Origin: a virus
Strand: one strand, 5' to 3'
Virus record (IMG/VR): IMGVR_UViG_3300033149_003588
Coordinates: 74,460-138,459 of that record
DNA: 64,000 nt
Shown here: positions 1 through 64,000 of the stretch, one piece after another
Layout: the number at the start of each line of letters is the position of its first letter
How positions within the stretch are numbered: the stretch's first letter is position 1
Translations under genes and position numbers: made by a program
The notes under the pieces: generated by a model
Told to the model about the DNA's origin: nothing
Database searches by the model: none
The model's input: the letters and a program-made list of their open reading frames with translations, nothing else

Positions 1-2207
1 TCACCATATTTACTCTTTAATTTGTCTATAGTTTCAAGAGCCTGTAAAAAACTAGGATGATTAATCGCATTGCCATAAAATTGTCCACTGCCACCAGTTA
101 TATATATAACAAGTTTACCACCTTTGGCCACGGTATCAAAATACTTATCTACCTGTCTAACAAATTCAGGACCATAAAATGTATCAGTAGGAGCAAAAAT
201 CGCGGCATGTTTTTCACCCACTCCACCACCCAATACGGGTATTATACCACCGGGAGTATTATGTGTCGCAGGTAATGCCATAATAGGTATATCAATGTCA
301 TCAATTGTAACATGAAAAACATCGCCACTATCTATAAATTCGATATTATCCTTAAAATCCTTTATATTAACTACTTCTTTATTATTAAACATAGCAGATT
401 TTTTACCATCAAGTAGTCCTTCTAACATACGGTATTCAACTTCGGTAACATAAATCTTTAAATCAGGGTTTATCTTTAACATATCAGATAAACCTAAAAT
501 ATGATCTGGATGTGTATGCGTCAACACTATACCACTTATTTTCTTACTATTATCTATTTCGCGAGGATCGAGTGTAATACCAAGAGCTTCAAGATTTTTG
601 TTAAAAAAAGAATATGGGGCCATATCTGGTCTGGCAATGTCCTCAGCAATGCCAGTGTCTATTAAAAGGTTGCCAACTATATGATCAATATTGCCCTTGG
701 TCTTTATTACTTGAACTATGGATATATTCCCAGCTGTATTTGTTGCCGTATGATATGAAAATGGTATGACACGTATTTTATCATAATTAGTAGCACTATG
801 TAATCCAGCAACCCAGTTATGATATTTCGTCGTATCAATACGGTGCTCTATAGCAGCATGCACCATATCGGTAGTCATATGCTCTATCGCCATTGAAGCC
901 CTTTTGGTAACCAAATCTGGCCTCCAGGCTTCATCAGAGAATAATATGGGTTTAATAGAACCAAATTTTCTAGCAGCATTAATAATATTAGTGTCAGACG
1001 TTAGTATAATGCCAGGGCCCCATTCAAAAACACGATGATAGGCATCCTGCTTGTCAACACCCCTGATTGCCGCTGTAATACCAACCGGTGCATTAAGATT
1101 TTTTACGCTTTCCCATATTAGCTTTTCATCTTTACCAGAACTAGATGTGTAAATCACAATGGCATTGTCAACACGATCATATAGTCTATTTAAATTATCA
1201 ACAGCGCTGGGAATAACCGTACCATCTGAAGCATATATATATTTATCTATATCAACATATATAGCAATCCTACCAGCACTAGTTAAATGCTCTTTAGAAA
1301 GCCTGCTCACCTTGGCCCCATGATAACTAACTAACTGTGATGATAATTCATCAGAAATCGATGGACCAATAATATTGCTAGCAATATGATCACCATATAA
1401 ATATATATTAGGGAGCTCTCTATTAGTTGGTTTCCTATTAGTTATCTCAAATACTCTAGACTGCTTACTCCTTAAATAATCTAAGAACTTTGTTTTCTGT
1501 AATACATCTTTCTCCTTATGTGCCCCAAATGACATCTTAACTAACTTACCATGAGGATCGTGAATCCCATCCAAATCATTAGAGTGCTCTGCTAATATGC
1601 CAATCTTGCTCTTCGTCCTAGTAGCATGTGTCACCCTGAATTTCACCCTACACCTTGTAGGAATATGACCATTAGATACAGCATCTAACATCTCCACTAA
1701 CTCATCATTAGATAATTTATCCGACAAATAAACATCACTAATAACATGATGCCCAGAAATAACTGCTATTATATCATCAACCCCCATAGTACTCGACCCA
1801 TCAAAATCAATGGCCAATGAGATGCTCTTATCAACTGACGAAAACCTATTAATCACTGCAGATATCTCATCAATGTCAGATAATAATTCATCGTGAGCAG
1901 CAAACGTAATACTGTCGAATCCCCTATCAATTAATGCACTCTGAAGTGCATCAACATGTATTTTGGGGCCAACACTATCATAAATCACATGCCCTATGTT
2001 TTTATATCGAGATATCCTGTTCTTCAAGGTATTTCTAAGTGTAGCCTCGTCGACTTTATGAATTACAATACTCTTTATAACATCATTAATATCAGATGAT
2101 AATTCTGGGACATAAATATTATTACGCCCCATAATAATAAGCATGTCTGCTATTAAGTCGGAGGAATCAACAATAATTGGAATAGTAATGTGTCTATATT
2201 GAGACAT
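1..2207 (-). CDS. Large multidomain hydrolase (>735 aa, truncated at window edge): N-terminal beta/alpha region, HAD-like domain and metallo-beta-lactamase-fold domain
   Basis: Absent from the ORF track. Manual translation from ATG at 2207 (MSQYRHITIP...) is open to base 1. Motifs: LAIDFDG (aa ~134), IYVDIDNN (aa 319-321) followed by IVIYTSSSGK, LLIDTG (D517), VLTHTHPDHILGL (HxHxDH, aa 564-569), ATHNTPG (H649). Confidence 0.8.
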   Translation of the reverse strand, partial: MSQYRHITIPIIVDSSDLIADMLIIMGRNNIYVPELSSDINDVIKSIVIHKVDEATLRNTLKNRISRYKNIGHVIYDSVGPKIHVDALQSALIDRGFDSITFAAHDELLSDIDEISAVINRFSSVDKSISLAIDFDGSSTMGVDDIIAVISGHHVISDVYLSDKLSNDELVEMLDAVSNGHIPTRCRVKFRVTHATRTKSKIGILAEHSNDLDGIHDPHGKLVKMSFGAHKEKDVLQKTKFLDYLRSKQSRVFEITNRKPTNRELPNIYLYGDHIASNIIGPSISDELSSQLVSYHGAKVSRLSKEHLTSAGRIAIYVDIDKYIYASDGTVIPSAVDNLNRLYDRVDNAIVIYTSSSGKDEKLIWESVKNLNAPVGITAAIRGVDKQDAYHRVFEWGPGIILTSDTNIINAARKFGSIKPILFSDEAWRPDLVTKRASMAIEHMTTDMVHAAIEHRIDTTKYHNWVAGLHSATNYDKIRVIPFSYHTATNTAGNISIVQVIKTKGNIDHIVGNLLIDTGIAEDIARPDMAPYSFFNKNLEALGITLDPREIDNSKKISGIVLTHTHPDHILGLSDMLKINPDLKIYVTEVEYRMLEGLLDGKKSAMFNNKEVVNIKDFKDNIEFIDSGDVFHVTIDDIDIPIMALPATHNTPGGIIPVLGGGVGEKHAAIFAPTDTFYGPEFVRQVDKYFDTVAKGGKLVIYITGGSGQFYGNAINHPSFLQALETIDKLKSKYG

Positions 2208-2215
2208 AATATATT

Positions 2216-2243
2216 TAGGACGGGCAATACATCGCCCGTCCCA
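2216..2243 (-). promoter_or_regulatory. GC-rich hairpin between portal and the HAD-MBL gene
   Basis: Minus-strand RNA UGGGACGGGC-GAUGUAUU-GCCCGUCCUA forms a 10-bp stem, 8 nt before the ATG at 2207. No U-tract follows. Confidence 0.5.
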
Positions 2244-2270
2244 TTAGTCTAATGCATGATTATTACATTA

Positions 2271-4022
2271 TTAAAGCATCGGAATTCCACCACCCTTGCC
2301 ACCCCCCTCACCTTTGTCCTCCAGTTGTGCTGGTAGTGTACCCAATTCATTTTGCCTCTCCAATAGTTTGGCTTCGTGGCGAGTGGCAGCAAGTCTCTCT
2401 AATTGTATCAATGCCATTTCATCCTTGAAATTTAGATTCAATTTACTTGCGGCAGTATGCTTAGACATAATACCAGCCATGAGAGCACCAGATAGTGCAT
2501 TAATGGTACCAGGAAGGTCTTCAGTATCTAATGCAGGGAAGTTTATAGATATTACATCAATAATCGGCTTATCAACTTTCTTTACTTCACCCTTATCATC
2601 GATCTCTTCTGTTTCTACAGTATAGGTGGGTTGTAATTCTTTCCGCAATTTTACGCCAACATATAATATAAAGAATATTATTCCATACCTATAAGCATAC
2701 TCCCATGTAGCCTGCATGGCTTCCATTATTCTAACAAATGTAAATTTGGTTTCGTTAGATGGTGCCTGACCAGCATATTCAACATTACCAGTGGCAATCG
2801 GCTCGGGTAATAACGACCCATGCACAGCCATTAATTGAATAAATCTAAGATCGCCAGCCGCTTCTCCAGCACCCAAATTGGGTGCCTTATAATCATATTT
2901 AAAACGATTAGAGTGAATATTTATCTGCCCGGGCCTCGGAGGGTACCTGCGTAATTGCTTTCTTATTTTTTCTACATCTTCCCTACCACCCTGTACTTCA
3001 ATATCTAGTACATTGGCACTGCGATACTTATTAACAATAATACGATATGTTTTTAGTATCTCGTCCTCCTTCAACCACCTCAATATAGATGATAAAAATG
3101 GCAGCCCTCTCGATCTAGTACTTATAAGTGGATTTTTAATATGAAACACAAATCTGCGCCATTTAGCATTGCGAATAAGTGCCTTGATATCCTGTTGACC
3201 CCTAGTTAACGAAGTAATTCTTTGGTGACTACTGGTAGACCCATCGGTTTTATCAGATGGGGCAATAAATCTACTGGGAGCTGTAGCTTCCCATGGAACA
3301 TCTGCCCTACACAATAAATGAGTTCTAACATTCCAATTATCATCTATAATATCTAGACTAGGTATAACTTCAACTACACTATTCGTAACCTTGGTAGCAA
3401 CTGACTGCCCCTTACTAAGGGTAGCCTTTTGAATCCGCCTTTTACGCACAAACCATAACGGCGTATTGTAATCATCATACGGATCATATAGTATATCTGT
3501 TATTTCTTTACTCTCAATATCTCTTATAGTAATATTATTCGCGGCATCCACTTCAAACAGCAAAAAACACTCTCCATCGAGCAATAGCCTATTCATAAAC
3601 ATTCTTTGATTGAACTTGAGTCTATTCTTTCTAGAATTAATCACCCTATCTATATGAAGCTTAACATCGGGCTCCTCGCTATCAACAACCATATCACGCC
3701 CAACAACCATATTGGCAATAACATGGATTATCCTCCATGCTAGTGGATTATGTAAAAATGCATCCCAAGAACTTTCGACTTGCTTCTGGTGCTTGGTGAG
3801 CGGCAAATCTCGTTTATATAAACCAGCATTATCCCCCAAATTGGTCCACCCACGATCCGACTCAGAAGATTGTGCAGTTACAACGACAGCTTCTTGAATT
3901 TGTTCAGCGAGTTCTTCATTAATATAATCAGATATTTCATCATTAGAATGCTTCAATTCATCTATTTGTTTTTCAAGCCTATCCACGCCAGTCCACTTAT
4001 CAATTATATCTTTAATAAACAT
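2271..4022 (-). CDS. Portal protein
   Basis: 583 aa directly after TerL, with portal-like segments NPLAWRIIHVIANMVVG, LLLDGECFL and RSRGLPFLSSIL. Confidence 0.85.
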   Translation of the reverse strand: MFIKDIIDKWTGVDRLEKQIDELKHSNDEISDYINEELAEQIQEAVVVTAQSSESDRGWTNLGDNAGLYKRDLPLTKHQKQVESSWDAFLHNPLAWRIIHVIANMVVGRDMVVDSEEPDVKLHIDRVINSRKNRLKFNQRMFMNRLLLDGECFLLFEVDAANNITIRDIESKEITDILYDPYDDYNTPLWFVRKRRIQKATLSKGQSVATKVTNSVVEVIPSLDIIDDNWNVRTHLLCRADVPWEATAPSRFIAPSDKTDGSTSSHQRITSLTRGQQDIKALIRNAKWRRFVFHIKNPLISTRSRGLPFLSSILRWLKEDEILKTYRIIVNKYRSANVLDIEVQGGREDVEKIRKQLRRYPPRPGQINIHSNRFKYDYKAPNLGAGEAAGDLRFIQLMAVHGSLLPEPIATGNVEYAGQAPSNETKFTFVRIMEAMQATWEYAYRYGIIFFILYVGVKLRKELQPTYTVETEEIDDKGEVKKVDKPIIDVISINFPALDTEDLPGTINALSGALMAGIMSKHTAASKLNLNFKDEMALIQLERLAATRHEAKLLERQNELGTLPAQLEDKGEGGGKGGGIPML

Positions 4023-4033
4023 AATGCTCCTTA

Positions 4034-5749
4034 TTACTTTTTATCAGAGAAATCATATTGTGAATCCTTGAAATATGAATCATATGTATCATCACCTACC
4101 TCGATACGACCAACAACATCCTGATATCTAGTTAAACTAGCATCATCCATAATAGTAATATCATCAGTAGATCCACCGTATCCGGCATAATCAAATTCTT
4201 CCAACATAAGACAAATTAACGCATCACAAAAATGATCATTGCGTTTAACAATTCTACCCATCTTATTTCTACGCCATCCCTTAAGTTGTTTTGTAAAAAC
4301 CACGGTATCGTGCCCACAATCCATAATAAATAGTTTATTGGCCTCAAAATAATATTTAATAACTCCCACTGCATCTTCTTTAAATTTATGAAAATTAACA
4401 GGATGAACACTAAACCCTATTCTAGCCAAATAATCATTCTGAAATGGGTGACTCTGATCAGCCCACACCTCGGTAATGCCTGTTTCAACTCTGAGCGCAT
4501 CTAACCATTCCCTTATTTGAGTGTCAGTTGTGTTATTAAAAGCTTTCTGTTTAAACAAAATATAGTCCCTGTTATGATCTATCTGCGCCACCAATATAGC
4601 AGTCTGTCCTCTGGCACCCCAATCGATACCTATCTTGTAGCTATACTTAGAAAAATCTATACGATCCACACTCTTGGGGGCGCGAGCTATAGCACTATCT
4701 ACACTATGTGAATCCAAGACCCCCCCCACTATACTGGGACGTAACCCCATATAATCGGTCTCAAAAGTATTTGTATCTATCTTATCGACATAAAAAAACA
4801 TATCAGCCAGATCGAGCCACCCACCACCCAATCTGGCCTTACGTACATACTTAGCGCCACATATTGGGCATCTTTCAGTTGTAATGTGTGCTGGATGATG
4901 TTCTTTCCTAGTGCCATTCGGCATAATACAATCGCACACATATTTACAATATTGATTACGAATTCTTTCATGACACAAATTGCAGTCTCTATTGCATGGC
5001 TTAGATATATCAAATGCATCCCAACTATATCTAATGAATGGCTCTGAAAATCCTTCAATCTCAATATCATTTGCATCCCAAAATTCTTGAAATATACCAG
5101 TAGGCTTGTGGAAAGTGGTTAGCATTATTAGAACCTTAGGATCTGCAGTATTTATCATCGGCAATGCCGATCTTACTATATCATCTTCGGCCTCAAATAC
5201 CTCATCTATTACTAAAACACCAGGAACACCACTCCTACCAGGATGGGGACCACGAACAGACTTCTCTGATGCAGTCCTACAATTTACATATGGTATGGGA
5301 AATATGCCACCCTTAGTAATGCGTTCCCTTAGTAAATCACCGTCACCCATACTATCACGGGCTTCACTATCACTATATAAAAAACCAGATATATGATCAT
5401 AAACAGCCCTAGCTTGCTCTTCACTACCACCCAGATTGACACACTGAGCATTTAAAAACATCCATGCTGCATATTCTATCATCGCAACTAAATAACTCTT
5501 ACCAGAACCTCTAGGCCCAACCATTAATACCCTAGTGTCCTTGCCAGCACGTATTCTATTATAAATAGTATTAAACATAATGCGAATTTTGGGTGGGAAC
5601 AAAGCATTATGTCTAGTTTCAAAATATTTTATTGGATCATCTCGATATTTCTCTATAAATGTCGGCTCTATATTGATCCCATTAATAAGATCTTCAATAG
5701 AAGTGTTAAGTTCTATTAATTTGCTACCTATGCCTTTATACTCACTCAT
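4034..5749 (-). CDS. terL: Terminase large subunit
   Basis: Walker A GPRGSGKS, Walker B LVIDE, coupling motif LTT, RNase H-like nuclease IGIDWG...WADQSH...NDHFCDAL. Confidence 0.93.
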   Translation of the reverse strand: MSEYKGIGSKLIELNTSIEDLINGINIEPTFIEKYRDDPIKYFETRHNALFPPKIRIMFNTIYNRIRAGKDTRVLMVGPRGSGKSYLVAMIEYAAWMFLNAQCVNLGGSEEQARAVYDHISGFLYSDSEARDSMGDGDLLRERITKGGIFPIPYVNCRTASEKSVRGPHPGRSGVPGVLVIDEVFEAEDDIVRSALPMINTADPKVLIMLTTFHKPTGIFQEFWDANDIEIEGFSEPFIRYSWDAFDISKPCNRDCNLCHERIRNQYCKYVCDCIMPNGTRKEHHPAHITTERCPICGAKYVRKARLGGGWLDLADMFFYVDKIDTNTFETDYMGLRPSIVGGVLDSHSVDSAIARAPKSVDRIDFSKYSYKIGIDWGARGQTAILVAQIDHNRDYILFKQKAFNNTTDTQIREWLDALRVETGITEVWADQSHPFQNDYLARIGFSVHPVNFHKFKEDAVGVIKYYFEANKLFIMDCGHDTVVFTKQLKGWRRNKMGRIVKRNDHFCDALICLMLEEFDYAGYGGSTDDITIMDDASLTRYQDVVGRIEVGDDTYDSYFKDSQYDFSDKK

Positions 5750-5775
5750 AGTTTATTAGTACAATATATCCATTA

Positions 5776-6354
5776 TTAGTCAACTACTTCATATTGTGCA
5801 TCTTGAACTTCTGTAACAGCAGGTATTGATTTAAGATTAATATTAATTTTTTTTAATTGCCGATTAAGCTGGGCGGTAAATTCTTTCTTTATTTCAGGAT
5901 ATGATTCTAATATATTATTAATAATCGATAATAATGCCTGCTGTGCAGCATATGCCTTATCTACAGTGTGGGTGACCTCTATTTTATTAGTAAGTAATTG
6001 TAAAACCTTCGCCTTCGCAAGGGACGCATCCATAATTTTACCAAATAGAGCAATTTTGTTTTTAACGCTTATTTCTTCATCTCCCTCTAACAATGTCCAA
6101 CAATGTCGATTAACAAGCTCCAATTCTTTAAGACGATCATATATGTGCCTAGATTTGTCATCAAGAATATTATTTTTCTCTAGTTTATCCCTAATAGCAT
6201 CAGTACGGGTGGCTATGGCATCAATAATATCTCCATCCGAGGCATTAATACCAACCTCCTGCAATAATTTACGTATATCTGGTATGGTAAGATCTTTAGA
6301 TACTGCCTCGGAAATTATACGAGTCATGTCCTCTTTATCATAATCTACTGCCAA
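5776..6354 (-). CDS. Putative terminase small subunit
   Basis: 192 aa, helical, with an N-terminal HTH-like segment, immediately upstream of terL. Confidence 0.5.
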   Translation of the reverse strand: MAVDYDKEDMTRIISEAVSKDLTIPDIRKLLQEVGINASDGDIIDAIATRTDAIRDKLEKNNILDDKSRHIYDRLKELELVNRHCWTLLEGDEEISVKNKIALFGKIMDASLAKAKVLQLLTNKIEVTHTVDKAYAAQQALLSIINNILESYPEIKKEFTAQLNRQLKKININLKSIPAVTEVQDAQYEVVD

Positions 6355-6375
6355 TATATCCTCCTATAATGTCCA

Positions 6376-7260
6376 TTATGTACCCTTAATCTGGCGATCC
6401 CGCTGTGCCTTTTTCCTACATAAAACTGAACAATACTTTTGAAACGGCTTAGGATTCTCAATAATATTATCGCAATACTTATATGCACATTTTATTGGAG
6501 TAACTTTGGATTTATTCATCCTGGACTTCTTGCGTAAAAACGACATTCTACATTTCGCAGAACAATATTTTTTGACAGATCCTATTGGAACATTAAATTC
6601 GACACCACAATTCGGACATACTTTAGTAATAGTGGTAACGATATTGTTATTTTCATCGAGAGTAACTTGTCTAAACTTATTAAGTGCCAATGCAAGATGT
6701 TCTTTAATGGCAAACCAGGAAACCCCCTTATAGCTGGCAATCTGAGGCATTGACATATGATCATAGAAATACATATATAGTGTAGACCGCTGTTCATCTG
6801 TAAATATATTAGATTTATCACATATCAACTTCAACAGAACACGCAACTCCGTCGAAGTCAGATCAAATTCTGACTGACGCGGTAACATAACATAGCCTAA
6901 AGTCTTAATCTTATCCATAATACATTTGTTATAATAATGAGTTATACATGCTTCCCCATCATAACCGTCATTCGGAGTATCTTCGCTATCCCCAGATAAA
7001 TAATCATATGACACAGACGCTAGAGAATCATTTTCAAAAATATTTGGATCCATGGGTACTTCTACAAACATCCCCCTATTCATGTGGTCACCATTTATAT
7101 AATCCATAATAAGCTTATTGTGACATACAAATTTATAACTAGTTGATTTTTCTTGACATATATAATTTGTACACCCCTTACAACATGGAACAAGCGGATT
7201 AATCATTATAATGCCCGTTGCATCTACAATACTCAAGTATATCTGAATCCCCATGTTCAC
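6376..7260 (-). CDS. Sigma-70 region-4-like HTH protein with C-terminal zinc ribbons
   Basis: FTDEQRSTLYMYFYDHMSMPQIASYKGVS HTH, followed by CPNC..YCSAKC and CAYKYC..YCSVLC. Confidence 0.6.
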   Translation of the reverse strand: MNMGIQIYLSIVDATGIIMINPLVPCCKGCTNYICQEKSTSYKFVCHNKLIMDYINGDHMNRGMFVEVPMDPNIFENDSLASVSYDYLSGDSEDTPNDGYDGEACITHYYNKCIMDKIKTLGYVMLPRQSEFDLTSTELRVLLKLICDKSNIFTDEQRSTLYMYFYDHMSMPQIASYKGVSWFAIKEHLALALNKFRQVTLDENNNIVTTITKVCPNCGVEFNVPIGSVKKYCSAKCRMSFLRKKSRMNKSKVTPIKCAYKYCDNIIENPKPFQKYCSVLCRKKAQRDRQIKGT

Positions 7261-8933
7261 TATAATGTCTCCATATAATAATCACCTACCACACCATTAA
7301 TTGAGTTCAATGTTAATACATGATCGAAATTATTTTTCAATACCCCAACATCACTATGCGTTATAAGTATCAACAACCCTATATTATATCTGTCCACACA
7401 ATATCTAAGCATATCAACAAATTTGTCCCTATAAATTATATCCATTGCTCCAAGCCCTTCATCTATGGCAGCTATTCTGGGAGCCTTAGGATACCTTTTA
7501 TAAAATATAGATAACATAGCAATTCTTAAAGCAAATGATATCCATACCTTCTGGGAATATGACAAAGCACTAATATGATATTCAATATTCGTTGATCTCT
7601 TTATAAATGAAAAAGTAATCCCCTTACTCGTCTTCCCACTCGTAAATTGCTTGTCAGTATTTATCTTGAATACAAAAGGAAACTCGATCCTATTAAGAAT
7701 GTCATTCACAGCTACCTCGATAAATTGCTTATACTTATTAAATATCGACAATTGAATCCCATTGCTACCAAATATCTTGGTCAAATTATTATATATAATT
7801 ATATCTTTATTATATCGTTCTTTCTCTTGCAATAAAGTAACTCGTTGCTCTTCGAGTGACTCAGCAATACCCCTATCATGTGCAAACTGCTGAATCTTAC
7901 TCATCAAGATAGATGAACAACGTTTTGCAAGTTTATATCTATGTTCTGCAAAATCATCCAGAATATCACAGGTATTAACCCGAGATCCAGAAGCTATAAT
8001 GGTTTGTAATCTATTAATCCTATCCATTATAATATCAGCGTTATCACTACTTAGTTTTTCTATTATCAACCTTAGCATATTTACATTAGAGCCACACACT
8101 GGGCATATCATGTCATTTTGATAATTCATCAAGGCGGATATAAGAGTCGGATCATATGTCTCAGTGTTACGCAATATTTCTAATTCGTAACGAGCACACT
8201 CAACCTCGCGCAACTTATTAATCTGCGCACGTATCATAGGTAGTGTAACACCAGAACATTTAACAGAATATCTCTCGGCATATCTATTAAAATTATCCAA
8301 TTTCTTTTTTAATCGATCAATATGTTCAGCAGAAACACAATAAACATCATCACTAGGTAATTGTTTTAATTTATATTCCACATCACTTAACAATAATTTT
8401 ATTTCCTTTAACTTATGTTTAGTATCACCATTATACTGTTCCCAACTATCTAACTGTAAAAGATAATACAATAACGACTTGATACCCTTATCAGTGCTAG
8501 CAATCAAATCGTTCCCATATTCCTGGCTCATGTATAATATATTATCTACCACATTTGTTGTTATCCCAGTAATAGATTTTATAAACTCCTTTATATCTGG
8601 CTGTCTATTGCCCCCCTGCGCCTCGCCATTCACCATACACTTTAATATTGTGCCGTCTTTCTGCTTACCCCTAATAATAGAAATACCATCATATGATAGC
8701 ATAACGCTCATATCATCATATTTTTGGGGGTGTCGTCTAACAAGCTCACCGATAGTTTTAAACTTATTCCATCCAGACATGACATACCATATAGCTTCAC
8801 ATAAACTAGATTTGCCAACATAATTATTGCCACCATCTTCTCTAACACCTCTTAATAACATTAGACCAGATGATGGCAATTCTATATTAATATCACTAAA
8901 TAATTTAAAATTGTGGATTTTTAATAATATCAT
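7260..8933 (-). CDS. sbcC: SbcC/Rad50 (gp46-like) ATPase
   Basis: N-terminal GKS Walker A, CPVC zinc hook, LSYSQ signature, AIDEG Walker B, ITH. Confidence 0.9.
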   Translation of the reverse strand: MILLKIHNFKLFSDINIELPSSGLMLLRGVREDGGNNYVGKSSLCEAIWYVMSGWNKFKTIGELVRRHPQKYDDMSVMLSYDGISIIRGKQKDGTILKCMVNGEAQGGNRQPDIKEFIKSITGITTNVVDNILYMSQEYGNDLIASTDKGIKSLLYYLLQLDSWEQYNGDTKHKLKEIKLLLSDVEYKLKQLPSDDVYCVSAEHIDRLKKKLDNFNRYAERYSVKCSGVTLPMIRAQINKLREVECARYELEILRNTETYDPTLISALMNYQNDMICPVCGSNVNMLRLIIEKLSSDNADIIMDRINRLQTIIASGSRVNTCDILDDFAEHRYKLAKRCSSILMSKIQQFAHDRGIAESLEEQRVTLLQEKERYNKDIIIYNNLTKIFGSNGIQLSIFNKYKQFIEVAVNDILNRIEFPFVFKINTDKQFTSGKTSKGITFSFIKRSTNIEYHISALSYSQKVWISFALRIAMLSIFYKRYPKAPRIAAIDEGLGAMDIIYRDKFVDMLRYCVDRYNIGLLILITHSDVGVLKNNFDHVLTLNSINGVVGDYYMETL

Positions 8934-8966
8934 CTACATTGTGTCCCTGGATCATGCCCAATTTGA

Positions 8967-9896
8967 CTAATCAACACTAGCTGATCGAATAATATCCACC
9001 CCAGTCTTAATAGTATCATCACGATACTGAAAATCAAAAGCATTTACATAATCGATAAATATGTCAACATCATCATCGCCAGTATCAAGATAACTACATT
9101 CAGCATCTGTATCTTCTTGTTTATTGTCATATGGCTTGATATAAACAATACAATCATCGAACACATCACTATCAATTGGATTAGAAAGAACCACAATACT
9201 ACCAGGAGACACATCGTATTGGCTATATGGATTAACCACAACTGGCCTGGTCGGAGTTGATATACACTCATGTTCCAATGTATTAATATCAAATACTACA
9301 AAATATTTATCCTCAAATATTTCGCTAGCTCTTGTATAATCCACACTACCTGGATACAAGATATCACCCCTATTACTATAGGTATGTATATCCCCCAAAA
9401 CATAATATCTGGCACCAGGCAAATCACTAATACCAAAATGTCCATGTCCCTTCTTGAGAAATTCATTCAACCTAACATGTGACATTAATATCATGTCAGG
9501 GATATCATCAATATCTAGGTATTCCAAATTTGGATTAAACGATACCAATCTTATTTTATCACCTATATCATATGTGTTATCCACAATAATGACATTACCA
9601 GACCCACCAACTATCTCTTCTATCGGTGATAACACATTAACACCATCGGGACACCAATCATGATTACCCAGTATAATATAAACCCTCAAGTTAGCATCCG
9701 TCAATCTCCTAATAAAAGAATGAAATATAACTTGCTCACCTATGTTTGGGTGCGAAGATTCATATATATCACCGAGTATTATAACATCATGGCCAAGAGT
9801 AATAAGTCGCACGGCCAGGAATGTAAACATAATATCAGTGTTAGCATATTTGTTTCTAGTATTAATGTGTAAATCTGCTAATATTGAATATTTCAT
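8967..9896 (-). CDS. sbcD: SbcD/Mre11 (gp47-like) metallophosphoesterase nuclease
   Basis: ADLH, LGDIY, GNHD, LGDIH and YPGS motifs; adjacent to sbcC. Confidence 0.9.
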   Translation of the reverse strand: MKYSILADLHINTRNKYANTDIMFTFLAVRLITLGHDVIILGDIYESSHPNIGEQVIFHSFIRRLTDANLRVYIILGNHDWCPDGVNVLSPIEEIVGGSGNVIIVDNTYDIGDKIRLVSFNPNLEYLDIDDIPDMILMSHVRLNEFLKKGHGHFGISDLPGARYYVLGDIHTYSNRGDILYPGSVDYTRASEIFEDKYFVVFDINTLEHECISTPTRPVVVNPYSQYDVSPGSIVVLSNPIDSDVFDDCIVYIKPYDNKQEDTDAECSYLDTGDDDVDIFIDYVNAFDFQYRDDTIKTGVDIIRSASVD

Positions 9897-10198
9897 TTCA
9901 TCAATGCCAAAGTCTTTTGCTCTAATGTATCATATGGGATAGCACCAATGGCTATATCTATAACCTCATCATCCATAATCCATATAACAGTTGGTATGCT
10001 CATTATATGATATGCGTCAGCCATTTGAGGACAAGTGTCTACGTCAACCTTATATATGTCAACTCGATTATCCATTTCTTTATCAAGTTTTTTAATATTC
10101 GGTGTCATAGCCCCACATGGCCCACACCACAGTGCACTAAAATATAGAATAGTTAATCTATCTCTAACCATATTCATATTGTCGTCCCATTCCTTCAT
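9893..10198 (-). CDS. trxA: Thioredoxin
   Basis: WCGPC active site and cis-Pro motif SIPT. Confidence 0.93.
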   Translation of the reverse strand: MKEWDDNMNMVRDRLTILYFSALWCGPCGAMTPNIKKLDKEMDNRVDIYKVDVDTCPQMADAYHIMSIPTVIWIMDDEVIDIAIGAIPYDTLEQKTLALMK

Positions 10199-10539
10199 TT
10201 TAACTCCTGAATATCGATTGTTGGCATGTTTAATTTCCTTTTAAATTCATTGTGCTTTGGCAAAACTAACTTAGGCACGAATCTATCTCTATAGCGCAAT
10301 ACAATATTAATATCAGCCACATTTGTAATAGTGGTACTTTTAATATTTTGTTCATACACATCATAGTCTATTTTCCCCAAAGTAGCCAACTGGACTACTG
10401 CACCTGACTCCACGCAAGTCCTTACAATACCGCAAAAACACCTAATAATATGATCTACAGTAGATAGATCAACACCAGTATCATTGGATACCATGGTCGA
10501 CAGGTCTGACACGCTAATATTTATTTTAGTTCTACTCAT
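10195..10539 (-). CDS. HU/IHF-like DNA-binding protein
   Basis: Two N-terminal helices, then VQLATLGKI as in the HU family. Confidence 0.65.
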   Translation of the reverse strand: MSRTKINISVSDLSTMVSNDTGVDLSTVDHIIRCFCGIVRTCVESGAVVQLATLGKIDYDVYEQNIKSTTITNVADINIVLRYRDRFVPKLVLPKHNEFKRKLNMPTIDIQELK

Positions 10540-13500
10540 AGGTGTATATAGTTTTAAACCGACTAAGTTTTAATATTGTACTAGAATCAATATACCCATC
10601 AACATTAATTATATACTTACTGTCATGCGCACCCCACAATTTTTCTGATGTATTAAATTTTAAACCAGCATCCTCACATGCTCCAATAGCCTCAATCATC
10701 TCTACCATATTGTCACACTCAATGCGGGCAGCCACAGCATGTCTGGGTTTTTCCATAGCACGAATCGTCATTAAATTTACATACCTTCTATTATTTTTGC
10801 TAGTTTTAATAACACCAATAAAATACAAGTGTGCACCCTTTTTAATATATGCAGCATGCTTATCATAGTTTCTAGGTACCACCTGCGCACGTAGTGTCCC
10901 CGTATTATCTTGGACAAATAATGATATTATATTGTCACCATTGCCAAATGTTATAATCTTGGTATCCACAATAATTCCCGAGAATGAGACTATCGTACCA
11001 TCACTCAACTGCAGAATATTAGATATAGAGGTAACCCCATCATATCCAGTAGATATACAATATGGTAAAACCTGAGATTCACATTGAATCTTATAATCTG
11101 GTGTAAAATCATCTAGTCTAGTCGTCGTTTCATTATCAACATAGTAAATCATCTCCCTACGATTCATATCACCGATCGAATCAAAACACCCAGCATATAT
11201 TAGTGCCCTTTTGACAGTGGCATTACATCTAACTTTGGGTATTCTGTTATGAAAATCAACATAGGAACTAAACAATCCATTACTCTCTCGTTCACTTATA
11301 ATAGCATCAATACTCTTCTCTCCCACCCCCTTAACACCAGACAATCCTATCAATATAATATCATTATCTACTGTAAAATCTTTCTCAGATACATTAATGT
11401 CAGGTGCTTGAATCTTAATATCAAATAACATAGCATCTTCTAGGATCTGTCCCATACGGTCCTTGGATCCAGATGACGAATAATTTAACATAGCGCATAT
11501 AAATTCCGTGGTATAGTGAACCTTTAGATAAGCCATGGTATAGGCCAACATGCCATAAGATACACTATGTGAATAATTCCATGAATATCTAGCAGCAGGT
11601 TTAATCAATTCAAATATTTTTACTGCTAATTCTTTAGTATACCCGTTGTTTATACAACCAGCAATAAACTTATCTTCTTGTGCTAATAATAAATCTTCAT
11701 CCTTTTTCCCCACGGCCTTTCTTAATACATCGGCCTCTGATGCTGTATAACCAGCCATGGTCCTGCCAACCATCATAATCTGCTCTTGGTAAATCATCTG
11801 ACCATAGGTGTCTGATAATATAGATTCAAGATCTGGGTGTATATATTGCACCTGGGCACCATGCCTGCCCTGAATATAAAAATCTGTCTGTCCACTATTC
11901 ATTGGACCAGGACGATATAGTGCACATGCGGCAACTATGTGTTTAAATTCTGATGGTTTAAACATTTTTAGCATATCTCTAAATCCAGCACTCTCCATTT
12001 GAAATACACCGAACGTCTTACCACTAGATAATAGGTCATATGTATCTCTGTCATCTAGTGGTAGATTATAGATATCGATATCAATATTCCTAGTGCGTTT
12101 CACATAATCTACAGTTTTATGTATTATATCCATCGATGTAAGCCCAAGAACATCGAATTTGACATAACCGATTTTCTCTATGTCATTCATGTCATATTGG
12201 GTTACCTCAATACTCTGAGAAGTCTTAGCAACTGGTATATTAGAATCTCCACCACCCAGCACTATACCAGCAGCATGTACTGTTAAATTAATGGGAAGTC
12301 CAGCAAGTTTAGTAACTAAAACTGGCCATTCTGCATTAACAGAGGCAAATTTGTGGAACAACATAGTATCTGCTACAAATTCATCAATATCATAATCGTG
12401 CATCGGTATATCCGCTATATATTTATTAATAACAGTAGACTGTATACCAAGCACAGTACCAATCCTTCTAAGAGCTGATTTGAGATGAAGTCTATTAAAC
12501 GAACCTATTTGAAATGCACCATTATATTTATCACGAATATATTGAAGCAACTCCTGCCTGCGATCCCTTTCATAATCACAATCGATATCAGGTGGCGACA
12601 CCCTATCCTCATTTAAAAATCTCTCAAACAACATATTGTGCTTAATAGGATCTAGATTAGTAATACCAAGTAACCACACCACCAAACTACCAGCTGCACT
12701 GCCACGCCCATATGACATATAAATATTGTTACAACGAGCATATTCAGCAATATCCGCAACAATCATAAAATAGTCAGAAAACCCCAGTTTCTCTATTACC
12801 GATAGCTCATAGTCCAATCTATCAACATACTCATCATTATTAAGCCCCAATTCAAATAATCTCCTAGTACATTTATCTCTAATTTGAGACATCGTATCGC
12901 CATAAATCCGAGGCATTTTTAGTGACTTATCTATATTATATCCCTCAAACCATTCCAAAATCTGAGTAGTATTATTAATATACCTATCATCTACGCCTAA
13001 TGATCTTATTTCATCTATCGTACAAAAATGATAATTACTGCCTTCAAATTTTAACCTCTTTATATCGGATAGTTTTTTCTTGGTGCGTATACATAATACC
13101 ACATCATGAGCAAATGCATCATCTGGATTCAAATAATGCGCATCATTGGTATATATTATTTTATTGTGATCAAAATGTTCCAATAGAAAATTATTAATAG
13201 TTGATTCTATTTCTATACCATGATCCATCATTTCATATAACAATTTGTCACCAAACAAATCAAGAAGCTTGGCATTCCATTCTAGGGCGGCATCGATGTT
13301 ACCAAGCTCAATATTCTTAGATATAGGACCGGCAATACATGCTGTAGAGCATACTAATCCCTCGGAATACTGAGTTAACAACTCATAATCTATCCTAGGA
13401 TTACGATAAAACCCCCTAGTATACGCCAATGAGGCAAGCCTTACTAAATTATTATATCCGATATCATTCATGGCATAAAGCACTAAATGATACCTATGAA

Positions 13501-13771
13501 GCTCACCCTTCTTATATTTCTTTTTGTCCATAGAATCTGGAGCCATATAGGCTTCCATGCCTATAATAACAGGGATATCAATACTACTCGATAATTCTAG
13601 CAAAGATGGCATATTAAATATGTTACCATGCTCAGTAATGGCTACCGCTGGGTACCCTCTTTCTTTTGCACGCCTCAAATAATCCTCACGACGCATAATG
13701 GAATCCAACATCGAATATTCTGTATGCATGTGTAATGGAACATAATTCACAGACATGGTGCTCCCTAACAA
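10532..13771 (-). CDS. dnaE: DNA polymerase III alpha subunit (family C)
   Basis: PHP domain (HMHTEYS, TNDAHY), catalytic PDIDCD, KFDVLGL, FNxSH-like WNYSHS, OB fold. No intein. Confidence 0.96.
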   Translation of the reverse strand: MLGSTMSVNYVPLHMHTEYSMLDSIMRREDYLRRAKERGYPAVAITEHGNIFNMPSLLELSSSIDIPVIIGMEAYMAPDSMDKKKYKKGELHRYHLVLYAMNDIGYNNLVRLASLAYTRGFYRNPRIDYELLTQYSEGLVCSTACIAGPISKNIELGNIDAALEWNAKLLDLFGDKLLYEMMDHGIEIESTINNFLLEHFDHNKIIYTNDAHYLNPDDAFAHDVVLCIRTKKKLSDIKRLKFEGSNYHFCTIDEIRSLGVDDRYINNTTQILEWFEGYNIDKSLKMPRIYGDTMSQIRDKCTRRLFELGLNNDEYVDRLDYELSVIEKLGFSDYFMIVADIAEYARCNNIYMSYGRGSAAGSLVVWLLGITNLDPIKHNMLFERFLNEDRVSPPDIDCDYERDRRQELLQYIRDKYNGAFQIGSFNRLHLKSALRRIGTVLGIQSTVINKYIADIPMHDYDIDEFVADTMLFHKFASVNAEWPVLVTKLAGLPINLTVHAAGIVLGGGDSNIPVAKTSQSIEVTQYDMNDIEKIGYVKFDVLGLTSMDIIHKTVDYVKRTRNIDIDIYNLPLDDRDTYDLLSSGKTFGVFQMESAGFRDMLKMFKPSEFKHIVAACALYRPGPMNSGQTDFYIQGRHGAQVQYIHPDLESILSDTYGQMIYQEQIMMVGRTMAGYTASEADVLRKAVGKKDEDLLLAQEDKFIAGCINNGYTKELAVKIFELIKPAARYSWNYSHSVSYGMLAYTMAYLKVHYTTEFICAMLNYSSSGSKDRMGQILEDAMLFDIKIQAPDINVSEKDFTVDNDIILIGLSGVKGVGEKSIDAIISERESNGLFSSYVDFHNRIPKVRCNATVKRALIYAGCFDSIGDMNRREMIYYVDNETTTRLDDFTPDYKIQCESQVLPYCISTGYDGVTSISNILQLSDGTIVSFSGIIVDTKIITFGNGDNIISLFVQDNTGTLRAQVVPRNYDKHAAYIKKGAHLYFIGVIKTSKNNRRYVNLMTIRAMEKPRHAVAARIECDNMVEMIEAIGACEDAGLKFNTSEKLWGAHDSKYIINVDGYIDSSTILKLSRFKTIYTYE

Positions 13772-14454
13772 TTTAATAATTTAACATCATCTATATTGCT
13801 AGTCATTTTGATATCGTTTACTAATTGTCCCAATTCATTACATGGATACCCATGTTCACTAGGATCGATTAATTGTTGAATATAATAATGCTTAGCACCT
13901 ACGATAAAATTCATAACAACATTATGAATATCTAGTATATCAACAATACGAGAATCCATTGTGGTCCTAAAATATATATTATCGCTACCCAAGCTAGCAG
14001 CATGACGTATGTTGCTACAGACAGTATCGACAATTGGAGTGTGCTTCTTAAATACTCGATGATATTTTGTGGGTACTGTTTTCACATCTAGCGCTATAAT
14101 ATCAAACAAATCAAGGCACTCAACAAACAACGATTGAGAACAAGATGAATTACTATCGAGTTTTATGTTCCACCCAAGATTAAGAGCATATTCTGCAGCT
14201 TCAATTAACCTAGTGCCATACATAGTTGGTTCCCCACCACTAAATACTAAATTTTGGGTAAAACCACCATATTTACGCAATAGCGGAGTAAGAGAATTTA
14301 TTAATGATCCAGTAATGGGATGCGCGCGTGCTATGTCAATATTGTGACAATAAGGACATGACATGGTACAACCAGGTAAAAATAATACAAGAGAATTACC
14401 ATTAGGATAATCTATAGTAGAAAAAAGGTGAGGTATTTCAAATACCTTGCGCAT
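13765..14454 (-). CDS. nrdG: Anaerobic RNR activating radical-SAM enzyme
   Basis: CTMSCPYC cluster motif, FSGGEP; adjacent to nrdD. Confidence 0.9.
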   Translation of the reverse strand: MRKVFEIPHLFSTIDYPNGNSLVLFLPGCTMSCPYCHNIDIARAHPITGSLINSLTPLLRKYGGFTQNLVFSGGEPTMYGTRLIEAAEYALNLGWNIKLDSNSSCSQSLFVECLDLFDIIALDVKTVPTKYHRVFKKHTPIVDTVCSNIRHAASLGSDNIYFRTTMDSRIVDILDIHNVVMNFIVGAKHYYIQQLIDPSEHGYPCNELGQLVNDIKMTSNIDDVKLLNC

Positions 14455-14471
14455 TATTTTAATGCACCACT

Positions 14472-17400
14472 TTAATAAATATGTCTATTCTCAAATTCTG
14501 TTTGCTTACCAGCATTCCATAAACTCACAGGCCTATAATATCCTACCACCCTAGAATAAGTATCTATAGTATATGGTTGGCCATCACTATGGTCATATGG
14601 GCATTCGGAATATTTCCCAGTCATATATCCGTGCCTGGAGCATATGCTGTATACCGGTGTTATACTAAAATATGGTAATATGGTATTATTAGCTATGGAC
14701 TTCACTATATCTCTAGCTTGCGCTGGTTTCAATTCTGAACCAATATGTAAATGTAAAACAGTGCCACCAGTAAAATTACTTTGAAGATCTTGTTGAGCGA
14801 TGGCATGCTCTATAATATCACCATCATATGATGGATGGAAATGCACAGAATTAGAAAAATATGGCACACCATTACCCTCAGATGATTCATATATATCTGG
14901 ATATTTTATCCTTGCGAGCCTAGCTAGTCTAGTAGTAGCACCTTCAGCGGGTGTAGCTTCTAAATTATATAATGTCTGGTCCTCATCTCGCATATGATCA
15001 AGCCTATCAAGTATATATTCCATAGTTTCGATACCAAACCTGGTAGCAGTACTATCGTGCAATGGTAAACCCAATAAATTCATAGTAGCGTCATGCATGC
15101 CTATGATACCTATTGTATTAAAATAGGTCTTCCAGTATTCATTGTATGTTTCTTTATTGTCCTTTAGCCACCTAGCAGACATCGGATATAATCCCTGATC
15201 TGCACGCCTTTCTATTTCAGCACGCCTTGCCATCGATACATTTCTTGCAATGTCAAGATATTTATCTAATAATACCCTAAACCTATCAACACTACCATCA
15301 GCTTCATATGCTAACATGGGCAATGAAATAGAACATACTGTCGTACTCCCTGTTCCAGCAGCGCTACCAAATAATCCAAATACTTGTTTCTTTTCCTTGG
15401 TATGCTCCGACAATTTACACTCGTAATTATTATTCATTACATTGTTAATCTCATTGTGATCTATGCGTAGACGGCAATTATGCGTAACAATGCCATTAGG
15501 CAACTGAATGGCATGCATATCATTATCCACTTCTACATCATATACATATCCGGTGTAATCTACCGATTCAATACTGGCAACACGTCTAGCGTGTAAACCA
15601 CCGGTTATAAACATCTTTTGAAACTCAGTGATGGATTTTAGGTACCCGGCGATTATCTCATAGTTAGAGGTGTACGATTTACGATATGTATTAATAGCAC
15701 CGGGGTGCTTCTCGCATGTTATATTATCCTCGGTGATACCAAGCACGCTAGGATCTATACCATACCACCTACTTTTAGTATCGTAATTAAGTTGTGGTAT
15801 TATCTTTGGTATGTCCTCAGAAATAATAGTAACTATATAGGAATCCCAATATGTATTAGTACGCCAACTTCTTTCTTTTTTATATCTAATAGTGGAGTTT
15901 ATACCAACGGAACGCATTAGTGCTTGCATGCCAACTGATAAATCATATGATGCTATGTGAAACATAACTTCATGTCCACCAGTTGTTTTGACTCTGTGGT
16001 ACCCGTCGCCATCTATAAACCCAGCAATAACACCAGACCTGAAATCTAGTGGAGTACTAAATATATATTGCCCAATACCCTTATCCCTAACTATATCATC
16101 TGTACCAAACAAATTACGTAATAAATCATAAAGTCCGTGATCACTACAAATGGCGATTCTTATTGAATTGTCTCTATAATGAGTAGTATATGAACATTTA
16201 ATACCAAGTATATCATTAACAAATCTGCACACGAACTCTACCAAATCTAGTTCATCAGTGCCAAAATACATGGCCAAACTCTTGCTACCATTATGTTGCT
16301 TGCATCCCTCGGCCAGATATAACCCAACAAATCTACCAAAATTATAGTCTAACTCGACATTGCGACCATTAATATTTATGTACTCATCATATTGACATAC
16401 ATCAAATCCCTTTGTCATCAATAACCAATCACCCAACACTAACGATTCAGCAGACACTTCTATAATATTACCACCAACAACAGTAAAACATGGATGGTCT
16501 GGAGTTATAGACATCGCTCTACCATCATCCAGCGTCACCTTAATAATATTGCCATTGTATTTCTTCCTTAATATATGATTTACCGGTGCATAAACTGATT
16601 CGCCGTCACTATCAATCGACAATATAGATAATCTATCGCCGGGTTTATACCACTCGGCATCATCATCGGCTCGAATGCTTTCGTCACAATAGTCATCAAG
16701 ACCGCTAGCATTAATATATTCCGTACGCCCTCCTATTTGTATAAGTAATGGAGTATTGGCGGTAAAGCAACACATACTAGTTGTATCATCAGGGCTATTA
16801 TCAGAATTGATATAATTGGAAAAATATGGGGTACCATATTTAGCAGTAACATTCCATAACATCTCACGATCATCATCGAAATTAAACTCTTTAGTAATAC
16901 TTATTGTAGGAATGGGGAATGTCATAGGTATAGGTGCATCATAAAACAATTCAAACAACACCTCAGCTATTAACAATGCTTGATCAGAAAAATCCCCATA
17001 TGTATAAGAATCAACATGCTTGCCTGCGTGTATAATCTTTTTATTATATAGTGATGGTGTATAACCATAATCTAACGTAATATTAGAGAAAACAGTCTGA
17101 TAACCCGGTCGTATAAGACTATTATTTAAGAAATATATGAATTCTTGTAATGATTGTTTAACCTGTGCCCTAGTAAGACCATCAAATGCCACATAGGGAC
17201 TCAATAGCGTGTCAAAATTACTTACAGCAATCGCCCCTGCATATTCATTTTGCATAATAAACATAAAACTAGCTAGCTGCATAAGGGCAGAACTAAAATG
17301 CTTGGCTGGATCATGCCCAAGATAAGATGCATATTGGGCATTACCGTTTAATAAAAGGTCAGATAATGAAAACCCCGCACAATATGGCCCGAGAAATCCT

Positions 17401-17615
17401 AAGTCGTGTATATGTATATATCCATCCTGGTGGGCAACTTTAGCTTCACTATCAAATACTTCATTTAGCCAATAATCCTTAATAGCATCATTAAGATATG
17501 TACTATATAGATGCGATATACTTGGCGATGAATTGGCATTTTCTGTTCTAATGTCAGCATTTAGCAAATATCGATCAATTGAAGTCCTAAAATCTCTAGA
17601 CATGATACTCATCAC
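14472..17615 (-). CDS. nrdD: Class III anaerobic ribonucleotide reductase (no ATP-cone), intein-containing
   Basis: IHIHDL, SMC/CRL active-site segment, EATPAEG, YSRVVGY glycyl-radical loop. About 616 aa after splicing. Confidence 0.96.
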   Translation of the reverse strand: MMSIMSRDFRTSIDRYLLNADIRTENANSSPSISHLYSTYLNDAIKDYWLNEVFDSEAKVAHQDGYIHIHDLGFLGPYCAGFSLSDLLLNGNAQYASYLGHDPAKHFSSALMQLASFMFIMQNEYAGAIAVSNFDTLLSPYVAFDGLTRAQVKQSLQEFIYFLNNSLIRPGYQTVFSNITLDYGYTPSLYNKKIIHAGKHVDSYTYGDFSDQALLIAEVLFELFYDAPIPMTFPIPTISITKEFNFDDDREMLWNVTAKYGTPYFSNYINSDNSPDDTTSMCCFTANTPLLIQIGGRTEYINASGLDDYCDESIRADDDAEWYKPGDRLSILSIDSDGESVYAPVNHILRKKYNGNIIKVTLDDGRAMSITPDHPCFTVVGGNIIEVSAESLVLGDWLLMTKGFDVCQYDEYININGRNVELDYNFGRFVGLYLAEGCKQHNGSKSLAMYFGTDELDLVEFVCRFVNDILGIKCSYTTHYRDNSIRIAICSDHGLYDLLRNLFGTDDIVRDKGIGQYIFSTPLDFRSGVIAGFIDGDGYHRVKTTGGHEVMFHIASYDLSVGMQALMRSVGINSTIRYKKERSWRTNTYWDSYIVTIISEDIPKIIPQLNYDTKSRWYGIDPSVLGITEDNITCEKHPGAINTYRKSYTSNYEIIAGYLKSITEFQKMFITGGLHARRVASIESVDYTGYVYDVEVDNDMHAIQLPNGIVTHNCRLRIDHNEINNVMNNNYECKLSEHTKEKKQVFGLFGSAAGTGSTTVCSISLPMLAYEADGSVDRFRVLLDKYLDIARNVSMARRAEIERRADQGLYPMSARWLKDNKETYNEYWKTYFNTIGIIGMHDATMNLLGLPLHDSTATRFGIETMEYILDRLDHMRDEDQTLYNLEATPAEGATTRLARLARIKYPDIYESSEGNGVPYFSNSVHFHPSYDGDIIEHAIAQQDLQSNFTGGTVLHLHIGSELKPAQARDIVKSIANNTILPYFSITPVYSICSRHGYMTGKYSECPYDHSDGQPYTIDTYSRVVGYYRPVSLWNAGKQTEFENRHIY
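15477..16769 (-). mobile_element. Intein (431 aa) with LAGLIDADG homing endonuclease at the NrdD catalytic-Cys site
   Basis: Starts C1 (CFTANT) and ends VTHN followed by C+1. LAGLIDADG blocks FVGLYLAEG and IAGFIDGDG. Removal restores SMCCRL. Confidence 0.95.
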
Positions 17616-17703
17616 TCCCTAATAAAATTAAATTCCTATATCACTAGTATATCGACTAATGACAATACCTAAAAATGAAGATTTATTAGGGAGATTTAGG
17701 GAC
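17584..17703 (-). promoter_or_regulatory. Structured nrdD leader that can sequester the Shine-Dalgarno sequence
   Basis: Perfect 12-bp inverted repeat (17615-17626 / 17682-17693) covering AGGGAG, with an outer imperfect stem and an inner hairpin. Confidence 0.5.
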
Positions 17704-17766
17704 TATGAATATATCGTTGATTCATAACAATAATTTTATGTGTGATAGTATAATCTTACGCTATGT

Positions 17767-18129
17767 CTACTGAATGGGTTCTAAATATGGGCTTGTTGCC
17801 ACTCTCTTAGCCAGCCATGTTGAATCAACAAAATAATAAGTAGTACATGGATCTATAGTATATTCCTTATAATATAGTGAATCCATGGCAATCAGACTAT
17901 CATTTATATAATACGATCGTTTAATGACACGGTATATGATCGCCGTATCGATAATGACAGGTCCAAAATATAGTGTATCAAGCAACCACAACGAGTCAAC
18001 AGCACTGACATATATGCTATCTGCAACACTTATAGCAATCCGCATATCCTCCAATGTACCAGGCTCCAAACATAGGGCAATCACTATCACCAACAATAAC
18101 ATTAAAAATATTCTCGCTGTCTCTATCAT
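17767..18129 (-). CDS. Hypothetical protein with N-terminal signal/TM segment
   Basis: RIFLMLLLVIVIALC hydrophobic N-terminus. Confidence 0.7.
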   Translation of the reverse strand: MIETARIFLMLLLVIVIALCLEPGTLEDMRIAISVADSIYVSAVDSLWLLDTLYFGPVIIDTAIIYRVIKRSYYINDSLIAMDSLYYKEYTIDPCTTYYFVDSTWLAKRVATSPYLEPIQ

Positions 18130-18131
18130 TA

Positions 18132-19589
18132 TTATTCTCCCTTATGAAAATAAATCCTTGAGGGTTCTGGCGGACACACTTCGCATTCCGTTTCTGTGTA
18201 TGGACTGCGCCAACCGATTGCAGGCGTCGTCGAGCCGTCCCGAAAACAATGCCCGATGTCGTCTGTGCGAGGGGCGTAGAGTCCAAACGCATCATTAACT
18301 CCTATAATTTTTGCGCTGTCAGCTTGCGCTACTTTGTCAGCATCGAGTTCGGGGTCGAAGGTATAGTAAGTTATATTTGTATCTGTAGTAGATTGAAAAT
18401 TATTATCATTATTATATAGACAAAGTCCGTCAGCGTCAAGCTCTGAAACAAGGTAAATTCCATATTGGCAATTTGAAAAAATACTATTTAATATCGCAAC
18501 AGAGGACTCTTTACCTCCAAAACCCCTGTAAAACGAATCAATAACAGTATTAACGATACTGGCGCTAAACAATATTCCACTACCATCTGTTCTTATTGCA
18601 TAGTCACTTCCTCTATTGCCCAAAAACTTACACCTTTCAATATATAAATGTTCAGTAAGTCTACAATAGATACAACTCCCACTCGACCCGCCTGAAAAAT
18701 CACACGCCACAAACCTATCGCCACTATAATAATAAGCATAAACACCATAATCAGTAAAATGGCGAAAAGAACATTTAATTGCTTCTAATTCACCTCTATG
18801 GTGAACAAGTTTTGTGGGACGGCCTTCCAAGCTATCTAAAATAGTATTATACATAAACATATAAAAGGGACTAGCATCTTGATATATAAGGGTAGTGCCA
18901 GAATTTCCCCTTATTACAGAATTTAGGACATACAATCTTGTGCTCTGACCAGGATTTATCCCATATCCCGTTACTACATCTAAAGAGCATTCATCCATAA
19001 TAAGACCAGAAAAGCTTCCTTGAACGAATATTGAGCCAGAAATTCCATTGATACATTTTACATTATTTATCCGAGGAAGCACTTCACTAGTCCGGCCACA
19101 ATATTGTTCTACTTGTATACATCTTCGTTCACCCTCTCCATCGATATAGATATACTCTGTGCTGTCGGGATAACGCATAACTACAACACCCTCACCACCA
19201 TCATCCGGAAATAACCAAGTTTCTAAAAATTTTGTTCCAGGGCCATTAGTGTAGGCATATATAGTATCGCCTGGCCCAGCATCGGCAATCGCAGCCCCAA
19301 AAGTCGCCTCCTCGTCTCCTATGCCTGTCCCGCCGTTGGCATCATCTCCAGCAACGGTATTGACCCACCAGCAAGTCGCATTCGTCGCAACGGCAAAAGC
19401 AAACAAGGTCAAAAATATCCCGAAAGCCAGAAGCCAATTATGCGTTATCAATATATCGAAATGCTCTTTTATTTTGTGTTTTATATCTATAACCCTAAAC
19501 CAGTTATACACCACCAATAAGTCGAAACACTCTTTTATTTTATTTTTTATATTCATTTTCCTTAACTTGATGTTAAATCTCCGTTCCAA
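18132..19589 (-). CDS. Right-handed parallel beta-helix (pectin-lyase-like) protein with signal-like segment
   Basis: WLLAFGIFLTLFAFAVATNA, then WWVNTVAGDDANGGTG and ~22-aa beta-helix repeats (I..C.F..N). Confidence 0.7.
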   Translation of the reverse strand: MERRFNIKLRKMNIKNKIKECFDLLVVYNWFRVIDIKHKIKEHFDILITHNWLLAFGIFLTLFAFAVATNATCWWVNTVAGDDANGGTGIGDEEATFGAAIADAGPGDTIYAYTNGPGTKFLETWLFPDDGGEGVVVMRYPDSTEYIYIDGEGERRCIQVEQYCGRTSEVLPRINNVKCINGISGSIFVQGSFSGLIMDECSLDVVTGYGINPGQSTRLYVLNSVIRGNSGTTLIYQDASPFYMFMYNTILDSLEGRPTKLVHHRGELEAIKCSFRHFTDYGVYAYYYSGDRFVACDFSGGSSGSCIYCRLTEHLYIERCKFLGNRGSDYAIRTDGSGILFSASIVNTVIDSFYRGFGGKESSVAILNSIFSNCQYGIYLVSELDADGLCLYNNDNNFQSTTDTNITYYTFDPELDADKVAQADSAKIIGVNDAFGLYAPRTDDIGHCFRDGSTTPAIGWRSPYTETECEVCPPEPSRIYFHKGE

Positions 19590-19798
19590 TTAGGCTTGCC
19601 TCGAAACAGTTTATTAAGAGTTTTTCTTATTTTTCCATTTCCCAAAGACAATATAGTCGCAAACCCTTTCTCCCCCCAATAAATAGATAAACCAACAAAC
19701 CAAAGACACAAATAAAATCCATTGGGCTTATTAGCACCACCAGACCAACAACCAAAATCCCATTTATGGTCTCGTTTCAGTTCGATTACTAGTATCAT
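19562..19798 (-). CDS. Small hypothetical membrane protein
   Basis: 78 aa aromatic-rich ORF in operon context. Confidence 0.55.
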   Translation of the reverse strand: MILVIELKRDHKWDFGCWSGGANKPNGFYLCLWFVGLSIYWGEKGFATILSLGNGKIRKTLNKLFRGKPNWNGDLTSS

Positions 19799-19801
19799 AA
19801 T

Positions 19802-19921
19802 TTATCCTATACCCTTGCCACTAAAAAGATACTTTATGGCATCCCATAATTTATGATACCATCGCCACGTACGAATATCATTTGGGTCATATTTACGTCT
19901 TTTCTTTTTAGAGGTTTTCAT
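19802..19921 (-). CDS. Small hypothetical protein (39 aa)
   Basis: Manual: MKTSKKKRRKYDPNDIRTWRWYHKLWDAIKYLFSGKGIG. GGAGG RBS and ATGA overlap with the upstream gene. Confidence 0.6.
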   Translation of the reverse strand: MKTSKKKRRKYDPNDIRTWRWYHKLWDAIKYLFSGKGIG

Positions 19922-20301
19922 TTTTCCTCCTCTGGCTTAAACCACCCTTCATAAAATCTACGATAATTAAACATCTCATAAACTTTAGCAGTCTTGAAGT
20001 ATTTCTCATATTTTATACATCCACAACGAGGATAGGGAGACTTCTCAACACATCTATAACATTCGACCGAATCGGGAGTTTGATAAAAGAGAATTAATCG
20101 ATTATCGGCATCATAATAATTAATCCGTAACATTTTTACTTGTCTCCCGTGCCATAAAACATCGTGTATAAATACGACTGTATCAGCACGTTCAATCGCA
20201 TAGACCATATCACAGGCTTTTTTACTTGATATTCTTTCGGGGCCAACACAACCCGCAAATAATATCAATATAATCGAAACCAATATTATTATATACTTCA
20301 T
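19918..20301 (-). CDS. Putative lipoprotein
   Basis: MKYIIILVSIILILFAGC lipobox-type signal. Confidence 0.75.
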   Translation of the reverse strand: MKYIIILVSIILILFAGCVGPERISSKKACDMVYAIERADTVVFIHDVLWHGRQVKMLRINYYDADNRLILFYQTPDSVECYRCVEKSPYPRCGCIKYEKYFKTAKVYEMFNYRRFYEGWFKPEEEK

Positions 20302-20373
20302 TTTTTCTCCTTATGTTATATCATTCTCTTTATCCAAGCCATCAACAATACTATGTTCCAAATTTATTTCATC

Positions 20374-20544
20374 TCAGCAAAGAGGCGTAGTATTGTCTGA
20401 TAGCTCTGTTCTCACGCCTTCATATTTTTTGTCGGATTCTGTAAATCTCATCAAATATCTGACTCGTATTTCTTCACTTGGTAAATGTAATTGTTTATAT
20501 ACTTTTAAAATTTCTTCTTCGGTAAGTAGTTCTTTCTTGTTCAC
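20374..20544 (-). CDS. Small hypothetical protein (56 aa)
   Basis: Manual: GTG start after GGAG, VNKKELLTEEEILKVY...; fills the gap between genes. Confidence 0.55.
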   Translation of the reverse strand: MNKKELLTEEEILKVYKQLHLPSEEIRVRYLMRFTESDKKYEGVRTELSDNTTPLC

Positions 20545-20553
20545 TTTTCTCCC

Positions 20554-20961
20554 TTATTTTGTTTTCTCATGTCTATACCATTTACTTTTTTCTGGGCATA
20601 ATGCCATATATCGCCTCGATTTATTACTGCAATAGCCGATAACCTCGACCAAGAACACCTTGCCATCTCTCCAATACAATCTCGTTTTAGACCTTACTTG
20701 ATTTCCGAGAGTATCGTATTCGCCGATAGTTATCGAGTCGGGCAATCGCTCGACCGTATCCACAATAATCTCTTGATAATTAATAATTGCATTGGCACTA
20801 TCTGTATCTATTGGTTTTAATTCATCAATACCCGGCAATTCAAATGTTTCTCCGCGGGTATTTTCACAGAGTGCCGCAAAGGTTAGAATTACTACTGTGA
20901 CAATAAAGACTATCAAAATATAGGGGGAATTGCTCTTATGCTCCTTGCTTCTTTTTTTCAT
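20554..20961 (-). CDS. Hypothetical protein with N-terminal TM/signal
   Basis: YILIVFIVTVVILTFAALC. Confidence 0.7.
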   Translation of the reverse strand: MKKRSKEHKSNSPYILIVFIVTVVILTFAALCENTRGETFELPGIDELKPIDTDSANAIINYQEIIVDTVERLPDSITIGEYDTLGNQVRSKTRLYWRDGKVFLVEVIGYCSNKSRRYMALCPEKSKWYRHEKTK

Positions 20962-20987
20962 TTCGATTATCCTCTATTACTTTATTT

Positions 20988-22868
20988 TTATTTTGGTTCC
21001 CAATTTGAATTAAGATATACCTTCAGGGTATCCCCACCAGTAGTATCTATATAGGCCAATCCTGTGGGAGGGGTCGCTATAGTATCCTTGTCATCATTGA
21101 CAACAATAGTATCCGCCCCCAGAGGATATCCAGATGCAAATTGAAAAGCATTCAAAAAAATTACAAAATTAGTGTCTGCCCCAATAGTATCCACATCAAT
21201 ACGAACAGGATCTTTAAACCATAACGTATCATCCACATGAACAGTATCATAGGTACTATCTGTACCATCTATAAACCCAGCGACAAACAATTCATCCATG
21301 GTTATGCCAGTTAACTGTGACCCATCTCCAAATAGAGTATCTACGGTAAGATTCCCATCAATAACCACCGGGCATGACATAACTAAACTATCTGATTCTA
21401 TAATTATAGTATCATTGCCCTCCCCAAGATGTAAACTACCATTGGCAGGAACGAGATGGTCTGTACGAAGAGTGTCCCCAGACCTAATGCTTAAATCACC
21501 ACCAAATGAAGCACTGCCCTCAGAAATAACAAGTGAATTTTGCCCCACCTTAACTTCCCCGTTACTCCAAACATGAAGCGTACCAGCAGCCATGGATATC
21601 CACCCTGAATCTGTATCATTAATATAAAGAGAAGTATCAATATCAAGAATGTCATATCCATTTACATCAACATCACCTGTACCGGTAAACTTACCAGATA
21701 ACCCATCGGGAAAATTAACGGTGGAACCTATTATTTCTTTGACCCATATGGTCTCAACTTCGGTAGACGCAGCTCCTATGTTATGGGCATAAATGTCACC
21801 ATTAACTTCAAGAGCTACACTCGGTGTTTCTGTATTTATACCAAAATAGCCAGGATAATCAGCATTAAAGAAACACGCAGTACTATCTTGATTAATATTA
21901 ACATAAGCACCAAATGCCAATGAAAGATCAACACCATAATCGATCTTATTCCCCTTACCACCAAGTAACGTGCTCATATTGCCATAGCTCTTGTTGGATA
22001 CCCCCCCACACACAACAGCATATGAACCACGTGCATAGTTCGTCCTACCGCCGGAAATAACAGAAAATGGACCACTAGCATTATTCATATCGCCAGCAAC
22101 AACAACAGACCTATTATGAGCACTATTGTAATATCCACCAGGAATGGCAGAATAAGCACCTATGGCATCATTATAAATACCACCACCGATAGTACTAATA
22201 CTTCCATAGGCACGATTGTGTATACCACCACCGACAGTAGAACTAGTAGTTCGAGCAAAATTGTGACGCCCTCCCCCTATGGTAATATCCTGTTGCGGAG
22301 AACCATCTATTCCTGTGGTACATTCGATACCAAGGTTAATGTGGGTCGACGCAGAATCACCATATAAAATATTAGATAGTCTCGTTAATGACCAATTCCC
22401 AACGGGTCGAATAGCAGTGTCTGCAGTACCAACGGTAAAGTACTCCCACCTGGCAGTATTCGATAGTGAATCACTAATAATACCTAATAAATCTGCACCA
22501 TTAATAGACAAAAGGGTGTTTATATCAAGAACATTTATATCAGCCCGATTTATGATAGCTGTATCAGCCTTCAAATATACAATGGAATCAACATCAATGA
22601 CGGTAGTTTCGATAATCGCATAAGCATCGATAAATATAGTATCCATAAATCTTATCTTGCCATAAATAATAAAATCACCAAGGGTATCGACATAAGCACC
22701 CAGAGAATCATAAACCCTGCTAACCGATATATCTACAGTAGTATCTATATACGCTCCAAGAGTGTCCCAATCTAATTTATCGACCCTCAAATCATCGAAC
22801 CCAAACCCCAATATAATACCAGTAGTAGCTATAAAAACTAGCAATAAGAAATAGTTCTTATATTTCAT
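20988..22868 (-). CDS. Signal-peptide protein with Gly/Asn beta-roll repeats (tail-fibre/adhesin-head-like)
   Basis: MKYKNYFLLLVFIATTGIILG signal, about eight 14-aa (I/V)GGG..N repeats, and a GINTETP motif. Confidence 0.7.
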   Translation of the reverse strand: MKYKNYFLLLVFIATTGIILGFGFDDLRVDKLDWDTLGAYIDTTVDISVSRVYDSLGAYVDTLGDFIIYGKIRFMDTIFIDAYAIIETTVIDVDSIVYLKADTAIINRADINVLDINTLLSINGADLLGIISDSLSNTARWEYFTVGTADTAIRPVGNWSLTRLSNILYGDSASTHINLGIECTTGIDGSPQQDITIGGGRHNFARTTSSTVGGGIHNRAYGSISTIGGGIYNDAIGAYSAIPGGYYNSAHNRSVVVAGDMNNASGPFSVISGGRTNYARGSYAVVCGGVSNKSYGNMSTLLGGKGNKIDYGVDLSLAFGAYVNINQDSTACFFNADYPGYFGINTETPSVALEVNGDIYAHNIGAASTEVETIWVKEIIGSTVNFPDGLSGKFTGTGDVDVNGYDILDIDTSLYINDTDSGWISMAAGTLHVWSNGEVKVGQNSLVISEGSASFGGDLSIRSGDTLRTDHLVPANGSLHLGEGNDTIIIESDSLVMSCPVVIDGNLTVDTLFGDGSQLTGITMDELFVAGFIDGTDSTYDTVHVDDTLWFKDPVRIDVDTIGADTNFVIFLNAFQFASGYPLGADTIVVNDDKDTIATPPTGLAYIDTTGGDTLKVYLNSNWEPK

Positions 22869-22888
22869 AATCTTGTCCTCTTGTATTA

Positions 22889-23767
22889 TTACTCTGTACT
22901 ACAACCATCAAGTGACGTATTTATAACAGTTGTAACTATTCTCTTTCCAAAATCATCAAACAAATCGATTGTATAGCGTTCATAATGAATTATTACACAC
23001 CTAGTATCGTTACAGAGTTGCCAAAGAGAATCAGTGGTAGGCTCGCAGACAGGATATAGAACTGTATCACCATCCCAATAACCAACAAAGCTATCTTCTA
23101 CTTCGCCCAAACAATTATCTCTTTTAACATATAAAAACAACGTATCAGGAACAGGCGGAATCTTGGCTGCTCCTGTGCCGTCACAAAATCTAAAATAATT
23201 AGGTTGAGAGTCATAAAGTAAACTATCACCACACTCCGGCGGAATTGTTACGCTGTCTGGATTAACAAATATGGTATCCACAGTCCAACCACCAGTATTT
23301 GTTACAACATTCTCATAAATGGCATCATAATACCATAGCGAACAACTCATACACACAGTATCACTGTGGTCAGCTTCGGCTGTGTCTGTAGCAGTATAAT
23401 TTGTATCTACCGTAAAAACAATCGAATCATAGGTTGATATATTCGTATAATTTATATATTTCTGGATGACTTTTGTAATGTGAACTCCGTCATCTAATGA
23501 CGCGATTATAGATGCATCACCGATTTCAATTGGATTTTCCGATTTAAATCGAGTTGTATCATTACTATCATATATCCAGAATGAATCCTCCTTAGATGTG
23601 CCAAATCCCAGATACCGCTCTCCATTAGTAATTCTTATCGAACCTATGGTATCAATATAAGCCCCAAGGGTGTCCCAATCTGTGCGACAAGCAGTATTTA
23701 GATCTTCAAAGCCAAAACCCCACAAGTAATTAAACATAACAAGCATTAATAAGAGATAATATCTCAT
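22889..23767 (-). CDS. Signal-peptide protein sharing an N-terminal motif with 20988-22868
   Basis: GFGFEDL...DWDTLGAYIDT versus GFGFDDL...DWDTLGAYIDT. Confidence 0.7.
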   Translation of the reverse strand: MRYYLLLMLVMFNYLWGFGFEDLNTACRTDWDTLGAYIDTIGSIRITNGERYLGFGTSKEDSFWIYDSNDTTRFKSENPIEIGDASIIASLDDGVHITKVIQKYINYTNISTYDSIVFTVDTNYTATDTAEADHSDTVCMSCSLWYYDAIYENVVTNTGGWTVDTIFVNPDSVTIPPECGDSLLYDSQPNYFRFCDGTGAAKIPPVPDTLFLYVKRDNCLGEVEDSFVGYWDGDTVLYPVCEPTTDSLWQLCNDTRCVIIHYERYTIDLFDDFGKRIVTTVINTSLDGCSTE

Positions 23768-23774
23768 GATACTC

Positions 23775-24215
23775 CTATTTTAAAACCCAGATAATTATAG
23801 TATCACCGGAAGCAATTTGATACCAAAGTGTATCAATCCCGATATAATCGAATTCTACCCAAGAATTATTAAGAACTGGGAACCACAAATCCCCATCAAA
23901 GGAGAAAACAGAAACCTCATCTGCAGCAGTAGCGAAAAAATCTATATGTGTATAGGTATCACTAAATACGACATAACCAGTATCAGCAACTATTGCAGTG
24001 TCCATCGAAGAATATAAAGTTTGCGTAAATAATATACCGCTCTCATTGCACAGAATCAACCTCACAGTACTATCGGGTTCAACACCTTTAATCGGTTCTG
24101 CAACCATATACTGTATATCTGAATCGTCCAACTGCTCACCAGGTGGTGGAACAGCAAACAATAATATCACAGTAAGACACAATATAAACGGAACATAAAT
24201 TGAAGAGGATCTCAC
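23775..24215 (-). CDS. Hypothetical signal-peptide protein
   Basis: YVPFILCLTVILLFA N-terminus; beta-rich. Confidence 0.7.
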   Translation of the reverse strand: MRSSSIYVPFILCLTVILLFAVPPPGEQLDDSDIQYMVAEPIKGVEPDSTVRLILCNESGILFTQTLYSSMDTAIVADTGYVVFSDTYTHIDFFATAADEVSVFSFDGDLWFPVLNNSWVEFDYIGIDTLWYQIASGDTIIIWVLK

Positions 24216-24286
24216 GATTACTCCTTGTTTTCCAATCTGGTCGATGTAACAATACCGCAGTTAAAACACAACTAATAATATAGGAT

Positions 24287-24889
24287 TTATCCATCCTCCA
24301 TACCATGAATCGTATACGGAGAGTACGGCGCTGACATATGGGAAGCATATTTCTTAACAAGTAACGATATATCTTTTCTAATATAATACGGCAATGTATT
24401 TAACATTCCAATAGTCGTTATTAATTTACCAGTCCTGACACCGTTTTTAGATTTATAAGAATACAAAATAATAAATCTATTATTATCACGTATATCAATT
24501 ATTATACTATTATCATCGTCGTATTTCTTCACAATACATCGTTTTTTCTTTGAAAAAACAAATCCAATGTCCATAAAATCACGTACCACGGCACGCCTAT
24601 CGTAGGGAAAATGATCCCGCTCATCTTCCGATAGTTGTTTATCCTTCATAGCGATACATTTAGGACAAAGTTGAGTATTCTTGGCATAAATATGAACCTC
24701 CATATCAACACCGCATCTAGCACACTGAATAATTTTTGTTTTCTTTTGATGATGTTTTCCATCTTGATTATCAGTTCCCCCATGAGCACTAGAGCACTTC
24801 GAACACATTTGCACATTTCTAGAAAATAGCCCAACCTCCATATCGACACCACATTTACTACACTTTATAATTTTAGTCTTATGAGCCAT
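24287..24889 (-). CDS. Protein with duplicated zinc-ribbon
   Basis: KTKIIKCSKCGVDMEV...MCSKC repeated as KTKIIQCARCGVDMEV...LCPKC. Confidence 0.7.
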   Translation of the reverse strand: MAHKTKIIKCSKCGVDMEVGLFSRNVQMCSKCSSAHGGTDNQDGKHHQKKTKIIQCARCGVDMEVHIYAKNTQLCPKCIAMKDKQLSEDERDHFPYDRRAVVRDFMDIGFVFSKKKRCIVKKYDDDNSIIIDIRDNNRFIILYSYKSKNGVRTGKLITTIGMLNTLPYYIRKDISLLVKKYASHMSAPYSPYTIHGMEDG

Positions 24890-24892
24890 GAG

Positions 24893-25402
24893 TTATAATG
24901 GGTTCTGCTGCTTGATTATATCTCTAATAAGATCATATGCAGCATCGGTTGTCGTTACTATATTACGCTTATTTACCATAGTAAGTAAATAGATACTATT
25001 AACCAATTTACCACCATCCGTAAGATCTAATATAACTATGTTATCACTACCTATCGCCTTGCTAATAATATCTATTTCAAGAACAGAGCCGGCAGTGAAC
25101 ACACCAGATAAAACAAATACTGATATTAATGAACCGCCATATCGATTAATTAATAAATCTATTGTAGACATGTTTATAGAATATACGATATGTGGTAAAG
25201 AACTAGAAGCGTCATATATAGCAGGACCAAATTTTGAATGATCAAACGCCCGCTTGGGACTATATATTATTAACTCGTCGCTATCATCGATAGGCGGTGT
25301 ATCATGTAATACCCTTATTAACTCATCATCATGAGCACCGCAGTCAATATTACCACCGAAGTAAATAGCATATTGTCGATTCATAATACCCCCATATATC
25401 AT
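24893..25402 (-). CDS. Nucleoside 2'-deoxyribosyltransferase / Rcl-like (N-glycosidase) fold protein, putative
   Basis: N-terminal AIYFGG strand, IIYSP, and AGSVLEI with a Glu at the position of the NDT nucleophile (G..xE motif). Similarity judged by eye. Confidence 0.45.
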   Translation of the reverse strand: MIYGGIMNRQYAIYFGGNIDCGAHDDELIRVLHDTPPIDDSDELIIYSPKRAFDHSKFGPAIYDASSSLPHIVYSINMSTIDLLINRYGGSLISVFVLSGVFTAGSVLEIDIISKAIGSDNIVILDLTDGGKLVNSIYLLTMVNKRNIVTTTDAAYDLIRDIIKQQNPL

Positions 25403-25422
25403 ATAGGCACGTAGCGTATTTT

Positions 25423-25983
25423 CTATAACCCTAATGAATATGTTTCTATATCTCTTATCGCTAATGCCGTCATATCTTTAATTTCCAAACAACCATCGAT
25501 AACATAAAGTTTTGTCAGCTGTTTATGTTTAAATAGATATACTATAATTTGTAATATTCTCTTCTCTTCACTCGATAATCTCTTATTAATGGATCCCCCA
25601 TCATCCCTACCCCTATTCTTAATCCTCTTTTTGGCCACACCAAATGGTACCTGAATATAATATATGGTTGGAACATTGTATTCAAGCGAATATAAAAACT
25701 CAAGTTGAGCTACTGTCCTGGGGAAACCATCTAATATAACAGTATTGGAGGCCATCATTATGCTGCCCGCAATCTCTTGCCTAATGTCATCCTCACGCGG
25801 AGATAGCCAATCAACAGAATTCAATTCACCCATAGAATCATCACTATTGTGAATCCTCCTAGCTATATCACCAGACGATATATATCCATATCCCATGTGC
25901 TCTGCTAAAGATTTGGCAAATGTACTTTTACCACTACCTGGAACACCCATAACCACTATAACATTTTTCCTATCTTCACCCAT
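25423..25983 (-). CDS. Adenylate-kinase-family nucleoside monophosphate kinase (short, no LID)
   Basis: GVPGSGKST P-loop, ISSGDIAR, LDGFPRTVAQ, R.DD. Confidence 0.9.
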   Translation of the reverse strand: MGEDRKNVIVVMGVPGSGKSTFAKSLAEHMGYGYISSGDIARRIHNSDDSMGELNSVDWLSPREDDIRQEIAGSIMMASNTVILDGFPRTVAQLEFLYSLEYNVPTIYYIQVPFGVAKKRIKNRGRDDGGSINKRLSSEEKRILQIIVYLFKHKQLTKLYVIDGCLEIKDMTALAIRDIETYSLGL

Positions 25984-26956
25984 CTGAATCTCCTTTCAAC
26001 TTAGTGTAGGCAGCATCAAGCTCAACCGAATTAACCACCAAACATCGTGGTTCACCAAACCTACATTGAGTATTATTGCAACCTGTGCACGCCCTTTTAA
26101 TTAAAACATGATTATCACATCGCGACATGAATGGATTGCCAGGACCATTAACCATTATGGTTGGTCTATTATATCTCATGGCCTGGAATAAATCTATGCT
26201 TTCCCACCCTATAACCAAACGAGCACTACTCAATATCAACGATTTAAATAAAAACATATTGATACTATCATCAATAAGATCACCTATCTCGACATCTCTA
26301 ATGAACCCATCAGATATCATAATGGGGTGCTCAGAAAACCTATTAAACACCCATTTATCAATAATAGCCACCACACTATCATCCAATATATGCCCTTTAG
26401 TAGAATCTGGCAATACTACAACCACTTTATTATAAAATGATCCAGACACATCTAACACCGGTGTAGCAATATTAACCTCAGTTACATCTGGTATTTTATT
26501 GGCAATACCAAGAGCCCTAGCAAACATTTCAGTATAGCCACACCGCCCAGCATATGTTTTATAGATATTACTAAGTATATCAAAATGACCATTATTAGTA
26601 ACAGCACCAAGATTAATAATACAATTATAAATGTCCGACATAACATTTAAATCAATTGTAGTACCTGGCACAGAAGATTGAATCGCTGTAGCATCACAAT
26701 TCCCAATAAAATATCGGGCATATCGATCAGATACTAATATATCAACAGTATCATATTTTCTCTTCAAATAATCTATTACCGGTATTATACTAATTTGCTC
26801 AGCACCACCAAGCACAGCTCTAATTAATAAACAGCCATCGCCAGACCCCCTAATATATAATTGATTGGCCATGGCCAGGTCAAAGGATGCCGACCTATAA
26901 AACTCACCCGACAAGGGGCCCATATCTTTCTCTATTAATTGAATTGATAGTGGCAT
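25976..26956 (-). CDS. GT9 (heptosyltransferase-like) glycosyltransferase, divergent
   Basis: LLIRAVLGG..SIIPVIDYLK N-terminus, LILSSARLVIGWES..RPTIMVNGP, and a C-terminal C.GC....C.....C cluster typical of GT9. Confidence 0.7.
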   Translation of the reverse strand: MPLSIQLIEKDMGPLSGEFYRSASFDLAMANQLYIRGSGDGCLLIRAVLGGAEQISIIPVIDYLKRKYDTVDILVSDRYARYFIGNCDATAIQSSVPGTTIDLNVMSDIYNCIINLGAVTNNGHFDILSNIYKTYAGRCGYTEMFARALGIANKIPDVTEVNIATPVLDVSGSFYNKVVVVLPDSTKGHILDDSVVAIIDKWVFNRFSEHPIMISDGFIRDVEIGDLIDDSINMFLFKSLILSSARLVIGWESIDLFQAMRYNRPTIMVNGPGNPFMSRCDNHVLIKRACTGCNNTQCRFGEPRCLVVNSVELDAAYTKLKGDSDG

Positions 26957-26983
26957 TATATCATGATAAAGAGAAATTCACTA

Positions 26984-29602
26984 TTAATCAGACGAATTAA
27001 ATGGAAACTCAGGGAAAGCATAATTACTACACTCACCCATCCTTAGCGATCCGGGCATATCAAAATCACAATTATCAAAAATACCATCTATATGTAACTT
27101 TTGCCTACCCTGTCTATCCTTATCAATATTATAAATAACATTACCATGAGCTATCCCCTCGATTCTGGGCTTGGGTGCAAGAACCACAAACTTATCCGCA
27201 GCCCTACCCATGCCTTTGGCACCAGCATTATAGCGCATGCCACCAGCCTTTGTATCAATAGCTTCATCACTCTGTTGCGATAATGCAAATATTGCTATCT
27301 CTTGGCCACTTTTGCGTGATCGCCATTTTAATTCATTTGAAGCATCTTCTAATAATTGGTATTTCTGCATGCCCTTATGTCTGGCCTCTGGTCTTATCAT
27401 CTGAATATAATCTATAAATACCATCTGGACCCCATACTTAATATAGTGCATATCAATAGATGCCATAATATTACTCATTGTAATATCAGATAACTCATCT
27501 ATATAGATATTAGAATTATGTATCATTCCAAAGGCCTTTTGTATTATCTTGGCATTGTTATCATCCACATTACCGTTCATTATGTCAATACCAGAGATCC
27601 CAGTAAGAATCGCAACCATTCTACCTGCTAATTCAGTGGGAGACATTTCACAAGATATTATCAATATTGGAAGTTGATTAACAACTATGCCCATATCAAC
27701 AGCCAAATTGCACATAAAAGCAGATTTACCAACCCCACTATTACTACTAATATAATATAAATAACCTGTATTTATCCCTGACCATAATTTATTGATGGTA
27801 CCCCAACGATGTGACATATGATAACCACGTATCTTATCATCAGATTGTAGCTGTTTAATAAAATCTAGACGTGCAGCTGATGCATATGTGCTAGGTGTCG
27901 AATCATATATAACCAAATTATTTACTATGCCAGATGTATAAAACCCCTCAATGGTATCATTGATTGGAGTGGAAGCGTCGGCCAATCCAGCCCTCAAATC
28001 TGATACACTATCCCATATACGTCGCCTACATGATAGGTCAGATAATAAAAATATGGCATCTTCAAGATCATCTAATTTATCTATCGACCCTGGTAATGTG
28101 GCAATAATAGTACATTCATCTTGTGTCAAAAACTTTTGATATGTCTCAGCACCAAACGCTGCGCCACTGATAATTAAATTAGATATCTTGTCAAACAATG
28201 ATGCTATCGTACTATCCGTAAAATCATCATCATGTAACTTACTTACAATATACTTTCGGGTTGACTTATTATTAACCAGTGTGGCTAATATTCTACGCTC
28301 AAGCCCAACATCCTTCAGCATCGACATAGTATCCGCATGATAAAAATCACGCAATGTGTCAATATCTATATCAGATAATTCGCTCACATATTGAAGCCCG
28401 AGATCCATCTGAAATAATGATATATTAACAAAATATTTCTTAAGAGCATTAAGAAATCTATAACGATTCGTCATGTTATCAGCGGGATATCGCTCGACTA
28501 ACTCATCTATCATATATTGTATTGGTATTTTAGCCGCATCGATAATATTAAGCACAGCATCCACACCATATTCTATTATATACTCATCTGGGTCTTGGGA
28601 TGTAGGAATAAGCGCAACCCTTATATTATGTTTCTTATATTTGCGAGAATGCACTATCTCATAGATACTATTACGCCCACTCATGGCGCCATCTGGTAAC
28701 CATACAACATCAACACATTCCTTAATTAAATCTAATTCTAGATGTTGTGGCTTCACTGGTTTCCCAAGAGTAGCCATTGTATTTTTTATACCGTTCTGCC
28801 ACAACAATAATTGATCAAAAACACCCTCAACAAAAATCGCCTGGCCACTTCTAGATATATACCCCCTGGCCTGTTTATAACCAAATGGCAGATTAGTAGC
28901 CAACACATTGTCTTTACCCACACCCATATATTTAGGATCCCTACCCGGGGCCATGGTCTGAAAATACACAAATCTTCCATGCTCATCAGTTATGGGGAAA
29001 ATATATGCAGCAGACATGCGCATATTAGAGGCAAATCCAAGCCTAACTATATCATCATACCTATACCCCTCTTGGACAAGATAGCTAGCAAGCGCATCAG
29101 GATTAGCACAAAAACCGATTTTAAATGCCTCAATAGTATCTGATCTTAATCCCCTATCGTATAATAACTGAAGCTTACTTTTACTATGTAATAAATTGTT
29201 ATGCATATAGAATATGGCATCTTTAGTTATTGACAAGTAAGTAGCTATTTGAGGGTCTATATCTTCTTCAACAATATAATCATCCAAACTTAGGTCATAG
29301 TATTCAGCTAATCTTAATATAGCCTCGGTGAGGCTTTCGCCATAATACAATGTCCGCCACTTAATAATATCTCCACCTACACCACAACCGAAACACTTAA
29401 ACAAACCCAGGTTATCATTTATCTTAAATGACGGATTATTTTCTTCGTGAAACGGGCACAATATAGTTATATTGCTACCCTGCCTATCCATTGATGCTTC
29501 TGTAAGGTCTAGATCGTGAATAATTACTTCAGAAATACTTATATTCTCTTTAAGATAGTCTATTACCTTTCTTATATCTGAAAAACGGCTCTCCAAATTC
29601 AT
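26984..29602 (-). CDS. DnaG primase - DnaB helicase fusion
   Basis: CPFH..C..C zinc finger, TOPRIM VEGVFD, DPD, DnaB-like C-terminus SGVGKS, FIDYIQ, LSQ. Confidence 0.92.
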   Translation of the reverse strand: MNLESRFSDIRKVIDYLKENISISEVIIHDLDLTEASMDRQGSNITILCPFHEENNPSFKINDNLGLFKCFGCGVGGDIIKWRTLYYGESLTEAILRLAEYYDLSLDDYIVEEDIDPQIATYLSITKDAIFYMHNNLLHSKSKLQLLYDRGLRSDTIEAFKIGFCANPDALASYLVQEGYRYDDIVRLGFASNMRMSAAYIFPITDEHGRFVYFQTMAPGRDPKYMGVGKDNVLATNLPFGYKQARGYISRSGQAIFVEGVFDQLLLWQNGIKNTMATLGKPVKPQHLELDLIKECVDVVWLPDGAMSGRNSIYEIVHSRKYKKHNIRVALIPTSQDPDEYIIEYGVDAVLNIIDAAKIPIQYMIDELVERYPADNMTNRYRFLNALKKYFVNISLFQMDLGLQYVSELSDIDIDTLRDFYHADTMSMLKDVGLERRILATLVNNKSTRKYIVSKLHDDDFTDSTIASLFDKISNLIISGAAFGAETYQKFLTQDECTIIATLPGSIDKLDDLEDAIFLLSDLSCRRRIWDSVSDLRAGLADASTPINDTIEGFYTSGIVNNLVIYDSTPSTYASAARLDFIKQLQSDDKIRGYHMSHRWGTINKLWSGINTGYLYYISSNSGVGKSAFMCNLAVDMGIVVNQLPILIISCEMSPTELAGRMVAILTGISGIDIMNGNVDDNNAKIIQKAFGMIHNSNIYIDELSDITMSNIMASIDMHYIKYGVQMVFIDYIQMIRPEARHKGMQKYQLLEDASNELKWRSRKSGQEIAIFALSQQSDEAIDTKAGGMRYNAGAKGMGRAADKFVVLAPKPRIEGIAHGNVIYNIDKDRQGRQKLHIDGIFDNCDFDMPGSLRMGECSNYAFPEFPFNSSD

Positions 29603-29623
29603 AAGACTATCACCCTTCGCATA

Positions 29624-30232
29624 TTAATCTTCACCTAAGAAGGTTTTCTTTATATTCTGCTCTATAATAAAATCCTCCCACTCGGCATCTAATGTAGTAA
29701 TAGTTTCATTAGAAACGGTAGTTATCGTTAAAGCGGGAATCTTGTTATAACCATTTTTCATAACATCCATGTTTTCGATAGCCTGATATGTGCGTGTTAC
29801 AACAGCATGTATGTAAGGCAGTGTACGTTTATCAAACTGTATATTAGCGCATGCCTTGTTAATAAAGTCAACATTATAATGAAGTAATTCTAATAATAAA
29901 ATAAATTCCTTGCGACCAAAATCTGCCAATAATTTACCTACAATCGTATCATAGATCAAACACTTAGATGCATCCCATTTCACCTCATCAAACATGCTAT
30001 TAAATTTTAACCTATTAATAGGATAATAATAAGAAAAATCCTGCAATTTCTGTGGATCACTACACATAGATGCCCACTTACGCATAGTATTTAACACCGC
30101 ATTAAGTGGATATCTATTCGCCATAACCTCAAGTTCATAGATATCATATTTAATACCATCAACGGGAGAAAGCTGTATAGCAAGATTCAGTACCTTCCTC
30201 CCACGTACACTCATAACAGGAGGACTAGTCAT
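29624..30232 (-). CDS. Hypothetical protein upstream of the primase-helicase
   Basis: 202 aa ORF in operon context. Confidence 0.6.
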   Translation of the reverse strand: MTSPPVMSVRGRKVLNLAIQLSPVDGIKYDIYELEVMANRYPLNAVLNTMRKWASMCSDPQKLQDFSYYYPINRLKFNSMFDEVKWDASKCLIYDTIVGKLLADFGRKEFILLLELLHYNVDFINKACANIQFDKRTLPYIHAVVTRTYQAIENMDVMKNGYNKIPALTITTVSNETITTLDAEWEDFIIEQNIKKTFLGED

Positions 30233-30276
30233 CAGCGATAAATCTAATATTCATATCGTTAATAATCTCTTCTTCT

Positions 30277-30780
30277 CTAATCAGGATCTGTCTCACTATT
30301 TAAAATATCCTCAATATATCGTATCACCTCTGATGGAACTTTGTCTGGAACCCTAACAAGATATTGAAGATATTGAATATCATCAACTATATCACTAATA
30401 TTTCGGCCAGTATACTTACCAAAAGAGATGGTCCAGTCACCAGGGGCACCCATACTACTACATTGAGCACATAGTTTATCATCGCCTTCAACCACAGCAG
30501 GTCGTCCACATTTATCACACATAATTATTTTATATTTAGGTGGCAGCACAATGTCACTATATGAACTTATAACCTCATCCTGTTTATCACTAACGAAGCC
30601 ATGCACACTTTCAATAGATGAATATGATATGTTCTGCCGTACAAGCCTGCCCCGACTTTCTATTTCTACCACAGCAGTTTTAAATTCAGCATTAGCAGAA
30701 ATTATTACACCCTTGCGCACTCTAGCGCCATCTCTAAAAAGCACTTCTCTTCCGGGCAATAATTCTTTATGTTCTTTCAT
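30277..30780 (-). CDS. Hypothetical protein with CxxC motifs and a C-terminal FGKY (DUF3820-like) domain
   Basis: AGGAGG RBS before ATG 30780; CDKC..CAQC; ISFGKYTGRNISDI. Confidence 0.7.
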   Translation of the reverse strand: MKEHKELLPGREVLFRDGARVRKGVIISANAEFKTAVVEIESRGRLVRQNISYSSIESVHGFVSDKQDEVISSYSDIVLPPKYKIIMCDKCGRPAVVEGDDKLCAQCSSMGAPGDWTISFGKYTGRNISDIVDDIQYLQYLVRVPDKVPSEVIRYIEDILNSETDPD

Positions 30781-32143
30781 ATTGCTCCTCCTTAAATTGG
30801 TAATATTTGTGTATATTTGATCTATATTTTGCATGTTTCTCTAAGTATGGTACATCATCACACAAATCAAATATGGTAGCTTCAGTTTTACCATCTGCGA
30901 TTCTCACTGTTCTACCAACAAGTTGATAGTCATCCTTTGTAGGATAGGCCTCAATTAAACAATCGAGACTCGGAATATCTAATCCTTCTTTAGCAAGCGT
31001 CGTAACTAATATCTTAATATCTTTATTATCTAAACGAGTTAATATATCTGTTCTATCATCTGTATCATCAACACCGTATAATTCCTCACAATTGTTGCTA
31101 TTTAGCATGGACATTATTCTTTTACCATGATTAACCTGATTAACAGCTATAATAACAGACTTATCAGCATTGGAATATTCAGTGGCCATGTCAATTATAA
31201 GTTTTGTCCTAGAATCGTTTTCGATAACTTGTTTTTTAAAAACATTTTGATAAGTACCCAACGTTTTATCGGTAGGACCAACCTTAATCCTTTTAATAGT
31301 TGGAGAAATAACATATCCATCCGAGGCAAGAATATTAAATGGAACTCTAAAACCAACCATGCCACCAATACCTTCGAGTAACATATCATTCCCATCAGCC
31401 CTATAATCTGATGCGGTAAGCATGAGTAATCTAGATACATGTTTAAAATGTTTAGTAACGTCCTGTAACATATCACTAGCCAAAGAGTGTGCCTCATCTA
31501 CTACAACCATCTCGGTTTCATTGATAATTCGTTTTATATCACTATTGCTCGCCCCAGATAAAGCTCTGATTAATGTCTGAACAGTAGCCACATTTACATC
31601 ATGCACATCACACCTACCAGCGCCTATTATACCTACTGGAATCCCAAGTATATGCTCAAGAATACGTTGAGCCTGGAATAATAAAATATTAGCATTTACC
31701 AAAAACATAGTTTTACGTTTTATTGCATGAATACATGCAGCTGCTACAGCTGTTTTACCAGAACCAGTCGGTAACACGCAAAACATTGCAGGCTCACTAT
31801 AATTAATAAATGCCCGAAGAGCATCTTTTTGATATGGTCTTAGGTCAATATTAATATCGCTTGGCATATCAACTGAAGTACATGGAGGATGTCCATCATA
31901 TATTACCGTATATTCATAATTATGACTACTAAGAATATTTTTAACACGCCGCAAAAACCCAACCCTAAATTTTAGACCCTTGGATATGACATATCTCCAC
32001 CCACCGGTATACTCATATGCCCTGCTAAACATATATCCAGTAGGCCTATAGCGCATCTCTCTTCTAAGTATGCTATATAATTTATTGGGGGCATTAAGAA
32101 TCCGCCCCCAGATATTATCTACTTGTATAATTATAGAAGGCAT
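30767..32143 (-). CDS. Superfamily 2 helicase (UvsW-like)
   Basis: LRPYQ, PTGSGKT, DEAH, TAS, EGLDIP, QLVGRTVR. Start placed at the TAATG overlap at 32143. Confidence 0.92.
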   Translation of the reverse strand: MPSIIIQVDNIWGRILNAPNKLYSILRREMRYRPTGYMFSRAYEYTGGWRYVISKGLKFRVGFLRRVKNILSSHNYEYTVIYDGHPPCTSVDMPSDINIDLRPYQKDALRAFINYSEPAMFCVLPTGSGKTAVAAACIHAIKRKTMFLVNANILLFQAQRILEHILGIPVGIIGAGRCDVHDVNVATVQTLIRALSGASNSDIKRIINETEMVVVDEAHSLASDMLQDVTKHFKHVSRLLMLTASDYRADGNDMLLEGIGGMVGFRVPFNILASDGYVISPTIKRIKVGPTDKTLGTYQNVFKKQVIENDSRTKLIIDMATEYSNADKSVIIAVNQVNHGKRIMSMLNSNNCEELYGVDDTDDRTDILTRLDNKDIKILVTTLAKEGLDIPSLDCLIEAYPTKDDYQLVGRTVRIADGKTEATIFDLCDDVPYLEKHAKYRSNIHKYYQFKEEQYERT

Positions 32144-33534
32144 TATATCAATTCTATTCCAGTCCCGGCAGCAGTAGAACGTAAAACAGCCAACCATCTT
32201 TCTCGAACTTTATCCCATGTTCTCTGTATAGACCATGCCATACCACGTTTAGCTAAATCGGCAAGCCATTCTCTACTATTGTACGCCTTGCACAATAATC
32301 GACCCATATCCCACATCGATGGTACTGGCCTCAGCATAGCATTATTCAATGGTAAAGCGGCTACCATATCATATTTATAGGCCATGTCAGCATGCATAAT
32401 AGAAGTATTATTGCCCCTTAAACCAAGATATTCATTATACTCATCTGTAAAATGACCATACGGACCGCCACAACTTATACCAGCTATGTATCCCCCTTTG
32501 ATCCTATCTATCATTGACGTATTATAGGGAGCCATCACGGGTGTGCCAGCAGCCATAGCTTCTCTAATAGGCAAACCATCGCCTTCACCAAGACTAGTCG
32601 AAAGATAAACATCAAATAAATTATATAACATATTAATTTCAGCATCAGACACAGGCGCATATTGGTTAAGTATCGAGTCAACAGTTGGAACAATTATTTT
32701 GTCTGCTATACCAAAACTGTGAGCTACCTTGGATATAGATATAGCTGTTTGTCCTATGTTATCGACAGTATGAATATATCCCAACAATTTAATATCTGGA
32801 TTTTGCCTATATGCAGCTGCTATCCCACCTATAAATCCAGTTAACCATTTTCGTGTGGAATTCGTCGCTATATAACCAACAATCATAGCATCATCGTATC
32901 CACTAAGCCGTCCAAGATGTTTGCGTATCGCAGCAATTTGCATAAGTAGTCTATCATCAGGTTTTTGGTCAGGCCTATATTTATAGAAAATCTGGGGATC
33001 AACAGCATGCTCTATTATTATAGACCTATCCCCTAACCTTTTATTAATTTTGGCAATATGTTTATGCGTCCAGTCATTAAATAATACCGGAACATCTGCA
33101 ACTTCAAAAGCCTCTAGCCATTCTAATCTTAATGGGAGTCCATCTATGGGACTATACCATATCCACTTAAATTGTTTGTTTCTGAGTGATCTAATCTCAT
33201 TTATATATGAAGCCAAATCCTGTAACACCCACATATCTTCAAGACTAAAAAATATATCATAATCTAATTTACTCAATAATTCTTTGGTTCGTCCTAATCC
33301 ATACGGATCACCAGCATTAAATTGGTTATATAACGGGTACAACTTCATATCGGTCGGGAGGTCAAATAATGATGGTTCACCAGTATAACTTTTAGCAGCA
33401 ACTGTGAGCTCTATATGACCAGCGCGATGTAATTCAACCAGAGTATTCCTCAGCACTTTAGCAAAACCAGAAGGAATCGTGGGAGAATCACAATAAGCCA
33501 ACACCTTTATTTTGCCCATTGTATCACCCGCCAA
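32143..33534 (-). CDS. GT4 (GT-B) glycosyltransferase
   Basis: DSPTIPSGFAKV N-terminus; STSLGEGDGLPIREAMAAGTP (Ex7E). Confidence 0.88.
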   Translation of the reverse strand: MAGDTMGKIKVLAYCDSPTIPSGFAKVLRNTLVELHRAGHIELTVAAKSYTGEPSLFDLPTDMKLYPLYNQFNAGDPYGLGRTKELLSKLDYDIFFSLEDMWVLQDLASYINEIRSLRNKQFKWIWYSPIDGLPLRLEWLEAFEVADVPVLFNDWTHKHIAKINKRLGDRSIIIEHAVDPQIFYKYRPDQKPDDRLLMQIAAIRKHLGRLSGYDDAMIVGYIATNSTRKWLTGFIGGIAAAYRQNPDIKLLGYIHTVDNIGQTAISISKVAHSFGIADKIIVPTVDSILNQYAPVSDAEINMLYNLFDVYLSTSLGEGDGLPIREAMAAGTPVMAPYNTSMIDRIKGGYIAGISCGGPYGHFTDEYNEYLGLRGNNTSIMHADMAYKYDMVAALPLNNAMLRPVPSMWDMGRLLCKAYNSREWLADLAKRGMAWSIQRTWDKVRERWLAVLRSTAAGTGIELI

Positions 33535-33859
33535 TATCTAAATCCATTTTTATTACTGATATAACCCTACTAGTAGCTTCATATTTTAATTTAATTGCCC
33601 TAGATGCTTCATACAATAAATCCCGTTTACTCATTAGTTCAACACCAGCAGTCTTGTCATTGCGATATGCACGTTGAACAACACCCCACAATTCTATTAA
33701 ATATCCATAATAATTGGCAAATGTACCCAATAAATTATTATATTCCTGCAATGAAGAATATTGAGGTTTAGTGGGCGCACTGATATCTAATAACTGATGT
33801 ACTTCTTCCATAACATCATCATATGGAATAAATATAATATTGTGTATATCACAAACCAT
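33524..33859 (-). CDS. Helical hypothetical protein, possibly UvsY-like
   Basis: 111 aa coiled/helical protein near recA/SSB; assignment by context only. Confidence 0.35.
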   Translation of the reverse strand: MVCDIHNIIFIPYDDVMEEVHQLLDISAPTKPQYSSLQEYNNLLGTFANYYGYLIELWGVVQRAYRNDKTAGVELMSKRDLLYEASRAIKLKYEATSRVISVIKMDLDIGG

Positions 33860-33952
33860 TAGAATCCACCATCTATGCCTCTCTATGCTCCTATATAGTC
33901 GAGAATATGTTATAACCCAACCAAATATTAGTTATTTAAGACCAGATAATAT

Positions 33953-34345
33953 TCAGCGGACAATATTGAGATATTGGGATACCTTTTTATTATGAAAAAC
34001 ACGACATTTATCACACGCATCAGGGTTAACACATATAAACACATGATTACCATCCGAATCTAATCCTATATTACATGTGCAGCCATCGTGCAATAAATTG
34101 GTTACAGGTAGTTCATCGGGTCTATCCACCTGACCACGTTTTAATTTTAAGACATGGGTAATGTCAGATATATTCGCTGTGATAATATCAATATTGACAC
34201 TCAAATCATCTTTACCTTTGATATTATTAGTGGGTATCAAAACCCTAATAGTAAAGGCGTCGTGATCTATATCACCAACAAATCCTCGTTTCCCGTCCCT
34301 TAATATAATTCCATCACCGAGTTCTATAGATTGAGAATCGAACAT
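33953..34345 (-). CDS. Hypothetical protein with SH3-like N-terminus and C-terminal Cys cluster
   Basis: ELGDGIILRDGKRGFV; C.C....C....C..C. Confidence 0.6.
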   Translation of the reverse strand: MFDSQSIELGDGIILRDGKRGFVGDIDHDAFTIRVLIPTNNIKGKDDLSVNIDIITANISDITHVLKLKRGQVDRPDELPVTNLLHDGCTCNIGLDSDGNHVFICVNPDACDKCRVFHNKKVSQYLNIVR

Positions 34346-34346
34346 G

Positions 34347-34922
34347 TTACTCCTTTCGCTTTAGATATTTATCAAGTAACTCATTATATTGCCCCCACTT
34401 ATATATCTGCCAATATAAAACATTGGTATCATCATAAGTAATCATAATTCTGCCAGGAATCAATTCACTAAACTCGACAGAAAAACTCTTTTGATCACGC
34501 GGTGTAACTATTATATCACCAGAATATACGGTAGAATCAAGAGGAGGATCATCAATATAATCGAATATTAGAACATCAGAATATTTAGTATACTTCTGTT
34601 TATAAAATAATAACGGATGTAGTGGGAACAAATTGCCACTCTTATCTGTATGCACCATGGCTTCTTTAACTATTTGAGAAAACCATATGTGTCTAAATCT
34701 AGCCTTCGGATATACTTGCCTAGCATGATTACTTCTCCACTCCTTCGTAGCTGGATCCCTAAGCTTACATTCAGCGCCGAATACTTCATTGTATGCGTCA
34801 CCCAAAGTATCATCAGATCTTATGGTATGTTTGGCAGATTGACCATATACACGACCATGGCGACCCATTAATCTGTTGGTTCTACGCTCAAAACTTTTCC
34901 ATGCCGAATCTGATGTTGACAT
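34347..34922 (-). CDS. PD-(D/E)XK nuclease, probable Holliday-junction resolvase
   Basis: WKSFERR...GD.....AECK; next to recA. Confidence 0.65.
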   Translation of the reverse strand: MSTSDSAWKSFERRTNRLMGRHGRVYGQSAKHTIRSDDTLGDAYNEVFGAECKLRDPATKEWRSNHARQVYPKARFRHIWFSQIVKEAMVHTDKSGNLFPLHPLLFYKQKYTKYSDVLIFDYIDDPPLDSTVYSGDIIVTPRDQKSFSVEFSELIPGRIMITYDDTNVLYWQIYKWGQYNELLDKYLKRKE

Positions 34923-36031
34923 TATCCCTTATCTTCTGATACTGATTCTATACCGCTATCCTCAATAATATTAATATCTCCCCTGTCTTTACCTATCATT
35001 GTGTATACTCTATTTCTAATAATCTGATAATATTCATCATTTTTATGTAGTTCCTCTAAAAATGCATCACGACCATTGGCACCCATCAATTTCTTATTAT
35101 TATCATCAAGAAGATTGAAATATGAAGATTTTTGTTTTATAATACCCGCCCTAATACCGGCCTCAAACGCATCATAATATTTATCAACACCAGATCTAAA
35201 ATCAACCTTTACCTTGAATCTCGCACCAACAGTTGGAGCCAATTTATTTTTAGTTATTTGATATTCAGTTTCACATCCTGTATTAATATCATCACCATCA
35301 TCAGATCCTATTAATGTATGTCTAACAACCTTTAACTGATATGAACAATAAAATCTTAGCGCAGTGCCACCAGTAGAATATGTGGGATCACCGAACATCT
35401 GATTAGGATTCTTGCGAGTCTGGTTAATAAACATCACAACAGTTCCACTATTAGTTATGCCAGGTGTAATTCTCTTTAACCCCTGTGACATTAATTGTGC
35501 AAGATGTGCTCTCTTGCCCGGGCCATCGGCCATTGGTGTTTCTACAATTGCCTTGGGAACCATTGCTGGTACGGAATCGACCACAATTAAAGCAAATTTG
35601 CCAGTATCAATTAGCGCCTGCAATATGTCGAAATAATCCTCACCGTATAGTGGCTTACTGTCAGACCTAACAACGAGTAACTCCTCAACATTAACACCAA
35701 CATTACTAAAAAATCTAGAACTAGCAGCACCCTCTGCATCGAGGAATGCGCATAAACCACCGCGACGTTGAGTTTCCACAATAGCCATTATAGATAACAA
35801 TGTCTTCCCACTAGCCTCCGGCCCATAAATATCAACAATCCTACCGCGAACGAATCCGCCCAATCCTAAGCATCTATCCATAGCTAGTATACCAGTGGGT
35901 AGTGTATCTATTTCATAATTAGACATAGCACTAAGCGGACCAATAGAATCGGCATACGACTTCAGACTGTCAACTTTTTCTAAATCAAATCGATCTTGAT
36001 CAAACATGGCCATATTATCTCTCTTACTCAT
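34922..36031 (-). CDS. recA: RecA/UvsX recombinase
   Basis: GPEASGKT, FLDAE, VVDSV, FINQ, STGGTALRF, KNKLAP. Confidence 0.96.
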   Translation of the reverse strand: MSKRDNMAMFDQDRFDLEKVDSLKSYADSIGPLSAMSNYEIDTLPTGILAMDRCLGLGGFVRGRIVDIYGPEASGKTLLSIMAIVETQRRGGLCAFLDAEGAASSRFFSNVGVNVEELLVVRSDSKPLYGEDYFDILQALIDTGKFALIVVDSVPAMVPKAIVETPMADGPGKRAHLAQLMSQGLKRITPGITNSGTVVMFINQTRKNPNQMFGDPTYSTGGTALRFYCSYQLKVVRHTLIGSDDGDDINTGCETEYQITKNKLAPTVGARFKVKVDFRSGVDKYYDAFEAGIRAGIIKQKSSYFNLLDDNNKKLMGANGRDAFLEELHKNDEYYQIIRNRVYTMIGKDRGDINIIEDSGIESVSEDKG

Positions 36032-37163
36032 TGTTTTCTTCTGCCATATACTTGATATTTAGGTGTTCAATAAATGACCGTATATTCGGAGCTGACCACG
36101 AGCCAGGACTATCGGGTTTAGATTCATTCTTGTCTTTACCAAATTCGCGGAATTCCCCCGCCAAATCTACTGCATTCGCTTTCTTATCGAGAACGATACG
36201 CCTAATCAACTCATCTAATTCATTTTGCAATGCAGTAGTATCCTCTTCGTCACGTAAATCACTTTCAGGTGACGGTTCGCCCAACATAGCGCCGGGAGGT
36301 AATAGCTTGTCCGCTAATTTTCTTGCAGCTATCTTCAGGGGCTTCGGAATTCCAGTAGTCAAAGCCAACACACCAAGAAAGGCTGGATCATGATCAACTA
36401 TATAACCCAGTGGTTTACCCTGGTAGGGAGGAGAAGTTACTATAATCGCAAGATCACCAGTATACTTAACCTCTGTTGGAGATGCTATGCCACCTATAGT
36501 AGGATCCATATCCTCACCAGCTATAAAAGCATTTAGCTCATCGGGATCCATAACCTGGTTCTTAATTATCTCTATAATAGCCTCTTTATTTGGTATATCT
36601 TGTCCTTCTATTAATGATTCGTCAAATGGTGAATCCGCTAGCGCTATGGCAGTATATTTTACGATATTCTTAGAAGATTTGGCTTTCTCAATCTCAAAAT
36701 CGAAATTATAAGCATCACCTCTAGCTTCTATATTTTCCTTGAAAGCAGTAAACAACTGGTTACCCTGATTAAGGATCTCAACACGACCGGTAGCATAATT
36801 ATAAACCGGAACCATGTGTACCTGTCTTACGGGAAAATCTCTCCTATCAGAGTTCCTGTTATATTTCTCACGTTCAAGAAGAAAATCCCATAAAGGATCT
36901 GTCTTGCCGCAGAGTCCACACATACATGGCTGCCGCCCAGAAATCTCGACAATATTACATGGCTGGGTTTTATATTTTCTGAGCAATATTTGCTCCGACT
37001 GTCCTTCATTTCTCTTGGCCGAAAAAATCTGGTGTGTCCAGAAACTAACCGGTTGAGTAATTCCAAATTTTTCGTGCAACAATAAGCGAATCCTAAACCT
37101 CTTATTATCCTGAAATTCTACATATCCAGCATGTCCATTACTACTAACATCGTTCCATCCCAT
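36024..37163 (-). CDS. Single-stranded DNA-binding protein (T4 gp32-like)
   Basis: FRIRLL..FWTH..C..C..DP..VPVYNY...YNFDFEIEK pattern, acidic C-terminal half, between recA and the purZ-like gene. Confidence 0.7.
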   Translation of the reverse strand: MGWNDVSSNGHAGYVEFQDNKRFRIRLLLHEKFGITQPVSFWTHQIFSAKRNEGQSEQILLRKYKTQPCNIVEISGRQPCMCGLCGKTDPLWDFLLEREKYNRNSDRRDFPVRQVHMVPVYNYATGRVEILNQGNQLFTAFKENIEARGDAYNFDFEIEKAKSSKNIVKYTAIALADSPFDESLIEGQDIPNKEAIIEIIKNQVMDPDELNAFIAGEDMDPTIGGIASPTEVKYTGDLAIIVTSPPYQGKPLGYIVDHDPAFLGVLALTTGIPKPLKIAARKLADKLLPPGAMLGEPSPESDLRDEEDTTALQNELDELIRRIVLDKKANAVDLAGEFREFGKDKNESKPDSPGSWSAPNIRSFIEHLNIKYMAEENNE

Positions 37164-37175
37164 AATATTTCTCCT

Positions 37176-38441
37176 TTATAATATGTGTGTATTCTTAATC
37201 ACCTCATTATAACCCTTACCATATCCCATAAGATAGATCGGTATCTTCTCTGAGGTAATTATGTCAAGAACATCAACGAGTCTATCTATAGAAGAATTAA
37301 ATTGTTCAATAGTCATATCACCGAGAGGATATGAAGTGTCCTTGACTCCGAGTAGACTATCAACAAATAATTGACCAGCACCAATTCCAGCGATAATTTC
37401 ACGCATGTCCGCACACATATCATCACCGATGCTAGGATAAAAATAATCTAAGAAATTGATGGCCAATATGCTAGGTCTACATATATCACATGCGTAATGA
37501 AACTCGTCTCCACTAAATTCGAATACACGTCTAACACGTTTTGAAACGGTGGTACTCTCAATTACATGCTTGCCAATGCGCTCGCTAATAATGTCCCAGC
37601 TAATTTCCTCACCCTTCGATGGGCCAGAATTGCCAGCAACTCTGATAGGATACAACCGAGTAACACCCACGATATCTCTAACGGTAAGTGGTGACAATCC
37701 TGCCTCCATAAGCCATTGTGCTGGGCCAGTAGAACGACTGGTGGTATATGGATAATATCCATGGTGAATAGATAACATCATACCCTGTGCACCCTCCAAT
37801 AATATATTGCCACCAGCACGCTCTACATTATTGAGAAATTCACTAACCCTGGTATCACACAAATATGGCTGCAACATATCGATATCTTTAGCGTGACGCA
37901 TTTTACCCTTACGCTGAATCTTTTCAACCAGTGCGGCGCCACCACCATGCCTGGTACTACCTATTATATCATTAAGATCGGGCGCATGCTCGGGACAATT
38001 ACTACATCCATGAAGTCGATCATAATTCTTACATTCTGCTGGATCTTTACCATTCCGTATCCATGCACAAGCATTTTCTCCACCAGATTCGGCCATCTTG
38101 TGACGTAAATCTATAATGGATGCATATGGATCGACAATAATGCGCTCATGCGTAGATATACCCTCAGATTCTAACCACTGTATTTCTCTCTTAAATATTT
38201 CTAAATCTATTTGAGATCCAGCACCCAACACCAATTTAACATCAGGATCAGACATGCCAACACATGGTATAACCTGAAATGCATATTGTTTGGTTCTATC
38301 TGGATTCCAAACACTATGACCGGCATTGGGACCACCGGTACGCACTATCGCATCGTATGTCCTATCTACTATCAAATGCTCCGCCACTCTACCCTTGCCT
38401 TCTGAGCCAAATGCTAGCCCTACTATTATATCGACTGGCAT
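37176..38441 (-). CDS. purZ: PurZ/PurZ0-type adenylosuccinate-synthetase homolog (candidate 2-amino-adenylosuccinate synthetase)
   Basis: PurA fold (GPNAGH, LLEGAQG, YPYTTSR, YPIRVAGNSGP, TTVSKRVRRV), with FGSEGKG (Ser13) in place of the PurA GDEGKG, and NFLDY at the TKLD position. Confidence 0.75.
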   Translation of the reverse strand: MPVDIIVGLAFGSEGKGRVAEHLIVDRTYDAIVRTGGPNAGHSVWNPDRTKQYAFQVIPCVGMSDPDVKLVLGAGSQIDLEIFKREIQWLESEGISTHERIIVDPYASIIDLRHKMAESGGENACAWIRNGKDPAECKNYDRLHGCSNCPEHAPDLNDIIGSTRHGGGAALVEKIQRKGKMRHAKDIDMLQPYLCDTRVSEFLNNVERAGGNILLEGAQGMMLSIHHGYYPYTTSRSTGPAQWLMEAGLSPLTVRDIVGVTRLYPIRVAGNSGPSKGEEISWDIISERIGKHVIESTTVSKRVRRVFEFSGDEFHYACDICRPSILAINFLDYFYPSIGDDMCADMREIIAGIGAGQLFVDSLLGVKDTSYPLGDMTIEQFNSSIDRLVDVLDIITSEKIPIYLMGYGKGYNEVIKNTHIL

Positions 38442-38450
38442 AATATCTCC

Positions 38451-38633
38451 TTATTTATCTTGATTTAAGTGTGCTTTTAGTATTATCCTCTTAAGACGCT
38501 CATCAATAATCGTTATTTCCTTGGGTGAGGACAAAATAGATAAGGCAGTATCGACATCACCCTGTCTAATGGCGTGAAACTCTTGATTCTTTATATCAAG
38601 ATCATACAACAATATGGCAAACACTCTTTTCAT
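38451..38633 (-). CDS. Small hypothetical protein
   Basis: 60 aa, coupled by an ATGA overlap to 38630-38788. Confidence 0.6.
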   Translation of the reverse strand: MKRVFAILLYDLDIKNQEFHAIRQGDVDTALSILSSPKEITIIDERLKRIILKAHLNQDK

Positions 38634-38788
38634 TTCATTTCTATATAAATAATAGTATCCTGGTAACTTCTTATTTTAACCTGATCTTCAGTTAAATTCG
38701 CGTCAACGAGTATATCTCGTATAGCTGTTTGTGCGTCTTCAGCTTCAATATCATGACGTGCACCATCTAATAATATAATTACTTTCAC
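38630..38788 (-). CDS. Small hypothetical protein (52 aa)
   Basis: Manual: GTG start, VKVIILLDGARHDIEAEDAQTAIRDILVDANL... Confidence 0.6.
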   Translation of the reverse strand: MKVIILLDGARHDIEAEDAQTAIRDILVDANLTEDQVKIRSYQDTIIYIEMK

Positions 38789-38797
38789 CTTATTAAC

Positions 38798-39169
38798 TTA
38801 AACTGCGAATCCCGGAATTGGCAATCCTAATTCCTTACATTTAGCCCTAATGCCCGATATAAACACCTCAAGATTAGCAAACATATTAACCACGGTATTA
38901 TGCCTATAATAAAAACTGGGCAAACTAATATAGTCGATATGATGTGATGAAATATAATGATCATCATCCGGATTATAATCAGCGGGAAGAACACTCGTGT
39001 TGCCATATTGAACCCCGTCTATTATAATATCGGTATCCCCAACAATCCCGATCTCAAGATCACCAATGATATACATTATAAACGGGTTAGATGTTATAAT
39101 ATATTGCTCCGGAAACATCTTTAATTTATCTATGGGTTCAATTACTTCTATTTGAACTTTATCTGTCAC
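38798..39169 (-). CDS. Hypothetical protein
   Basis: 123 aa ORF in operon context. Confidence 0.6.
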   Translation of the reverse strand: MTDKVQIEVIEPIDKLKMFPEQYIITSNPFIMYIIGDLEIGIVGDTDIIIDGVQYGNTSVLPADYNPDDDHYISSHHIDYISLPSFYYRHNTVVNMFANLEVFISGIRAKCKELGLPIPGFAV

Positions 39170-39506
39170 TTAATAATATTTCCTTTTCTACTGGCTTACC
39201 ATCGATAATGAATTTGACTATTAATAGTGGAAAATCATAATGTACTATTGTACCTGGCCCATAAAATGCATGAATATATGTACCACCAACAGAATATGCG
39301 TCAGATATAAATCCATTAGTGATATAATACTCTGTTATGAGTCCCTGTAATTCTGCGCGCTCAATCACGGTTAATTTCTTATTCAACATAGATTCAACAA
39401 TGGGCCCTACAGTCTCGCTATTAACATTGCCCTCTCTAAAAACATCTAGAAGATACTTAACCGCTTCATATATGCTATTCCATTTAGACATCATTGCAAT
39501 TCTCAT
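39159..39506 (-). CDS. Hypothetical protein
   Basis: 115 aa ORF in operon context. Confidence 0.6.
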   Translation of the reverse strand: MRIAMMSKWNSIYEAVKYLLDVFREGNVNSETVGPIVESMLNKKLTVIERAELQGLITEYYITNGFISDAYSVGGTYIHAFYGPGTIVHYDFPLLIVKFIIDGKPVEKEILLSDR

Positions 39507-40017
39507 ATATAATAATTGGGGCTGAAATATTCTCTCTATTTAAAACTCGTATATTGTTAACCCCAGCATTAACAATGGCCGACATGCCTTCATCAAATTC
39601 GTCCTCAAATATTATATTATCCATGTCATATGGGTAGTATGTACCATGTTGTTTTACTACTATATATACGTGTCCACCAATTAAATCCTTTTGAATATCA
39701 CACAACATCCCGCGCTTGCGCTCTAAATATATACTATCACTATCCAAATAATTATTGACCATCTCAATGTAAAATACTACATGTATATTGAATAATTCTA
39801 AAGGGTGATAAGAATAAAAACTCCAATTCCAATTATTCCAAACTTTCACAGAATAGTCAAAAGTACTATCCGTTGTAAGGCCCATATCATTATAAACATA
39901 ATTAGTTGTTGTAGAGTCCACGCTATCATAGATATAACTAGAGGTATTGGTAGTAGCCCAGTGAATATGAGTAATAGTATTGGTATCCCCATTATTAGAA
40001 CTCATCATGATCTTCAA
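39484..40017 (-). CDS. Hypothetical protein
   Basis: 177 aa with a Thr/Asn-rich N-terminus. Confidence 0.55.
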   Translation of the reverse strand: MKIMMSSNNGDTNTITHIHWATTNTSSYIYDSVDSTTTNYVYNDMGLTTDSTFDYSVKVWNNWNWSFYSYHPLELFNIHVVFYIEMVNNYLDSDSIYLERKRGMLCDIQKDLIGGHVYIVVKQHGTYYPYDMDNIIFEDEFDEGMSAIVNAGVNNIRVLNRENISAPIIIYENCNDV

Positions 40018-40570
40018 TCGTTGCTAAAATAATATTGCTATCTATAATATAGATATTACCCTCAATATGTTGTCCACCACGATGCTCTTCAAATATAATA
40101 ATGTCACCCTCAGATATTTTAAGTTTAACATCAGGTCCAACACTTAATACTCTAGCTATAGGCGTATATTTTCTGGCCAAATATTCTGGTATAAATTCAG
40201 AGGTAGATTCTCTCAGGGTTTCAATTATAACCAGTCTGTGCCGCGCTCTAAGTGTGCCATCAATTATTTGGGAAGCCGGTTTTCGATCGTATACACAACA
40301 CCATATATTATTTAGTGGAATAACATCATATTTGCCCAATCCCCATGCTCCTTCACACCGATGATCATATATTACATGCATATCGGGTACTAAATCGATC
40401 TCATTTTCAGAAAATACATTAATAATAGTACCACGTCTAAATTTGATATTAATATACTGTATTAAATGTTCTGGTATAAAATCACAATCACCATATAATG
40501 GTTCGCTCCTAATAATAGCAGAATCAGTAATTAATTTTAAATTATTAATATCTAAATCATCTAGCATCAC
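39995..40570 (-). CDS. Tandem GroES/Cpn10-like co-chaperonin
   Basis: Two homologous halves: FIPEHL..RGTIINV..PDMHVIY and FIPEYL..ARVLSVGP..EGDIIIF..IILATI. Confidence 0.7.
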   Translation of the reverse strand: MMLDDLDINNLKLITDSAIIRSEPLYGDCDFIPEHLIQYINIKFRRGTIINVFSENEIDLVPDMHVIYDHRCEGAWGLGKYDVIPLNNIWCCVYDRKPASQIIDGTLRARHRLVIIETLRESTSEFIPEYLARKYTPIARVLSVGPDVKLKISEGDIIIFEEHRGGQHIEGNIYIIDSNIILATIEDHDEF

Positions 40571-41741
40571 GAACCACCTTATCTATTATGTCAACCAGCT
40601 GATTAGTAACAGTTTGAGGCGAAAAATCTGGCAAATTACCACTTGAAATAAACCGATTCTCATAGGCATACCGCATAGTTCTCATTAAATCGTGTATAGT
40701 ACAGTCAAACCATTTCTGCTCACTTCTGTACCATGGAGATTCAGGTATATCACAAACAATATCCTCATATGCTGGCACCAAAAGTGAATTAGCCGAATTA
40801 ACAAAATCTGTGTGTCCACCCTTATTTAATGCTATACAAGGTGTACCAGATAATATGGCTTCCGCATATGGTAATCCAAATCCTTCGCCATGCGAAGGTA
40901 ATATAAATATATCACACTCTCTATAAAGATCAAATATCTCATCTCTATTTAAGAACTTATTTATAAGAATTATGGGCGGATAATCATGTTCATCCCTGGC
41001 TAATCCATATTTCACACGAGAAATATATTCATGTATCACCCTGGCATCACGAACTGAAGACATTTTTGACAAGTAAGTCTTTAGTACTAATATAACTTTC
41101 TCGTCATAGCTAAACTCGGCTAAATATGCCTGTAATAACTTTATAGGATTCTTACGTGGGGTCCATTGAAATATAGATAAAAACTTATAATGATCATCAT
41201 ATTGGGAAAGGTCGATAGTAGATGTGCCATTACTAATATCGTTAATAGTCACTATGTGTGGTACACAAAAAACCGGGATAGTGCAATCCTTTATAAATAC
41301 ATCACGCGAAAAAGTACAAAATGTTATCATGGCATCCATACCATTAAACCAGTTAACCCATAATCGCGGCAACTTGTCGGTTTCCCATGCAGTCATACCT
41401 ATATTTATCTTATTCTTCTCGACAAGCGGTTTATTATTGTGATAGCCATGAAACCACTTGGGAGTGCAATGAACCATAACAACATCATATTCTATATTAG
41501 AATTAATATATGGCAGCAGGGTCCTCCCAACATCACCAAAGGACTCAAGTCTATTCTTTATTGTGGATAGGTCAGGCGGAGCATCATTAAAATTATCGAT
41601 AAACATAGGAGATATGGTTACTGGAATATCAGTATAAGTAATGAGCCCGTATAAATAATTCCTGGCGGCCTCGGCATAACCAGTCTCATCGTATATAGGA
41701 GCCACATATTTTAATCCATTAATCATGTGTATCCTCGTCAT
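40557..41741 (-). CDS. GT4 (GT-B) glycosyltransferase
   Basis: TGYAEAARN, TAWETD, RKNPIKLL, LPSHGEGFGLPYAEAILSGTP. Confidence 0.9.
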   Translation of the reverse strand: MTRIHMINGLKYVAPIYDETGYAEAARNYLYGLITYTDIPVTISPMFIDNFNDAPPDLSTIKNRLESFGDVGRTLLPYINSNIEYDVVMVHCTPKWFHGYHNNKPLVEKNKINIGMTAWETDKLPRLWVNWFNGMDAMITFCTFSRDVFIKDCTIPVFCVPHIVTINDISNGTSTIDLSQYDDHYKFLSIFQWTPRKNPIKLLQAYLAEFSYDEKVILVLKTYLSKMSSVRDARVIHEYISRVKYGLARDEHDYPPIILINKFLNRDEIFDLYRECDIFILPSHGEGFGLPYAEAILSGTPCIALNKGGHTDFVNSANSLLVPAYEDIVCDIPESPWYRSEQKWFDCTIHDLMRTMRYAYENRFISSGNLPDFSPQTVTNQLVDIIDKVVRDAR

Positions 41742-42066
41742 CTCCTAATAATTTCTTTTTGTCATGGATATATTTCCTAATATACTTATTGGCATTGCTA
41801 GCAATCCTTTGAAGTACCTCATCATCACTGTTGGATATCAATATGTCAAACTCGACATCATTAACTCCTATTGAAATAACGACATAGTTAGTAAATTCAT
41901 CTACTGAAAATTCACCATGTCTAGATATAAAATCCATCCTAACTATATCGACAACAGAAGACAAATAGGATGTCGCATCGGTGTGCTGAGCAATTATCGC
42001 TTCTACTAAATCAGGGCGTTGATCAATAAGCCCTTCAATGGTAATATCTGTATAGTCATTATCCAT
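41719..42066 (-). CDS. Hypothetical protein
   Basis: 115 aa ORF in operon context. Confidence 0.6.
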   Translation of the reverse strand: MDNDYTDITIEGLIDQRPDLVEAIIAQHTDATSYLSSVVDIVRMDFISRHGEFSVDEFTNYVVISIGVNDVEFDILISNSDDEVLQRIASNANKYIRKYIHDKKKLLGDDEDTHD

Positions 42067-42069
42067 ATC

Positions 42070-42636
42070 TTATCCCCCTAATAGTGGGTAATAGTCAGAA
42101 CGAACCGAAGTAGAACAATAGGGACATCTGATATCTGGTGAATCTTGTCCTATGGGTATATAAAATATATTTTGACACTCTGGGCACCTAATAGTATCTG
42201 CTAAAACAACGATATTGCCATCGACGACTTGGGTATCACCATCGGGATATGTAATAATAACATTGTGCCCCTCATACACAGACTGAATAGTCTCTATTAT
42301 GCTCCTGGCCATTTCTGTTTCATCATCATCAATATCATCAGCAGACAACCCATTAAGCCAATCAGCTGCGTCTTTTTTAGAATAACCAGATTCTAATAAC
42401 AAATTAGTTGTAGCTGTTGTAAGTAATTCTACTTGGACATCGTTGTATTTCTTAAATTTAAGATAAACATTATATAATCTACCACTAATAATCATATCAT
42501 AATGTGTAACACGCATCATGGCATCTAACACGAATATATCTTTTATCATAGGCGATTTAAGCCCACGATACTTAACATCATATACAGCTTGGGCGATGAT
42601 CGATATATCGTTGATTTTCATAATATTTCCCCACAA
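42070..42636 (-). CDS. Hypothetical protein with C-terminal zinc ribbon
   Basis: CPEC...CPYC. Confidence 0.65.
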   Translation of the reverse strand: MWGNIMKINDISIIAQAVYDVKYRGLKSPMIKDIFVLDAMMRVTHYDMIISGRLYNVYLKFKKYNDVQVELLTTATTNLLLESGYSKKDAADWLNGLSADDIDDDETEMARSIIETIQSVYEGHNVIITYPDGDTQVVDGNIVVLADTIRCPECQNIFYIPIGQDSPDIRCPYCSTSVRSDYYPLLGG

Positions 42637-42989
42637 TTTGCTGCTATTTTATCAGCATATTCATTACACATCTGCCCTATCGTGTATTTTGTCATCGGTA
42701 TACTATCATCAAATTTAAACACTGTGGTATATGTTACACCCTCATAAGAAAAATCTAGTGTTATATTGTCATCCTCTATACTTACTAAAACATAGCCGTG
42801 CCTTGTCCTGTATATTCTATTTTTATTGCCTCGCCACTCTATCCACATAGGGTAAACACCGATGGCAACCTTATCAACAAGCTCTAGTTTATTTAGCCAA
42901 CTATCAACCATTGTATTTTCATAATATATTATGGGTAGTACTGCTGGTTTTTCTATTGGCCCCACAACTAGGCTAGAAACGGGAACCAA
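42618..42989 (-). CDS. Hypothetical protein (start uncertain)
   Basis: ORF track; a downstream ATG may be the true start. Confidence 0.55.
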   Translation of the reverse strand: MVPVSSLVVGPIEKPAVLPIIYYENTMVDSWLNKLELVDKVAIGVYPMWIEWRGNKNRIYRTRHGYVLVSIEDDNITLDFSYEGVTYTTVFKFDDSIPMTKYTIGQMCNEYADKIAANCGEIL

Positions 42990-43184
42990 TCATAATTATG
43001 TTGTGAATTCCCGATACACATAAGGTGGTATAACCAGCAGGTCGATAAAATACCCCCAAATTGTGACCACCAGTGTGGCCCTGATTTTATCGGCGTACTA
43101 CCCATTTCAATGAACATCAATTTATCGACAAATAAAAAGCATCGATCAAAATATAAAACAATTCATCCATTTTATATAATATAA

Positions 43185-43616
43185 CTAGTCACCTCGCTCT
43201 ATTTTATAATTATAATTACTGTGCGATGTCACCATCGTCTCAATTATCGCATCTCTATTAACATCCCCATATTTAATGGTAAAGCATTTTAAACATGATT
43301 CTGCATCCCAATCATTTGAAGCACAACATATGGCAATAGCTAAAGAATCTGATCTTAATAATACCGTCTCCTTAAACATATTATAGGTGTAATCATATTT
43401 AGATAACATCACAATAAATACATTATCTAAATATGTGGTATCTGGTTCTGCACCATCTAAAGTATTAAAATATATCGTTACCGTATCGAGAAGATCAGTA
43501 TATATTTCAAGGAACACGGAATCTGGTATAATCTCAGCACATAGGGCAGGGCACAGCATAATCATTAATAAAATAAATAATATCATCATCTCTCCTGGGG
43601 CTATATATCTACTCAT
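43185..43616 (-). CDS. Hypothetical protein with signal/TM segment
   Basis: MMILFILLMIMLCPALCA. Confidence 0.65.
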   Translation of the reverse strand: MSRYIAPGEMMILFILLMIMLCPALCAEIIPDSVFLEIYTDLLDTVTIYFNTLDGAEPDTTYLDNVFIVMLSKYDYTYNMFKETVLLRSDSLAIAICCASNDWDAESCLKCFTIKYGDVNRDAIIETMVTSHSNYNYKIERGD

Positions 43617-43643
43617 GTGTCTTTATATTCGCTAACCTCATCA

Positions 43644-44357
43644 CTATCCAAATACTAGACGATCGGCCAACCCATCAGCCACATCTGGAAACAATGGTAT
43701 AATGGCTGCTATTATCTCTTTATCTGTTATCTCGATACTAACACCATCCAAAACATCACAAATTATTTGTAATCTATGTTTATCTAGACGAATATCTTTC
43801 TCTAAAATGTCGATAATCGTTCTTATATCGATTCTTTCTTCTGGTGACAATATGTTACTAGACATAAAACTTAGTCTATCTTCTGGCATATCATCATCAA
43901 TAAAGGCAGACATATTGGTCTCAATGGGCTCAAGACGAAAATTTGTACTTTTGCATCTTCTACATGTATTATTCCTAGGACTATATGGGCCAATATATCC
44001 ACACGATAAACAACAAAATTGTAGTTTTTGAGAAAAGGCTCGCCTCTGGCCATCCAATATGGCATTATGTCCTCTCCAATTCAAATGACTCACTGGATCA
44101 CCCCTCGACTCTAATTTATCTATATAATTACTTATGCCAACCCAATAGTCATCGGCAGCGTCGTCGACACTATACACACTCTTAGAACCATCGTCACCTA
44201 TTAATATCGCAGACCTGGGCACTATACTATGCCCATATTTAACACAATGCCTCTCTATTAAGAGGGCTAAAATCTCTTCTTTAGGCCTCATCGTTCCTCT
44301 TCTTAATGTTGCTAGATATAAATTCATTATATACACTGATACCCGACGATATATCAT
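43644..44357 (-). CDS. Sigma-factor-like protein with inserted zinc ribbon (tentative)
   Basis: CLSC...CRRC, then SPEERIDIRTIIDIL...QIICDVLDG, resembling a region-4 lead-in. Confidence 0.4.
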   Translation of the reverse strand: MIYRRVSVYIMNLYLATLRRGTMRPKEEILALLIERHCVKYGHSIVPRSAILIGDDGSKSVYSVDDAADDYWVGISNYIDKLESRGDPVSHLNWRGHNAILDGQRRAFSQKLQFCCLSCGYIGPYSPRNNTCRRCKSTNFRLEPIETNMSAFIDDDMPEDRLSFMSSNILSPEERIDIRTIIDILEKDIRLDKHRLQIICDVLDGVSIEITDKEIIAAIIPLFPDVADGLADRLVFG

Positions 44358-46275
44358 TCAATTCTATGTCAAGTTCTCTACAAATTCCCTCTATAGTGCG
44401 TTTGGTAAGATAAGAATTATGTAATAATTCATGTGAAAATCTGGCTAATGGAACCTTGTTATTATTTATAATATCTATAGCCCTATTATATGCATCATTG
44501 CATAACCTTTGTACTTCTTCACTATTATTGTCCGGAAGCGATAATGTGTACTCACTGTCTGCCCCCGCATAAGGAGTATAGAGCAATGGTATAGCATTAT
44601 ATCCTAGACGCCGAATAAGTGATGTAGCACGCATTGTTAATCTCTGGATATCCTCCCGTAAACCCATACTGTTGTTACCATAGCCAAACACAACTTCTTC
44701 GGCAACCTTACCACCCAAATCGACGGCCATCTTGCCTATCTCATCATTACATGTGCTACAAAATAAATCATTTGATTCTATTGACATAAAACCATGATTT
44801 ATCGCCATCGTGCCATAAGCTGATACCTTGGCTGGTGCTTTTTTAAATAGATTAAGATATACTATAAGATGACCAGCCTCATGAACAGCGATTCTCATGT
44901 GCTCCAAATCAACCTTGGGCTGTCTAAGCTGATCTATCTTCAATAATACTTCTTTCTCAAATATTATCTCCCCATTATACTTAGAAATCAATTTATTGTC
45001 ACCCACAGTAAGTTCTATATCCAAATTCTTAGCATGTGTTGTACCCGTGTCTAATTTATTTAATAAAGCCAATAATATCTTGGGTATATTAGATGCTATA
45101 ATAGAGTCTATGGTGCTAAATATCGGCCTGGCACCCTGAGTCGGATATACGCCATCTCTATATAATAAATCAATCACTTTGTTATTATAAACAATATTTA
45201 CACCAAAATGTTCTCTTATAATACTACATAGACGATCTAAATCAAGTTTTATTAAGTCTATATAATTTTGTGACGAGAAAGCTGGATATATAATGTGATT
45301 GTTGCCTAGCCTGGCAATCTGCTCAGCCCTAAACATTCTAAACAAACCATCCTTAACTACTGGTACTGTTATATTCTTAGATTGCCTATGTAAATCGTCA
45401 GCAGACATGTCCGGATCTACGTCGAATGTTGATGTATATATGTGATCGATATTACCAACCACGAAAATTAACGCCTGCTTATAATATAAAATAGGTTGGG
45501 TCTTAACTTTATTAAGCTCATCTATCATCCACTCAAGTGTTTTAACAAAATTATTATCGAGCCTCTCGTGTATTTCCTCGTAAGAGATCTGTGTCTGGGT
45601 GAATTTGATAAATTCATCTATATCCCAATCCGCCAGGCTCATATCATGCCCTTCTGTTGATGGTTTTAATTCTGATCCCATGTACTCCTTTTTTAATCCA
45701 AACCATTTCTTATAAAACCGTGCACCCTTATGAGGCGTCGATAAATTATTATTATACTCATCTATCTTCCTAAGATACCTCGTTATAGTAGATTGTGTAA
45801 AATTTCGCTCTGGTGGTACAACCCTACCATCAGATAACAACGACCATATTGCTCTAAGTGCATCCCTGTCTACACTGTTACCGTAGTTATCAATAGTAAA
45901 TCCATTTTGTATCTCATCTAACAAAATAATGCATGTATCGTTGGCCATATCCCAGAATTTCCAGAACATATCGCTTGCAAATGTCCTACTATCATTACCT
46001 GTATATTCACCGATATCAAATTGTATTAATGGTACATTCAGAAAATCAGATATACTCCTAACTATTGAGGTCTTACCAGTACCAGTCATGCCCCATAGAT
46101 TAATAATAGTTGGTCTTGTTGCATGTTTGTTAAAAATAACCCACGGAATCATATATGTTATTATCTCATTTATTACATTATCAAGTCCAACATAGTTCTC
46201 TTTTAAATACGATGATAGTTCATTAAGTCTTGCTATCTTTGTATTTAGATCAACTTTATAATCTAATAGCTTCAT
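44281..46275 (-). CDS. Soluble AAA+ ATPase - M41 (FtsH-type) zinc peptidase fusion
   Basis: GMTGTGKT, LLDE, Clp-type GARP sensor-2, HEAGH, LGGKVAEE. No TM segment. Confidence 0.85.
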   Translation of the reverse strand: MKLLDYKVDLNTKIARLNELSSYLKENYVGLDNVINEIITYMIPWVIFNKHATRPTIINLWGMTGTGKTSIVRSISDFLNVPLIQFDIGEYTGNDSRTFASDMFWKFWDMANDTCIILLDEIQNGFTIDNYGNSVDRDALRAIWSLLSDGRVVPPERNFTQSTITRYLRKIDEYNNNLSTPHKGARFYKKWFGLKKEYMGSELKPSTEGHDMSLADWDIDEFIKFTQTQISYEEIHERLDNNFVKTLEWMIDELNKVKTQPILYYKQALIFVVGNIDHIYTSTFDVDPDMSADDLHRQSKNITVPVVKDGLFRMFRAEQIARLGNNHIIYPAFSSQNYIDLIKLDLDRLCSIIREHFGVNIVYNNKVIDLLYRDGVYPTQGARPIFSTIDSIIASNIPKILLALLNKLDTGTTHAKNLDIELTVGDNKLISKYNGEIIFEKEVLLKIDQLRQPKVDLEHMRIAVHEAGHLIVYLNLFKKAPAKVSAYGTMAINHGFMSIESNDLFCSTCNDEIGKMAVDLGGKVAEEVVFGYGNNSMGLREDIQRLTMRATSLIRRLGYNAIPLLYTPYAGADSEYTLSLPDNNSEEVQRLCNDAYNRAIDIINNNKVPLARFSHELLHNSYLTKRTIEGICRELDIELNDISSGISVYNEFISSNIKKRNDEA

Positions 46276-46757
46276 TATATATCCCTAATGTGTAATATCT
46301 TATCTTTATCAATGCACATATCAGCACCAATATTATTAATCATAGATAAGATTTTATTGTATTCTGTTTTCTTGACTTCGCTTAGTATATTCCATATCGA
46401 AGGATCTCGTTTTATATTAAGTATCTCCCTATACCTTTTTAACATGATTTCAGCATAGTCGGGTTTGAACATAATGCGCTTAATTTTGGCCAGCTGTTTT
46501 CTATATGCTGCCCTACAGGCTGGGCACATTATCTTTTCTTGTGCTTGTCCAGAATTTATTATAATCTTGGGCTGATGTCCATCTGCGTATTGTGGTTTGC
46601 CAACTATCTCGTATTTGGGCCTACCATTCTCATCTAGATCTGGTCTCCAAGCACCAGCCTCGTTCTTATGCCATGATACTCTTACACCACGAATAACATG
46701 CCCATATTCGTTATAAGATGGATAACCCAGACAATCAACAACCATTATCGATTTCAT
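46275..46757 (-). CDS. Hypothetical protein
   Basis: 160 aa with CPAC. Confidence 0.6.
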   Translation of the reverse strand: MKSIMVVDCLGYPSYNEYGHVIRGVRVSWHKNEAGAWRPDLDENGRPKYEIVGKPQYADGHQPKIIINSGQAQEKIMCPACRAAYRKQLAKIKRIMFKPDYAEIMLKRYREILNIKRDPSIWNILSEVKKTEYNKILSMINNIGADMCIDKDKILHIRDI

Positions 46758-47473
46758 TCTTCCTCTAATCTTTCCTTGATTTTACGAACATAATCGAGCA
46801 TAGACTTCGTTCGATCTACTTTATCTTCTTGACCACGCATAAGTGCCAATAACCGAAAACTATTTATGAATACACCGAGATCATCTGCATCCCCGATTTC
46901 CAATTGATCCAACCAATAAATATTATCATGATTGTAACCCATATCATAGTCATTAGCATCTAGAAGACCAACATTTATGCTTTTATGCATGTTAATATTA
47001 TCTATTAACTCTTGAGCATGGGGGTCTAATCCCATATACCTAATAGGTCTAGTTGCATTAATAAATTTAAATCCTTCAGACTGAATACTTTCTGTTTCTT
47101 TTATCAGATAATAAACACTACTAGCTTCGAGATCATTTACAGGAGTAAGTGCCAAACAATATAGATCTTCAGAATAAGCATGGGCATATAATTTAAATTC
47201 ATTTGCCCTATGCTCATGCACCTTAAGCCACCATAGAATATGCTTATAGGCCTCCTCAGCATGCTCTATAATAAAAACAATATATAAATCATCATCCTGG
47301 CCCTCATAATGCACAATATCTTTCGCTTCACCGGTATCCACAGAAAGGAAGGTCTCAATATCCTGTGGTATTTCATTAAGAAAGACTTGTTCGTCTCTAT
47401 ATAGGAGCGGAATATATCCAAGATAACAAGCTTTATAAATACTTAGATCTCCACCTTCAGGTACTATAATCAT
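46754..47473 (-). CDS. Hypothetical protein
   Basis: 239 aa ORF with RBS. Confidence 0.6.
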   Translation of the reverse strand: MIIVPEGGDLSIYKACYLGYIPLLYRDEQVFLNEIPQDIETFLSVDTGEAKDIVHYEGQDDDLYIVFIIEHAEEAYKHILWWLKVHEHRANEFKLYAHAYSEDLYCLALTPVNDLEASSVYYLIKETESIQSEGFKFINATRPIRYMGLDPHAQELIDNINMHKSINVGLLDANDYDMGYNHDNIYWLDQLEIGDADDLGVFINSFRLLALMRGQEDKVDRTKSMLDYVRKIKERLEEE

Positions 47474-47636
47474 ATCTCCCTCTTGTCTACTTACTGATTA
47501 TCAAATACTATATTCAATATCCCTCTCTCATTTTTAAGAACTACAAAATAAAAAATTATGATATTTTCTTCTTTTTCGGATACATATTCTTATCGGAACA
47601 AAAAGAAATATTACCAAAATATCAGTTCTGGACATG

Positions 47637-48548
47637 CTATTGAAATAATTTTCTATGTTTTTTAACTATATCGTCTACTGTTACACCCAATTTTAATTCC
47701 ATAATATGCCATATTGGATTGTGACCTATTCTATTTAATATTTCCTGGGCCAATATGTTCTCTTCAGCCATTTTAACTATATTATAGTATAATTCTTCAT
47801 GTATTTCTTCTATGGTAACTGAATCCAAATCGTCCAAGCTATCGACATTTGCCCTTACAAAATCCATAATAGGTTCTAATGTATTAATATCTTGTTGTTT
47901 CAATATTAATGGAGACAATATACTGGTGGATGGGCCATACCAATATTGACCAGTAGTGGAAAGTCTTTTAATATGTAGGACTGCAAATGTATTACAAATT
48001 ATTACCATAGATTCATGGGTATCATCCGCAATCCTGGCAACTCCCATATATTTTATTGGAAGTCCAAACATCTCAATCGGCAGTAAAGACTCGACATGTT
48101 CAGCTATATCTTTTTTGTTTATTGTATTCATATTCAGGCCTCCGCTATTTCTTCCTATTAACCACACATATGGGAATAGGGGGCTATTCTGCATATATGC
48201 CAATCCTGGGGTAATCTTTGTAAATAAAATCTCATTTAATGGCATCATTTTTATAAGATTCCATCTACTAGGACTTACCCACGACTTAATCGTTGAATCC
48301 TTAATAGTAGTACGTAACATATACCTCTCATTGTGCATTCCCAACCATCTAAGATCACCCCATACTTTTATTAATCTATCTCGCTTGGTATCCTTTTTGT
48401 AAAATTTTATTCTCAATGGTAATCCTCTAATATTTCTATATAATCCCGGGAGTCCTACTTCTCCATCATGCAATACTCTGTGTTGCCGACGAGAAATATG
48501 TCTATCTAGTTCATATAGGATTTGATATATATCATTATCAATCAACAT
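47637..48548 (-). CDS. Hypothetical protein
   Basis: 303 aa ORF in operon context. Confidence 0.6.
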   Translation of the reverse strand: MLIDNDIYQILYELDRHISRRQHRVLHDGEVGLPGLYRNIRGLPLRIKFYKKDTKRDRLIKVWGDLRWLGMHNERYMLRTTIKDSTIKSWVSPSRWNLIKMMPLNEILFTKITPGLAYMQNSPLFPYVWLIGRNSGGLNMNTINKKDIAEHVESLLPIEMFGLPIKYMGVARIADDTHESMVIICNTFAVLHIKRLSTTGQYWYGPSTSILSPLILKQQDINTLEPIMDFVRANVDSLDDLDSVTIEEIHEELYYNIVKMAEENILAQEILNRIGHNPIWHIMELKLGVTVDDIVKKHRKLFQ

Positions 48549-49020
48549 TATAACCCCACAAATTTATAAATGATTCTTTCAGATGGTTATATAGTTCTTT
48601 ATCTTTGATATATATTGATATGTCATGCCAATCACTACTAGACAAATAATTCATTCCGCCCATCATAACATTATCATCATTCCATAATATAAATTTTAAA
48701 TGACTTAAAGGAACGAATCTTATATCTAATATGTTGGAATATTCAACCAAATGCCTATTTAATCTCTTAATATAATTATCTCTAGCTCTTGTGCTTCCAC
48801 AATTGGGACACGGTTGAGGATAAAATATCCCCACTATGGCCTTGATTTTTACATTGAATTTCTGAATATCACTAAGAAACTTTGCAGTATCATTATACCG
48901 GTCTGCCCCACAAGCATTCAAACCACAATATATGCCATAGCTAGCTATTAACATTTCACCACTAGGATTAGTAGATAATATATATTCATATACATCCTTT
49001 ATCAATTTATATAGTTTCAT
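48538..49020 (-). CDS. Phospholipase-D-like (HKD) nuclease
   Basis: HLKFILWNDD...GGMNY single HKD-type motif. Confidence 0.7.
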   Translation of the reverse strand: MKLYKLIKDVYEYILSTNPSGEMLIASYGIYCGLNACGADRYNDTAKFLSDIQKFNVKIKAIVGIFYPQPCPNCGSTRARDNYIKRLNRHLVEYSNILDIRFVPLSHLKFILWNDDNVMMGGMNYLSSSDWHDISIYIKDKELYNHLKESFINLWGYNVD

Positions 49021-49601
49021 AAATATTGTTTCAATGATCTTAGGTCATCAATAAATTGTGGTAACTTCGTTTTATCTCTTAATATATATGATGGATGATA
49101 TGTTGCTATTACGGGTACAGTAAATTTATCCAAAATTAATACATCCTTTATAATATTCATTAATGATTTCAAACTCCTAGATGCTGGCTCTTTCATTAGT
49201 GCTCTGGCAGCTACGCGTCCTAGACAACATATTATACTAGGACGTATTATATCAATTTGAGAGTAAAGATATCCTATGCATGACAAGATTTCTTCTTTAT
49301 GGGGATCTCTATTATTAGGTGGGCGACAATGTACAACATTGCTAATATAAACATCTTGTCTACTCATACCAGCAGCCTCCAGTGCTTTATTAAGCACTTC
49401 TCCCGATTTACCAGTAAATGGAAGTCCCACAAAATCCTCGGTTACCCCAGGGGCCTCACCCACAAGCATAATGTGGGCATCATGATTGCCATCACCAAAC
49501 ACTACAAAATTTCTCTCTAAGTGTAGGGCACATTTCCTACATGTTGCCATATCTGCAAATAGCGCCAACAATCTATTAGCTTTAGAATCAGATAATTGCA
49601 A
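49017..49601 (-). CDS. Family 4 uracil-DNA glycosylase (4Fe-4S)
   Basis: CRKC, GEAPG, PFTG, CRPPNNRDP, YHPS. TTG start after GGAG. Confidence 0.93.
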   Translation of the reverse strand: MQLSDSKANRLLALFADMATCRKCALHLERNFVVFGDGNHDAHIMLVGEAPGVTEDFVGLPFTGKSGEVLNKALEAAGMSRQDVYISNVVHCRPPNNRDPHKEEILSCIGYLYSQIDIIRPSIICCLGRVAARALMKEPASRSLKSLMNIIKDVLILDKFTVPVIATYHPSYILRDKTKLPQFIDDLRSLKQYL

Positions 49602-49645
49602 TTGTACTCCAATACTATATATTTAATAATATTATAATCAAAATA

Positions 49646-49676
49646 GGGCAGTATGAAAATATATCCCATACTGCCC
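49646..49676 (-). terminator. Rho-independent terminator-like hairpin at the early/replication boundary
   Basis: Perfect 10-bp stem GGGCAGTATG/CATACTGCCC, followed on the minus strand by UAUUUUGAUU. Confidence 0.65.
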
Positions 49677-49820
49677 GCTCAACCAAGGAGGTACTCTTGG
49701 TGATACATACTAACGAAACACTCAAAATATTTATAGAATTAACTGATGAGCTATTTTGATTTTTCAACATTTATACCTCCTATAACTCTGCGATCTAGAA
49801 TTACCAATTCTACAAACAAA

Positions 49821-49848
49821 AAAGTACATAGCAAGCTTGTTGTCAAGC
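49821..49848 (-). promoter_or_regulatory. Repeated promoter-like motif, copy A
   Basis: GCTTGACAACAAGCTTGCTATGTACTTT; similar to copies at 60039 and 60900. Confidence 0.55.
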
Positions 49849-49994
49849 TCCAACAAATTCAAAATCACAAGTGAATTTATTTCTCACAGTCTAGAACTTT
49901 AATTACTATATATGCCAAATAAAGTGACAACAATAAAGTCATTTAAATCCCCACTTCTCTTGTCTGGTATTAACTATGGATCAAATATTATTTA

Positions 49995-50219
49995 TTATCC
50001 TTCTTGCAATTTAGTACTCCCCACATAGACCAGTTTATACCATTCTACTGATTTCCTATTACATTCATTACAAGAGATCTTGTAGCCTAGTTGGTCACCC
50101 CCTATAACACTTTCCCCATACTCTATATCTTCACTACCACACCAAACACACTTACCTATACACTTCATTCTTTCTCCTTTGGCTTTTATTTCCCAAATCT
50201 TTCTTTCAGTATTTTCCAA
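49995..50219 (-). CDS. Small zinc-ribbon protein
   Basis: CVWC...CNEC. Confidence 0.6.
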   Translation of the reverse strand: MENTERKIWEIKAKGERMKCIGKCVWCGSEDIEYGESVIGGDQLGYKISCNECNRKSVEWYKLVYVGSTKLQEG

Positions 50220-50398
50220 TTCTTAGCCAGCCACCAAGTTGCCTCTAACGAGAGATGTGCCAATGGGTCTGTTGGTCGTCCTCTCTCTATCCTGATTAGA
50301 GCGATTAAATCTTGAGGGGTAATATTACTAGCATCCAATTCCCGTATAATCTCGATTGCCCTATCGGGGTTATCTTTCAATTTTTTTCTGATTCCCAT
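50186..50398 (-). CDS. Small hypothetical protein
   Basis: GGAGG RBS, 70 aa. Confidence 0.6.
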   Translation of the reverse strand: MGIRKKLKDNPDRAIEIIRELDASNITPQDLIALIRIERGRPTDPLAHLSLEATWWLAKNWKILKERFGK

Positions 50399-50428
50399 TT
50401 TCCCTCCTTGGTTTTGTATCTTGTTGTA

Positions 50429-50896
50429 CTATCGTTGAGTTTCGTTTAATTTTTTCCGGTCATAAAAAAGCTCTCGCCGTTCCACTGCTCGGTCAAATTC
50501 ATATAGGCAATTAGCGAGATATTTGGCGAGAACGAAATCCGGTGTATCGCTACCGTTTCCTTTAGAGTATTTATTTATTAGGATAGCGAGTTCTTCTACA
50601 AACGGGTCGGCATCTTTTAATTCATCGTATATCTCCATCATTTCCTTTTTATCTTTGCTCATTTTTTCTCTCTCTGGATATACCTCCAAATATATCTTGT
50701 CGGCTAAGTCTAATAACTCAGACATTTTCTCTGATAGATGCGTTATTCGCCTTATTCTGACACCCGGATACAATCCATCAACTTCGATGTAGGGTATTTT
50801 TGCACGAGGCGACCATCCGCGCTTTATATCGAGTTCTTCAGTCAACCGTTCGGCTAATTCCTCGTCCCTGTCTCCTGGGGGGTAACCGTAGTTCAT
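50429..50896 (-). CDS. Hypothetical protein
   Basis: 155 aa; C-terminal INKYS.GNGSDTPDFVLA.YL segment. Confidence 0.65.
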   Translation of the reverse strand: MNYGYPPGDRDEELAERLTEELDIKRGWSPRAKIPYIEVDGLYPGVRIRRITHLSEKMSELLDLADKIYLEVYPEREKMSKDKKEMMEIYDELKDADPFVEELAILINKYSKGNGSDTPDFVLAKYLANCLYEFDRAVERRELFYDRKKLNETQR

Positions 50897-51108
50897 TTTT
50901 CCTCCTTTGGTTTTGTATCTTGTTCTTGTTGTACTACTATTGTCTGGCCACGTAAGTGCACTGGATTACCACGGCAATCAAGGCCATTATGGGTATATAC
51001 ACAAGACTCACAATCACGTTTATTGCGCGAGAGTGCATACATACAATATTCGTCATCCTCCCATTGGGGCATTGTAGATAACTGTTCTATTTTCATTTTA
51101 TTACTCAC
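50893..51108 (-). CDS. Small Cys-rich protein (RDCESC family, copy 1)
   Basis: YC...RDCESC...GLDC..NP; paralog of 56092-56250. Confidence 0.65.
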   Translation of the reverse strand: MSNKMKIEQLSTMPQWEDDEYCMYALSRNKRDCESCVYTHNGLDCRGNPVHLRGQTIVVQQEQDTKPKEEK

Positions 51109-51352
51109 TCTCCTTTGCTCTTTTCATCTCCCCCCCCTGGTCTTGGCACTTTCATCCCTCTTTCAAGTGCTAACTTTATCCAATCCTCTCTGACAAGTGC
51201 AAGATTTGCCTTCCAACTCGCCCATATAGCGCTTTAACTACGTCGGGTATCTGCATATAACGACAATTATGGATTTGGGCAACAAATTTTAGGTGATTTG
51301 CGAATTGCACTTCTGAAGAATAAGACAATATACTTTTATATGTTTTTGACAT
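51105..51352 (-). pseudogene. Small gene interrupted by a frameshift
   Basis: Removing 2 nt at GCGC (51229-51232) joins MSKTYK..IPDVVK to AIWASWKANLALVREDWIKLALERG. The TGA of that frame overlaps the next gene's GTG start (GTGA). Confidence 0.45.
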
Positions 51353-51372
51353 TTTAGTTCCGCCCTTTCCAA

Positions 51373-51936
51373 TTATGATTTTATCCATCCCTGAAAATAG
51401 TGTAAAGGTATTTCTTTAGCTTCGTCCCACTCATTTAATTCTGTAATTTCTTCTACGAAATTATAGAATTTTTCGATAATCATGCTCTTATTATCCGACG
51501 TCTGAAATCTGCCTATTTTGCAATCAGAGCAATCGCAATCATACCAAAAGAAATAATATATATCTTTTTTCCCCGTTTCTGCAAGAATTACTATATCATC
51601 GCCGAATGCCGTATTTAATCGAGAATGGTGAACCGCCCCTTTCTTGACCAATTTATTATAGGCCGCCCGCTTAGTTTTCGAATGCGATGTGCGCCACTGG
51701 CCTTTTTTATCGATTGTATAGATTTCATACTTAACGAAATCATCGTCCCATTTCATATATCGCCCCAAAACAAAGGCCTTTATGATTTCGACATAGTTAA
51801 TAAAACCGTTCAGAAAAGCCGAACTAACATACGCATATAGCGTATTTATCGGCAATGGATTACTCGCTATGTCGTCTGGATACTCGATAAGATCCTCGAA
51901 ATAATCTATAAAAAAAGTGGCTTTATTGCTCATCAT
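51373..51936 (-). CDS. Hypothetical protein
   Basis: 187 aa with RBS. Confidence 0.65.
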   Translation of the reverse strand: MMSNKATFFIDYFEDLIEYPDDIASNPLPINTLYAYVSSAFLNGFINYVEIIKAFVLGRYMKWDDDFVKYEIYTIDKKGQWRTSHSKTKRAAYNKLVKKGAVHHSRLNTAFGDDIVILAETGKKDIYYFFWYDCDCSDCKIGRFQTSDNKSMIIEKFYNFVEEITELNEWDEAKEIPLHYFQGWIKS

Positions 51937-51958
51937 TTGCTCCTTTCTGTTGTTTATT

Positions 51959-52258
51959 TCATCCTATTCTGGTGATCTTATCGGCATCAATAAAATAAAG
52001 TATTTCTCTCCTTTTTTGCGATATTGGTGCAATAATTATTGCATTTGGTGCATATTTCATACAATCTCCTATAAGTATTTCCACCTTGTCTGTTTTGATA
52101 TGTTTGAGTATTTCAGCCAAGTATTTGTGATTAAATCCTATAATCATCGGTTTTTCATCATAATCTATATATATTTTCGATTTGGCTTCGCCCTTTTCGC
52201 TTTCCGTCGAGAGTTCTAAAATCCCACCTGCTATATTCTCTAACCTTTTGGTTTTTCT
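51959..52258 (-). pseudogene. 5'-truncated fragment resembling the C-terminal domain of a beta sliding clamp (dnaN)
   Basis: Open frame ILELSTESEKGEAKSKIYIDYDEKPMIIGFNHKYLAEILKHIKTDKVEIL matches the clamp IGFN..YL.D/E.L pattern. An in-frame stop lies immediately upstream. Confidence 0.6.
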
Positions 52259-52395
52259 TTAGATTTTATTTGTTTCATCGTTTTTTCTAACTCATCTATT
52301 CTACATTCGTTTTTTATTGTTCGTATTGATGCAACAATACCCATCATAACGCCGTAAATTACTATCATTGTAACAAGAAATTCCAAGAAGTTCAT
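52240..52395 (-). CDS. Small single-TM protein
   Basis: MNFLEFLVTMIVIYGVMMGIVASI; start taken at the ATGA overlap. Confidence 0.6.
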   Translation of the reverse strand: MNFLEFLVTMIVIYGVMMGIVASIRTIKNECRIDELEKTMKQIKSKEKPKG

Positions 52396-52415
52396 TTCTT
52401 CAGGCCTCCTTAAAA

Positions 52416-53015
52416 TTATTGAGCTTTTATGATGCGATACGACGGAATACCTGCCTCGCCGTGTGCTAACATATATGTCCCAGACTCTTGTTCGTCTATC
52501 CATTTTCGCGCAGCTTTTGCGTTAGGCCACTCCCGTATTGGTGCATCGATATCGTCGTCATCACGTATGATGGTATATGTATCGCAACCATAATAATTAC
52601 CGATACGCAAGACATTAACCGTATCATCATAATCATCAGGGACTATGGCTGCATCAAGCACATCATCATAGCCCCAAGCTAACATCCATTCGAGGTCTGT
52701 CTCCTCGTGTTCCCAATCCTCGATAATATCACGGATTATCTCTTCAGGAGTTTGGTTAGAGTGCTCTAATACCACAAGTTCGGGGTCATATTGGTCATCG
52801 ACCCAGATAAGACGATGTCCGCCCAGCTCGTATATGGCGACAACATAATCATTGCCCTTTATGTTGTCCCAGCTTGCGCGCCTCTCTGCAATTAGCTTTC
52901 CCTCTGACAATACAATGTCAACAATGTCAACATAGTCATCGATGTCAGGGTCGTAATCGGGGAACGTAAGCTTTACCAATTCCTCGATTGTGTCGATTTC
53001 ATTTCTGTTATTCAT
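52416..53015 (-). CDS. Acidic hypothetical protein
   Basis: 199 aa, GGAGG RBS. Confidence 0.7.
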   Translation of the reverse strand: MNNRNEIDTIEELVKLTFPDYDPDIDDYVDIVDIVLSEGKLIAERRASWDNIKGNDYVVAIYELGGHRLIWVDDQYDPELVVLEHSNQTPEEIIRDIIEDWEHEETDLEWMLAWGYDDVLDAAIVPDDYDDTVNVLRIGNYYGCDTYTIIRDDDDIDAPIREWPNAKAARKWIDEQESGTYMLAHGEAGIPSYRIIKAQ

Positions 53016-53037
53016 TTTGCCTCCTTTTTCCCGAAAG

Positions 53038-53262
53038 TCAACTACTTTTTTGTAAAGGTCCCTTTGCTTTTATTCTCAATTCTGTATAGGCTTCTGTGAC
53101 TTCTGTCGTCCATTCAATTATCTCTTTAATTTTAGCTAATCTTTCTTCCATCCTCCTCGCCACATCCAACATTTCTGTCACTGACCTAATAACTTTGCCG
53201 CTCAACGCATCTAATTGTTCCTCAAATTTCCCCACTCCCAGCTTGTCCACTTTGACACTCAT
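53038..53262 (-). CDS. Small coiled-coil protein
   Basis: GGAGG RBS, helical. Confidence 0.65.
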   Translation of the reverse strand: MSVKVDKLGVGKFEEQLDALSGKVIRSVTEMLDVARRMEERLAKIKEIIEWTTEVTEAYTELRIKAKGPLQKSS

Positions 53263-53271
53263 TTTGCCTCC

Positions 53272-53631
53272 TTAAAAATTCGTTTTTTCCCACCTATTAT
53301 CTTTCTTACAGTCGGTATTATAATAACAAACATCCCCAATATAAAACTCAAGAAATCCATCCCCATCCCAATAGCAGAATACTTTAATTTCCTCCCCTAA
53401 AACTATGCCAGCCGGAATTTTCCAAGCACCAATTCCAGCTCTACACTTCTCATCGCCACCATAACAATCCTCCACGATAATATCTACATAATCATCATCT
53501 TTTATCTCTTCGGCCTCCTTAATCGGTTCGAAGGAACTATAACAACCGAAACCTTCTGGAAATATCTTCTCTCTTAAAAATTCCCCAACAATATTCGGAT
53601 TGGTATTTTCGAAATCTTTGATTGAAACCAT
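53272..53631 (-). CDS. Hypothetical protein
   Basis: Start at MVSIKD after GGAGG. Confidence 0.65.
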   Translation of the reverse strand: MVSIKDFENTNPNIVGEFLREKIFPEGFGCYSSFEPIKEAEEIKDDDYVDIIVEDCYGGDEKCRAGIGAWKIPAGIVLGEEIKVFCYWDGDGFLEFYIGDVCYYNTDCKKDNRWEKTNF

Positions 53632-53632
53632 T

Positions 53633-53875
53633 TTATTTAGCCCTCCTAGCAATTGTTACTGAATCTGGATATGGCATATACTCGCTAAACACTGTGTCAT
53701 CATTACTCAAAACCAAGTAAGCAATCGAGTCCTGCAATAATAATATTCCCGTCTGAAGAGTATACGTTTTTGCCTTATTAAAAGTAATCTCCTCCGAGGG
53801 ACTCATAATCACTGCTACTATCAGAAATACAATTGATAGTGTAAACAATACAACACACATAACCTCGGTTTTCAT
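53633..53875 (-). CDS. Single-TM protein, family X copy 1
   Basis: TM, then TLQTGILLLQDS..LVLSNDDTVF..YMPYPDS. Confidence 0.65.
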   Translation of the reverse strand: MKTEVMCVVLFTLSIVFLIVAVIMSPSEEITFNKAKTYTLQTGILLLQDSIAYLVLSNDDTVFSEYMPYPDSVTIARRAK

Positions 53876-53912
53876 TTTATTGCCTCCCTTGATTTGTCAT
53901 CTACTTTTGATT

Positions 53913-54266
53913 TTATTTTGCCTCATTTCTTCTAACGTATTCTATATCTGTTTCGTTTATTTTATCCATACACCATGTCGCATCGCTGATATGTTCTATT
54001 GGGTCTCCATCATTATCGAGAGTCTGCAGATATATTTTATCTGGTACATCCAATTCATTATCTTGTATTCTTAATTTGCTCTCGCCAATATGTTTAATCG
54101 CTGAATATCGGTTGTCTGCGAATATCCAACCGAGAGGGTTGGACAGAAAACTCTGGATAATTATTTCCCTGGAGATGTCTGCATAATCTGCGATGACCTC
54201 ATCATCGTAAATTTCTATGATAATTTTAATGCAACTCATCTTTATTCTCCTTTCAGATATTATCAT
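53913..54266 (-). CDS. Hypothetical protein
   Basis: ORF track; true start may be MSCIKII. Confidence 0.6.
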   Translation of the reverse strand: MIISERRIKMSCIKIIIEIYDDEVIADYADISREIIIQSFLSNPLGWIFADNRYSAIKHIGESKLRIQDNELDVPDKIYLQTLDNDGDPIEHISDATWCMDKINETDIEYVRRNEAK

Positions 54267-54541
54267 CTGGTATAGTATGCAATCTCTGCGCGTCCCTGCT
54301 CAATCCACCTCTTCAGATTTCTAATTATGTCGTTTGCTAGGTGATCTATAGTACCCGGCCAACATGCTTTATACTGTTCTGCCAATTCTTTGTCACGAAT
54401 GATTATTGTGACACGAACTTCGTGTAGCACTCCATCTCCTTCCCAAATCATACCTGGCATTCCGCACTCAGAAGGAGCTTCGTAAGAATTCGAATCATCA
54501 ACTACGCTAACTTCGTTCTCGCTTTTACTCTTGTCATTCAT
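54263..54541 (-). CDS. Hypothetical protein
   Basis: ATGA-coupled ORF. Confidence 0.6.
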   Translation of the reverse strand: MNDKSKSENEVSVVDDSNSYEAPSECGMPGMIWEGDGVLHEVRVTIIIRDKELAEQYKACWPGTIDHLANDIIRNLKRWIEQGRAEIAYYTR

Positions 54542-54843
54542 TTTGCCTCCAATTCTCTAATTGCATCGGCAACTGTCCAGCCATCGTTATCCGCTAACGC
54601 AAGTATATCGGGGTCGTTAGTTCTCCAACCATCTAAAACCTGCAAATGAGCGACTCGTGTGCCGTCTCGGTCTGCAAGTGCAAGGACTTTCTTATCTTCG
54701 GTTACCCAATTAAAACAGGTTTGATAATGAGCAACTGAAAAACCACAATCATCTGCCAATGAGAGAGTTTCGTAGTCCTCAAATAATTCGCCAGCCCTAA
54801 CTCTTTTTACTGCTTCCCAGTAGGTTTTCGGTTTGCTATTCAT
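54538..54843 (-). CDS. Hypothetical protein with short repeats (LA..D.G..VAH)
   Basis: Three LAD/R..G.(S/T).VA units. Confidence 0.6.
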   Translation of the reverse strand: MNSKPKTYWEAVKRVRAGELFEDYETLSLADDCGFSVAHYQTCFNWVTEDKKVLALADRDGTRVAHLQVLDGWRTNDPDILALADNDGWTVADAIRELEAK

Positions 54844-55043
54844 TTATGTCCACCATTTTTGTCTCGCAATAGCGATATTTCCGTTTGGAGAGTATCTATA
54901 TATGCCTTGTTATGGATATTCTCATGTCGGCACGTCTCAAGCAAAAATCCCATCAATAATATTATTATCGTAAGTATAGATGTATATATAAGATATGCTA
55001 TCGCATCTTTTTCACGTGTTGTCATTTTATTAATCTCTCCCAT
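54840..55043 (-). CDS. Single-TM protein, family X copy 2
   Basis: TM, then CRHENIHNKAYIDTLQTEISLL. Confidence 0.65.
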   Translation of the reverse strand: MGEINKMTTREKDAIAYLIYTSILTIIILLMGFLLETCRHENIHNKAYIDTLQTEISLLRDKNGGHK

Positions 55044-55516
55044 TCTTTTTTGTATTTTACTATTTTCTTTACATATTCGACTGTATCACGATAACGTATA
55101 TGTTTTTCAAGCTCTACGTATGTTGTGACTTCGTTTTCCTCGATTATTTTCTTTATCTGCGATATGCCGCAGTTGTATGCTGCGAACATTGCCAATAATC
55201 GGTCTTGACCGTCAAGATATTCTGCTAATCTATCATAGCAATAAAATCTATCATACCAAATACCAGCTTCAATATTGCTTTTACCATCAAGTATGCTTTT
55301 TGACAAATGTGGTAAATATGACTTTATTTTATACCAGGTATGTAACATCAATTGCATCATTCCGTAAAAGCCCGCGCGAGAAACTAATTTCGGGTCAAGA
55401 TTGCTTTCCACCTTCGCCTGTGCGACAAACCATAGATAAAAATTGGCATCTTTTTCGACCTCTTCAGGCCAATATTTTTTAGTCGCGTTGATAAAATGCT
55501 TTTTATAGGGTATCAC
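55022..55516 (-). CDS. Lytic transglycosylase (SLT domain)
   Basis: AQAKVES (catalytic Glu), GMMQLM, AAYNCG, DTVEYVKKI. Confidence 0.85.
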   Translation of the reverse strand: MIPYKKHFINATKKYWPEEVEKDANFYLWFVAQAKVESNLDPKLVSRAGFYGMMQLMLHTWYKIKSYLPHLSKSILDGKSNIEAGIWYDRFYCYDRLAEYLDGQDRLLAMFAAYNCGISQIKKIIEENEVTTYVELEKHIRYRDTVEYVKKIVKYKKEWERLIK

Positions 55517-55631
55517 TTCTTATATCCTTCCCACTTTCATTTTTTACTTTACCGTATTTATCATATATTACAAGGTCTTCTGGCTTTGGCGACCGACCAA
55601 ATCTCCACAACTTATATTTTTGGTTTAGATT

Positions 55632-55808
55632 TCATTTTCTCTCTAATCTATTATATGTCCATTTTTCTTTTGGGAGAACCGCTCTCATAAATCCCTTCGG
55701 GCGATATTTCTTTAATACTTCTAACAATCTAAATAAATCAAATTCTTCCCCTGCTTTCAGGCCAGAACCCCCCCCTGCTTTTTCATAGATTTTCAATTTA
55801 CCTTCCAT
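55632..55808 (-). CDS. Small hypothetical protein (58 aa)
   Basis: Manual: MEGKLKIYEKAGGGSGLKAGEEFDLFRLLEVLKKYRPKGFMRAVL...; GAGG RBS. Confidence 0.5.
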   Translation of the reverse strand: MEGKLKIYEKAGGGSGLKAGEEFDLFRLLEVLKKYRPKGFMRAVLPKEKWTYNRLERK

Positions 55809-55816
55809 TTTTACCT

Positions 55817-56077
55817 CTATTTCTTTTTATATTTTGCCTTCTTCATATAATCGAAGATTGTATTACCATTACTTGATATTAAATGAGTACCTTCAATATT
55901 TACAGGCAAATACAATAGCGAATATTGCAATAACGATATTTCCGTTTGGAGAGTATCTATATATGCCTTGTTATGGGTATTCTCACGTCGACACGCCTCA
56001 TGTAAAAAACCCATAGACACTGCTGTTATTACGAATATAAACGCACATATAAGCTGTATTATATCGCGTGTTGTCAC
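55817..56077 (-). CDS. Single-TM protein, family X copy 3
   Basis: TM, then CRRENTHNKAYIDTLQTEISLLQ. Confidence 0.65.
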   Translation of the reverse strand: MTTRDIIQLICAFIFVITAVSMGFLHEACRRENTHNKAYIDTLQTEISLLQYSLLYLPVNIEGTHLISSNGNTIFDYMKKAKYKKK

Positions 56078-56091
56078 CGTGCCTCCCCGGA

Positions 56092-56250
56092 TTATTGAGT
56101 TTTTACAACGTGGTCACACCTGTGTATCGGATTATTGTGACAATCAAGGCCATAATTGGCCAATACACAAGATTCACAGTCACGCTCATCTGGTAAAAGA
56201 CCATATGTACAATAGAAGACACTATCCCAATCAGGTATTCCTGTCTCCAT
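56092..56250 (-). CDS. Small Cys-rich protein (RDCESC family, copy 2; 52 aa)
   Basis: Manual: METGIPDWDSVFYCTYGLLPDERDCESCVLANYGLDCHNNPIHRCDHVVKTQ; GGAAGGAG RBS. Confidence 0.7.
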   Translation of the reverse strand: METGIPDWDSVFYCTYGLLPDERDCESCVLANYGLDCHNNPIHRCDHVVKTQ

Positions 56251-56281
56251 TCTATTCTCTCCTTCCTTTGCTTTATATATT

Positions 56282-56707
56282 TTATTCCCCGTGTTCTAGG
56301 GTCACCAATTTCATAATATCAGTACTAACAAAGTCTTCCATAGACCCATGGAACGTTATATTGTCATTATCCTCTATCGTAACTGTTTGATTTTTGACAT
56401 CAACTGTTATAAGCCGCCATATGTCACCATGCCTATGGGTATCGATACCATATCCCGTTTCACTGGTGACATCGTCTCCTTTCATATGATCAAAGATTAT
56501 CCTGGCCAAATATCCACTATCATCCCACCTCTGGCGTCTGGATAGGGCATCATAAACATCTTTAACTAAACCAGTTGCCCCCCAGTGTGTGTATAAATAT
56601 ATACTATCGCCGTCATACTCGTCTCTAATACGTACCTGTGCTCTGTCTCCCATAGTTTCTGCTATCCTCCTTTTGTGTGTTGCTATTCTATGTATAATAT
56701 GCATCAT
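56282..56707 (-). CDS. Conserved-looking phage hypothetical protein
   Basis: MGDRAQV..IYLYTHWG..RWDDSGYLARIIF; true start probably MGDR. Confidence 0.7.
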   Translation of the reverse strand: MMHIIHRIATHKRRIAETMGDRAQVRIRDEYDGDSIYLYTHWGATGLVKDVYDALSRRQRWDDSGYLARIIFDHMKGDDVTSETGYGIDTHRHGDIWRLITVDVKNQTVTIEDNDNITFHGSMEDFVSTDIMKLVTLEHGE

Positions 56708-57080
56708 ATATATTCGCTTTCGTCACGATATGACTGGCCATAATGGCAGCATAATGGTCATCACCACCATAGAAAATCTTATTACTATAAAATATAATAC
56801 CAAATGCAACCCATATTTTGGCATATAATATAGCAACATTCCTGTCGCAATAAGCCAAACACGCTCGATGCGTTTTGAATATATCCTCTATTCCTTCCAC
56901 TTCCATATATTCTACTACATGATCACGATTATAACCATCAACTAAATGTTTTCTAATTAGAGCCGTGCGTTTAGATGTCTGACTTCGTATATATAGTTCT
57001 TTGTATGATGTATTCAAATTTGTTGCACTAGCCTCGATAATTATATTCTTATCCCATTCTTCCATATCTATATGTGACAA
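56688..57080 (-). CDS. Hypothetical protein
   Basis: 130 aa ORF track. Confidence 0.45.
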   Translation of the reverse strand: MSHIDMEEWDKNIIIEASATNLNTSYKELYIRSQTSKRTALIRKHLVDGYNRDHVVEYMEVEGIEDIFKTHRACLAYCDRNVAILYAKIWVAFGIIFYSNKIFYGGDDHYAAIMASHIVTKANIYDAYYT

Positions 57081-57703
57081 TCGACGATGGTTATTAAGGT
57101 ATCAGGATTTAAATCCTTAAGGAATGTATCCCAATACTCATTACTCCAGTTAGGATTATTGTTGATGCTCACACCCCAGCCCAGCATCTCTCCTTTGGAG
57201 TGCCACTCCCCATCCTCTGTGATCACAGCATAAGTACTAAATGGATCTGGCTCTCTGTTCATTGCTGCCCAGTCTATATCGCCAAATCTGGCCTGGTCCA
57301 CACCACCTATATAGTGTGGTGTATCATTATATATATCTGGTTGGCCACACTCCCCAGTAGCACCATCCTTAAGTTTAAGTAATCCCAACCATCTACCTCC
57401 AATAAGATAAAAATCCCATTGGGCATTGGGATTGTGATAAAAACCATACCCTCCGTATTCCTCGCTATATATATAATTATAGTAATGTCTCACCCATTCC
57501 TCTGGTGTTTTATTGCGATCCTCGGCAGGACATTTTTGCATATATATATCATATGCTTCCTCCCGAGAAAACACTAATTCAAATTCTAACCTTGCGTCTA
57601 TGTCTTCTCCCTTATATGAGTCTTCATATAGATATAGCTCTCTATAAGGTGCAAGCTTTTCTTCGATGTTGTCACCAATCACTAATGCCGAGAAATGACT
57701 CAT
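57068..57703 (-). CDS. Conserved-looking phage hypothetical protein
   Basis: MSHFSALVIG..NPNAQWDFYLIGGRW..TLITIVDCHI. Confidence 0.75.
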   Translation of the reverse strand: MSHFSALVIGDNIEEKLAPYRELYLYEDSYKGEDIDARLEFELVFSREEAYDIYMQKCPAEDRNKTPEEWVRHYYNYIYSEEYGGYGFYHNPNAQWDFYLIGGRWLGLLKLKDGATGECGQPDIYNDTPHYIGGVDQARFGDIDWAAMNREPDPFSTYAVITEDGEWHSKGEMLGWGVSINNNPNWSNEYWDTFLKDLNPDTLITIVDCHI

Positions 57704-58077
57704 AGCTTCGCCTCACTTTTATTTTGTTTTTCAAATGCAGCCTCTATCATGTGTATTGCTTCAGCATGGGCTATATTGCCACCAGTCAACGACTCAATAA
57801 GCTTAAGTAATTTATCTCCATGCATTTTTATTTCTATATCACCATTATTTATAATGATGTGGTTTACCTCGACCCATTCGCTAGCAATATCCAGACTAGC
57901 CCACGCTACATCGACACCCTCGGCTGGACCAGAATATACGTGATCTTGCCATACAGGAACACTATAATAGATATTCGCACTGTAACCCTGTTTAACTAGT
58001 ATATCTACAGTATCGAATACTCTATCTATGTGTGTGCCATTCGTTTCATCTAACATTGGGCTAACCTCCTTGCCCAC
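57700..58077 (-). CDS. Hypothetical protein
   Basis: 125 aa, ATGA-coupled. Confidence 0.6.
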   Translation of the reverse strand: MGKEVSPMLDETNGTHIDRVFDTVDILVKQGYSANIYYSVPVWQDHVYSGPAEGVDVAWASLDIASEWVEVNHIIINNGDIEIKMHGDKLLKLIESLTGGNIAHAEAIHMIEAAFEKQNKSEAKL

Positions 58078-58188
58078 TTATTACTTTATACTGCTTTTCT
58101 AATCTAGAAGCCGTTACTTTGTGAGTATAAGAGCGCCTTACCATCCCACGTAACACAAAGTATATTAAAATATATATAATATGTTGTT

Positions 58189-58497
58189 TCATGGATTTTT
58201 AATAATTATTATCGAATCTGGATATGGTATATATCCACTAAATACTGTATCACCATTGCTTAAAACTAAATGGGCACCCGTAATAATTATATCTGGATCG
58301 AACAATAATGATGATATCGAATCCTGTAATAATAATATCTCGACCCGAAGAGAGTCTATGTATGCCCTATCATGGACAACCTCATGGTGACATATATCAC
58401 ATTGATAGCCAAGAATTATCACCGCTCCCAAAGATACGAATATAAGAGCTAAATAAAAGTAGCGTAAAAACCTACTGTCATCGTTTTCCCCATTCAT
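58189..58497 (-). CDS. Single-TM protein, family X copy 4
   Basis: AGGAGG RBS before ATG 58497; AYIDSLRVEILLLQDS..LVLSNGDTVF..YIPYPDS. Confidence 0.65.
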   Translation of the reverse strand: MNGENDDSRFLRYFYLALIFVSLGAVIILGYQCDICHHEVVHDRAYIDSLRVEILLLQDSISSLLFDPDIIITGAHLVLSNGDTVFSGYIPYPDSIIIIKNP

Positions 58498-58533
58498 TAT
58501 ATTCCTCCTTAGATCTTGTATCCACAAAAATAA

Positions 58534-58561
58534 GAGATATATGACAAATTGAACATCAAGC
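58534..58561 (-). promoter_or_regulatory. Repeated promoter-like motif, degenerate copy D
   Basis: GCTTGATGTTCAATTTGTCATATATCTC, followed by a GATCTAAGGAGGAA leader identical to that of copy C. Confidence 0.4.
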
Positions 58562-58593
58562 CACTTATATTTAAATGAGTATTTCTTATCGCA

Positions 58594-58995
58594 TCAAACA
58601 CTATATCTAGATTCTACTAATTGTTTAACAAATTGCTTCACATCGTCTATCTGGTTATTATTGAACCATTTGATAATATTATCAAGTTCTACAGACCCAA
58701 TGATGACTGGATCAAATGAAGCATCTATATATATATCGATTTCAGTAAGATTTATCCTTCTTGTGCATTTTGCTGCATTGGTAATGGATAATTGGTCAAC
58801 CAGATCATTTTTGAGTTGTAGCAAATAATTATCCAGAAGGTCTTGCGATATTCCATCCCTACCTACAAGTAATGAAATGTCGACATCTGTGGTACCTTTT
58901 GCCCAAGCCCTTACCTTTATATAGGCAGGGAAGCATAACTCTATACAGTCGACTAAATTTATGGCATCACTTATATCGACTATCATGGTATCCAT
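58594..58995 (-). CDS. Hypothetical protein, family Y
   Basis: Helix-(AW)-strand pattern shared with 59113, 60458 and 61469. Confidence 0.6.
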   Translation of the reverse strand: MDTMIVDISDAINLVDCIELCFPAYIKVRAWAKGTTDVDISLLVGRDGISQDLLDNYLLQLKNDLVDQLSITNAAKCTRRINLTEIDIYIDASFDPVIIGSVELDNIIKWFNNNQIDDVKQFVKQLVESRYSV

Positions 58996-59112
58996 ATTCC
59001 TGTGTTATGATAGGTCAACCTATCTTGGTTAAAGATCGATATATAAATAACGATTTCTTTCTCATCGTGCGATCAGAGCAAGGTATGAACCGATCTCAAT
59101 AACTAATCGACC

Positions 59113-59466
59113 CTATTTAATTGAGTCGATCGGCAATAACCTCTGGAGTACATCGAATTCATTGTCGAGAAATGCTTCGATAATATCCATGGTTCTATCT
59201 GGATCAAGACATACACCTGCCGATTCATCGCCATTACTACTACTGATATGTAGATTCTCGACATCTATGTTTATATCATCATCATCCATGCTATCAAACA
59301 CATCATCAGTAGTTATGTCCACCGAATCGAAGTAGACACCATCGATATCGACAGTAGTGTATATCGGAATCTGTATCAAACCAGTAATCCATGCATCAGT
59401 ATCATCTCCGAAAAGCGATTTTACATGCTCGATTAGTCTTTTGGCATCCATCATCGATATAACCAT
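59113..59466 (-). CDS. Hypothetical protein, family Y
   Basis: Start MVISMMDAK after AGGAGG. Confidence 0.65.
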   Translation of the reverse strand: MVISMMDAKRLIEHVKSLFGDDTDAWITGLIQIPIYTTVDIDGVYFDSVDITTDDVFDSMDDDDINIDVENLHISSSNGDESAGVCLDPDRTMDIIEAFLDNEFDVLQRLLPIDSIK

Positions 59467-59509
59467 CTTACTCCTCCTTGTTTTTGTGTTATTTAATCGA
59501 TTAATCGTG

Positions 59510-59935
59510 TTATTTCTTAGGATGGAAGAAATGTATAACATCTTCCAATGACCCATTAACCAATGGCTCTTTGAAATCATTGTTACAACTGAATACCTGG
59601 GCTTTGCCCTTGTTGTCACCAGAATGTCCACTGGCTGGTGTTACCCAGTATATAACATCCCCGTGCTCACCATCCATGATAGAGATACTATCATATAAAT
59701 CACCATAGGCTGGGCAATTGTTCTTGAAAAACACATAACACTCCTCAACATCGAACTTATCAGTATCAGAAATGTCTACCAACAGCTTGCCCAGTGTGTC
59801 CAGCCTATCTGCAAGTTCTGCATCGGGACAAAACCAATCAAACCAGCCAGCATTTATCTGGGTATTCACATCTTTACTACGGAATTCCCCTGTCCTGTAC
59901 CTCTTAATAAAATCTGCAATCTTTATCGACATCAT
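59510..59935 (-). CDS. Conserved-looking phage hypothetical protein
   Basis: AGWFDWFC..YVFFKNNCP..LYD; start MMSIK after AGGAGG. Confidence 0.7.
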   Translation of the reverse strand: MMSIKIADFIKRYRTGEFRSKDVNTQINAGWFDWFCPDAELADRLDTLGKLLVDISDTDKFDVEECYVFFKNNCPAYGDLYDSISIMDGEHGDVIYWVTPASGHSGDNKGKAQVFSCNNDFKEPLVNGSLEDVIHFFHPKK

Positions 59936-60038
59936 TCCTCCTTTGATTGAAATAAATATGAAATTATATCCATTGCCTAGTAATCGGTTCATTCCTTATA
60001 TGACTTCCTTTGCCCGACACTCTGCCCTCACCCATAAG

Positions 60039-60077
60039 AAAGTAGATGGCAAGCTCGGTGTCAAGCCCCTCCTGTCC
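60039..60077 (-). promoter_or_regulatory. Repeated promoter-like motif, copy B
   Basis: GGACAGGAGGGGCTTGACACCGAGCTTGCCATCTACTTT; 27/28 identical to copy C over 60050-60077. Confidence 0.6.
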
Positions 60078-60108
60078 GAGATGCGAGTCCATGAGGTCAA
60101 CTGTCCAT

Positions 60109-60447
60109 CTAGTCTTCATATGCTCCTTCCATCGCAAAGCGCATAATCTCTATCCTATATAATGGATCAACATGATTTTCCTCTAAATATATGAATATAC
60201 GTATTCTGTCTATTATGTCTTCAAAACTCATTTCTATTGGATAATAAATAAAATCCTTGTGATTCACTGATAATAACCATCTCCTTATACGTGGAGGCTT
60301 ACACCATTTACTTAGAAAACAATATGTCCCAGCATCGCTTTCTATACCATATTCGACCGAAAGGAATATAATCCCAGAAATCGAGAAGTCCGAAGTACGC
60401 TCAGAAATAACTTTTAGATTCACATGTTTAAAATCTTCTATCGTCAT
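60109..60447 (-). CDS. Hypothetical protein
   Basis: 112 aa ORF. Confidence 0.55.
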   Translation of the reverse strand: MTIEDFKHVNLKVISERTSDFSISGIIFLSVEYGIESDAGTYCFLSKWCKPPRIRRWLLSVNHKDFIYYPIEMSFEDIIDRIRIFIYLEENHVDPLYRIEIMRFAMEGAYED

Positions 60448-60457
60448 AGAACCATTG

Positions 60458-60874
60458 TTATATATTGGTTAAAACAGGTTTATATCGGCTTTCCTTATAA
60501 TGATCATATTTGGGCTTATCGATGTGCCTTTGTACGATAGCAGCTATCTTGCCCAGGATTTTGGCCATAGCTATTGGGTCGCCACTTTTGAGAATTTCTG
60601 CGACTTTTGTCGCATCTTCCTCTTCAAACATCACGACTTTCTCATGAGGAGCATTAGAACGGATATCGATATAAAGTCCAGTTAAGAAGTTCTCATCGTC
60701 CGTAGGGTCATCATCAGGGAGACGCTCTATTTCTATGGCGTCGCACCCATCGAACTCACACTCTGCCCATGTGCAACGTACAGCAGTCATAGTGACGTCC
60801 TGATAACCAAGCTTCTTCTTAATGGTCTCTATAATCTCGTGTATCTCCATAGTGGTATAATACTTCTCTTCCAT
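60458..60874 (-). CDS. Hypothetical protein, family Y
   Basis: C-terminus ILGKIAAIVQRHIDKPKYDHYKE matches 61469-62002. Confidence 0.7.
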   Translation of the reverse strand: MEEKYYTTMEIHEIIETIKKKLGYQDVTMTAVRCTWAECEFDGCDAIEIERLPDDDPTDDENFLTGLYIDIRSNAPHEKVVMFEEEDATKVAEILKSGDPIAMAKILGKIAAIVQRHIDKPKYDHYKESRYKPVLTNI

Positions 60875-60899
60875 TATTCCTCCTTAGATCATTTTTATA

Positions 60900-60938
60900 A
60901 AAATGGATAACAAGCTTGGTGTCAAGCCCCTCCTGTCC
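60900..60938 (-). promoter_or_regulatory. Repeated promoter-like motif, copy C
   Basis: GGACAGGAGGGGCTTGACACCAAGCTTGTTATCCATTTT upstream of the GATCTAAGGAGG leader. Confidence 0.6.
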
Positions 60939-61468
60939 AAAGTATAAGAGGATAACAGGGGTAAAAGAACCTGTAAATGGCCATATTTAGGATAAAAGGA
61001 CATTTTTCCAGAGAGCAGAAAGTGGGGGACCCACAATATGCCTATATATTCTTTATTCGTGAGCAGTAGTATATCTACACATGTATATATCCTTTTATTC
61101 TTTTTATTCTTGTCACTCATTTATTCTACTTCTCCTTTTACTCTTTTGTTCCTGTTGCCCATTTACCTTGTTCTTCTTTTTATCCTTTTTATTCCATTCT
61201 GTTACTATTTTTATGTCGATAAAAATAAACCCTGGCGGAGGGGATCTAGCTCTACAACTAAAACATGGACTCATAATTATTCTGTGTTTCCACATATTAA
61301 TTCATTCTCCATTGTTTCTCCTCCCTCTTTGGTGGGAGTTTTCTTCTGTTTCTTCATTGGACGATATCTTCTCCAGGGTTTCTCGTCTCTTTTTGTCCTT
61401 TTATTACGTTTTTTAGCACCCATCAGATATCTCCTATTGTATTAATAAAATATATTAGCGAAAAATAA

Positions 61469-62002
61469 CTAAAATATAGGTTCATAATCATTCTCTTTAT
61501 AATGATTATATCCAGGGTCGTCGATATGTTTTTCTATAATAGATGAAATCTTACCCAATATCTCAGCTATGGCTATTGAATCACCACTCCTAAGAACATC
61601 TATAATCTTTATCACATCTAACTCTTCAAAAACTACTCCTTCTGAATCATCAGGACGAATAGAAAGCCTAGTAGGGAAATACTCATCCTCTTCCATTCCA
61701 CTAATAAACTCCGTATGTTCTTCATAAATAACATATTCGTTCCACATACGTGCCCAGGCACAGATCTCTACACCACCATATCCTAATCTTGTCTGTATCA
61801 TAGAAGTAACCTCACAGATTTCATCTATGGAATATGATTTATCTTGCTCTTTTTCCTGTGGGACAGAAAAGAAAGTTCCGTTAAGATATGATACCCTTTG
61901 AGCAGCCTGCTCTGGATTGTCATAATCACTTTCTGGATACCATTCTCCATTCACGAATGTGCCGACTACATATGAGTCATCTGTTTTTAGATAAACATAC
62001 AT
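61469..62002 (-). CDS. Hypothetical protein, family Y, with an extra N-terminal domain
   Basis: MYVYLKT..YVVG..WYPESDY..A.QRVSYLNG, then a domain paralogous to 60458. Confidence 0.7.
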   Translation of the reverse strand: MYVYLKTDDSYVVGTFVNGEWYPESDYDNPEQAAQRVSYLNGTFFSVPQEKEQDKSYSIDEICEVTSMIQTRLGYGGVEICAWARMWNEYVIYEEHTEFISGMEEDEYFPTRLSIRPDDSEGVVFEELDVIKIIDVLRSGDSIAIAEILGKISSIIEKHIDDPGYNHYKENDYEPIF

Positions 62003-62711
62003 AGCTCCTCCTTAAATTTTTGGTTTTTTGTGTCTTTTGATTCTCTTCATCATCCTTTGATGAGAATATGTTAGGGTCTACAAACTGAAGGGCAAATCTA
62101 TTTTCCTCTACTGCTGCTAGACAAATTTCAATGGTTTGTTCTCTTACGAATTGGAGGGCGAGACCATTCCTTCTCACTGCTGCTAGGCAAATCTCTGGGG
62201 TCTGTTCTATCACAAACTGAAGAATACGCCCATCCCGTCTCACTGCTGCCAAACAGATTTCAGGAGTTTGTTCTCTTACATACTGGAGAGCATCTTCATC
62301 ACGTTTTACTGCTGCTAGGCAAATCTCTGGAGTCTGTTCTCTTACATATTGGAGAGCATATCCATGCCTTTTTACTGCTTCTAAACAAATCTCTGGGGTT
62401 TGTTCTTTTACATATAGAAGAGCAAATCCACTTTCTTTCACTGCCTCTATACAAATCTCTGGAGTTTGGTTCTTTACATAGCAAAGGGCACGCCCGTGTT
62501 TTCTCACTGCTGCTAGGCAAATCTCTGGAGTCTGTTCTCTTATATATCGAAGGGCATGAGCATCCATTTCTACTGCACTCAACATTCTATCACCCTGCAA
62601 ATTCATTATTTGATCACGTTCGCCTCCCACATATTCTAGAAATTCATTGAAAGTAATCTTCTTCCCAGTTTGTAATTTATGCTCGATCTTCACTTTTGAA
62701 ATGGTATCCAT
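61977..62711 (-). CDS. DUF4116-like 24-aa repeat protein (copy 1, 7 repeats)
   Basis: AL.YV.EQTPEICL.AV repeats. Confidence 0.85.
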   Translation of the reverse strand: MDTISKVKIEHKLQTGKKITFNEFLEYVGGERDQIMNLQGDRMLSAVEMDAHALRYIREQTPEICLAAVRKHGRALCYVKNQTPEICIEAVKESGFALLYVKEQTPEICLEAVKRHGYALQYVREQTPEICLAAVKRDEDALQYVREQTPEICLAAVRRDGRILQFVIEQTPEICLAAVRRNGLALQFVREQTIEICLAAVEENRFALQFVDPNIFSSKDDEENQKTQKTKNLRRSYVCLSKNR

Positions 62712-63328
62712 TACTTACCTCCTGCATTTCCATTATCCTCAGATAAAAATACGTTAGGATCTACATAACAAATAGCACAACTGTCTTGTTTTAATGCTTC
62801 CAAACAAATCTCTAGAGTCTGTTTTTTTACAAATTGAAGAGCATAGCCACTTTGTTTTACTGCCTTTAGACAAATCTCTGGGGTTTGTTCTATCACAAAC
62901 TGAAGGGCTTCCCCATTCTCCTCTACTGCTGCCAGACAAATCTCAGGAGTTTGTTCTCTTACATAACAAAGAGCATAGCCATTTCTTTTCATTGCTGCTA
63001 GACAAATCTCTGGGGTTTGTTCTTTTACATATGAGAGAGCGTGGCCACTTTGTTTTACTGCCTCTAAACAAATCTCTGGAGTTTGCCTTTCTACATATCG
63101 AAGGGCATAGCCATCCTCCTTTACTGCTGCTAGGCAAATTTCAGGAGTTTGTTCTGTTACATACTGAAGATTAGACCCATATATTTTTACTGCTGTCAAG
63201 GCTGCATCCCCCCTCAAATTTCTTATCTGTTCACGTCTAGCCCCTGCATATTCTAGAAATTCCTTGAGAGTGAGTTTCTTCCCAGTTTGTAATTTATGCT
63301 CGATCTTCACTTTTGAAATGGTATCCAT
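62711..63328 (-). CDS. DUF4116-like 24-aa repeat protein (copy 2, 6 repeats)
   Basis: Same repeat and same MDTISK..HKLQTGKK N-terminus. Confidence 0.85.
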   Translation of the reverse strand: MDTISKVKIEHKLQTGKKLTLKEFLEYAGARREQIRNLRGDAALTAVKIYGSNLQYVTEQTPEICLAAVKEDGYALRYVERQTPEICLEAVKQSGHALSYVKEQTPEICLAAMKRNGYALCYVREQTPEICLAAVEENGEALQFVIEQTPEICLKAVKQSGYALQFVKKQTLEICLEALKQDSCAICYVDPNVFLSEDNGNAGGK

Positions 63329-63945
63329 TACTTACCTCCCGCATTTTCATTATCCTCCGATAAAAATACATCAGGATCTACATATCGAATGGCATCTTTA
63401 CTTTCTTCCATTGCTGCTAAGCAAATCTCTGGAGTTTGTTCTATCACATATTGAAGGGCAAGCCCATTTTCTTTTACCGCTGCTAAACAGGTTTCAGGAG
63501 TTTGCTCTCTTACATATTGGAGGGCAAAACCATCCTGTTTTACTGCTTCCAAACAGATCTCAGGTGTTTGTTCTATCACATATTGAAGAGCTTCCCCACA
63601 CCGTTTTACTGCTGCCATACAGATTTCAGGTGTCTGTTTTCTTACATACTGAAGAATATGGCCACGCTGTTTCACAGCCATTAGACAAATATCTGGAGTT
63701 TGTTTCTTTACATACTGGAGAGCATGACTATTTTCTTTTACTGCCGCCCAGCAAATTTCGGGAGTTTGCCTCTTTATATACCGAAGATTAATACCATATT
63801 TATTTACTGCCTCCAGAGCTTCGTCTCCCATCCAGTTTCTTATCTCATAATATCCAACCTCTGTATATTCCAGAAACTCCTTGAGAGTAATCTTCTTCCC
63901 AGTTTGTAATTTATGATCTATTCTTGCTTTTGAAATGGTATCCAT
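63328..63945 (-). CDS. DUF4116-like 24-aa repeat protein (copy 3, 6 repeats)
   Basis: Same repeat and same N-terminus. Confidence 0.85.
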   Translation of the reverse strand: MDTISKARIDHKLQTGKKITLKEFLEYTEVGYYEIRNWMGDEALEAVNKYGINLRYIKRQTPEICWAAVKENSHALQYVKKQTPDICLMAVKQRGHILQYVRKQTPEICMAAVKRCGEALQYVIEQTPEICLEAVKQDGFALQYVREQTPETCLAAVKENGLALQYVIEQTPEICLAAMEESKDAIRYVDPDVFLSEDNENAGGK

Positions 63946-64000
63946 TACTTACCTCCTGCATTTTCATTATCCTCTGGTAAAAATATGTTAGGATCTACAT
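63945..64000 (-). CDS. 3' end of a fourth DUF4116-like gene (truncated by window)
   Basis: VDPNIFLPEDNENAGGK-stop, matching the C-termini of copies 2 and 3. Confidence 0.8.
   Translation of the reverse strand, partial: VDPNIFLPEDNENAGGK

Follow-up and report, generated by a model that had tools for sequence, protein, structure and literature searches.

The window analysed here is a 64,000-nucleotide stretch of a viral genome (positions 74,460 to 138,459 of IMG/VR record IMGVR_UViG_3300033149_003588). It begins inside a very long gene, hereafter the giant gene, which is encoded on the minus strand next to the portal and TerL genes. The features of the locus are the following, with window coordinates unless stated otherwise.

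Window 4034..5749, minus strand: TerL gene (571 aa), matching phrog_2 (E 3.3e-16) and four other TerL PHROGs.
Window 2271..4022, minus strand: portal gene (583 aa), matching the portal family phrog_10963 (E 4.3e-14), directly upstream of the giant gene.
Window 2216..2243, minus strand: GC-rich hairpin (12 bp) within the 63-nt spacer that separates the ATG of the giant gene from the portal stop.
Window 3..2207, minus strand: first 735 codons of the giant gene, with the ATG at 2207 and the frame leaving through the window start.
Window 1323..2207, minus strand: N-terminal region of the giant protein (aa 1-295), including its first DxD (DFDGS, aa 134-138).
Window 933..1280, minus strand: putative HAD-like, capless phosphatase-type domain (aa ~310-425), from a weak phrog_1238 match and Atlas leads.
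Window 3..695, minus strand: part (aa ~505-735) of a predicted metallo-beta-lactamase (MBL)-fold hydrolase domain (aa ~505-760), from Pfam and ligand motifs.
Full genome, G000:C1:60827-76666, minus strand: entire giant gene, a single ORF of 5,279 codons.
Giant protein, aa ~4373-4465, minus strand: predicted MuF / SPP1-gp7 head-protein domain, mainly from PHROG profiles.

The complete genome, with 104-bp terminal repeats closing it, is 144.8 kb long with 36% GC and carries every gene on one strand. The original prediction described a stop-free ORF of at least 735 aa at the start of the window; all 735 codons are indeed open, but they represent only the first 14% of the giant gene. With the adjacent sequence retrieved, the full-genome ORF continues far past the window edge to 5,279 codons, 4,544 of which are situated before the window start. 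What had been taken for a two-domain fusion of ~735 aa is the tip of a protein of 5,279 aa and 596 kDa, whose gene accounts for 11% of the genome. The ORF extends over 15.8 kb without a stop. Its codon usage correlates with that of the other genes in 11 out of 11 blocks when read in frame (r 0.84-0.93, compared with 0.12-0.34 out of frame), and GC and GC3 are uniform across all blocks, with no compositional break. The 5,279-codon frame is one genuine gene.

As originally stated, the giant gene is located directly after the portal gene (4022..2271), which is itself preceded by TerL. The head module starts with TerL and the portal, continues with the giant gene, a 218-aa protein and a 478-aa protein, and ends with a cement/decoration protein and the major capsid protein. 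The match of the 478-aa protein is to the N-terminal portion of a PHROG in which protease and capsid are fused, and the major capsid protein matches Phage_capsid_4 (E 4e-42). A separate tape-measure-like protein of 1,699 aa is also encoded in the genome. The spacer hairpin terminates 9 nt ahead of the ATG of the giant gene; its sequence has a single occurrence in the genome, and the 81-nt fold around it has an energy of -24.9 kcal/mol (z -4.3). No Shine-Dalgarno core was found in the spacer before this ATG.

The predicted MBL domain matches PF12706 (Lactamase_B_2) with 42.9 bits (cut-off 27; E 5e-11) and PF00753 with 38.4 bits (cut-off 22.7; E 1.6e-9), and a genome-wide scan showed this to be the sole MBL profile match in the genome. 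Five MBL ligand motifs occur in order: D517, HxHxDH (H564, H566, D568 and H569), H649, D675 and H717. The HxHxDH motif at aa 564-569 has a chance expectation of 0.004 over the whole protein. The complete HxHxDH...H signature reported originally is present, and the final elements of the domain extend beyond the window edge, to ~aa 760. At the level of profiles and motifs, an MBL domain in the giant protein is confirmed, and the intactness of its binuclear metal ligands suggests that the enzyme works. For a structural model of the domain (7 sequences, pLDDT 54.9), the best 50 Foldseek matches in the PDB were all MBL folds, with TM-scores of only 0.26-0.37; the model agrees with the superfamily and does not allow subfamilies to be ranked.

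Apyc1-like, RNase Z/J-like and dNTP-editing activities had been put forward for the HAD/MBL protein; nothing favours any of them over other MBL activities. Bsp38 Apyc1 (7T28) aligned with the domain at E 0.31, over 26 residues across the HxHxDH motif, and ranked tenth, while no Apyc1 structure occurred among the best 50 fold matches of the model. NCBIfam RNase J matches covered the HxHxDH block only, with scores far below the cut-off. A beta-CASP nuclease (RNase J, CPSF73, Artemis) was considered and dropped: only 41 residues lie between D675 and H717, so there is no beta-CASP insert.

The region at aa ~310-425 is a probable small HAD-type phosphatase domain. Residues 309-370 match positions 18-81 of the HAD-type profile phrog_1238 weakly (E 8.5e-5). 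The HAD protein GmhB of E. coli matches the same part of this profile (positions 20-86, E 9e-5), with its DxD coinciding with D319/D321, and E. coli GmhA has no match. Candidate HAD motifs are D319/D321 (motif I), T354-S357 (motif II) and D404 (motif IV), each located after a predicted strand in a model with pLDDT <50 at these sites. The beta-alpha pattern of this low-confidence model fits the HAD reading, and Atlas feature matches of the region, which are language-model leads, fall in HAD/NIF clusters (0.80-0.83). Motif I reads DIDKY, without the usual T/V of DxDx[T/V]. No curated HAD profile of Pfam or NCBIfam matched the region, even at E up to 10, BLASTP against E. coli GmhB gave no match, and a genome scan with phrog_1238 at E <= 0.01 did not recover it.

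Two DxD motifs had been cited in support of the HAD assignment. The second (DID, 319-321) lies within the weak HAD-profile match and can be retained, but the first (DFD, 134-136) is without support. The 735 residues contain 5 DxD, compared with 5.7 expected, and because this count is at chance frequency, DxD alone is uninformative. The first DxD closes a predicted beta-alpha-beta array (aa 46-134), following its fourth strand and not its first, and aa 1-295 had no match in Pfam, NCBIfam, PHROG or Atlas. DFDGS was also considered as a metal site of the Toprim or RNA-polymerase type, an idea that was dropped, with nothing in its support. The model used for these strand assignments, a single-sequence AlphaFold2 prediction of aa 1-800, has a pLDDT of 39 and served for secondary-structure order only.

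Far downstream, the predicted MuF domain was recognised by phrog_241 (E 2.6e-11 on the giant protein, 2.9e-13 on the genome) and by seven further head-morphogenesis or minor-head PHROGs (E below 0.001). In the same segment, TIGR01641 (SPP1 gp7) matched with 27.4 bits (E 3.5e-6), under its curated cut-off of 39.65, and Pfam Phage_Mu_F (PF04233) with 14.9 bits (E 0.047), under its cut-off of 29.6; in both profiles, the aligned part is the C-terminal two-thirds. The domain carries CxxC and HxxCxC and is the only MuF match in a genome-wide scan. The expectation that a post-portal gene usually encodes a head morphogenesis factor also appears to hold for the giant gene, given the predicted MuF/gp7 domain within it: the gene occupies the slot where tailed phages keep the MuF / SPP1-gp7 minor head protein. 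A complex prediction of the portal with aa 4330-4520 gave no answer either way (partner pLDDT 43-44).

The MuF domain is positioned at 83% of the length of the protein, after a 4,370-aa extension and before a tail of ~800 aa, with the enzymes ~3,600 residues upstream. Scans of aa 700-5279 against Pfam, PHROG, NCBIfam and PDB sequences gave only MuF, and Atlas had no usable match for the 800 C-terminal residues. Self-BLAST detected no internal repeats, and no transmembrane-like segment was found, the only exception being a mildly hydrophobic stretch at aa 7-25. Judged from these scans, only three domains appear recognisable in the 5,279 aa (HAD-like, MBL and MuF), and since ~4,400 residues (~85%) had no match to profiles or PDB sequences, the bulk of the protein may be structural.

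Searches for relatives were carried out at several levels. A phmmer search with the 735 aa against 1.84 billion representatives returned only six weak matches (P0005-P0010), all on the MBL motif, with E values of 2e-5 to 9e-4 over 40-100 residues and identities of 33-59% in the HxHxDH block plus the helix after it. These are small (~200-aa) MBL-fold hydrolases from uncultured organisms and, unlike the MBL domain of the giant protein, they stand alone. Word-indexed giant-protein searches with aa 1-800 and aa 800-5279 retrieved nothing except the giant protein itself. The portal had no homologue in the sequence search, tblastn of TerL and of the HAD region against 50,697 phage records gave nothing, and neither did pattern scans of IMG/VR (portal and N-terminus) and of JGI metagenomes (N-terminus). 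By these sequence comparisons, no homologue of the giant protein, portal or TerL was found in the databases searched. Among public sequencing runs, one DNA run, from a hydrothermal vent metagenome, contains an identical 253-nt piece of the portal gene, and no RNA run is listed as containing the sequence. The same DNA run otherwise yielded short unrelated matches only, and its overlap is too short to bear out the assembly or to point to a habitat.

From these observations, we consider it probable, with moderate confidence, that the giant gene encodes a polyvalent-type protein that is anchored by MuF, packaged in the capsid and probably ejected, and that bears a HAD-like/MBL phosphohydrolase pair at its tip. 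The MuF domain would dock the polypeptide on the portal during procapsid assembly, so that one or a few copies are enclosed, and the giant protein, or pieces cut from it, would exit with the DNA at infection. The N-terminal tip could then work in the host ahead of any phage gene expression. Most likely, the MBL domain would cleave a phosphodiester and the HAD domain would then take off the terminal phosphate left by that cut, with nucleic-acid ends or nucleotide-type molecules as proposed substrates. The gene product was originally called possibly virion-associated; this suggestion is strengthened by the predicted MuF/gp7 domain in the same polypeptide and by its canonical post-portal slot, while packaging itself is a prediction.

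The strongest rival, which we regard as rather unlikely, is that the product is mainly a structural giant head protein, whose ~4,400 unassigned residues would make up an internal capsid body, a DNA-spooling core or an assembly scaffold that MuF ties to the portal. The HAD-like/MBL tip would then act in the producing cell or in the capsid, e.g. on DNA ends during packaging, and would not be injected. Most of the protein indeed bears no enzyme signature or repeats, its gene sits among head-assembly genes, and SPP1 gp7 is itself without an enzyme (PMC5576092). However, the intact ligand set of the MBL domain argues for a working enzyme, enzyme-MuF fusion is a recognised mark of delivered effectors (PMC5512222), and the separate tape-measure-like protein would make a head-derived conduit unnecessary.

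A bolder form of the packaged-and-ejected reading, for a phage lineage in which no relatives were detected, is doubtful. In this form, the injected pair would arrive as a ready-made phosphodiesterase-phosphatase and, within the opening seconds of infection, either destroy nucleotide immune signals or cleave or repair RNA ends, and the ~4,400 residues would form a new capsid-internal carrier with MuF near its C-terminus. If true, the giant protein would be a virion-delivered counterpart to Apyc1-type enzymes. We find it still less probable that the pair is specifically a virion-delivered anti-defence phosphodiesterase, with the MBL domain degrading cyclic (oligo)nucleotide signals in the manner of Apyc1 and the HAD domain dephosphorylating the products, before phage gene expression. 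Apyc1, a class II phosphodiesterase of MBL fold, shares the HxHxDH binuclear site (PMC9117128), the best Pfam match, Lactamase_B_2, is a phosphodiesterase-rich family, and the MuF fusion suggests delivery. Nevertheless, the 7T28 alignment is confined to motif residues and stands behind nine other MBL chains, Apyc1 is absent from the best fold matches, and nothing links the host to Pycsar or CBASS.

Nucleotide-pool editing for a modified genome, with dATP or dAMP as the substrate of the HAD/MBL pair and in line with the dATP removal suggested originally, is very improbable, as it is not apparent why such an activity should be housed in a 596-kDa MuF-linked protein inside a head operon. The dATP-removing enzymes of modified-genome phages are not known to have MBL or HAD folds. 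Finally, we give next to no credence to an artefact, whether a chimeric assembly or several genes merged into a falsely long frame: the only public run with any of the sequence covers just 253 nt, in the portal gene, but 15.8 kb are stop-free in a 36% GC genome, codon usage, GC and GC3 are uniform and gene-like in all blocks, and the genome is closed by its terminal repeats with all genes on one strand.

The packaged-and-ejected reading matters because proteins injected with phage DNA are active ahead of phage gene expression and so decide how the phage first fares against host defences. The vehicles chiefly predicted for such injected cargo are MuF-linked giant proteins, almost none of which has been tested. 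The pair of an MBL hydrolase and a HAD-like phosphatase would be an addition to the cargo domains described for polyvalent proteins (PMC5512222), in an arrangement that is unusual in placing the enzymes at the extreme N-terminus and MuF 83% of the way along the chain. The genome also illustrates that a complete phage of 145 kb can spend 11% of its length on one protein, 85% of which is sequence "dark matter". For window-based scans there is a caution in this, as a "two-domain fusion" at an edge can be the tip of a much larger protein.

Compared with known systems, the MBL domain resembles Apyc1 (Hobbs et al. 2022; PMC9117128) in that it is encoded by a phage, has a predicted MBL fold and carries the binuclear HxHxDH site. 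Apyc1, however, is a free-standing homodimer (Bsp38 chain 7T28, 257 residues), and the giant protein has no significant match to it. With SPP1 gp7 (TIGR01641) and Mu gpF (PF04233), the giant gene shares its gene position: muf genes lie directly downstream of portal genes, and SPP1 gp7 binds the portal with 1-2 copies per capsid (PMC5576092). In contrast to the giant protein, SPP1 gp7 is a single-domain protein. MuF is also known fused to effector domains (PMC5576092; PMC5512222), and the giant protein is like the MuF superfamily (Jamet et al. 2017; PMC5576092) in having a MuF-type domain in a post-portal gene with extra domains fused to it. The MuF polymorphic toxins are far smaller and carry MuF at the N-terminus and the toxin at the C-terminus (PMC5576092), whereas in the giant protein the enzymes are N-terminal and MuF lies at 83% of the length.

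In polyvalent proteins, MuF is among the seed domains, and the enzymes are predicted to be packed into the virion and to reach the host along with the DNA (PMC5512222, Iyer et al. 2017). The giant protein has no sequence relatives among them, and none of their hub domains (methylase, SNF2 helicase, metallopeptidase, ART, ArdC-N) or the Pfam LPD families was found in it; two predicted hydrolase domains are the only candidate effectors recognised in it. Polyvalent proteins are domain-dense, unlike the giant protein with its three recognisable domains, and we found no HAD/MBL cargo among the domains described in PMC5512222, the text of which contains neither "lactamase" nor "phosphatase". Nevertheless, like the phage-type polyvalent proteins, which are multidomain proteins of >2,000 aa with MuF and enzymes in a portal-terminase packaging module (PMC5512222), the giant protein is a large multidomain polypeptide with a seed domain in a packaging context, between portal and capsid genes. 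We thus view the giant gene as an orphan representative of a known class of giant phage proteins, presumed to be packed in the capsid and injected.

The stop-free frame of at least 735 codons that the original prediction placed directly after the portal gene exists on the minus strand, where it starts at an ATG at window position 2207 and passes the first base of the window after 735 codons. In the complete virus record (144,798 bp with 104-bp terminal repeats, the window being bases 74460-138459), this frame proved to be the tip of a gene of 5,279 codons, here called the giant gene, whose residues are numbered from that ATG. Over eleven 500-codon blocks, its codon usage correlated with that of the genome's other genes at r 0.84-0.93 in frame and 0.12-0.34 out of frame, and GC and GC3 were level throughout. 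Because of this in-frame codon usage, the flat GC and GC3, and a strand common to nearly all genes (~139 of the 146 ORFs of at least 80 aa in the whole genome), the giant gene behaves as one real gene. The uniformity also left no sign of the assembly chimera named beforehand as a refuting outcome, and a single public run contained any of the sequence, namely 253 nt of the portal gene. Those 253 nt form a low-depth contig of a hydrothermal-vent metagenome run, identical to the portal gene at L002:18770-19022 (window ~2310-2562), which is too little for naming a habitat and may derive from the source sample itself.

The predicted position after the portal gene was correct, with the terminase large subunit (TerL) and portal genes lying upstream on the same strand.

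Genes and features around the giant gene (G000:C1, the complete virus genome)
Window 6376-8933, minus strand: 294-aa HNH endonuclease-domain protein, then 557-aa SbcC-like ATPase (phrog_77, E 3e-32)
Window 5776-6354, just upstream of TerL: 192-aa protein, no family match
Window 5749..4034, minus strand: TerL (five TerL PHROGs, best E 3e-16)
Window 4022..2271, minus strand: portal (phrog_10963, E 4e-14)
Window 2216-2243, minus strand: 12-bp GC-rich hairpin in the 63-nt spacer between portal stop and giant ATG, sequence unique in the genome
G000:C1:60827-76666, minus strand: giant gene, 5,279 codons, 596 kDa, 11% of the genome
First downstream of the giant gene: 218-aa protein, no family match
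Second downstream: 478-aa protein matching the N-terminal part of a fused protease-capsid PHROG
Third downstream: cement/decoration protein (PF09956, phrog_122)
Fourth downstream: major capsid protein (Phage_capsid_4, E 4e-42)

A tape-measure-like protein of 1,699 aa is encoded beyond the major capsid gene, and going upstream from TerL the order is the 192-aa protein, the HNH protein and the SbcC-like ATPase; HNH genes near terminase genes commonly serve as packaging accessories. From the surrounding gene order, the giant gene occupies the exact slot of the MuF/gp7 minor head protein of tailed phages. Outside the window, a 396-aa protein (G000:C1:51986-53176) encoded between the head and tail genes has a DNA-repair-exonuclease/metallophosphoesterase domain (phrog_7339, E 7e-34), and its N-terminus gave a weak D5-like match.

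The 81-nt fold around the spacer hairpin has a free energy of -24.9 kcal/mol (z -4.3), and the hairpin stops 9 nt short of the giant ATG, which lacks a Shine-Dalgarno core; a core resembling Shine-Dalgarno precedes only 67 of the 146 genes of the genome. The hairpin may throttle expression of a giant protein of which few copies would be needed; it could attenuate expression, mark a processing site or slow translation.

Consistent with the slot, eight PHROG head-morphogenesis/minor-head families matched aa ~4373-4465 at E < 0.001 (best 2.6e-11), and the whole-genome search returned a single MuF match (E 2.9e-13). TIGR01641 ("phage SPP1 gp7") fell below its cut-off on the same segment (E 3.5e-6), Pfam Phage_Mu_F gave E 0.047, and the segment carries CxxC (4402-4405) and HxxCxC (4427-4432) motifs. 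Searches of Pfam, PHROGs, NCBIfam and PDB sequences left some 4,400 residues of the giant protein unmatched, and no internal repeats or transmembrane-like segments were found in them.

The complete metallo-beta-lactamase (MBL) signature claimed at the outset was borne out, with HxHxDH at aa 564-569 (chance expectation 0.004 in the whole giant protein) and D517, H649, D675 and H717 completing the ligand set. Lactamase_B_2 (E 5e-11, 42.9 bits against a cut-off of 27) and Lactamase_B (38.4 bits against 22.7) both matched aa ~512-684, the only MBL match in a genome-wide profile search. An AlphaFold2 model of the domain, built with six weak sequence neighbours, reached a pLDDT of only 55; its top 50 PDB matches were all MBL folds, from a mix of subfamilies (ETHE1-like, Artemis, RNase J, B3 lactamases, RNase Z and PhnP-like). 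The domain lacks a beta-CASP insert, as D675 and H717 are separated by 41 residues. The superfamily is settled, and the same data do not fix subfamily or substrate.

The HAD domain proposed alongside it rested on two DxD motifs, DFD (aa 134-136) and DID (aa 319-321), a motif uninformative alone (5 observed against 5.7 expected in the first 735 residues). The second lies within a match to phrog_1238 (aa 309-370, E 8.5e-5), a family labelled "phosphoheptose isomerase". GmhB is a true HAD phosphatase and GmhA the actual isomerase; since E. coli GmhB matches the same profile positions (E 9e-5) and GmhA does not match, phrog_1238 is, on profile matching, a HAD-type family despite its label. D319 and D321 align at the DxD position of GmhB, language-model features of aa 290-480 retrieved HAD/NIF/acid-phosphatase clusters at 0.80-0.83 (a lead only), and a low-confidence model places D319, T354-S357 and D404 each after a predicted strand within a beta-alpha array. 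Against this, the HAD models of Pfam and NCBIfam did not match the giant protein, and motif I reads DIDKY. A HAD-like domain in this region is probable. The first DxD gained no support as HAD: it follows the fourth predicted strand, and aa 1-295 matched nothing in any profile or feature library searched. The predicted beta-alpha-beta-alpha array there (aa 46-136, window 1800-2070), which has DFDGS at its end and matched none of the known families, may be an unrecognised third domain, with a catalytic or metal-binding role, that precedes the HAD-like and MBL domains.

Genes for MuF proteins sit immediately downstream of portal genes and effector domains are often fused to MuF (PMC5576092), and phage "polyvalent proteins" of >2,000 aa, found in portal-terminase contexts, have been described by Iyer et al., with packaging and injection as their predicted fate (PMC5512222). 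Beyond the presence and order of the domains and the slot of the gene, we infer from this background that the MuF domain would anchor the giant polypeptide at the portal while the procapsid assembles, that the protein, whole or processed, would enter the host along with the DNA, and that its N-terminal HAD-like/MBL pair would there hydrolyse phosphoester substrates, most naturally with a phosphatase acting after a phosphodiesterase or nuclease. In the main rival reading, most of the protein is structural and the enzymes work in the producing cell. An Apyc1-like activity of the MBL domain, as originally suggested, is possible and gained no specific support, Bsp38 Apyc1 (7T28; PMC9117128) giving a motif-only match (E 0.31); dATP editing by the pair is likewise possible and equally without specific support.

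The class of giant MuF-linked polyvalent proteins is already known. The present protein differs from it in that recognisable domains are very sparse, in that MuF is close to the C-terminus instead of the N-terminus, and in that searches among billions of sequences detected no relatives of the giant protein, the portal or TerL, for which reason the genome has the look of a deep orphan lineage of phages; tRNA genes were not found in it, and GC skew is negative throughout the window without a sign change. Because the words "lactamase" and "phosphatase" are both absent from the text of PMC5512222, the HAD-like/MBL cargo is new relative to the polyvalent proteins described there.

Follow-up and report, generated by a model that had tools for sequence, protein, structure and literature searches.

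The replication module and its PurZ-like gene

The DNA analysed here is a stretch of 64,000 nucleotides (positions 74,460 to 138,459 of IMG/VR record IMGVR_UViG_3300033149_003588), referred to below as the window, from a virus with a complete genome of 144.8 kb. The window encodes P0001, a PurZ-like homolog of adenylosuccinate synthetase (PurA), within a replication module that runs in the order PurZ-like protein, unknown protein, RecA, UvsW-like helicase, DnaG/DnaB, adenylate kinase (Adk), NDT and/or dUTPase (Dut), and DnaE (Table 1). This conserved module is found in common in phages of 50–180 kb.

Table 1. Positions in the window of the genes and sequence features discussed.
Feature	Position	Strand	Evidence
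DnaE (1079 aa), alpha subunit of a family-C DNA polymerase	10532..13771	-	PHP, DNA_pol3_alpha, finger, HHH_6, OB
NrdD (anaerobic ribonucleotide reductase, with intein) and NrdG activase	13765..17615	-	
P0266 (169 aa), divergent protein of NDT fold; candidate dAMP N-glycosidase of DmtZ type	24893..25402	-	profile and fold
NMP kinase resembling adenylate kinase; candidate kinase of (d)ZMP/(d)NMP	25423..25983	-	PF00406, E 5.6e-16
DnaG-DnaB primase-helicase fusion	26984..29602	-	Zn_ribbon_DnaG, Toprim, DnaB_C
UvsW-like SF2 helicase	30767..32197	-	ResIII / DEAD / Helicase_C; homologs in relatives
RecA	34922..36031	-	PF00154; conserved in relatives
Conserved 379-aa protein between the purZ-like gene and recA	36024..37163	-	homologs in the same slot: G002, G003, G004, vB_BpsS-140
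PurZ-like (Ser-type) adenylosuccinate-synthetase homolog P0001, 421 aa	37176..38441	-	PF00709, NF038379, PHROG 1211, phiVC8 PurZ
Phosphate-donor base-recognition motif NFLDY, residues 329-333	37443..37457	-	alignment
Aspartate-binding loop TTVSKRVRR, residues 297-305	37527..37553	-	alignment; T297 = phiVC8 T262
Cys4 insertion of ~39 residues (~120-158; Cys 126, 138, 147, 150)	37968..38084	-	alignment
Ser13 codon TCA, at the position of PurA catalytic Asp13	38403..38405	-	direct reading of the codon and alignment column
UDG-superfamily glycosylase	49017..49601	-	PF03167, E 2e-36; homologs in G001, G002

A preliminary description, made from the window, had reported a PurA homolog here with Ser at the catalytic Asp position and a TTV...RR loop, and both are borne out by the codon, the length of the reading frame and the alignment. 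Of the two neighbours that it named, RecA stands, whereas the gene called SSB could not be recognised as such, the 379-aa protein encoded there having no Pfam match and only a weak PHROG match of unknown function. The DnaE of the phage is intact, with the full PHP / pol3-alpha / finger / HHH / OB architecture. No other DNA polymerase could be recognised in the 144.8 kb of the complete genome, where there was no match to PolA (PF00476) or PolB and no similarity to S-2L PrimPol or phiVC8 DpoZ. The absence of DatZ, MazZ and DpoZ that it had noted in the window extends to the complete genome. Among the 50 phages with the closest DnaE, 44 are without any PurA homolog, so this DnaE is probably not specialised for 2-aminoadenine (Z). 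NrdD and NrdG give the phage a dNTP supply of its own; thioredoxin is a further nucleotide-supply gene that it carries.

The pairing of a PurZ-like gene with DnaE, a combination of which the preliminary description knew no case, is not unique in sequence databases. At least nine IMG/VR contigs carry it (eight of 50 PurZ-like contigs, plus G051), as does Bacillus phage vB_BpsS-140 in GenBank (MH884512). No paper on the pairing was found in the literature searched, most subscription journals being outside its reach, and 15 kb of the window, compared by megablast with the phages in GenBank, gave no match. vB_BpsS-140, a siphovirus from Lake Elmenteita, is the sole cultured phage found with the module, sharing with the present phage a PurA-like protein with GSEGKG, the unknown protein, RecA, the UvsW-like helicase, DnaG primase, Adk and DnaE. 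It differs in its genome of 55 kb, in having a dUTPase after adk where the present phage has the NDT-like gene, and in its PurA-like protein, which lies near the crown PurZ clade and apart from P0001. As this cultured relative is deposited (DSM 29700), the question of whether such phages contain Z is directly testable.

Residues, domains and phylogeny of the PurZ-like protein

P0001 matches the Pfam family Adenylsucc_synt (PF00709) with an E-value of 9.4e-44, and its top match among solved structures in the PDB is phiVC8 PurZ (6FM1, E 5e-42), so that a chance match is excluded. The top NCBIfam model is PurZ NF038379, with a score of 217 bits that falls under the curated cut-off of 300, and the protein was assigned to PHROG 1211. 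Residues 9-19 read LAFGSEGKGRV, and Ser occupies the Asp13 column in 263 of the 273 nearest homologs in the alignment. The remaining PurA catalytic residues are all retained, and K16, N39, H42, T163, R177, Q219, T234, R267, V268, R304 and R305 are kept. P0001 has neither the Asp13 nor the (T/N)KxD guanine motif of a canonical PurA, the Lys of this motif being lost since NFLD stands in place of TKLD. Position 13 is Asp in 99% of PurA and Ser throughout the phage PurZ group (100%; PMC12884076). Identification of P0001 as a Ser-type PurZ-family enzyme is supported.

In phiVC8 PurZ, F12, S14 and T262 are reported to make room for the 2-NH2 group of dGMP, and F295 and Y298 to stack adenine (PMC8342488; bioRxiv 10.1101/2025.10.22.683976). 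The alignment places these five residues at F11, S13, T297, F330 and Y333 of P0001, respectively, and the dGMP-pocket residues are identical to those of both phiVC8 and S-2L PurZ, suggesting that dGMP may be the substrate. Of the adenine-selective donor pocket (F295, Y298, Asn297/Gln308), P0001 has F330 and Y333, as in ATP-using PurZ, but Asp at 332, as in PurA and PurZ0. Because Asp332 is retained, GTP is slightly favoured as the candidate phosphate donor. The insertion with four Cys residues is missing from the phiVC8, S-2L, PMBT28, Wayne and E. coli homologs; the pattern C..C....C..C is kept in part of the clade to which P0001 belongs (A1 consensus), and the insertion is putatively zinc-binding.

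The PurZ enzymes of phiVC8 and S-2L are ATP-dependent succino-amino-deoxyadenylate synthases with solved structures (PDB 6FM1 and 7ODX). They share with P0001 the short archaeal-type PurA fold, Ser at the Asp13 position, the equivalents of F11, T297, F330 and Y333, and an aspartate loop of the form TTV(S/T)K(K/R)VRR. Identity to P0001 is only 33%, however, and the P-loop reads GSTGKG rather than GSEGKG, the place of Asp332 is taken by an adenine-selecting Asn/Gln, and P0001 additionally carries the Cys4 insertion and is longer in its C-terminal region. The genomic context also differs, with DpoZ or PrimPol and a DatZ/MazZ cluster in those phages and DnaE without such a cluster here.

The PurZ0 enzymes of Arthrobacter phage Wayne and Gordonia phage Ghobes, which occur with DutZ and DmtZ, resemble P0001 in Ser13, Glu14 and the base-specificity Asp, but have GSEAKG in the P-loop and M/F and Q/S where P0001 has F330 and Y333. 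Their genomes are of about 44 kb, compared with 145 kb here, and are replicated by the PolA-type DpoZ-1 instead of DnaE. The Wayne/Ghobes systems and the lineage of P0001 are alike in that pool editing involves NDT-like (DmtZ) and dUTPase-type enzymes and not DatZ/MazZ (PMC12884076), although the dUTPase partner has been lost from, or is lacking in, the present genome.

In maximum-likelihood trees, P0001 falls within the Ser-type PurZ radiation, which contains both PurZ and PurZ0, and outside the crown clades of both, including the PurZ0 clade of Wayne and Ghobes. Sisterhood of P0001 to the crown PurZ clade or to the PurZ0 clade was rejected in neither case by the AU test (p 0.20 and 0.07, respectively). 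The nearest relatives of P0001 are from phages of 100–166 kb that carry DnaE as well.

Nucleotide-pool genes and an NDT-fold candidate

Pfam searches in six frames across the complete genome, including the search for HD and MazG dNTPases beyond the window that had been suggested earlier, found no HD (DatZ), MazG (MazZ), DUF550, DUF5664 or dUTPase domain, and phmmer with the proteins of phiVC8, S-2L, PMBT28, Wayne and DMU1 found no Z-cluster hydrolase in the genome. The genome does not, then, carry a Z cluster in the sense of PurZ accompanied by at least one dATP-removing NTP hydrolase. To our knowledge, at least one dATP/dGTP hydrolase is present in every characterised Z phage. No PurB-like lyase is encoded in the genome either, so that host PurB must be assumed. 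Outside the window there is an adenosine-deaminase-family gene (A_deaminase, E 4.7e-19; genome positions 10217-11164), a family represented among the 50 PurZ-like contigs by G002 and G003 alone, both of which belong to the four closest relatives.

Relatives of the same PurZ clade carry additional genes of the Z pathway. In G002, a PurB-like lyase lies immediately upstream of the PurZ-like gene, and the genome also has adenosine deaminase, Adk, NDT and dUTPase in a row; G003 and G004 have Adk, NDT (PF05014) and dUTPase, and G008/G009 and G011 have DnaE together with a DatZ-like YfbR domain. Orthologs of Adk adjoin primase in G002, G003, G004, G009, G013 and vB_BpsS-140.

Directly after adk, in the slot that NDT and dut occupy in G002-G004, the present phage encodes P0266. 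BLASTP, phmmer, Pfam (including PF05014), PHROGs and a word-based search found no homologs of this protein, an HMM built from the NDT-like proteins of the relatives did not recover it, and a search of the relatives' genomes with P0266 gave no match. Comparison with the relatives' NDT-like profile by hhalign, on the other hand, gave a probability of 81% (E 1e-5), and Y14, D20, N77 and E109 of P0266 fall in invariant or near-invariant columns. When the AF2 model of P0266 (pLDDT 76), made from an aligned set of NDT-family proteins, was compared by VIA-align, 7M5H (Z 12.7), YtoQ (11.5) and NDTs (Z 10-11) came out on top; Foldseek with this alignment-based model against the PDB gave nothing at E <= 0.001. 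AlphaFold from the single sequence reached a pLDDT of 35, and structure matches in the ESM Atlas had TM values of 0.66-0.68. By profile-profile and structure comparison, P0266 has the fold of an NDT and its catalytic Glu, Tyr, Asp and Asn.

DmtZ belongs to the NDT superfamily and is a dAMP N-glycosidase / deoxyribose-5-phosphate transferase, the enzyme of Wayne having been characterised biochemically (PMC12884076). The N-domain of Wayne DmtZ matches the relatives' NDT profile with a probability of 95.5%. DmtZ and P0266 are alike in fold, in the positions of Tyr, Asp, Asn and Glu, and in a slot adjoining kinase and dUTPase genes; they are unlike in that no direct sequence similarity between them was found by BLASTP or phmmer, and in that P0266 is neither fused nor adjacent to a dUTPase. 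P0266 is accordingly a candidate for a DmtZ-like enzyme that may cleave dAMP. The DmtZ-like and adenosine-deaminase genes together suggest active removal of adenine.

Possible replacement of adenine by 2-aminoadenine

With a PurZ-type enzyme and genes for adenine removal in the one genome, adenine is probably replaced by Z in the DNA of this phage. P0001 would act as an N6-succino-2-amino-2'-deoxyadenylate synthase, condensing dGMP with aspartate, and the product would be taken on to dZTP by host PurB and kinases, perhaps including the phage Adk-like kinase. DnaE would put Z opposite T, a role that falls to it as the sole recognisable polymerase. In place of a dATP/dGTP hydrolase, adenine would be kept out at the monophosphate and base level, with the DmtZ-like NDT-fold P0266 cleaving dAMP and the adenosine-deaminase-family enzyme destroying freed adenine or (deoxy)adenosine. 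The roles given to P0266, the kinase and the deaminase, and the behaviour of DnaE with dZTP, are predictions. An explanation that joins a functional PurZ-type P0001, incorporation of Z by DnaE and exclusion of adenine as monophosphate and base seems to us to fall just on the probable side. Points against it are the NF038379 score under the cut-off, the position of P0001 outside both characterised clades, the lack of a dATP/dGTP hydrolase, the many phages with similar DnaE that have no PurA homolog, the recognition of P0266 by profile-profile comparison and fold but not by Pfam or HMM searches, and the EcoRI cutting reported for vB_BpsS-140 DNA (PMC6483233).

All characterised Z-genome phages known to us replicate by a family-A DpoZ or PrimPol, and clear dATP by DatZ, DUF550/DUF5664 or DutZ. 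More tentatively, and as less likely than not, we propose a lineage of large DnaE phages in which Z-DNA may be made by a family-C polymerase and, in the present phage, adenine may be excluded without a dATP hydrolase, a DmtZ-like N-glycosidase and an adenosine/adenine deaminase blocking its salvage as monophosphate and base. If true, this would mean that a family-C replicase of the bacterial kind can copy ZTGC DNA, that family C is a third polymerase family for Z genomes, with a new pool-editing logic, that the Z trait can join an ordinary DnaE replication module, and that adenine can be excluded with different enzymes (an NDT-fold N-glycosidase and an adenosine deaminase). It would bear on the evolution of noncanonical genomes and on the engineering of Z-DNA in bacteria.

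Alternatively, P0001 may make dZ nucleotides while the genome is only partly substituted, since DnaE, as an ordinary replicase and with no dATPase in the phage, would accept dATP as well as dZTP. This fits the absence of DatZ, MazZ, DUF550, DUF5664 and Dut from the genome and the occurrence of closely related DnaE genes mostly in phages without PurZ. The DNA of vB_BpsS-140, which has 21 DraI sites, is reported as DraI-resistant but cut by EcoRI (PMC6483233), which may also point to a mixture of A and Z; in fully dZ-substituted PCR DNA, 15 of 18 enzymes were blocked or partly blocked, EcoRI included (PMC12944874), and the restriction data are ambiguous with regard to Z. Counts of restriction sites in the present genome showed no striking avoidance. 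Partial substitution is set against the genes suggestive of active adenine removal and against the complete substitution seen in all Z phages so far characterised (PMC12884076), and we consider it fairly unlikely.

It would be somewhat more surprising if the Ser-type enzymes of this clade acted on another substrate, such as GMP or another purine nucleotide, or served in pool sabotage or counter-defence, the DNA then being without Z. The clade does lie apart from those PurZ and PurZ0 groups that have been assayed, with the Cys4 insertion specific to it and a hybrid donor motif in NFLDY, and P0001 scores below the NCBIfam cut-off for PurZ. The dGMP-pocket residues shared with phiVC8 and S-2L PurZ argue against such a substrate, however, as do the PurB-like lyase beside the G002 gene, which fits a pathway through a succino-intermediate, and the Dut, NDT and DatZ-like genes that accompany the PurZ-like gene, a pattern also seen in known Z phages. 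That P0001 is encoded by an auxiliary metabolic gene of the ordinary PurA type, raising AMP synthesis during infection, as its membership of the PurA superfamily and the other nucleotide-supply genes (NrdD/NrdG, thioredoxin) might suggest, is very improbable given Ser in place of the catalytic Asp13, which is Asp in 99% of PurA (PMC12884076), and T297, F330 and Y333, which are unlike PurA.

The window additionally encodes a UDG-superfamily glycosylase, and in a metaGPA study the UDG domain family co-occurs with dZ-enriched contigs (bioRxiv 10.1101/2025.10.22.683976).

The PurZ-like enzyme and its relatives

The protein P0001, encoded by the PurZ-like ORF, truly belongs, as judged from its sequence, to the PurZ family broadly defined, with an active site that looks ancestral and of PurZ0 (Wayne-type) grade. 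It matches the adenylosuccinate synthetase Pfam family far beyond chance (E 9.4e-44), and the Ser at the catalytic Asp position reported in the preliminary description is borne out, being encoded by TCA within the P-loop FGSEGKG. The top NCBIfam model is PurZ (NF038379), with a score of 217 bits that lies under the model cut-off of 300, the PHROG is 1211 ("2-aminooxy adenylosuccinate synthetase"), and the nearest solved structure is phiVC8 PurZ (6FM1, E 5e-42), followed by Pyrococcus PurA, PMBT28 PurZ and S-2L PurZ.

When aligned with annotated records from phiVC8, S-2L, PMBT28, Acinetobacter DMU1, Wayne, Frizzle, Hiyaa and E. coli purA, P0001 keeps all PurA catalytic and substrate residues except Asp13 (K16, N39, H42, T163, R177, Q219, T234, R267, V268, R304/R305). 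Its P-loop, GSEGKG, differs from the GSTGKG of crown PurZ (the ATP-using phiVC8/S-2L group) and the GSEAKG of PurZ0, and a Cys4 insertion of ~39 residues (residues ~120–158) is common to part of the clade and missing from all references. F295 and Y298 of PurZ, which are reported to form stacking contacts with the ATP adenine (PMC8342488; bioRxiv 10.1101/2025.10.22.683976), have F330 and Y333 as counterparts in the alignment; Asp332 lies at the position of Asn297/Gln308, the polarity of which in ATP-using PurZ conflicts with guanine (PMC8342488), and Asp is likewise found there in PurA and PurZ0. Because of this residue pattern the phosphate donor has no firm assignment, and we lean towards GTP.

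An exhaustive profile search returned 430 cluster representatives at E <= 1e-30, and Ser occupies position 13 in 263 of the 273 sequences (homologs plus references) in the alignment. The phylogeny with PurA, PurZ and PurZ0 that had been proposed places P0001 in the Ser-type radiation, to which crown PurZ and PurZ0 also belong, without nesting it in either of the two (FastTree, IQ-TREE); sisterhood to either crown clade (PurZ, PurZ0) is not rejected (AU p 0.20 and 0.07). With the PurZ-like genes of 50 IMG/VR contigs included, P0001 joins a six-member clade (SH-aLRT 95) whose other genes come from the related viral contigs G001–G004, all of which carry DnaE and dUTPase, and from G005, which carries PolA.

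Replicase and replication module

The ORF named as the replicase in the preliminary description does hold the full DnaE architecture, and six-frame searches of the whole genome found no PolA or PolB, nor did phmmer with phiVC8 DpoZ and S-2L PrimPol find matches in the genome. The published statements consulted on Z-phage polymerases name PolA or PrimPol only (PMC8342488, PMC12944874, PMC12884076). The pairing of a PurZ-like gene with DnaE, previously thought unfamiliar, turned out to be present in the cultured Bacillus phage vB_BpsS-140 (MH884512; order GSEGKG PurA-like, HNH, 402-aa unknown, recA, UvsW helicase, DnaG, adk, dut, DnaE) and in 8 of the 50 PurZ-like contigs (>=30 kb), 32 of which have PolA.

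The replication module is common to this phage, G001–G004, G009, G011, G013 and vB_BpsS-140 (phmmer), and among the 50 contigs whose DnaE is most closely related, only 6 have any PurA homolog (five Ser-type, one Asp-type), so that the PurZ-like trait is accessory to a widespread DnaE module. Nothing points to Z specialisation of this DnaE. In the DnaE phage G057 (L187, 190-kb contig) the PurA-like gene is short and encodes Asp in place of Ser (GDEGKG), a possible natural contrast to the Ser-type genes. SbcC/Rad50-like and SbcD/Mre11-like genes lie just downstream of DnaE by transcription, and the anaerobic ribonucleotide reductase gene (NrdD) is split by an intein.

The only experimental data concern vB_BpsS-140, the DNA of which is uncut by DraI and cut by EcoRI (PMC6483233), with 21 TTTAAA (DraI) and 24 EcoRI sites in the genome. 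EcoRI is among the enzymes blocked or partly blocked on fully dZ-substituted DNA (PMC12944874), and the pattern is ambiguous as a pointer to Z-DNA.

Coordinates of features (in the window, bases 74460-138459 of the 144,798-bp genome, unless marked otherwise)
Feature	Coordinates	Strand	Remarks
PurZ-like ORF (P0001)	37176-38441	-	421 aa; Ser13 codon 38403-38405
DnaE	10532-13771		
SbcC/Rad50-like ATPase and SbcD/Mre11-like metallophosphoesterase	7260-9896	-	557 aa and 309 aa
Thioredoxin	9893-10198		near NrdD
NrdG activase	13765-14454		near NrdD
NrdD	14472-17615	-	intein with LAGLIDADG homing endonuclease
P0266	24893-25402	-	169 aa
Adk-like gene	25423-25983	-	PF00406, E 5.6e-16
PLD-like nuclease-family protein and UDG-superfamily glycosylase	48538-49601	-	PLD-like: PF13091, 26.6 bits (slightly under the cut-off of 27)
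FtsH-like protein	44281-46275	-	664 aa; AAA + Peptidase_M41
GT4-type glycosyltransferase	32143-33534 (-)		
GT4-type glycosyltransferase	40557-41741	-	matches "GT4-conflict" (PF20706)
Giant ORF	genome 60827-76666; window 1-2207	-	5279 aa
Adenosine-deaminase-family gene	genome 10217-11164	-	315 aa; outside window
G001 ORF	L098 16346-17239	-	297 aa
G002 deaminase-adk-NDT-like-dUTPase tandem	L100 12358-15098		
G002 PurB-like and nitroreductase genes	L012 8519-11086		

Nucleotide pool editing

Genome-wide searches found HD/DatZ, MazG, DUF550, DUF5664, dUTPase and PurB all absent from the complete genome. The lack of DatZ, MazZ and DpoZ first noticed in 64 kb thus extends to the whole genome, where the HD/MazG dNTPase search advised beyond the window also found none. 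Z pathways include NDT-fold enzymes, among them DmtZ, a dAMP N-glycosidase/transferase that escapes Pfam detection (PMC12884076), and NDT-M2 (bioRxiv 10.1101/2025.10.22.683976).

P0266 lies directly after the Adk-like gene, and the position following adk is taken in G002, G003 and G004 by an NDT-like gene and then a dUTPase; the G004 NDT-like protein and its homologs have precomputed PF05014 matches. Against a profile of these relatives' NDT-like proteins, the Wayne DmtZ N-domain scored 95.5% probability and P0266 81% (E 1.2e-5, 124 columns), with Y14, D20, N77 and E109 of P0266 in invariant or near-invariant columns. When an alignment-based AF2 model of P0266 (pLDDT 76) was compared with all PDB structures, chains of the NDT family ranked first (Z 12.7 for 7M5H, 11.5 for YtoQ, 10–11 for several NDTs, 10.2 for MilB and 9.4 for Rcl), and other Rossmann-like folds score nearly equally. 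Foldseek with this model gave no significant match, and the ESM Atlas model points to the same NDT family. P0266 very probably belongs to the NDT superfamily, and the chances that its function is DmtZ-like are about even. The G001 ORF, with NDT-like motif fragments (SIGTAQELEY, FAYLSGPMDC) ahead of a dUTPase domain, may be a rearranged DmtZ-DutZ-type fusion.

The adenosine-deaminase-family protein, first seen as a weak phmmer match, matches A_deaminase (PF00962) at E 4.7e-19 (69 bits, cut-off 27). Of the 50 PurZ-like contigs, G002 and G003, which both belong to the four closest relatives, are the only ones with this family; the G002 gene immediately adjoins adk-NDT-dut. G002 (IMG/VR 3300033145_001136) also has PurB-like Lyase_1 and nitroreductase genes directly upstream of its purZ-like gene, and DnaE and a DatZ-like YfbR domain occur together in G008/G009 and G011. 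The window encodes a UDG-superfamily glycosylase (PF03167, E 2e-36), a domain family linked to dZ contigs by a metaGPA study (bioRxiv 10.1101/2025.10.22.683976). A PLD-like nuclease-family gene adjoins it.

Interpretation and genome context

By gene content, the PurZ-like gene sits in a DnaE module, and Z-pathway accessories recur among the relatives of that module. In the most likely reading, which we favour by a modest degree, the phage makes dZTP, which its DnaE would incorporate; adenine would be excluded via dAMP cleavage and adenine/adenosine deamination, not dATP hydrolysis. Partial A/Z substitution stays a real, if distinctly less probable, alternative because a dNTP hydrolase is absent from the genome and DnaE is not exclusive to PurZ-carrying phages. 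Some other function for the P0001 clade is slightly less probable again, and a plain PurA role is unlikely.

Possession of a PurZ homolog is not in itself a novelty, since PurZ has been predicted in >2000 viruses (PMC13128860). In the literature searched, no description appeared of its pairing with a family-C replicase or of a set of NDT and adenosine deaminase that lacks a dNTPase; both are testable on a deposited isolate.

The phage genome is complete (IMG/VR; 144,798 bp, with direct terminal repeats of 104 bp), and one strand carries 161 of the 173 called ORFs. Strand asymmetry is strong, with 32,757 G and 20,968 C on the coding strand of the whole genome and a GC skew of ~0.2 throughout. 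The window opens inside a giant ORF, two GT4-type glycosyltransferases lie amid the replication genes, and the FtsH-like protein is unusual in a phage.
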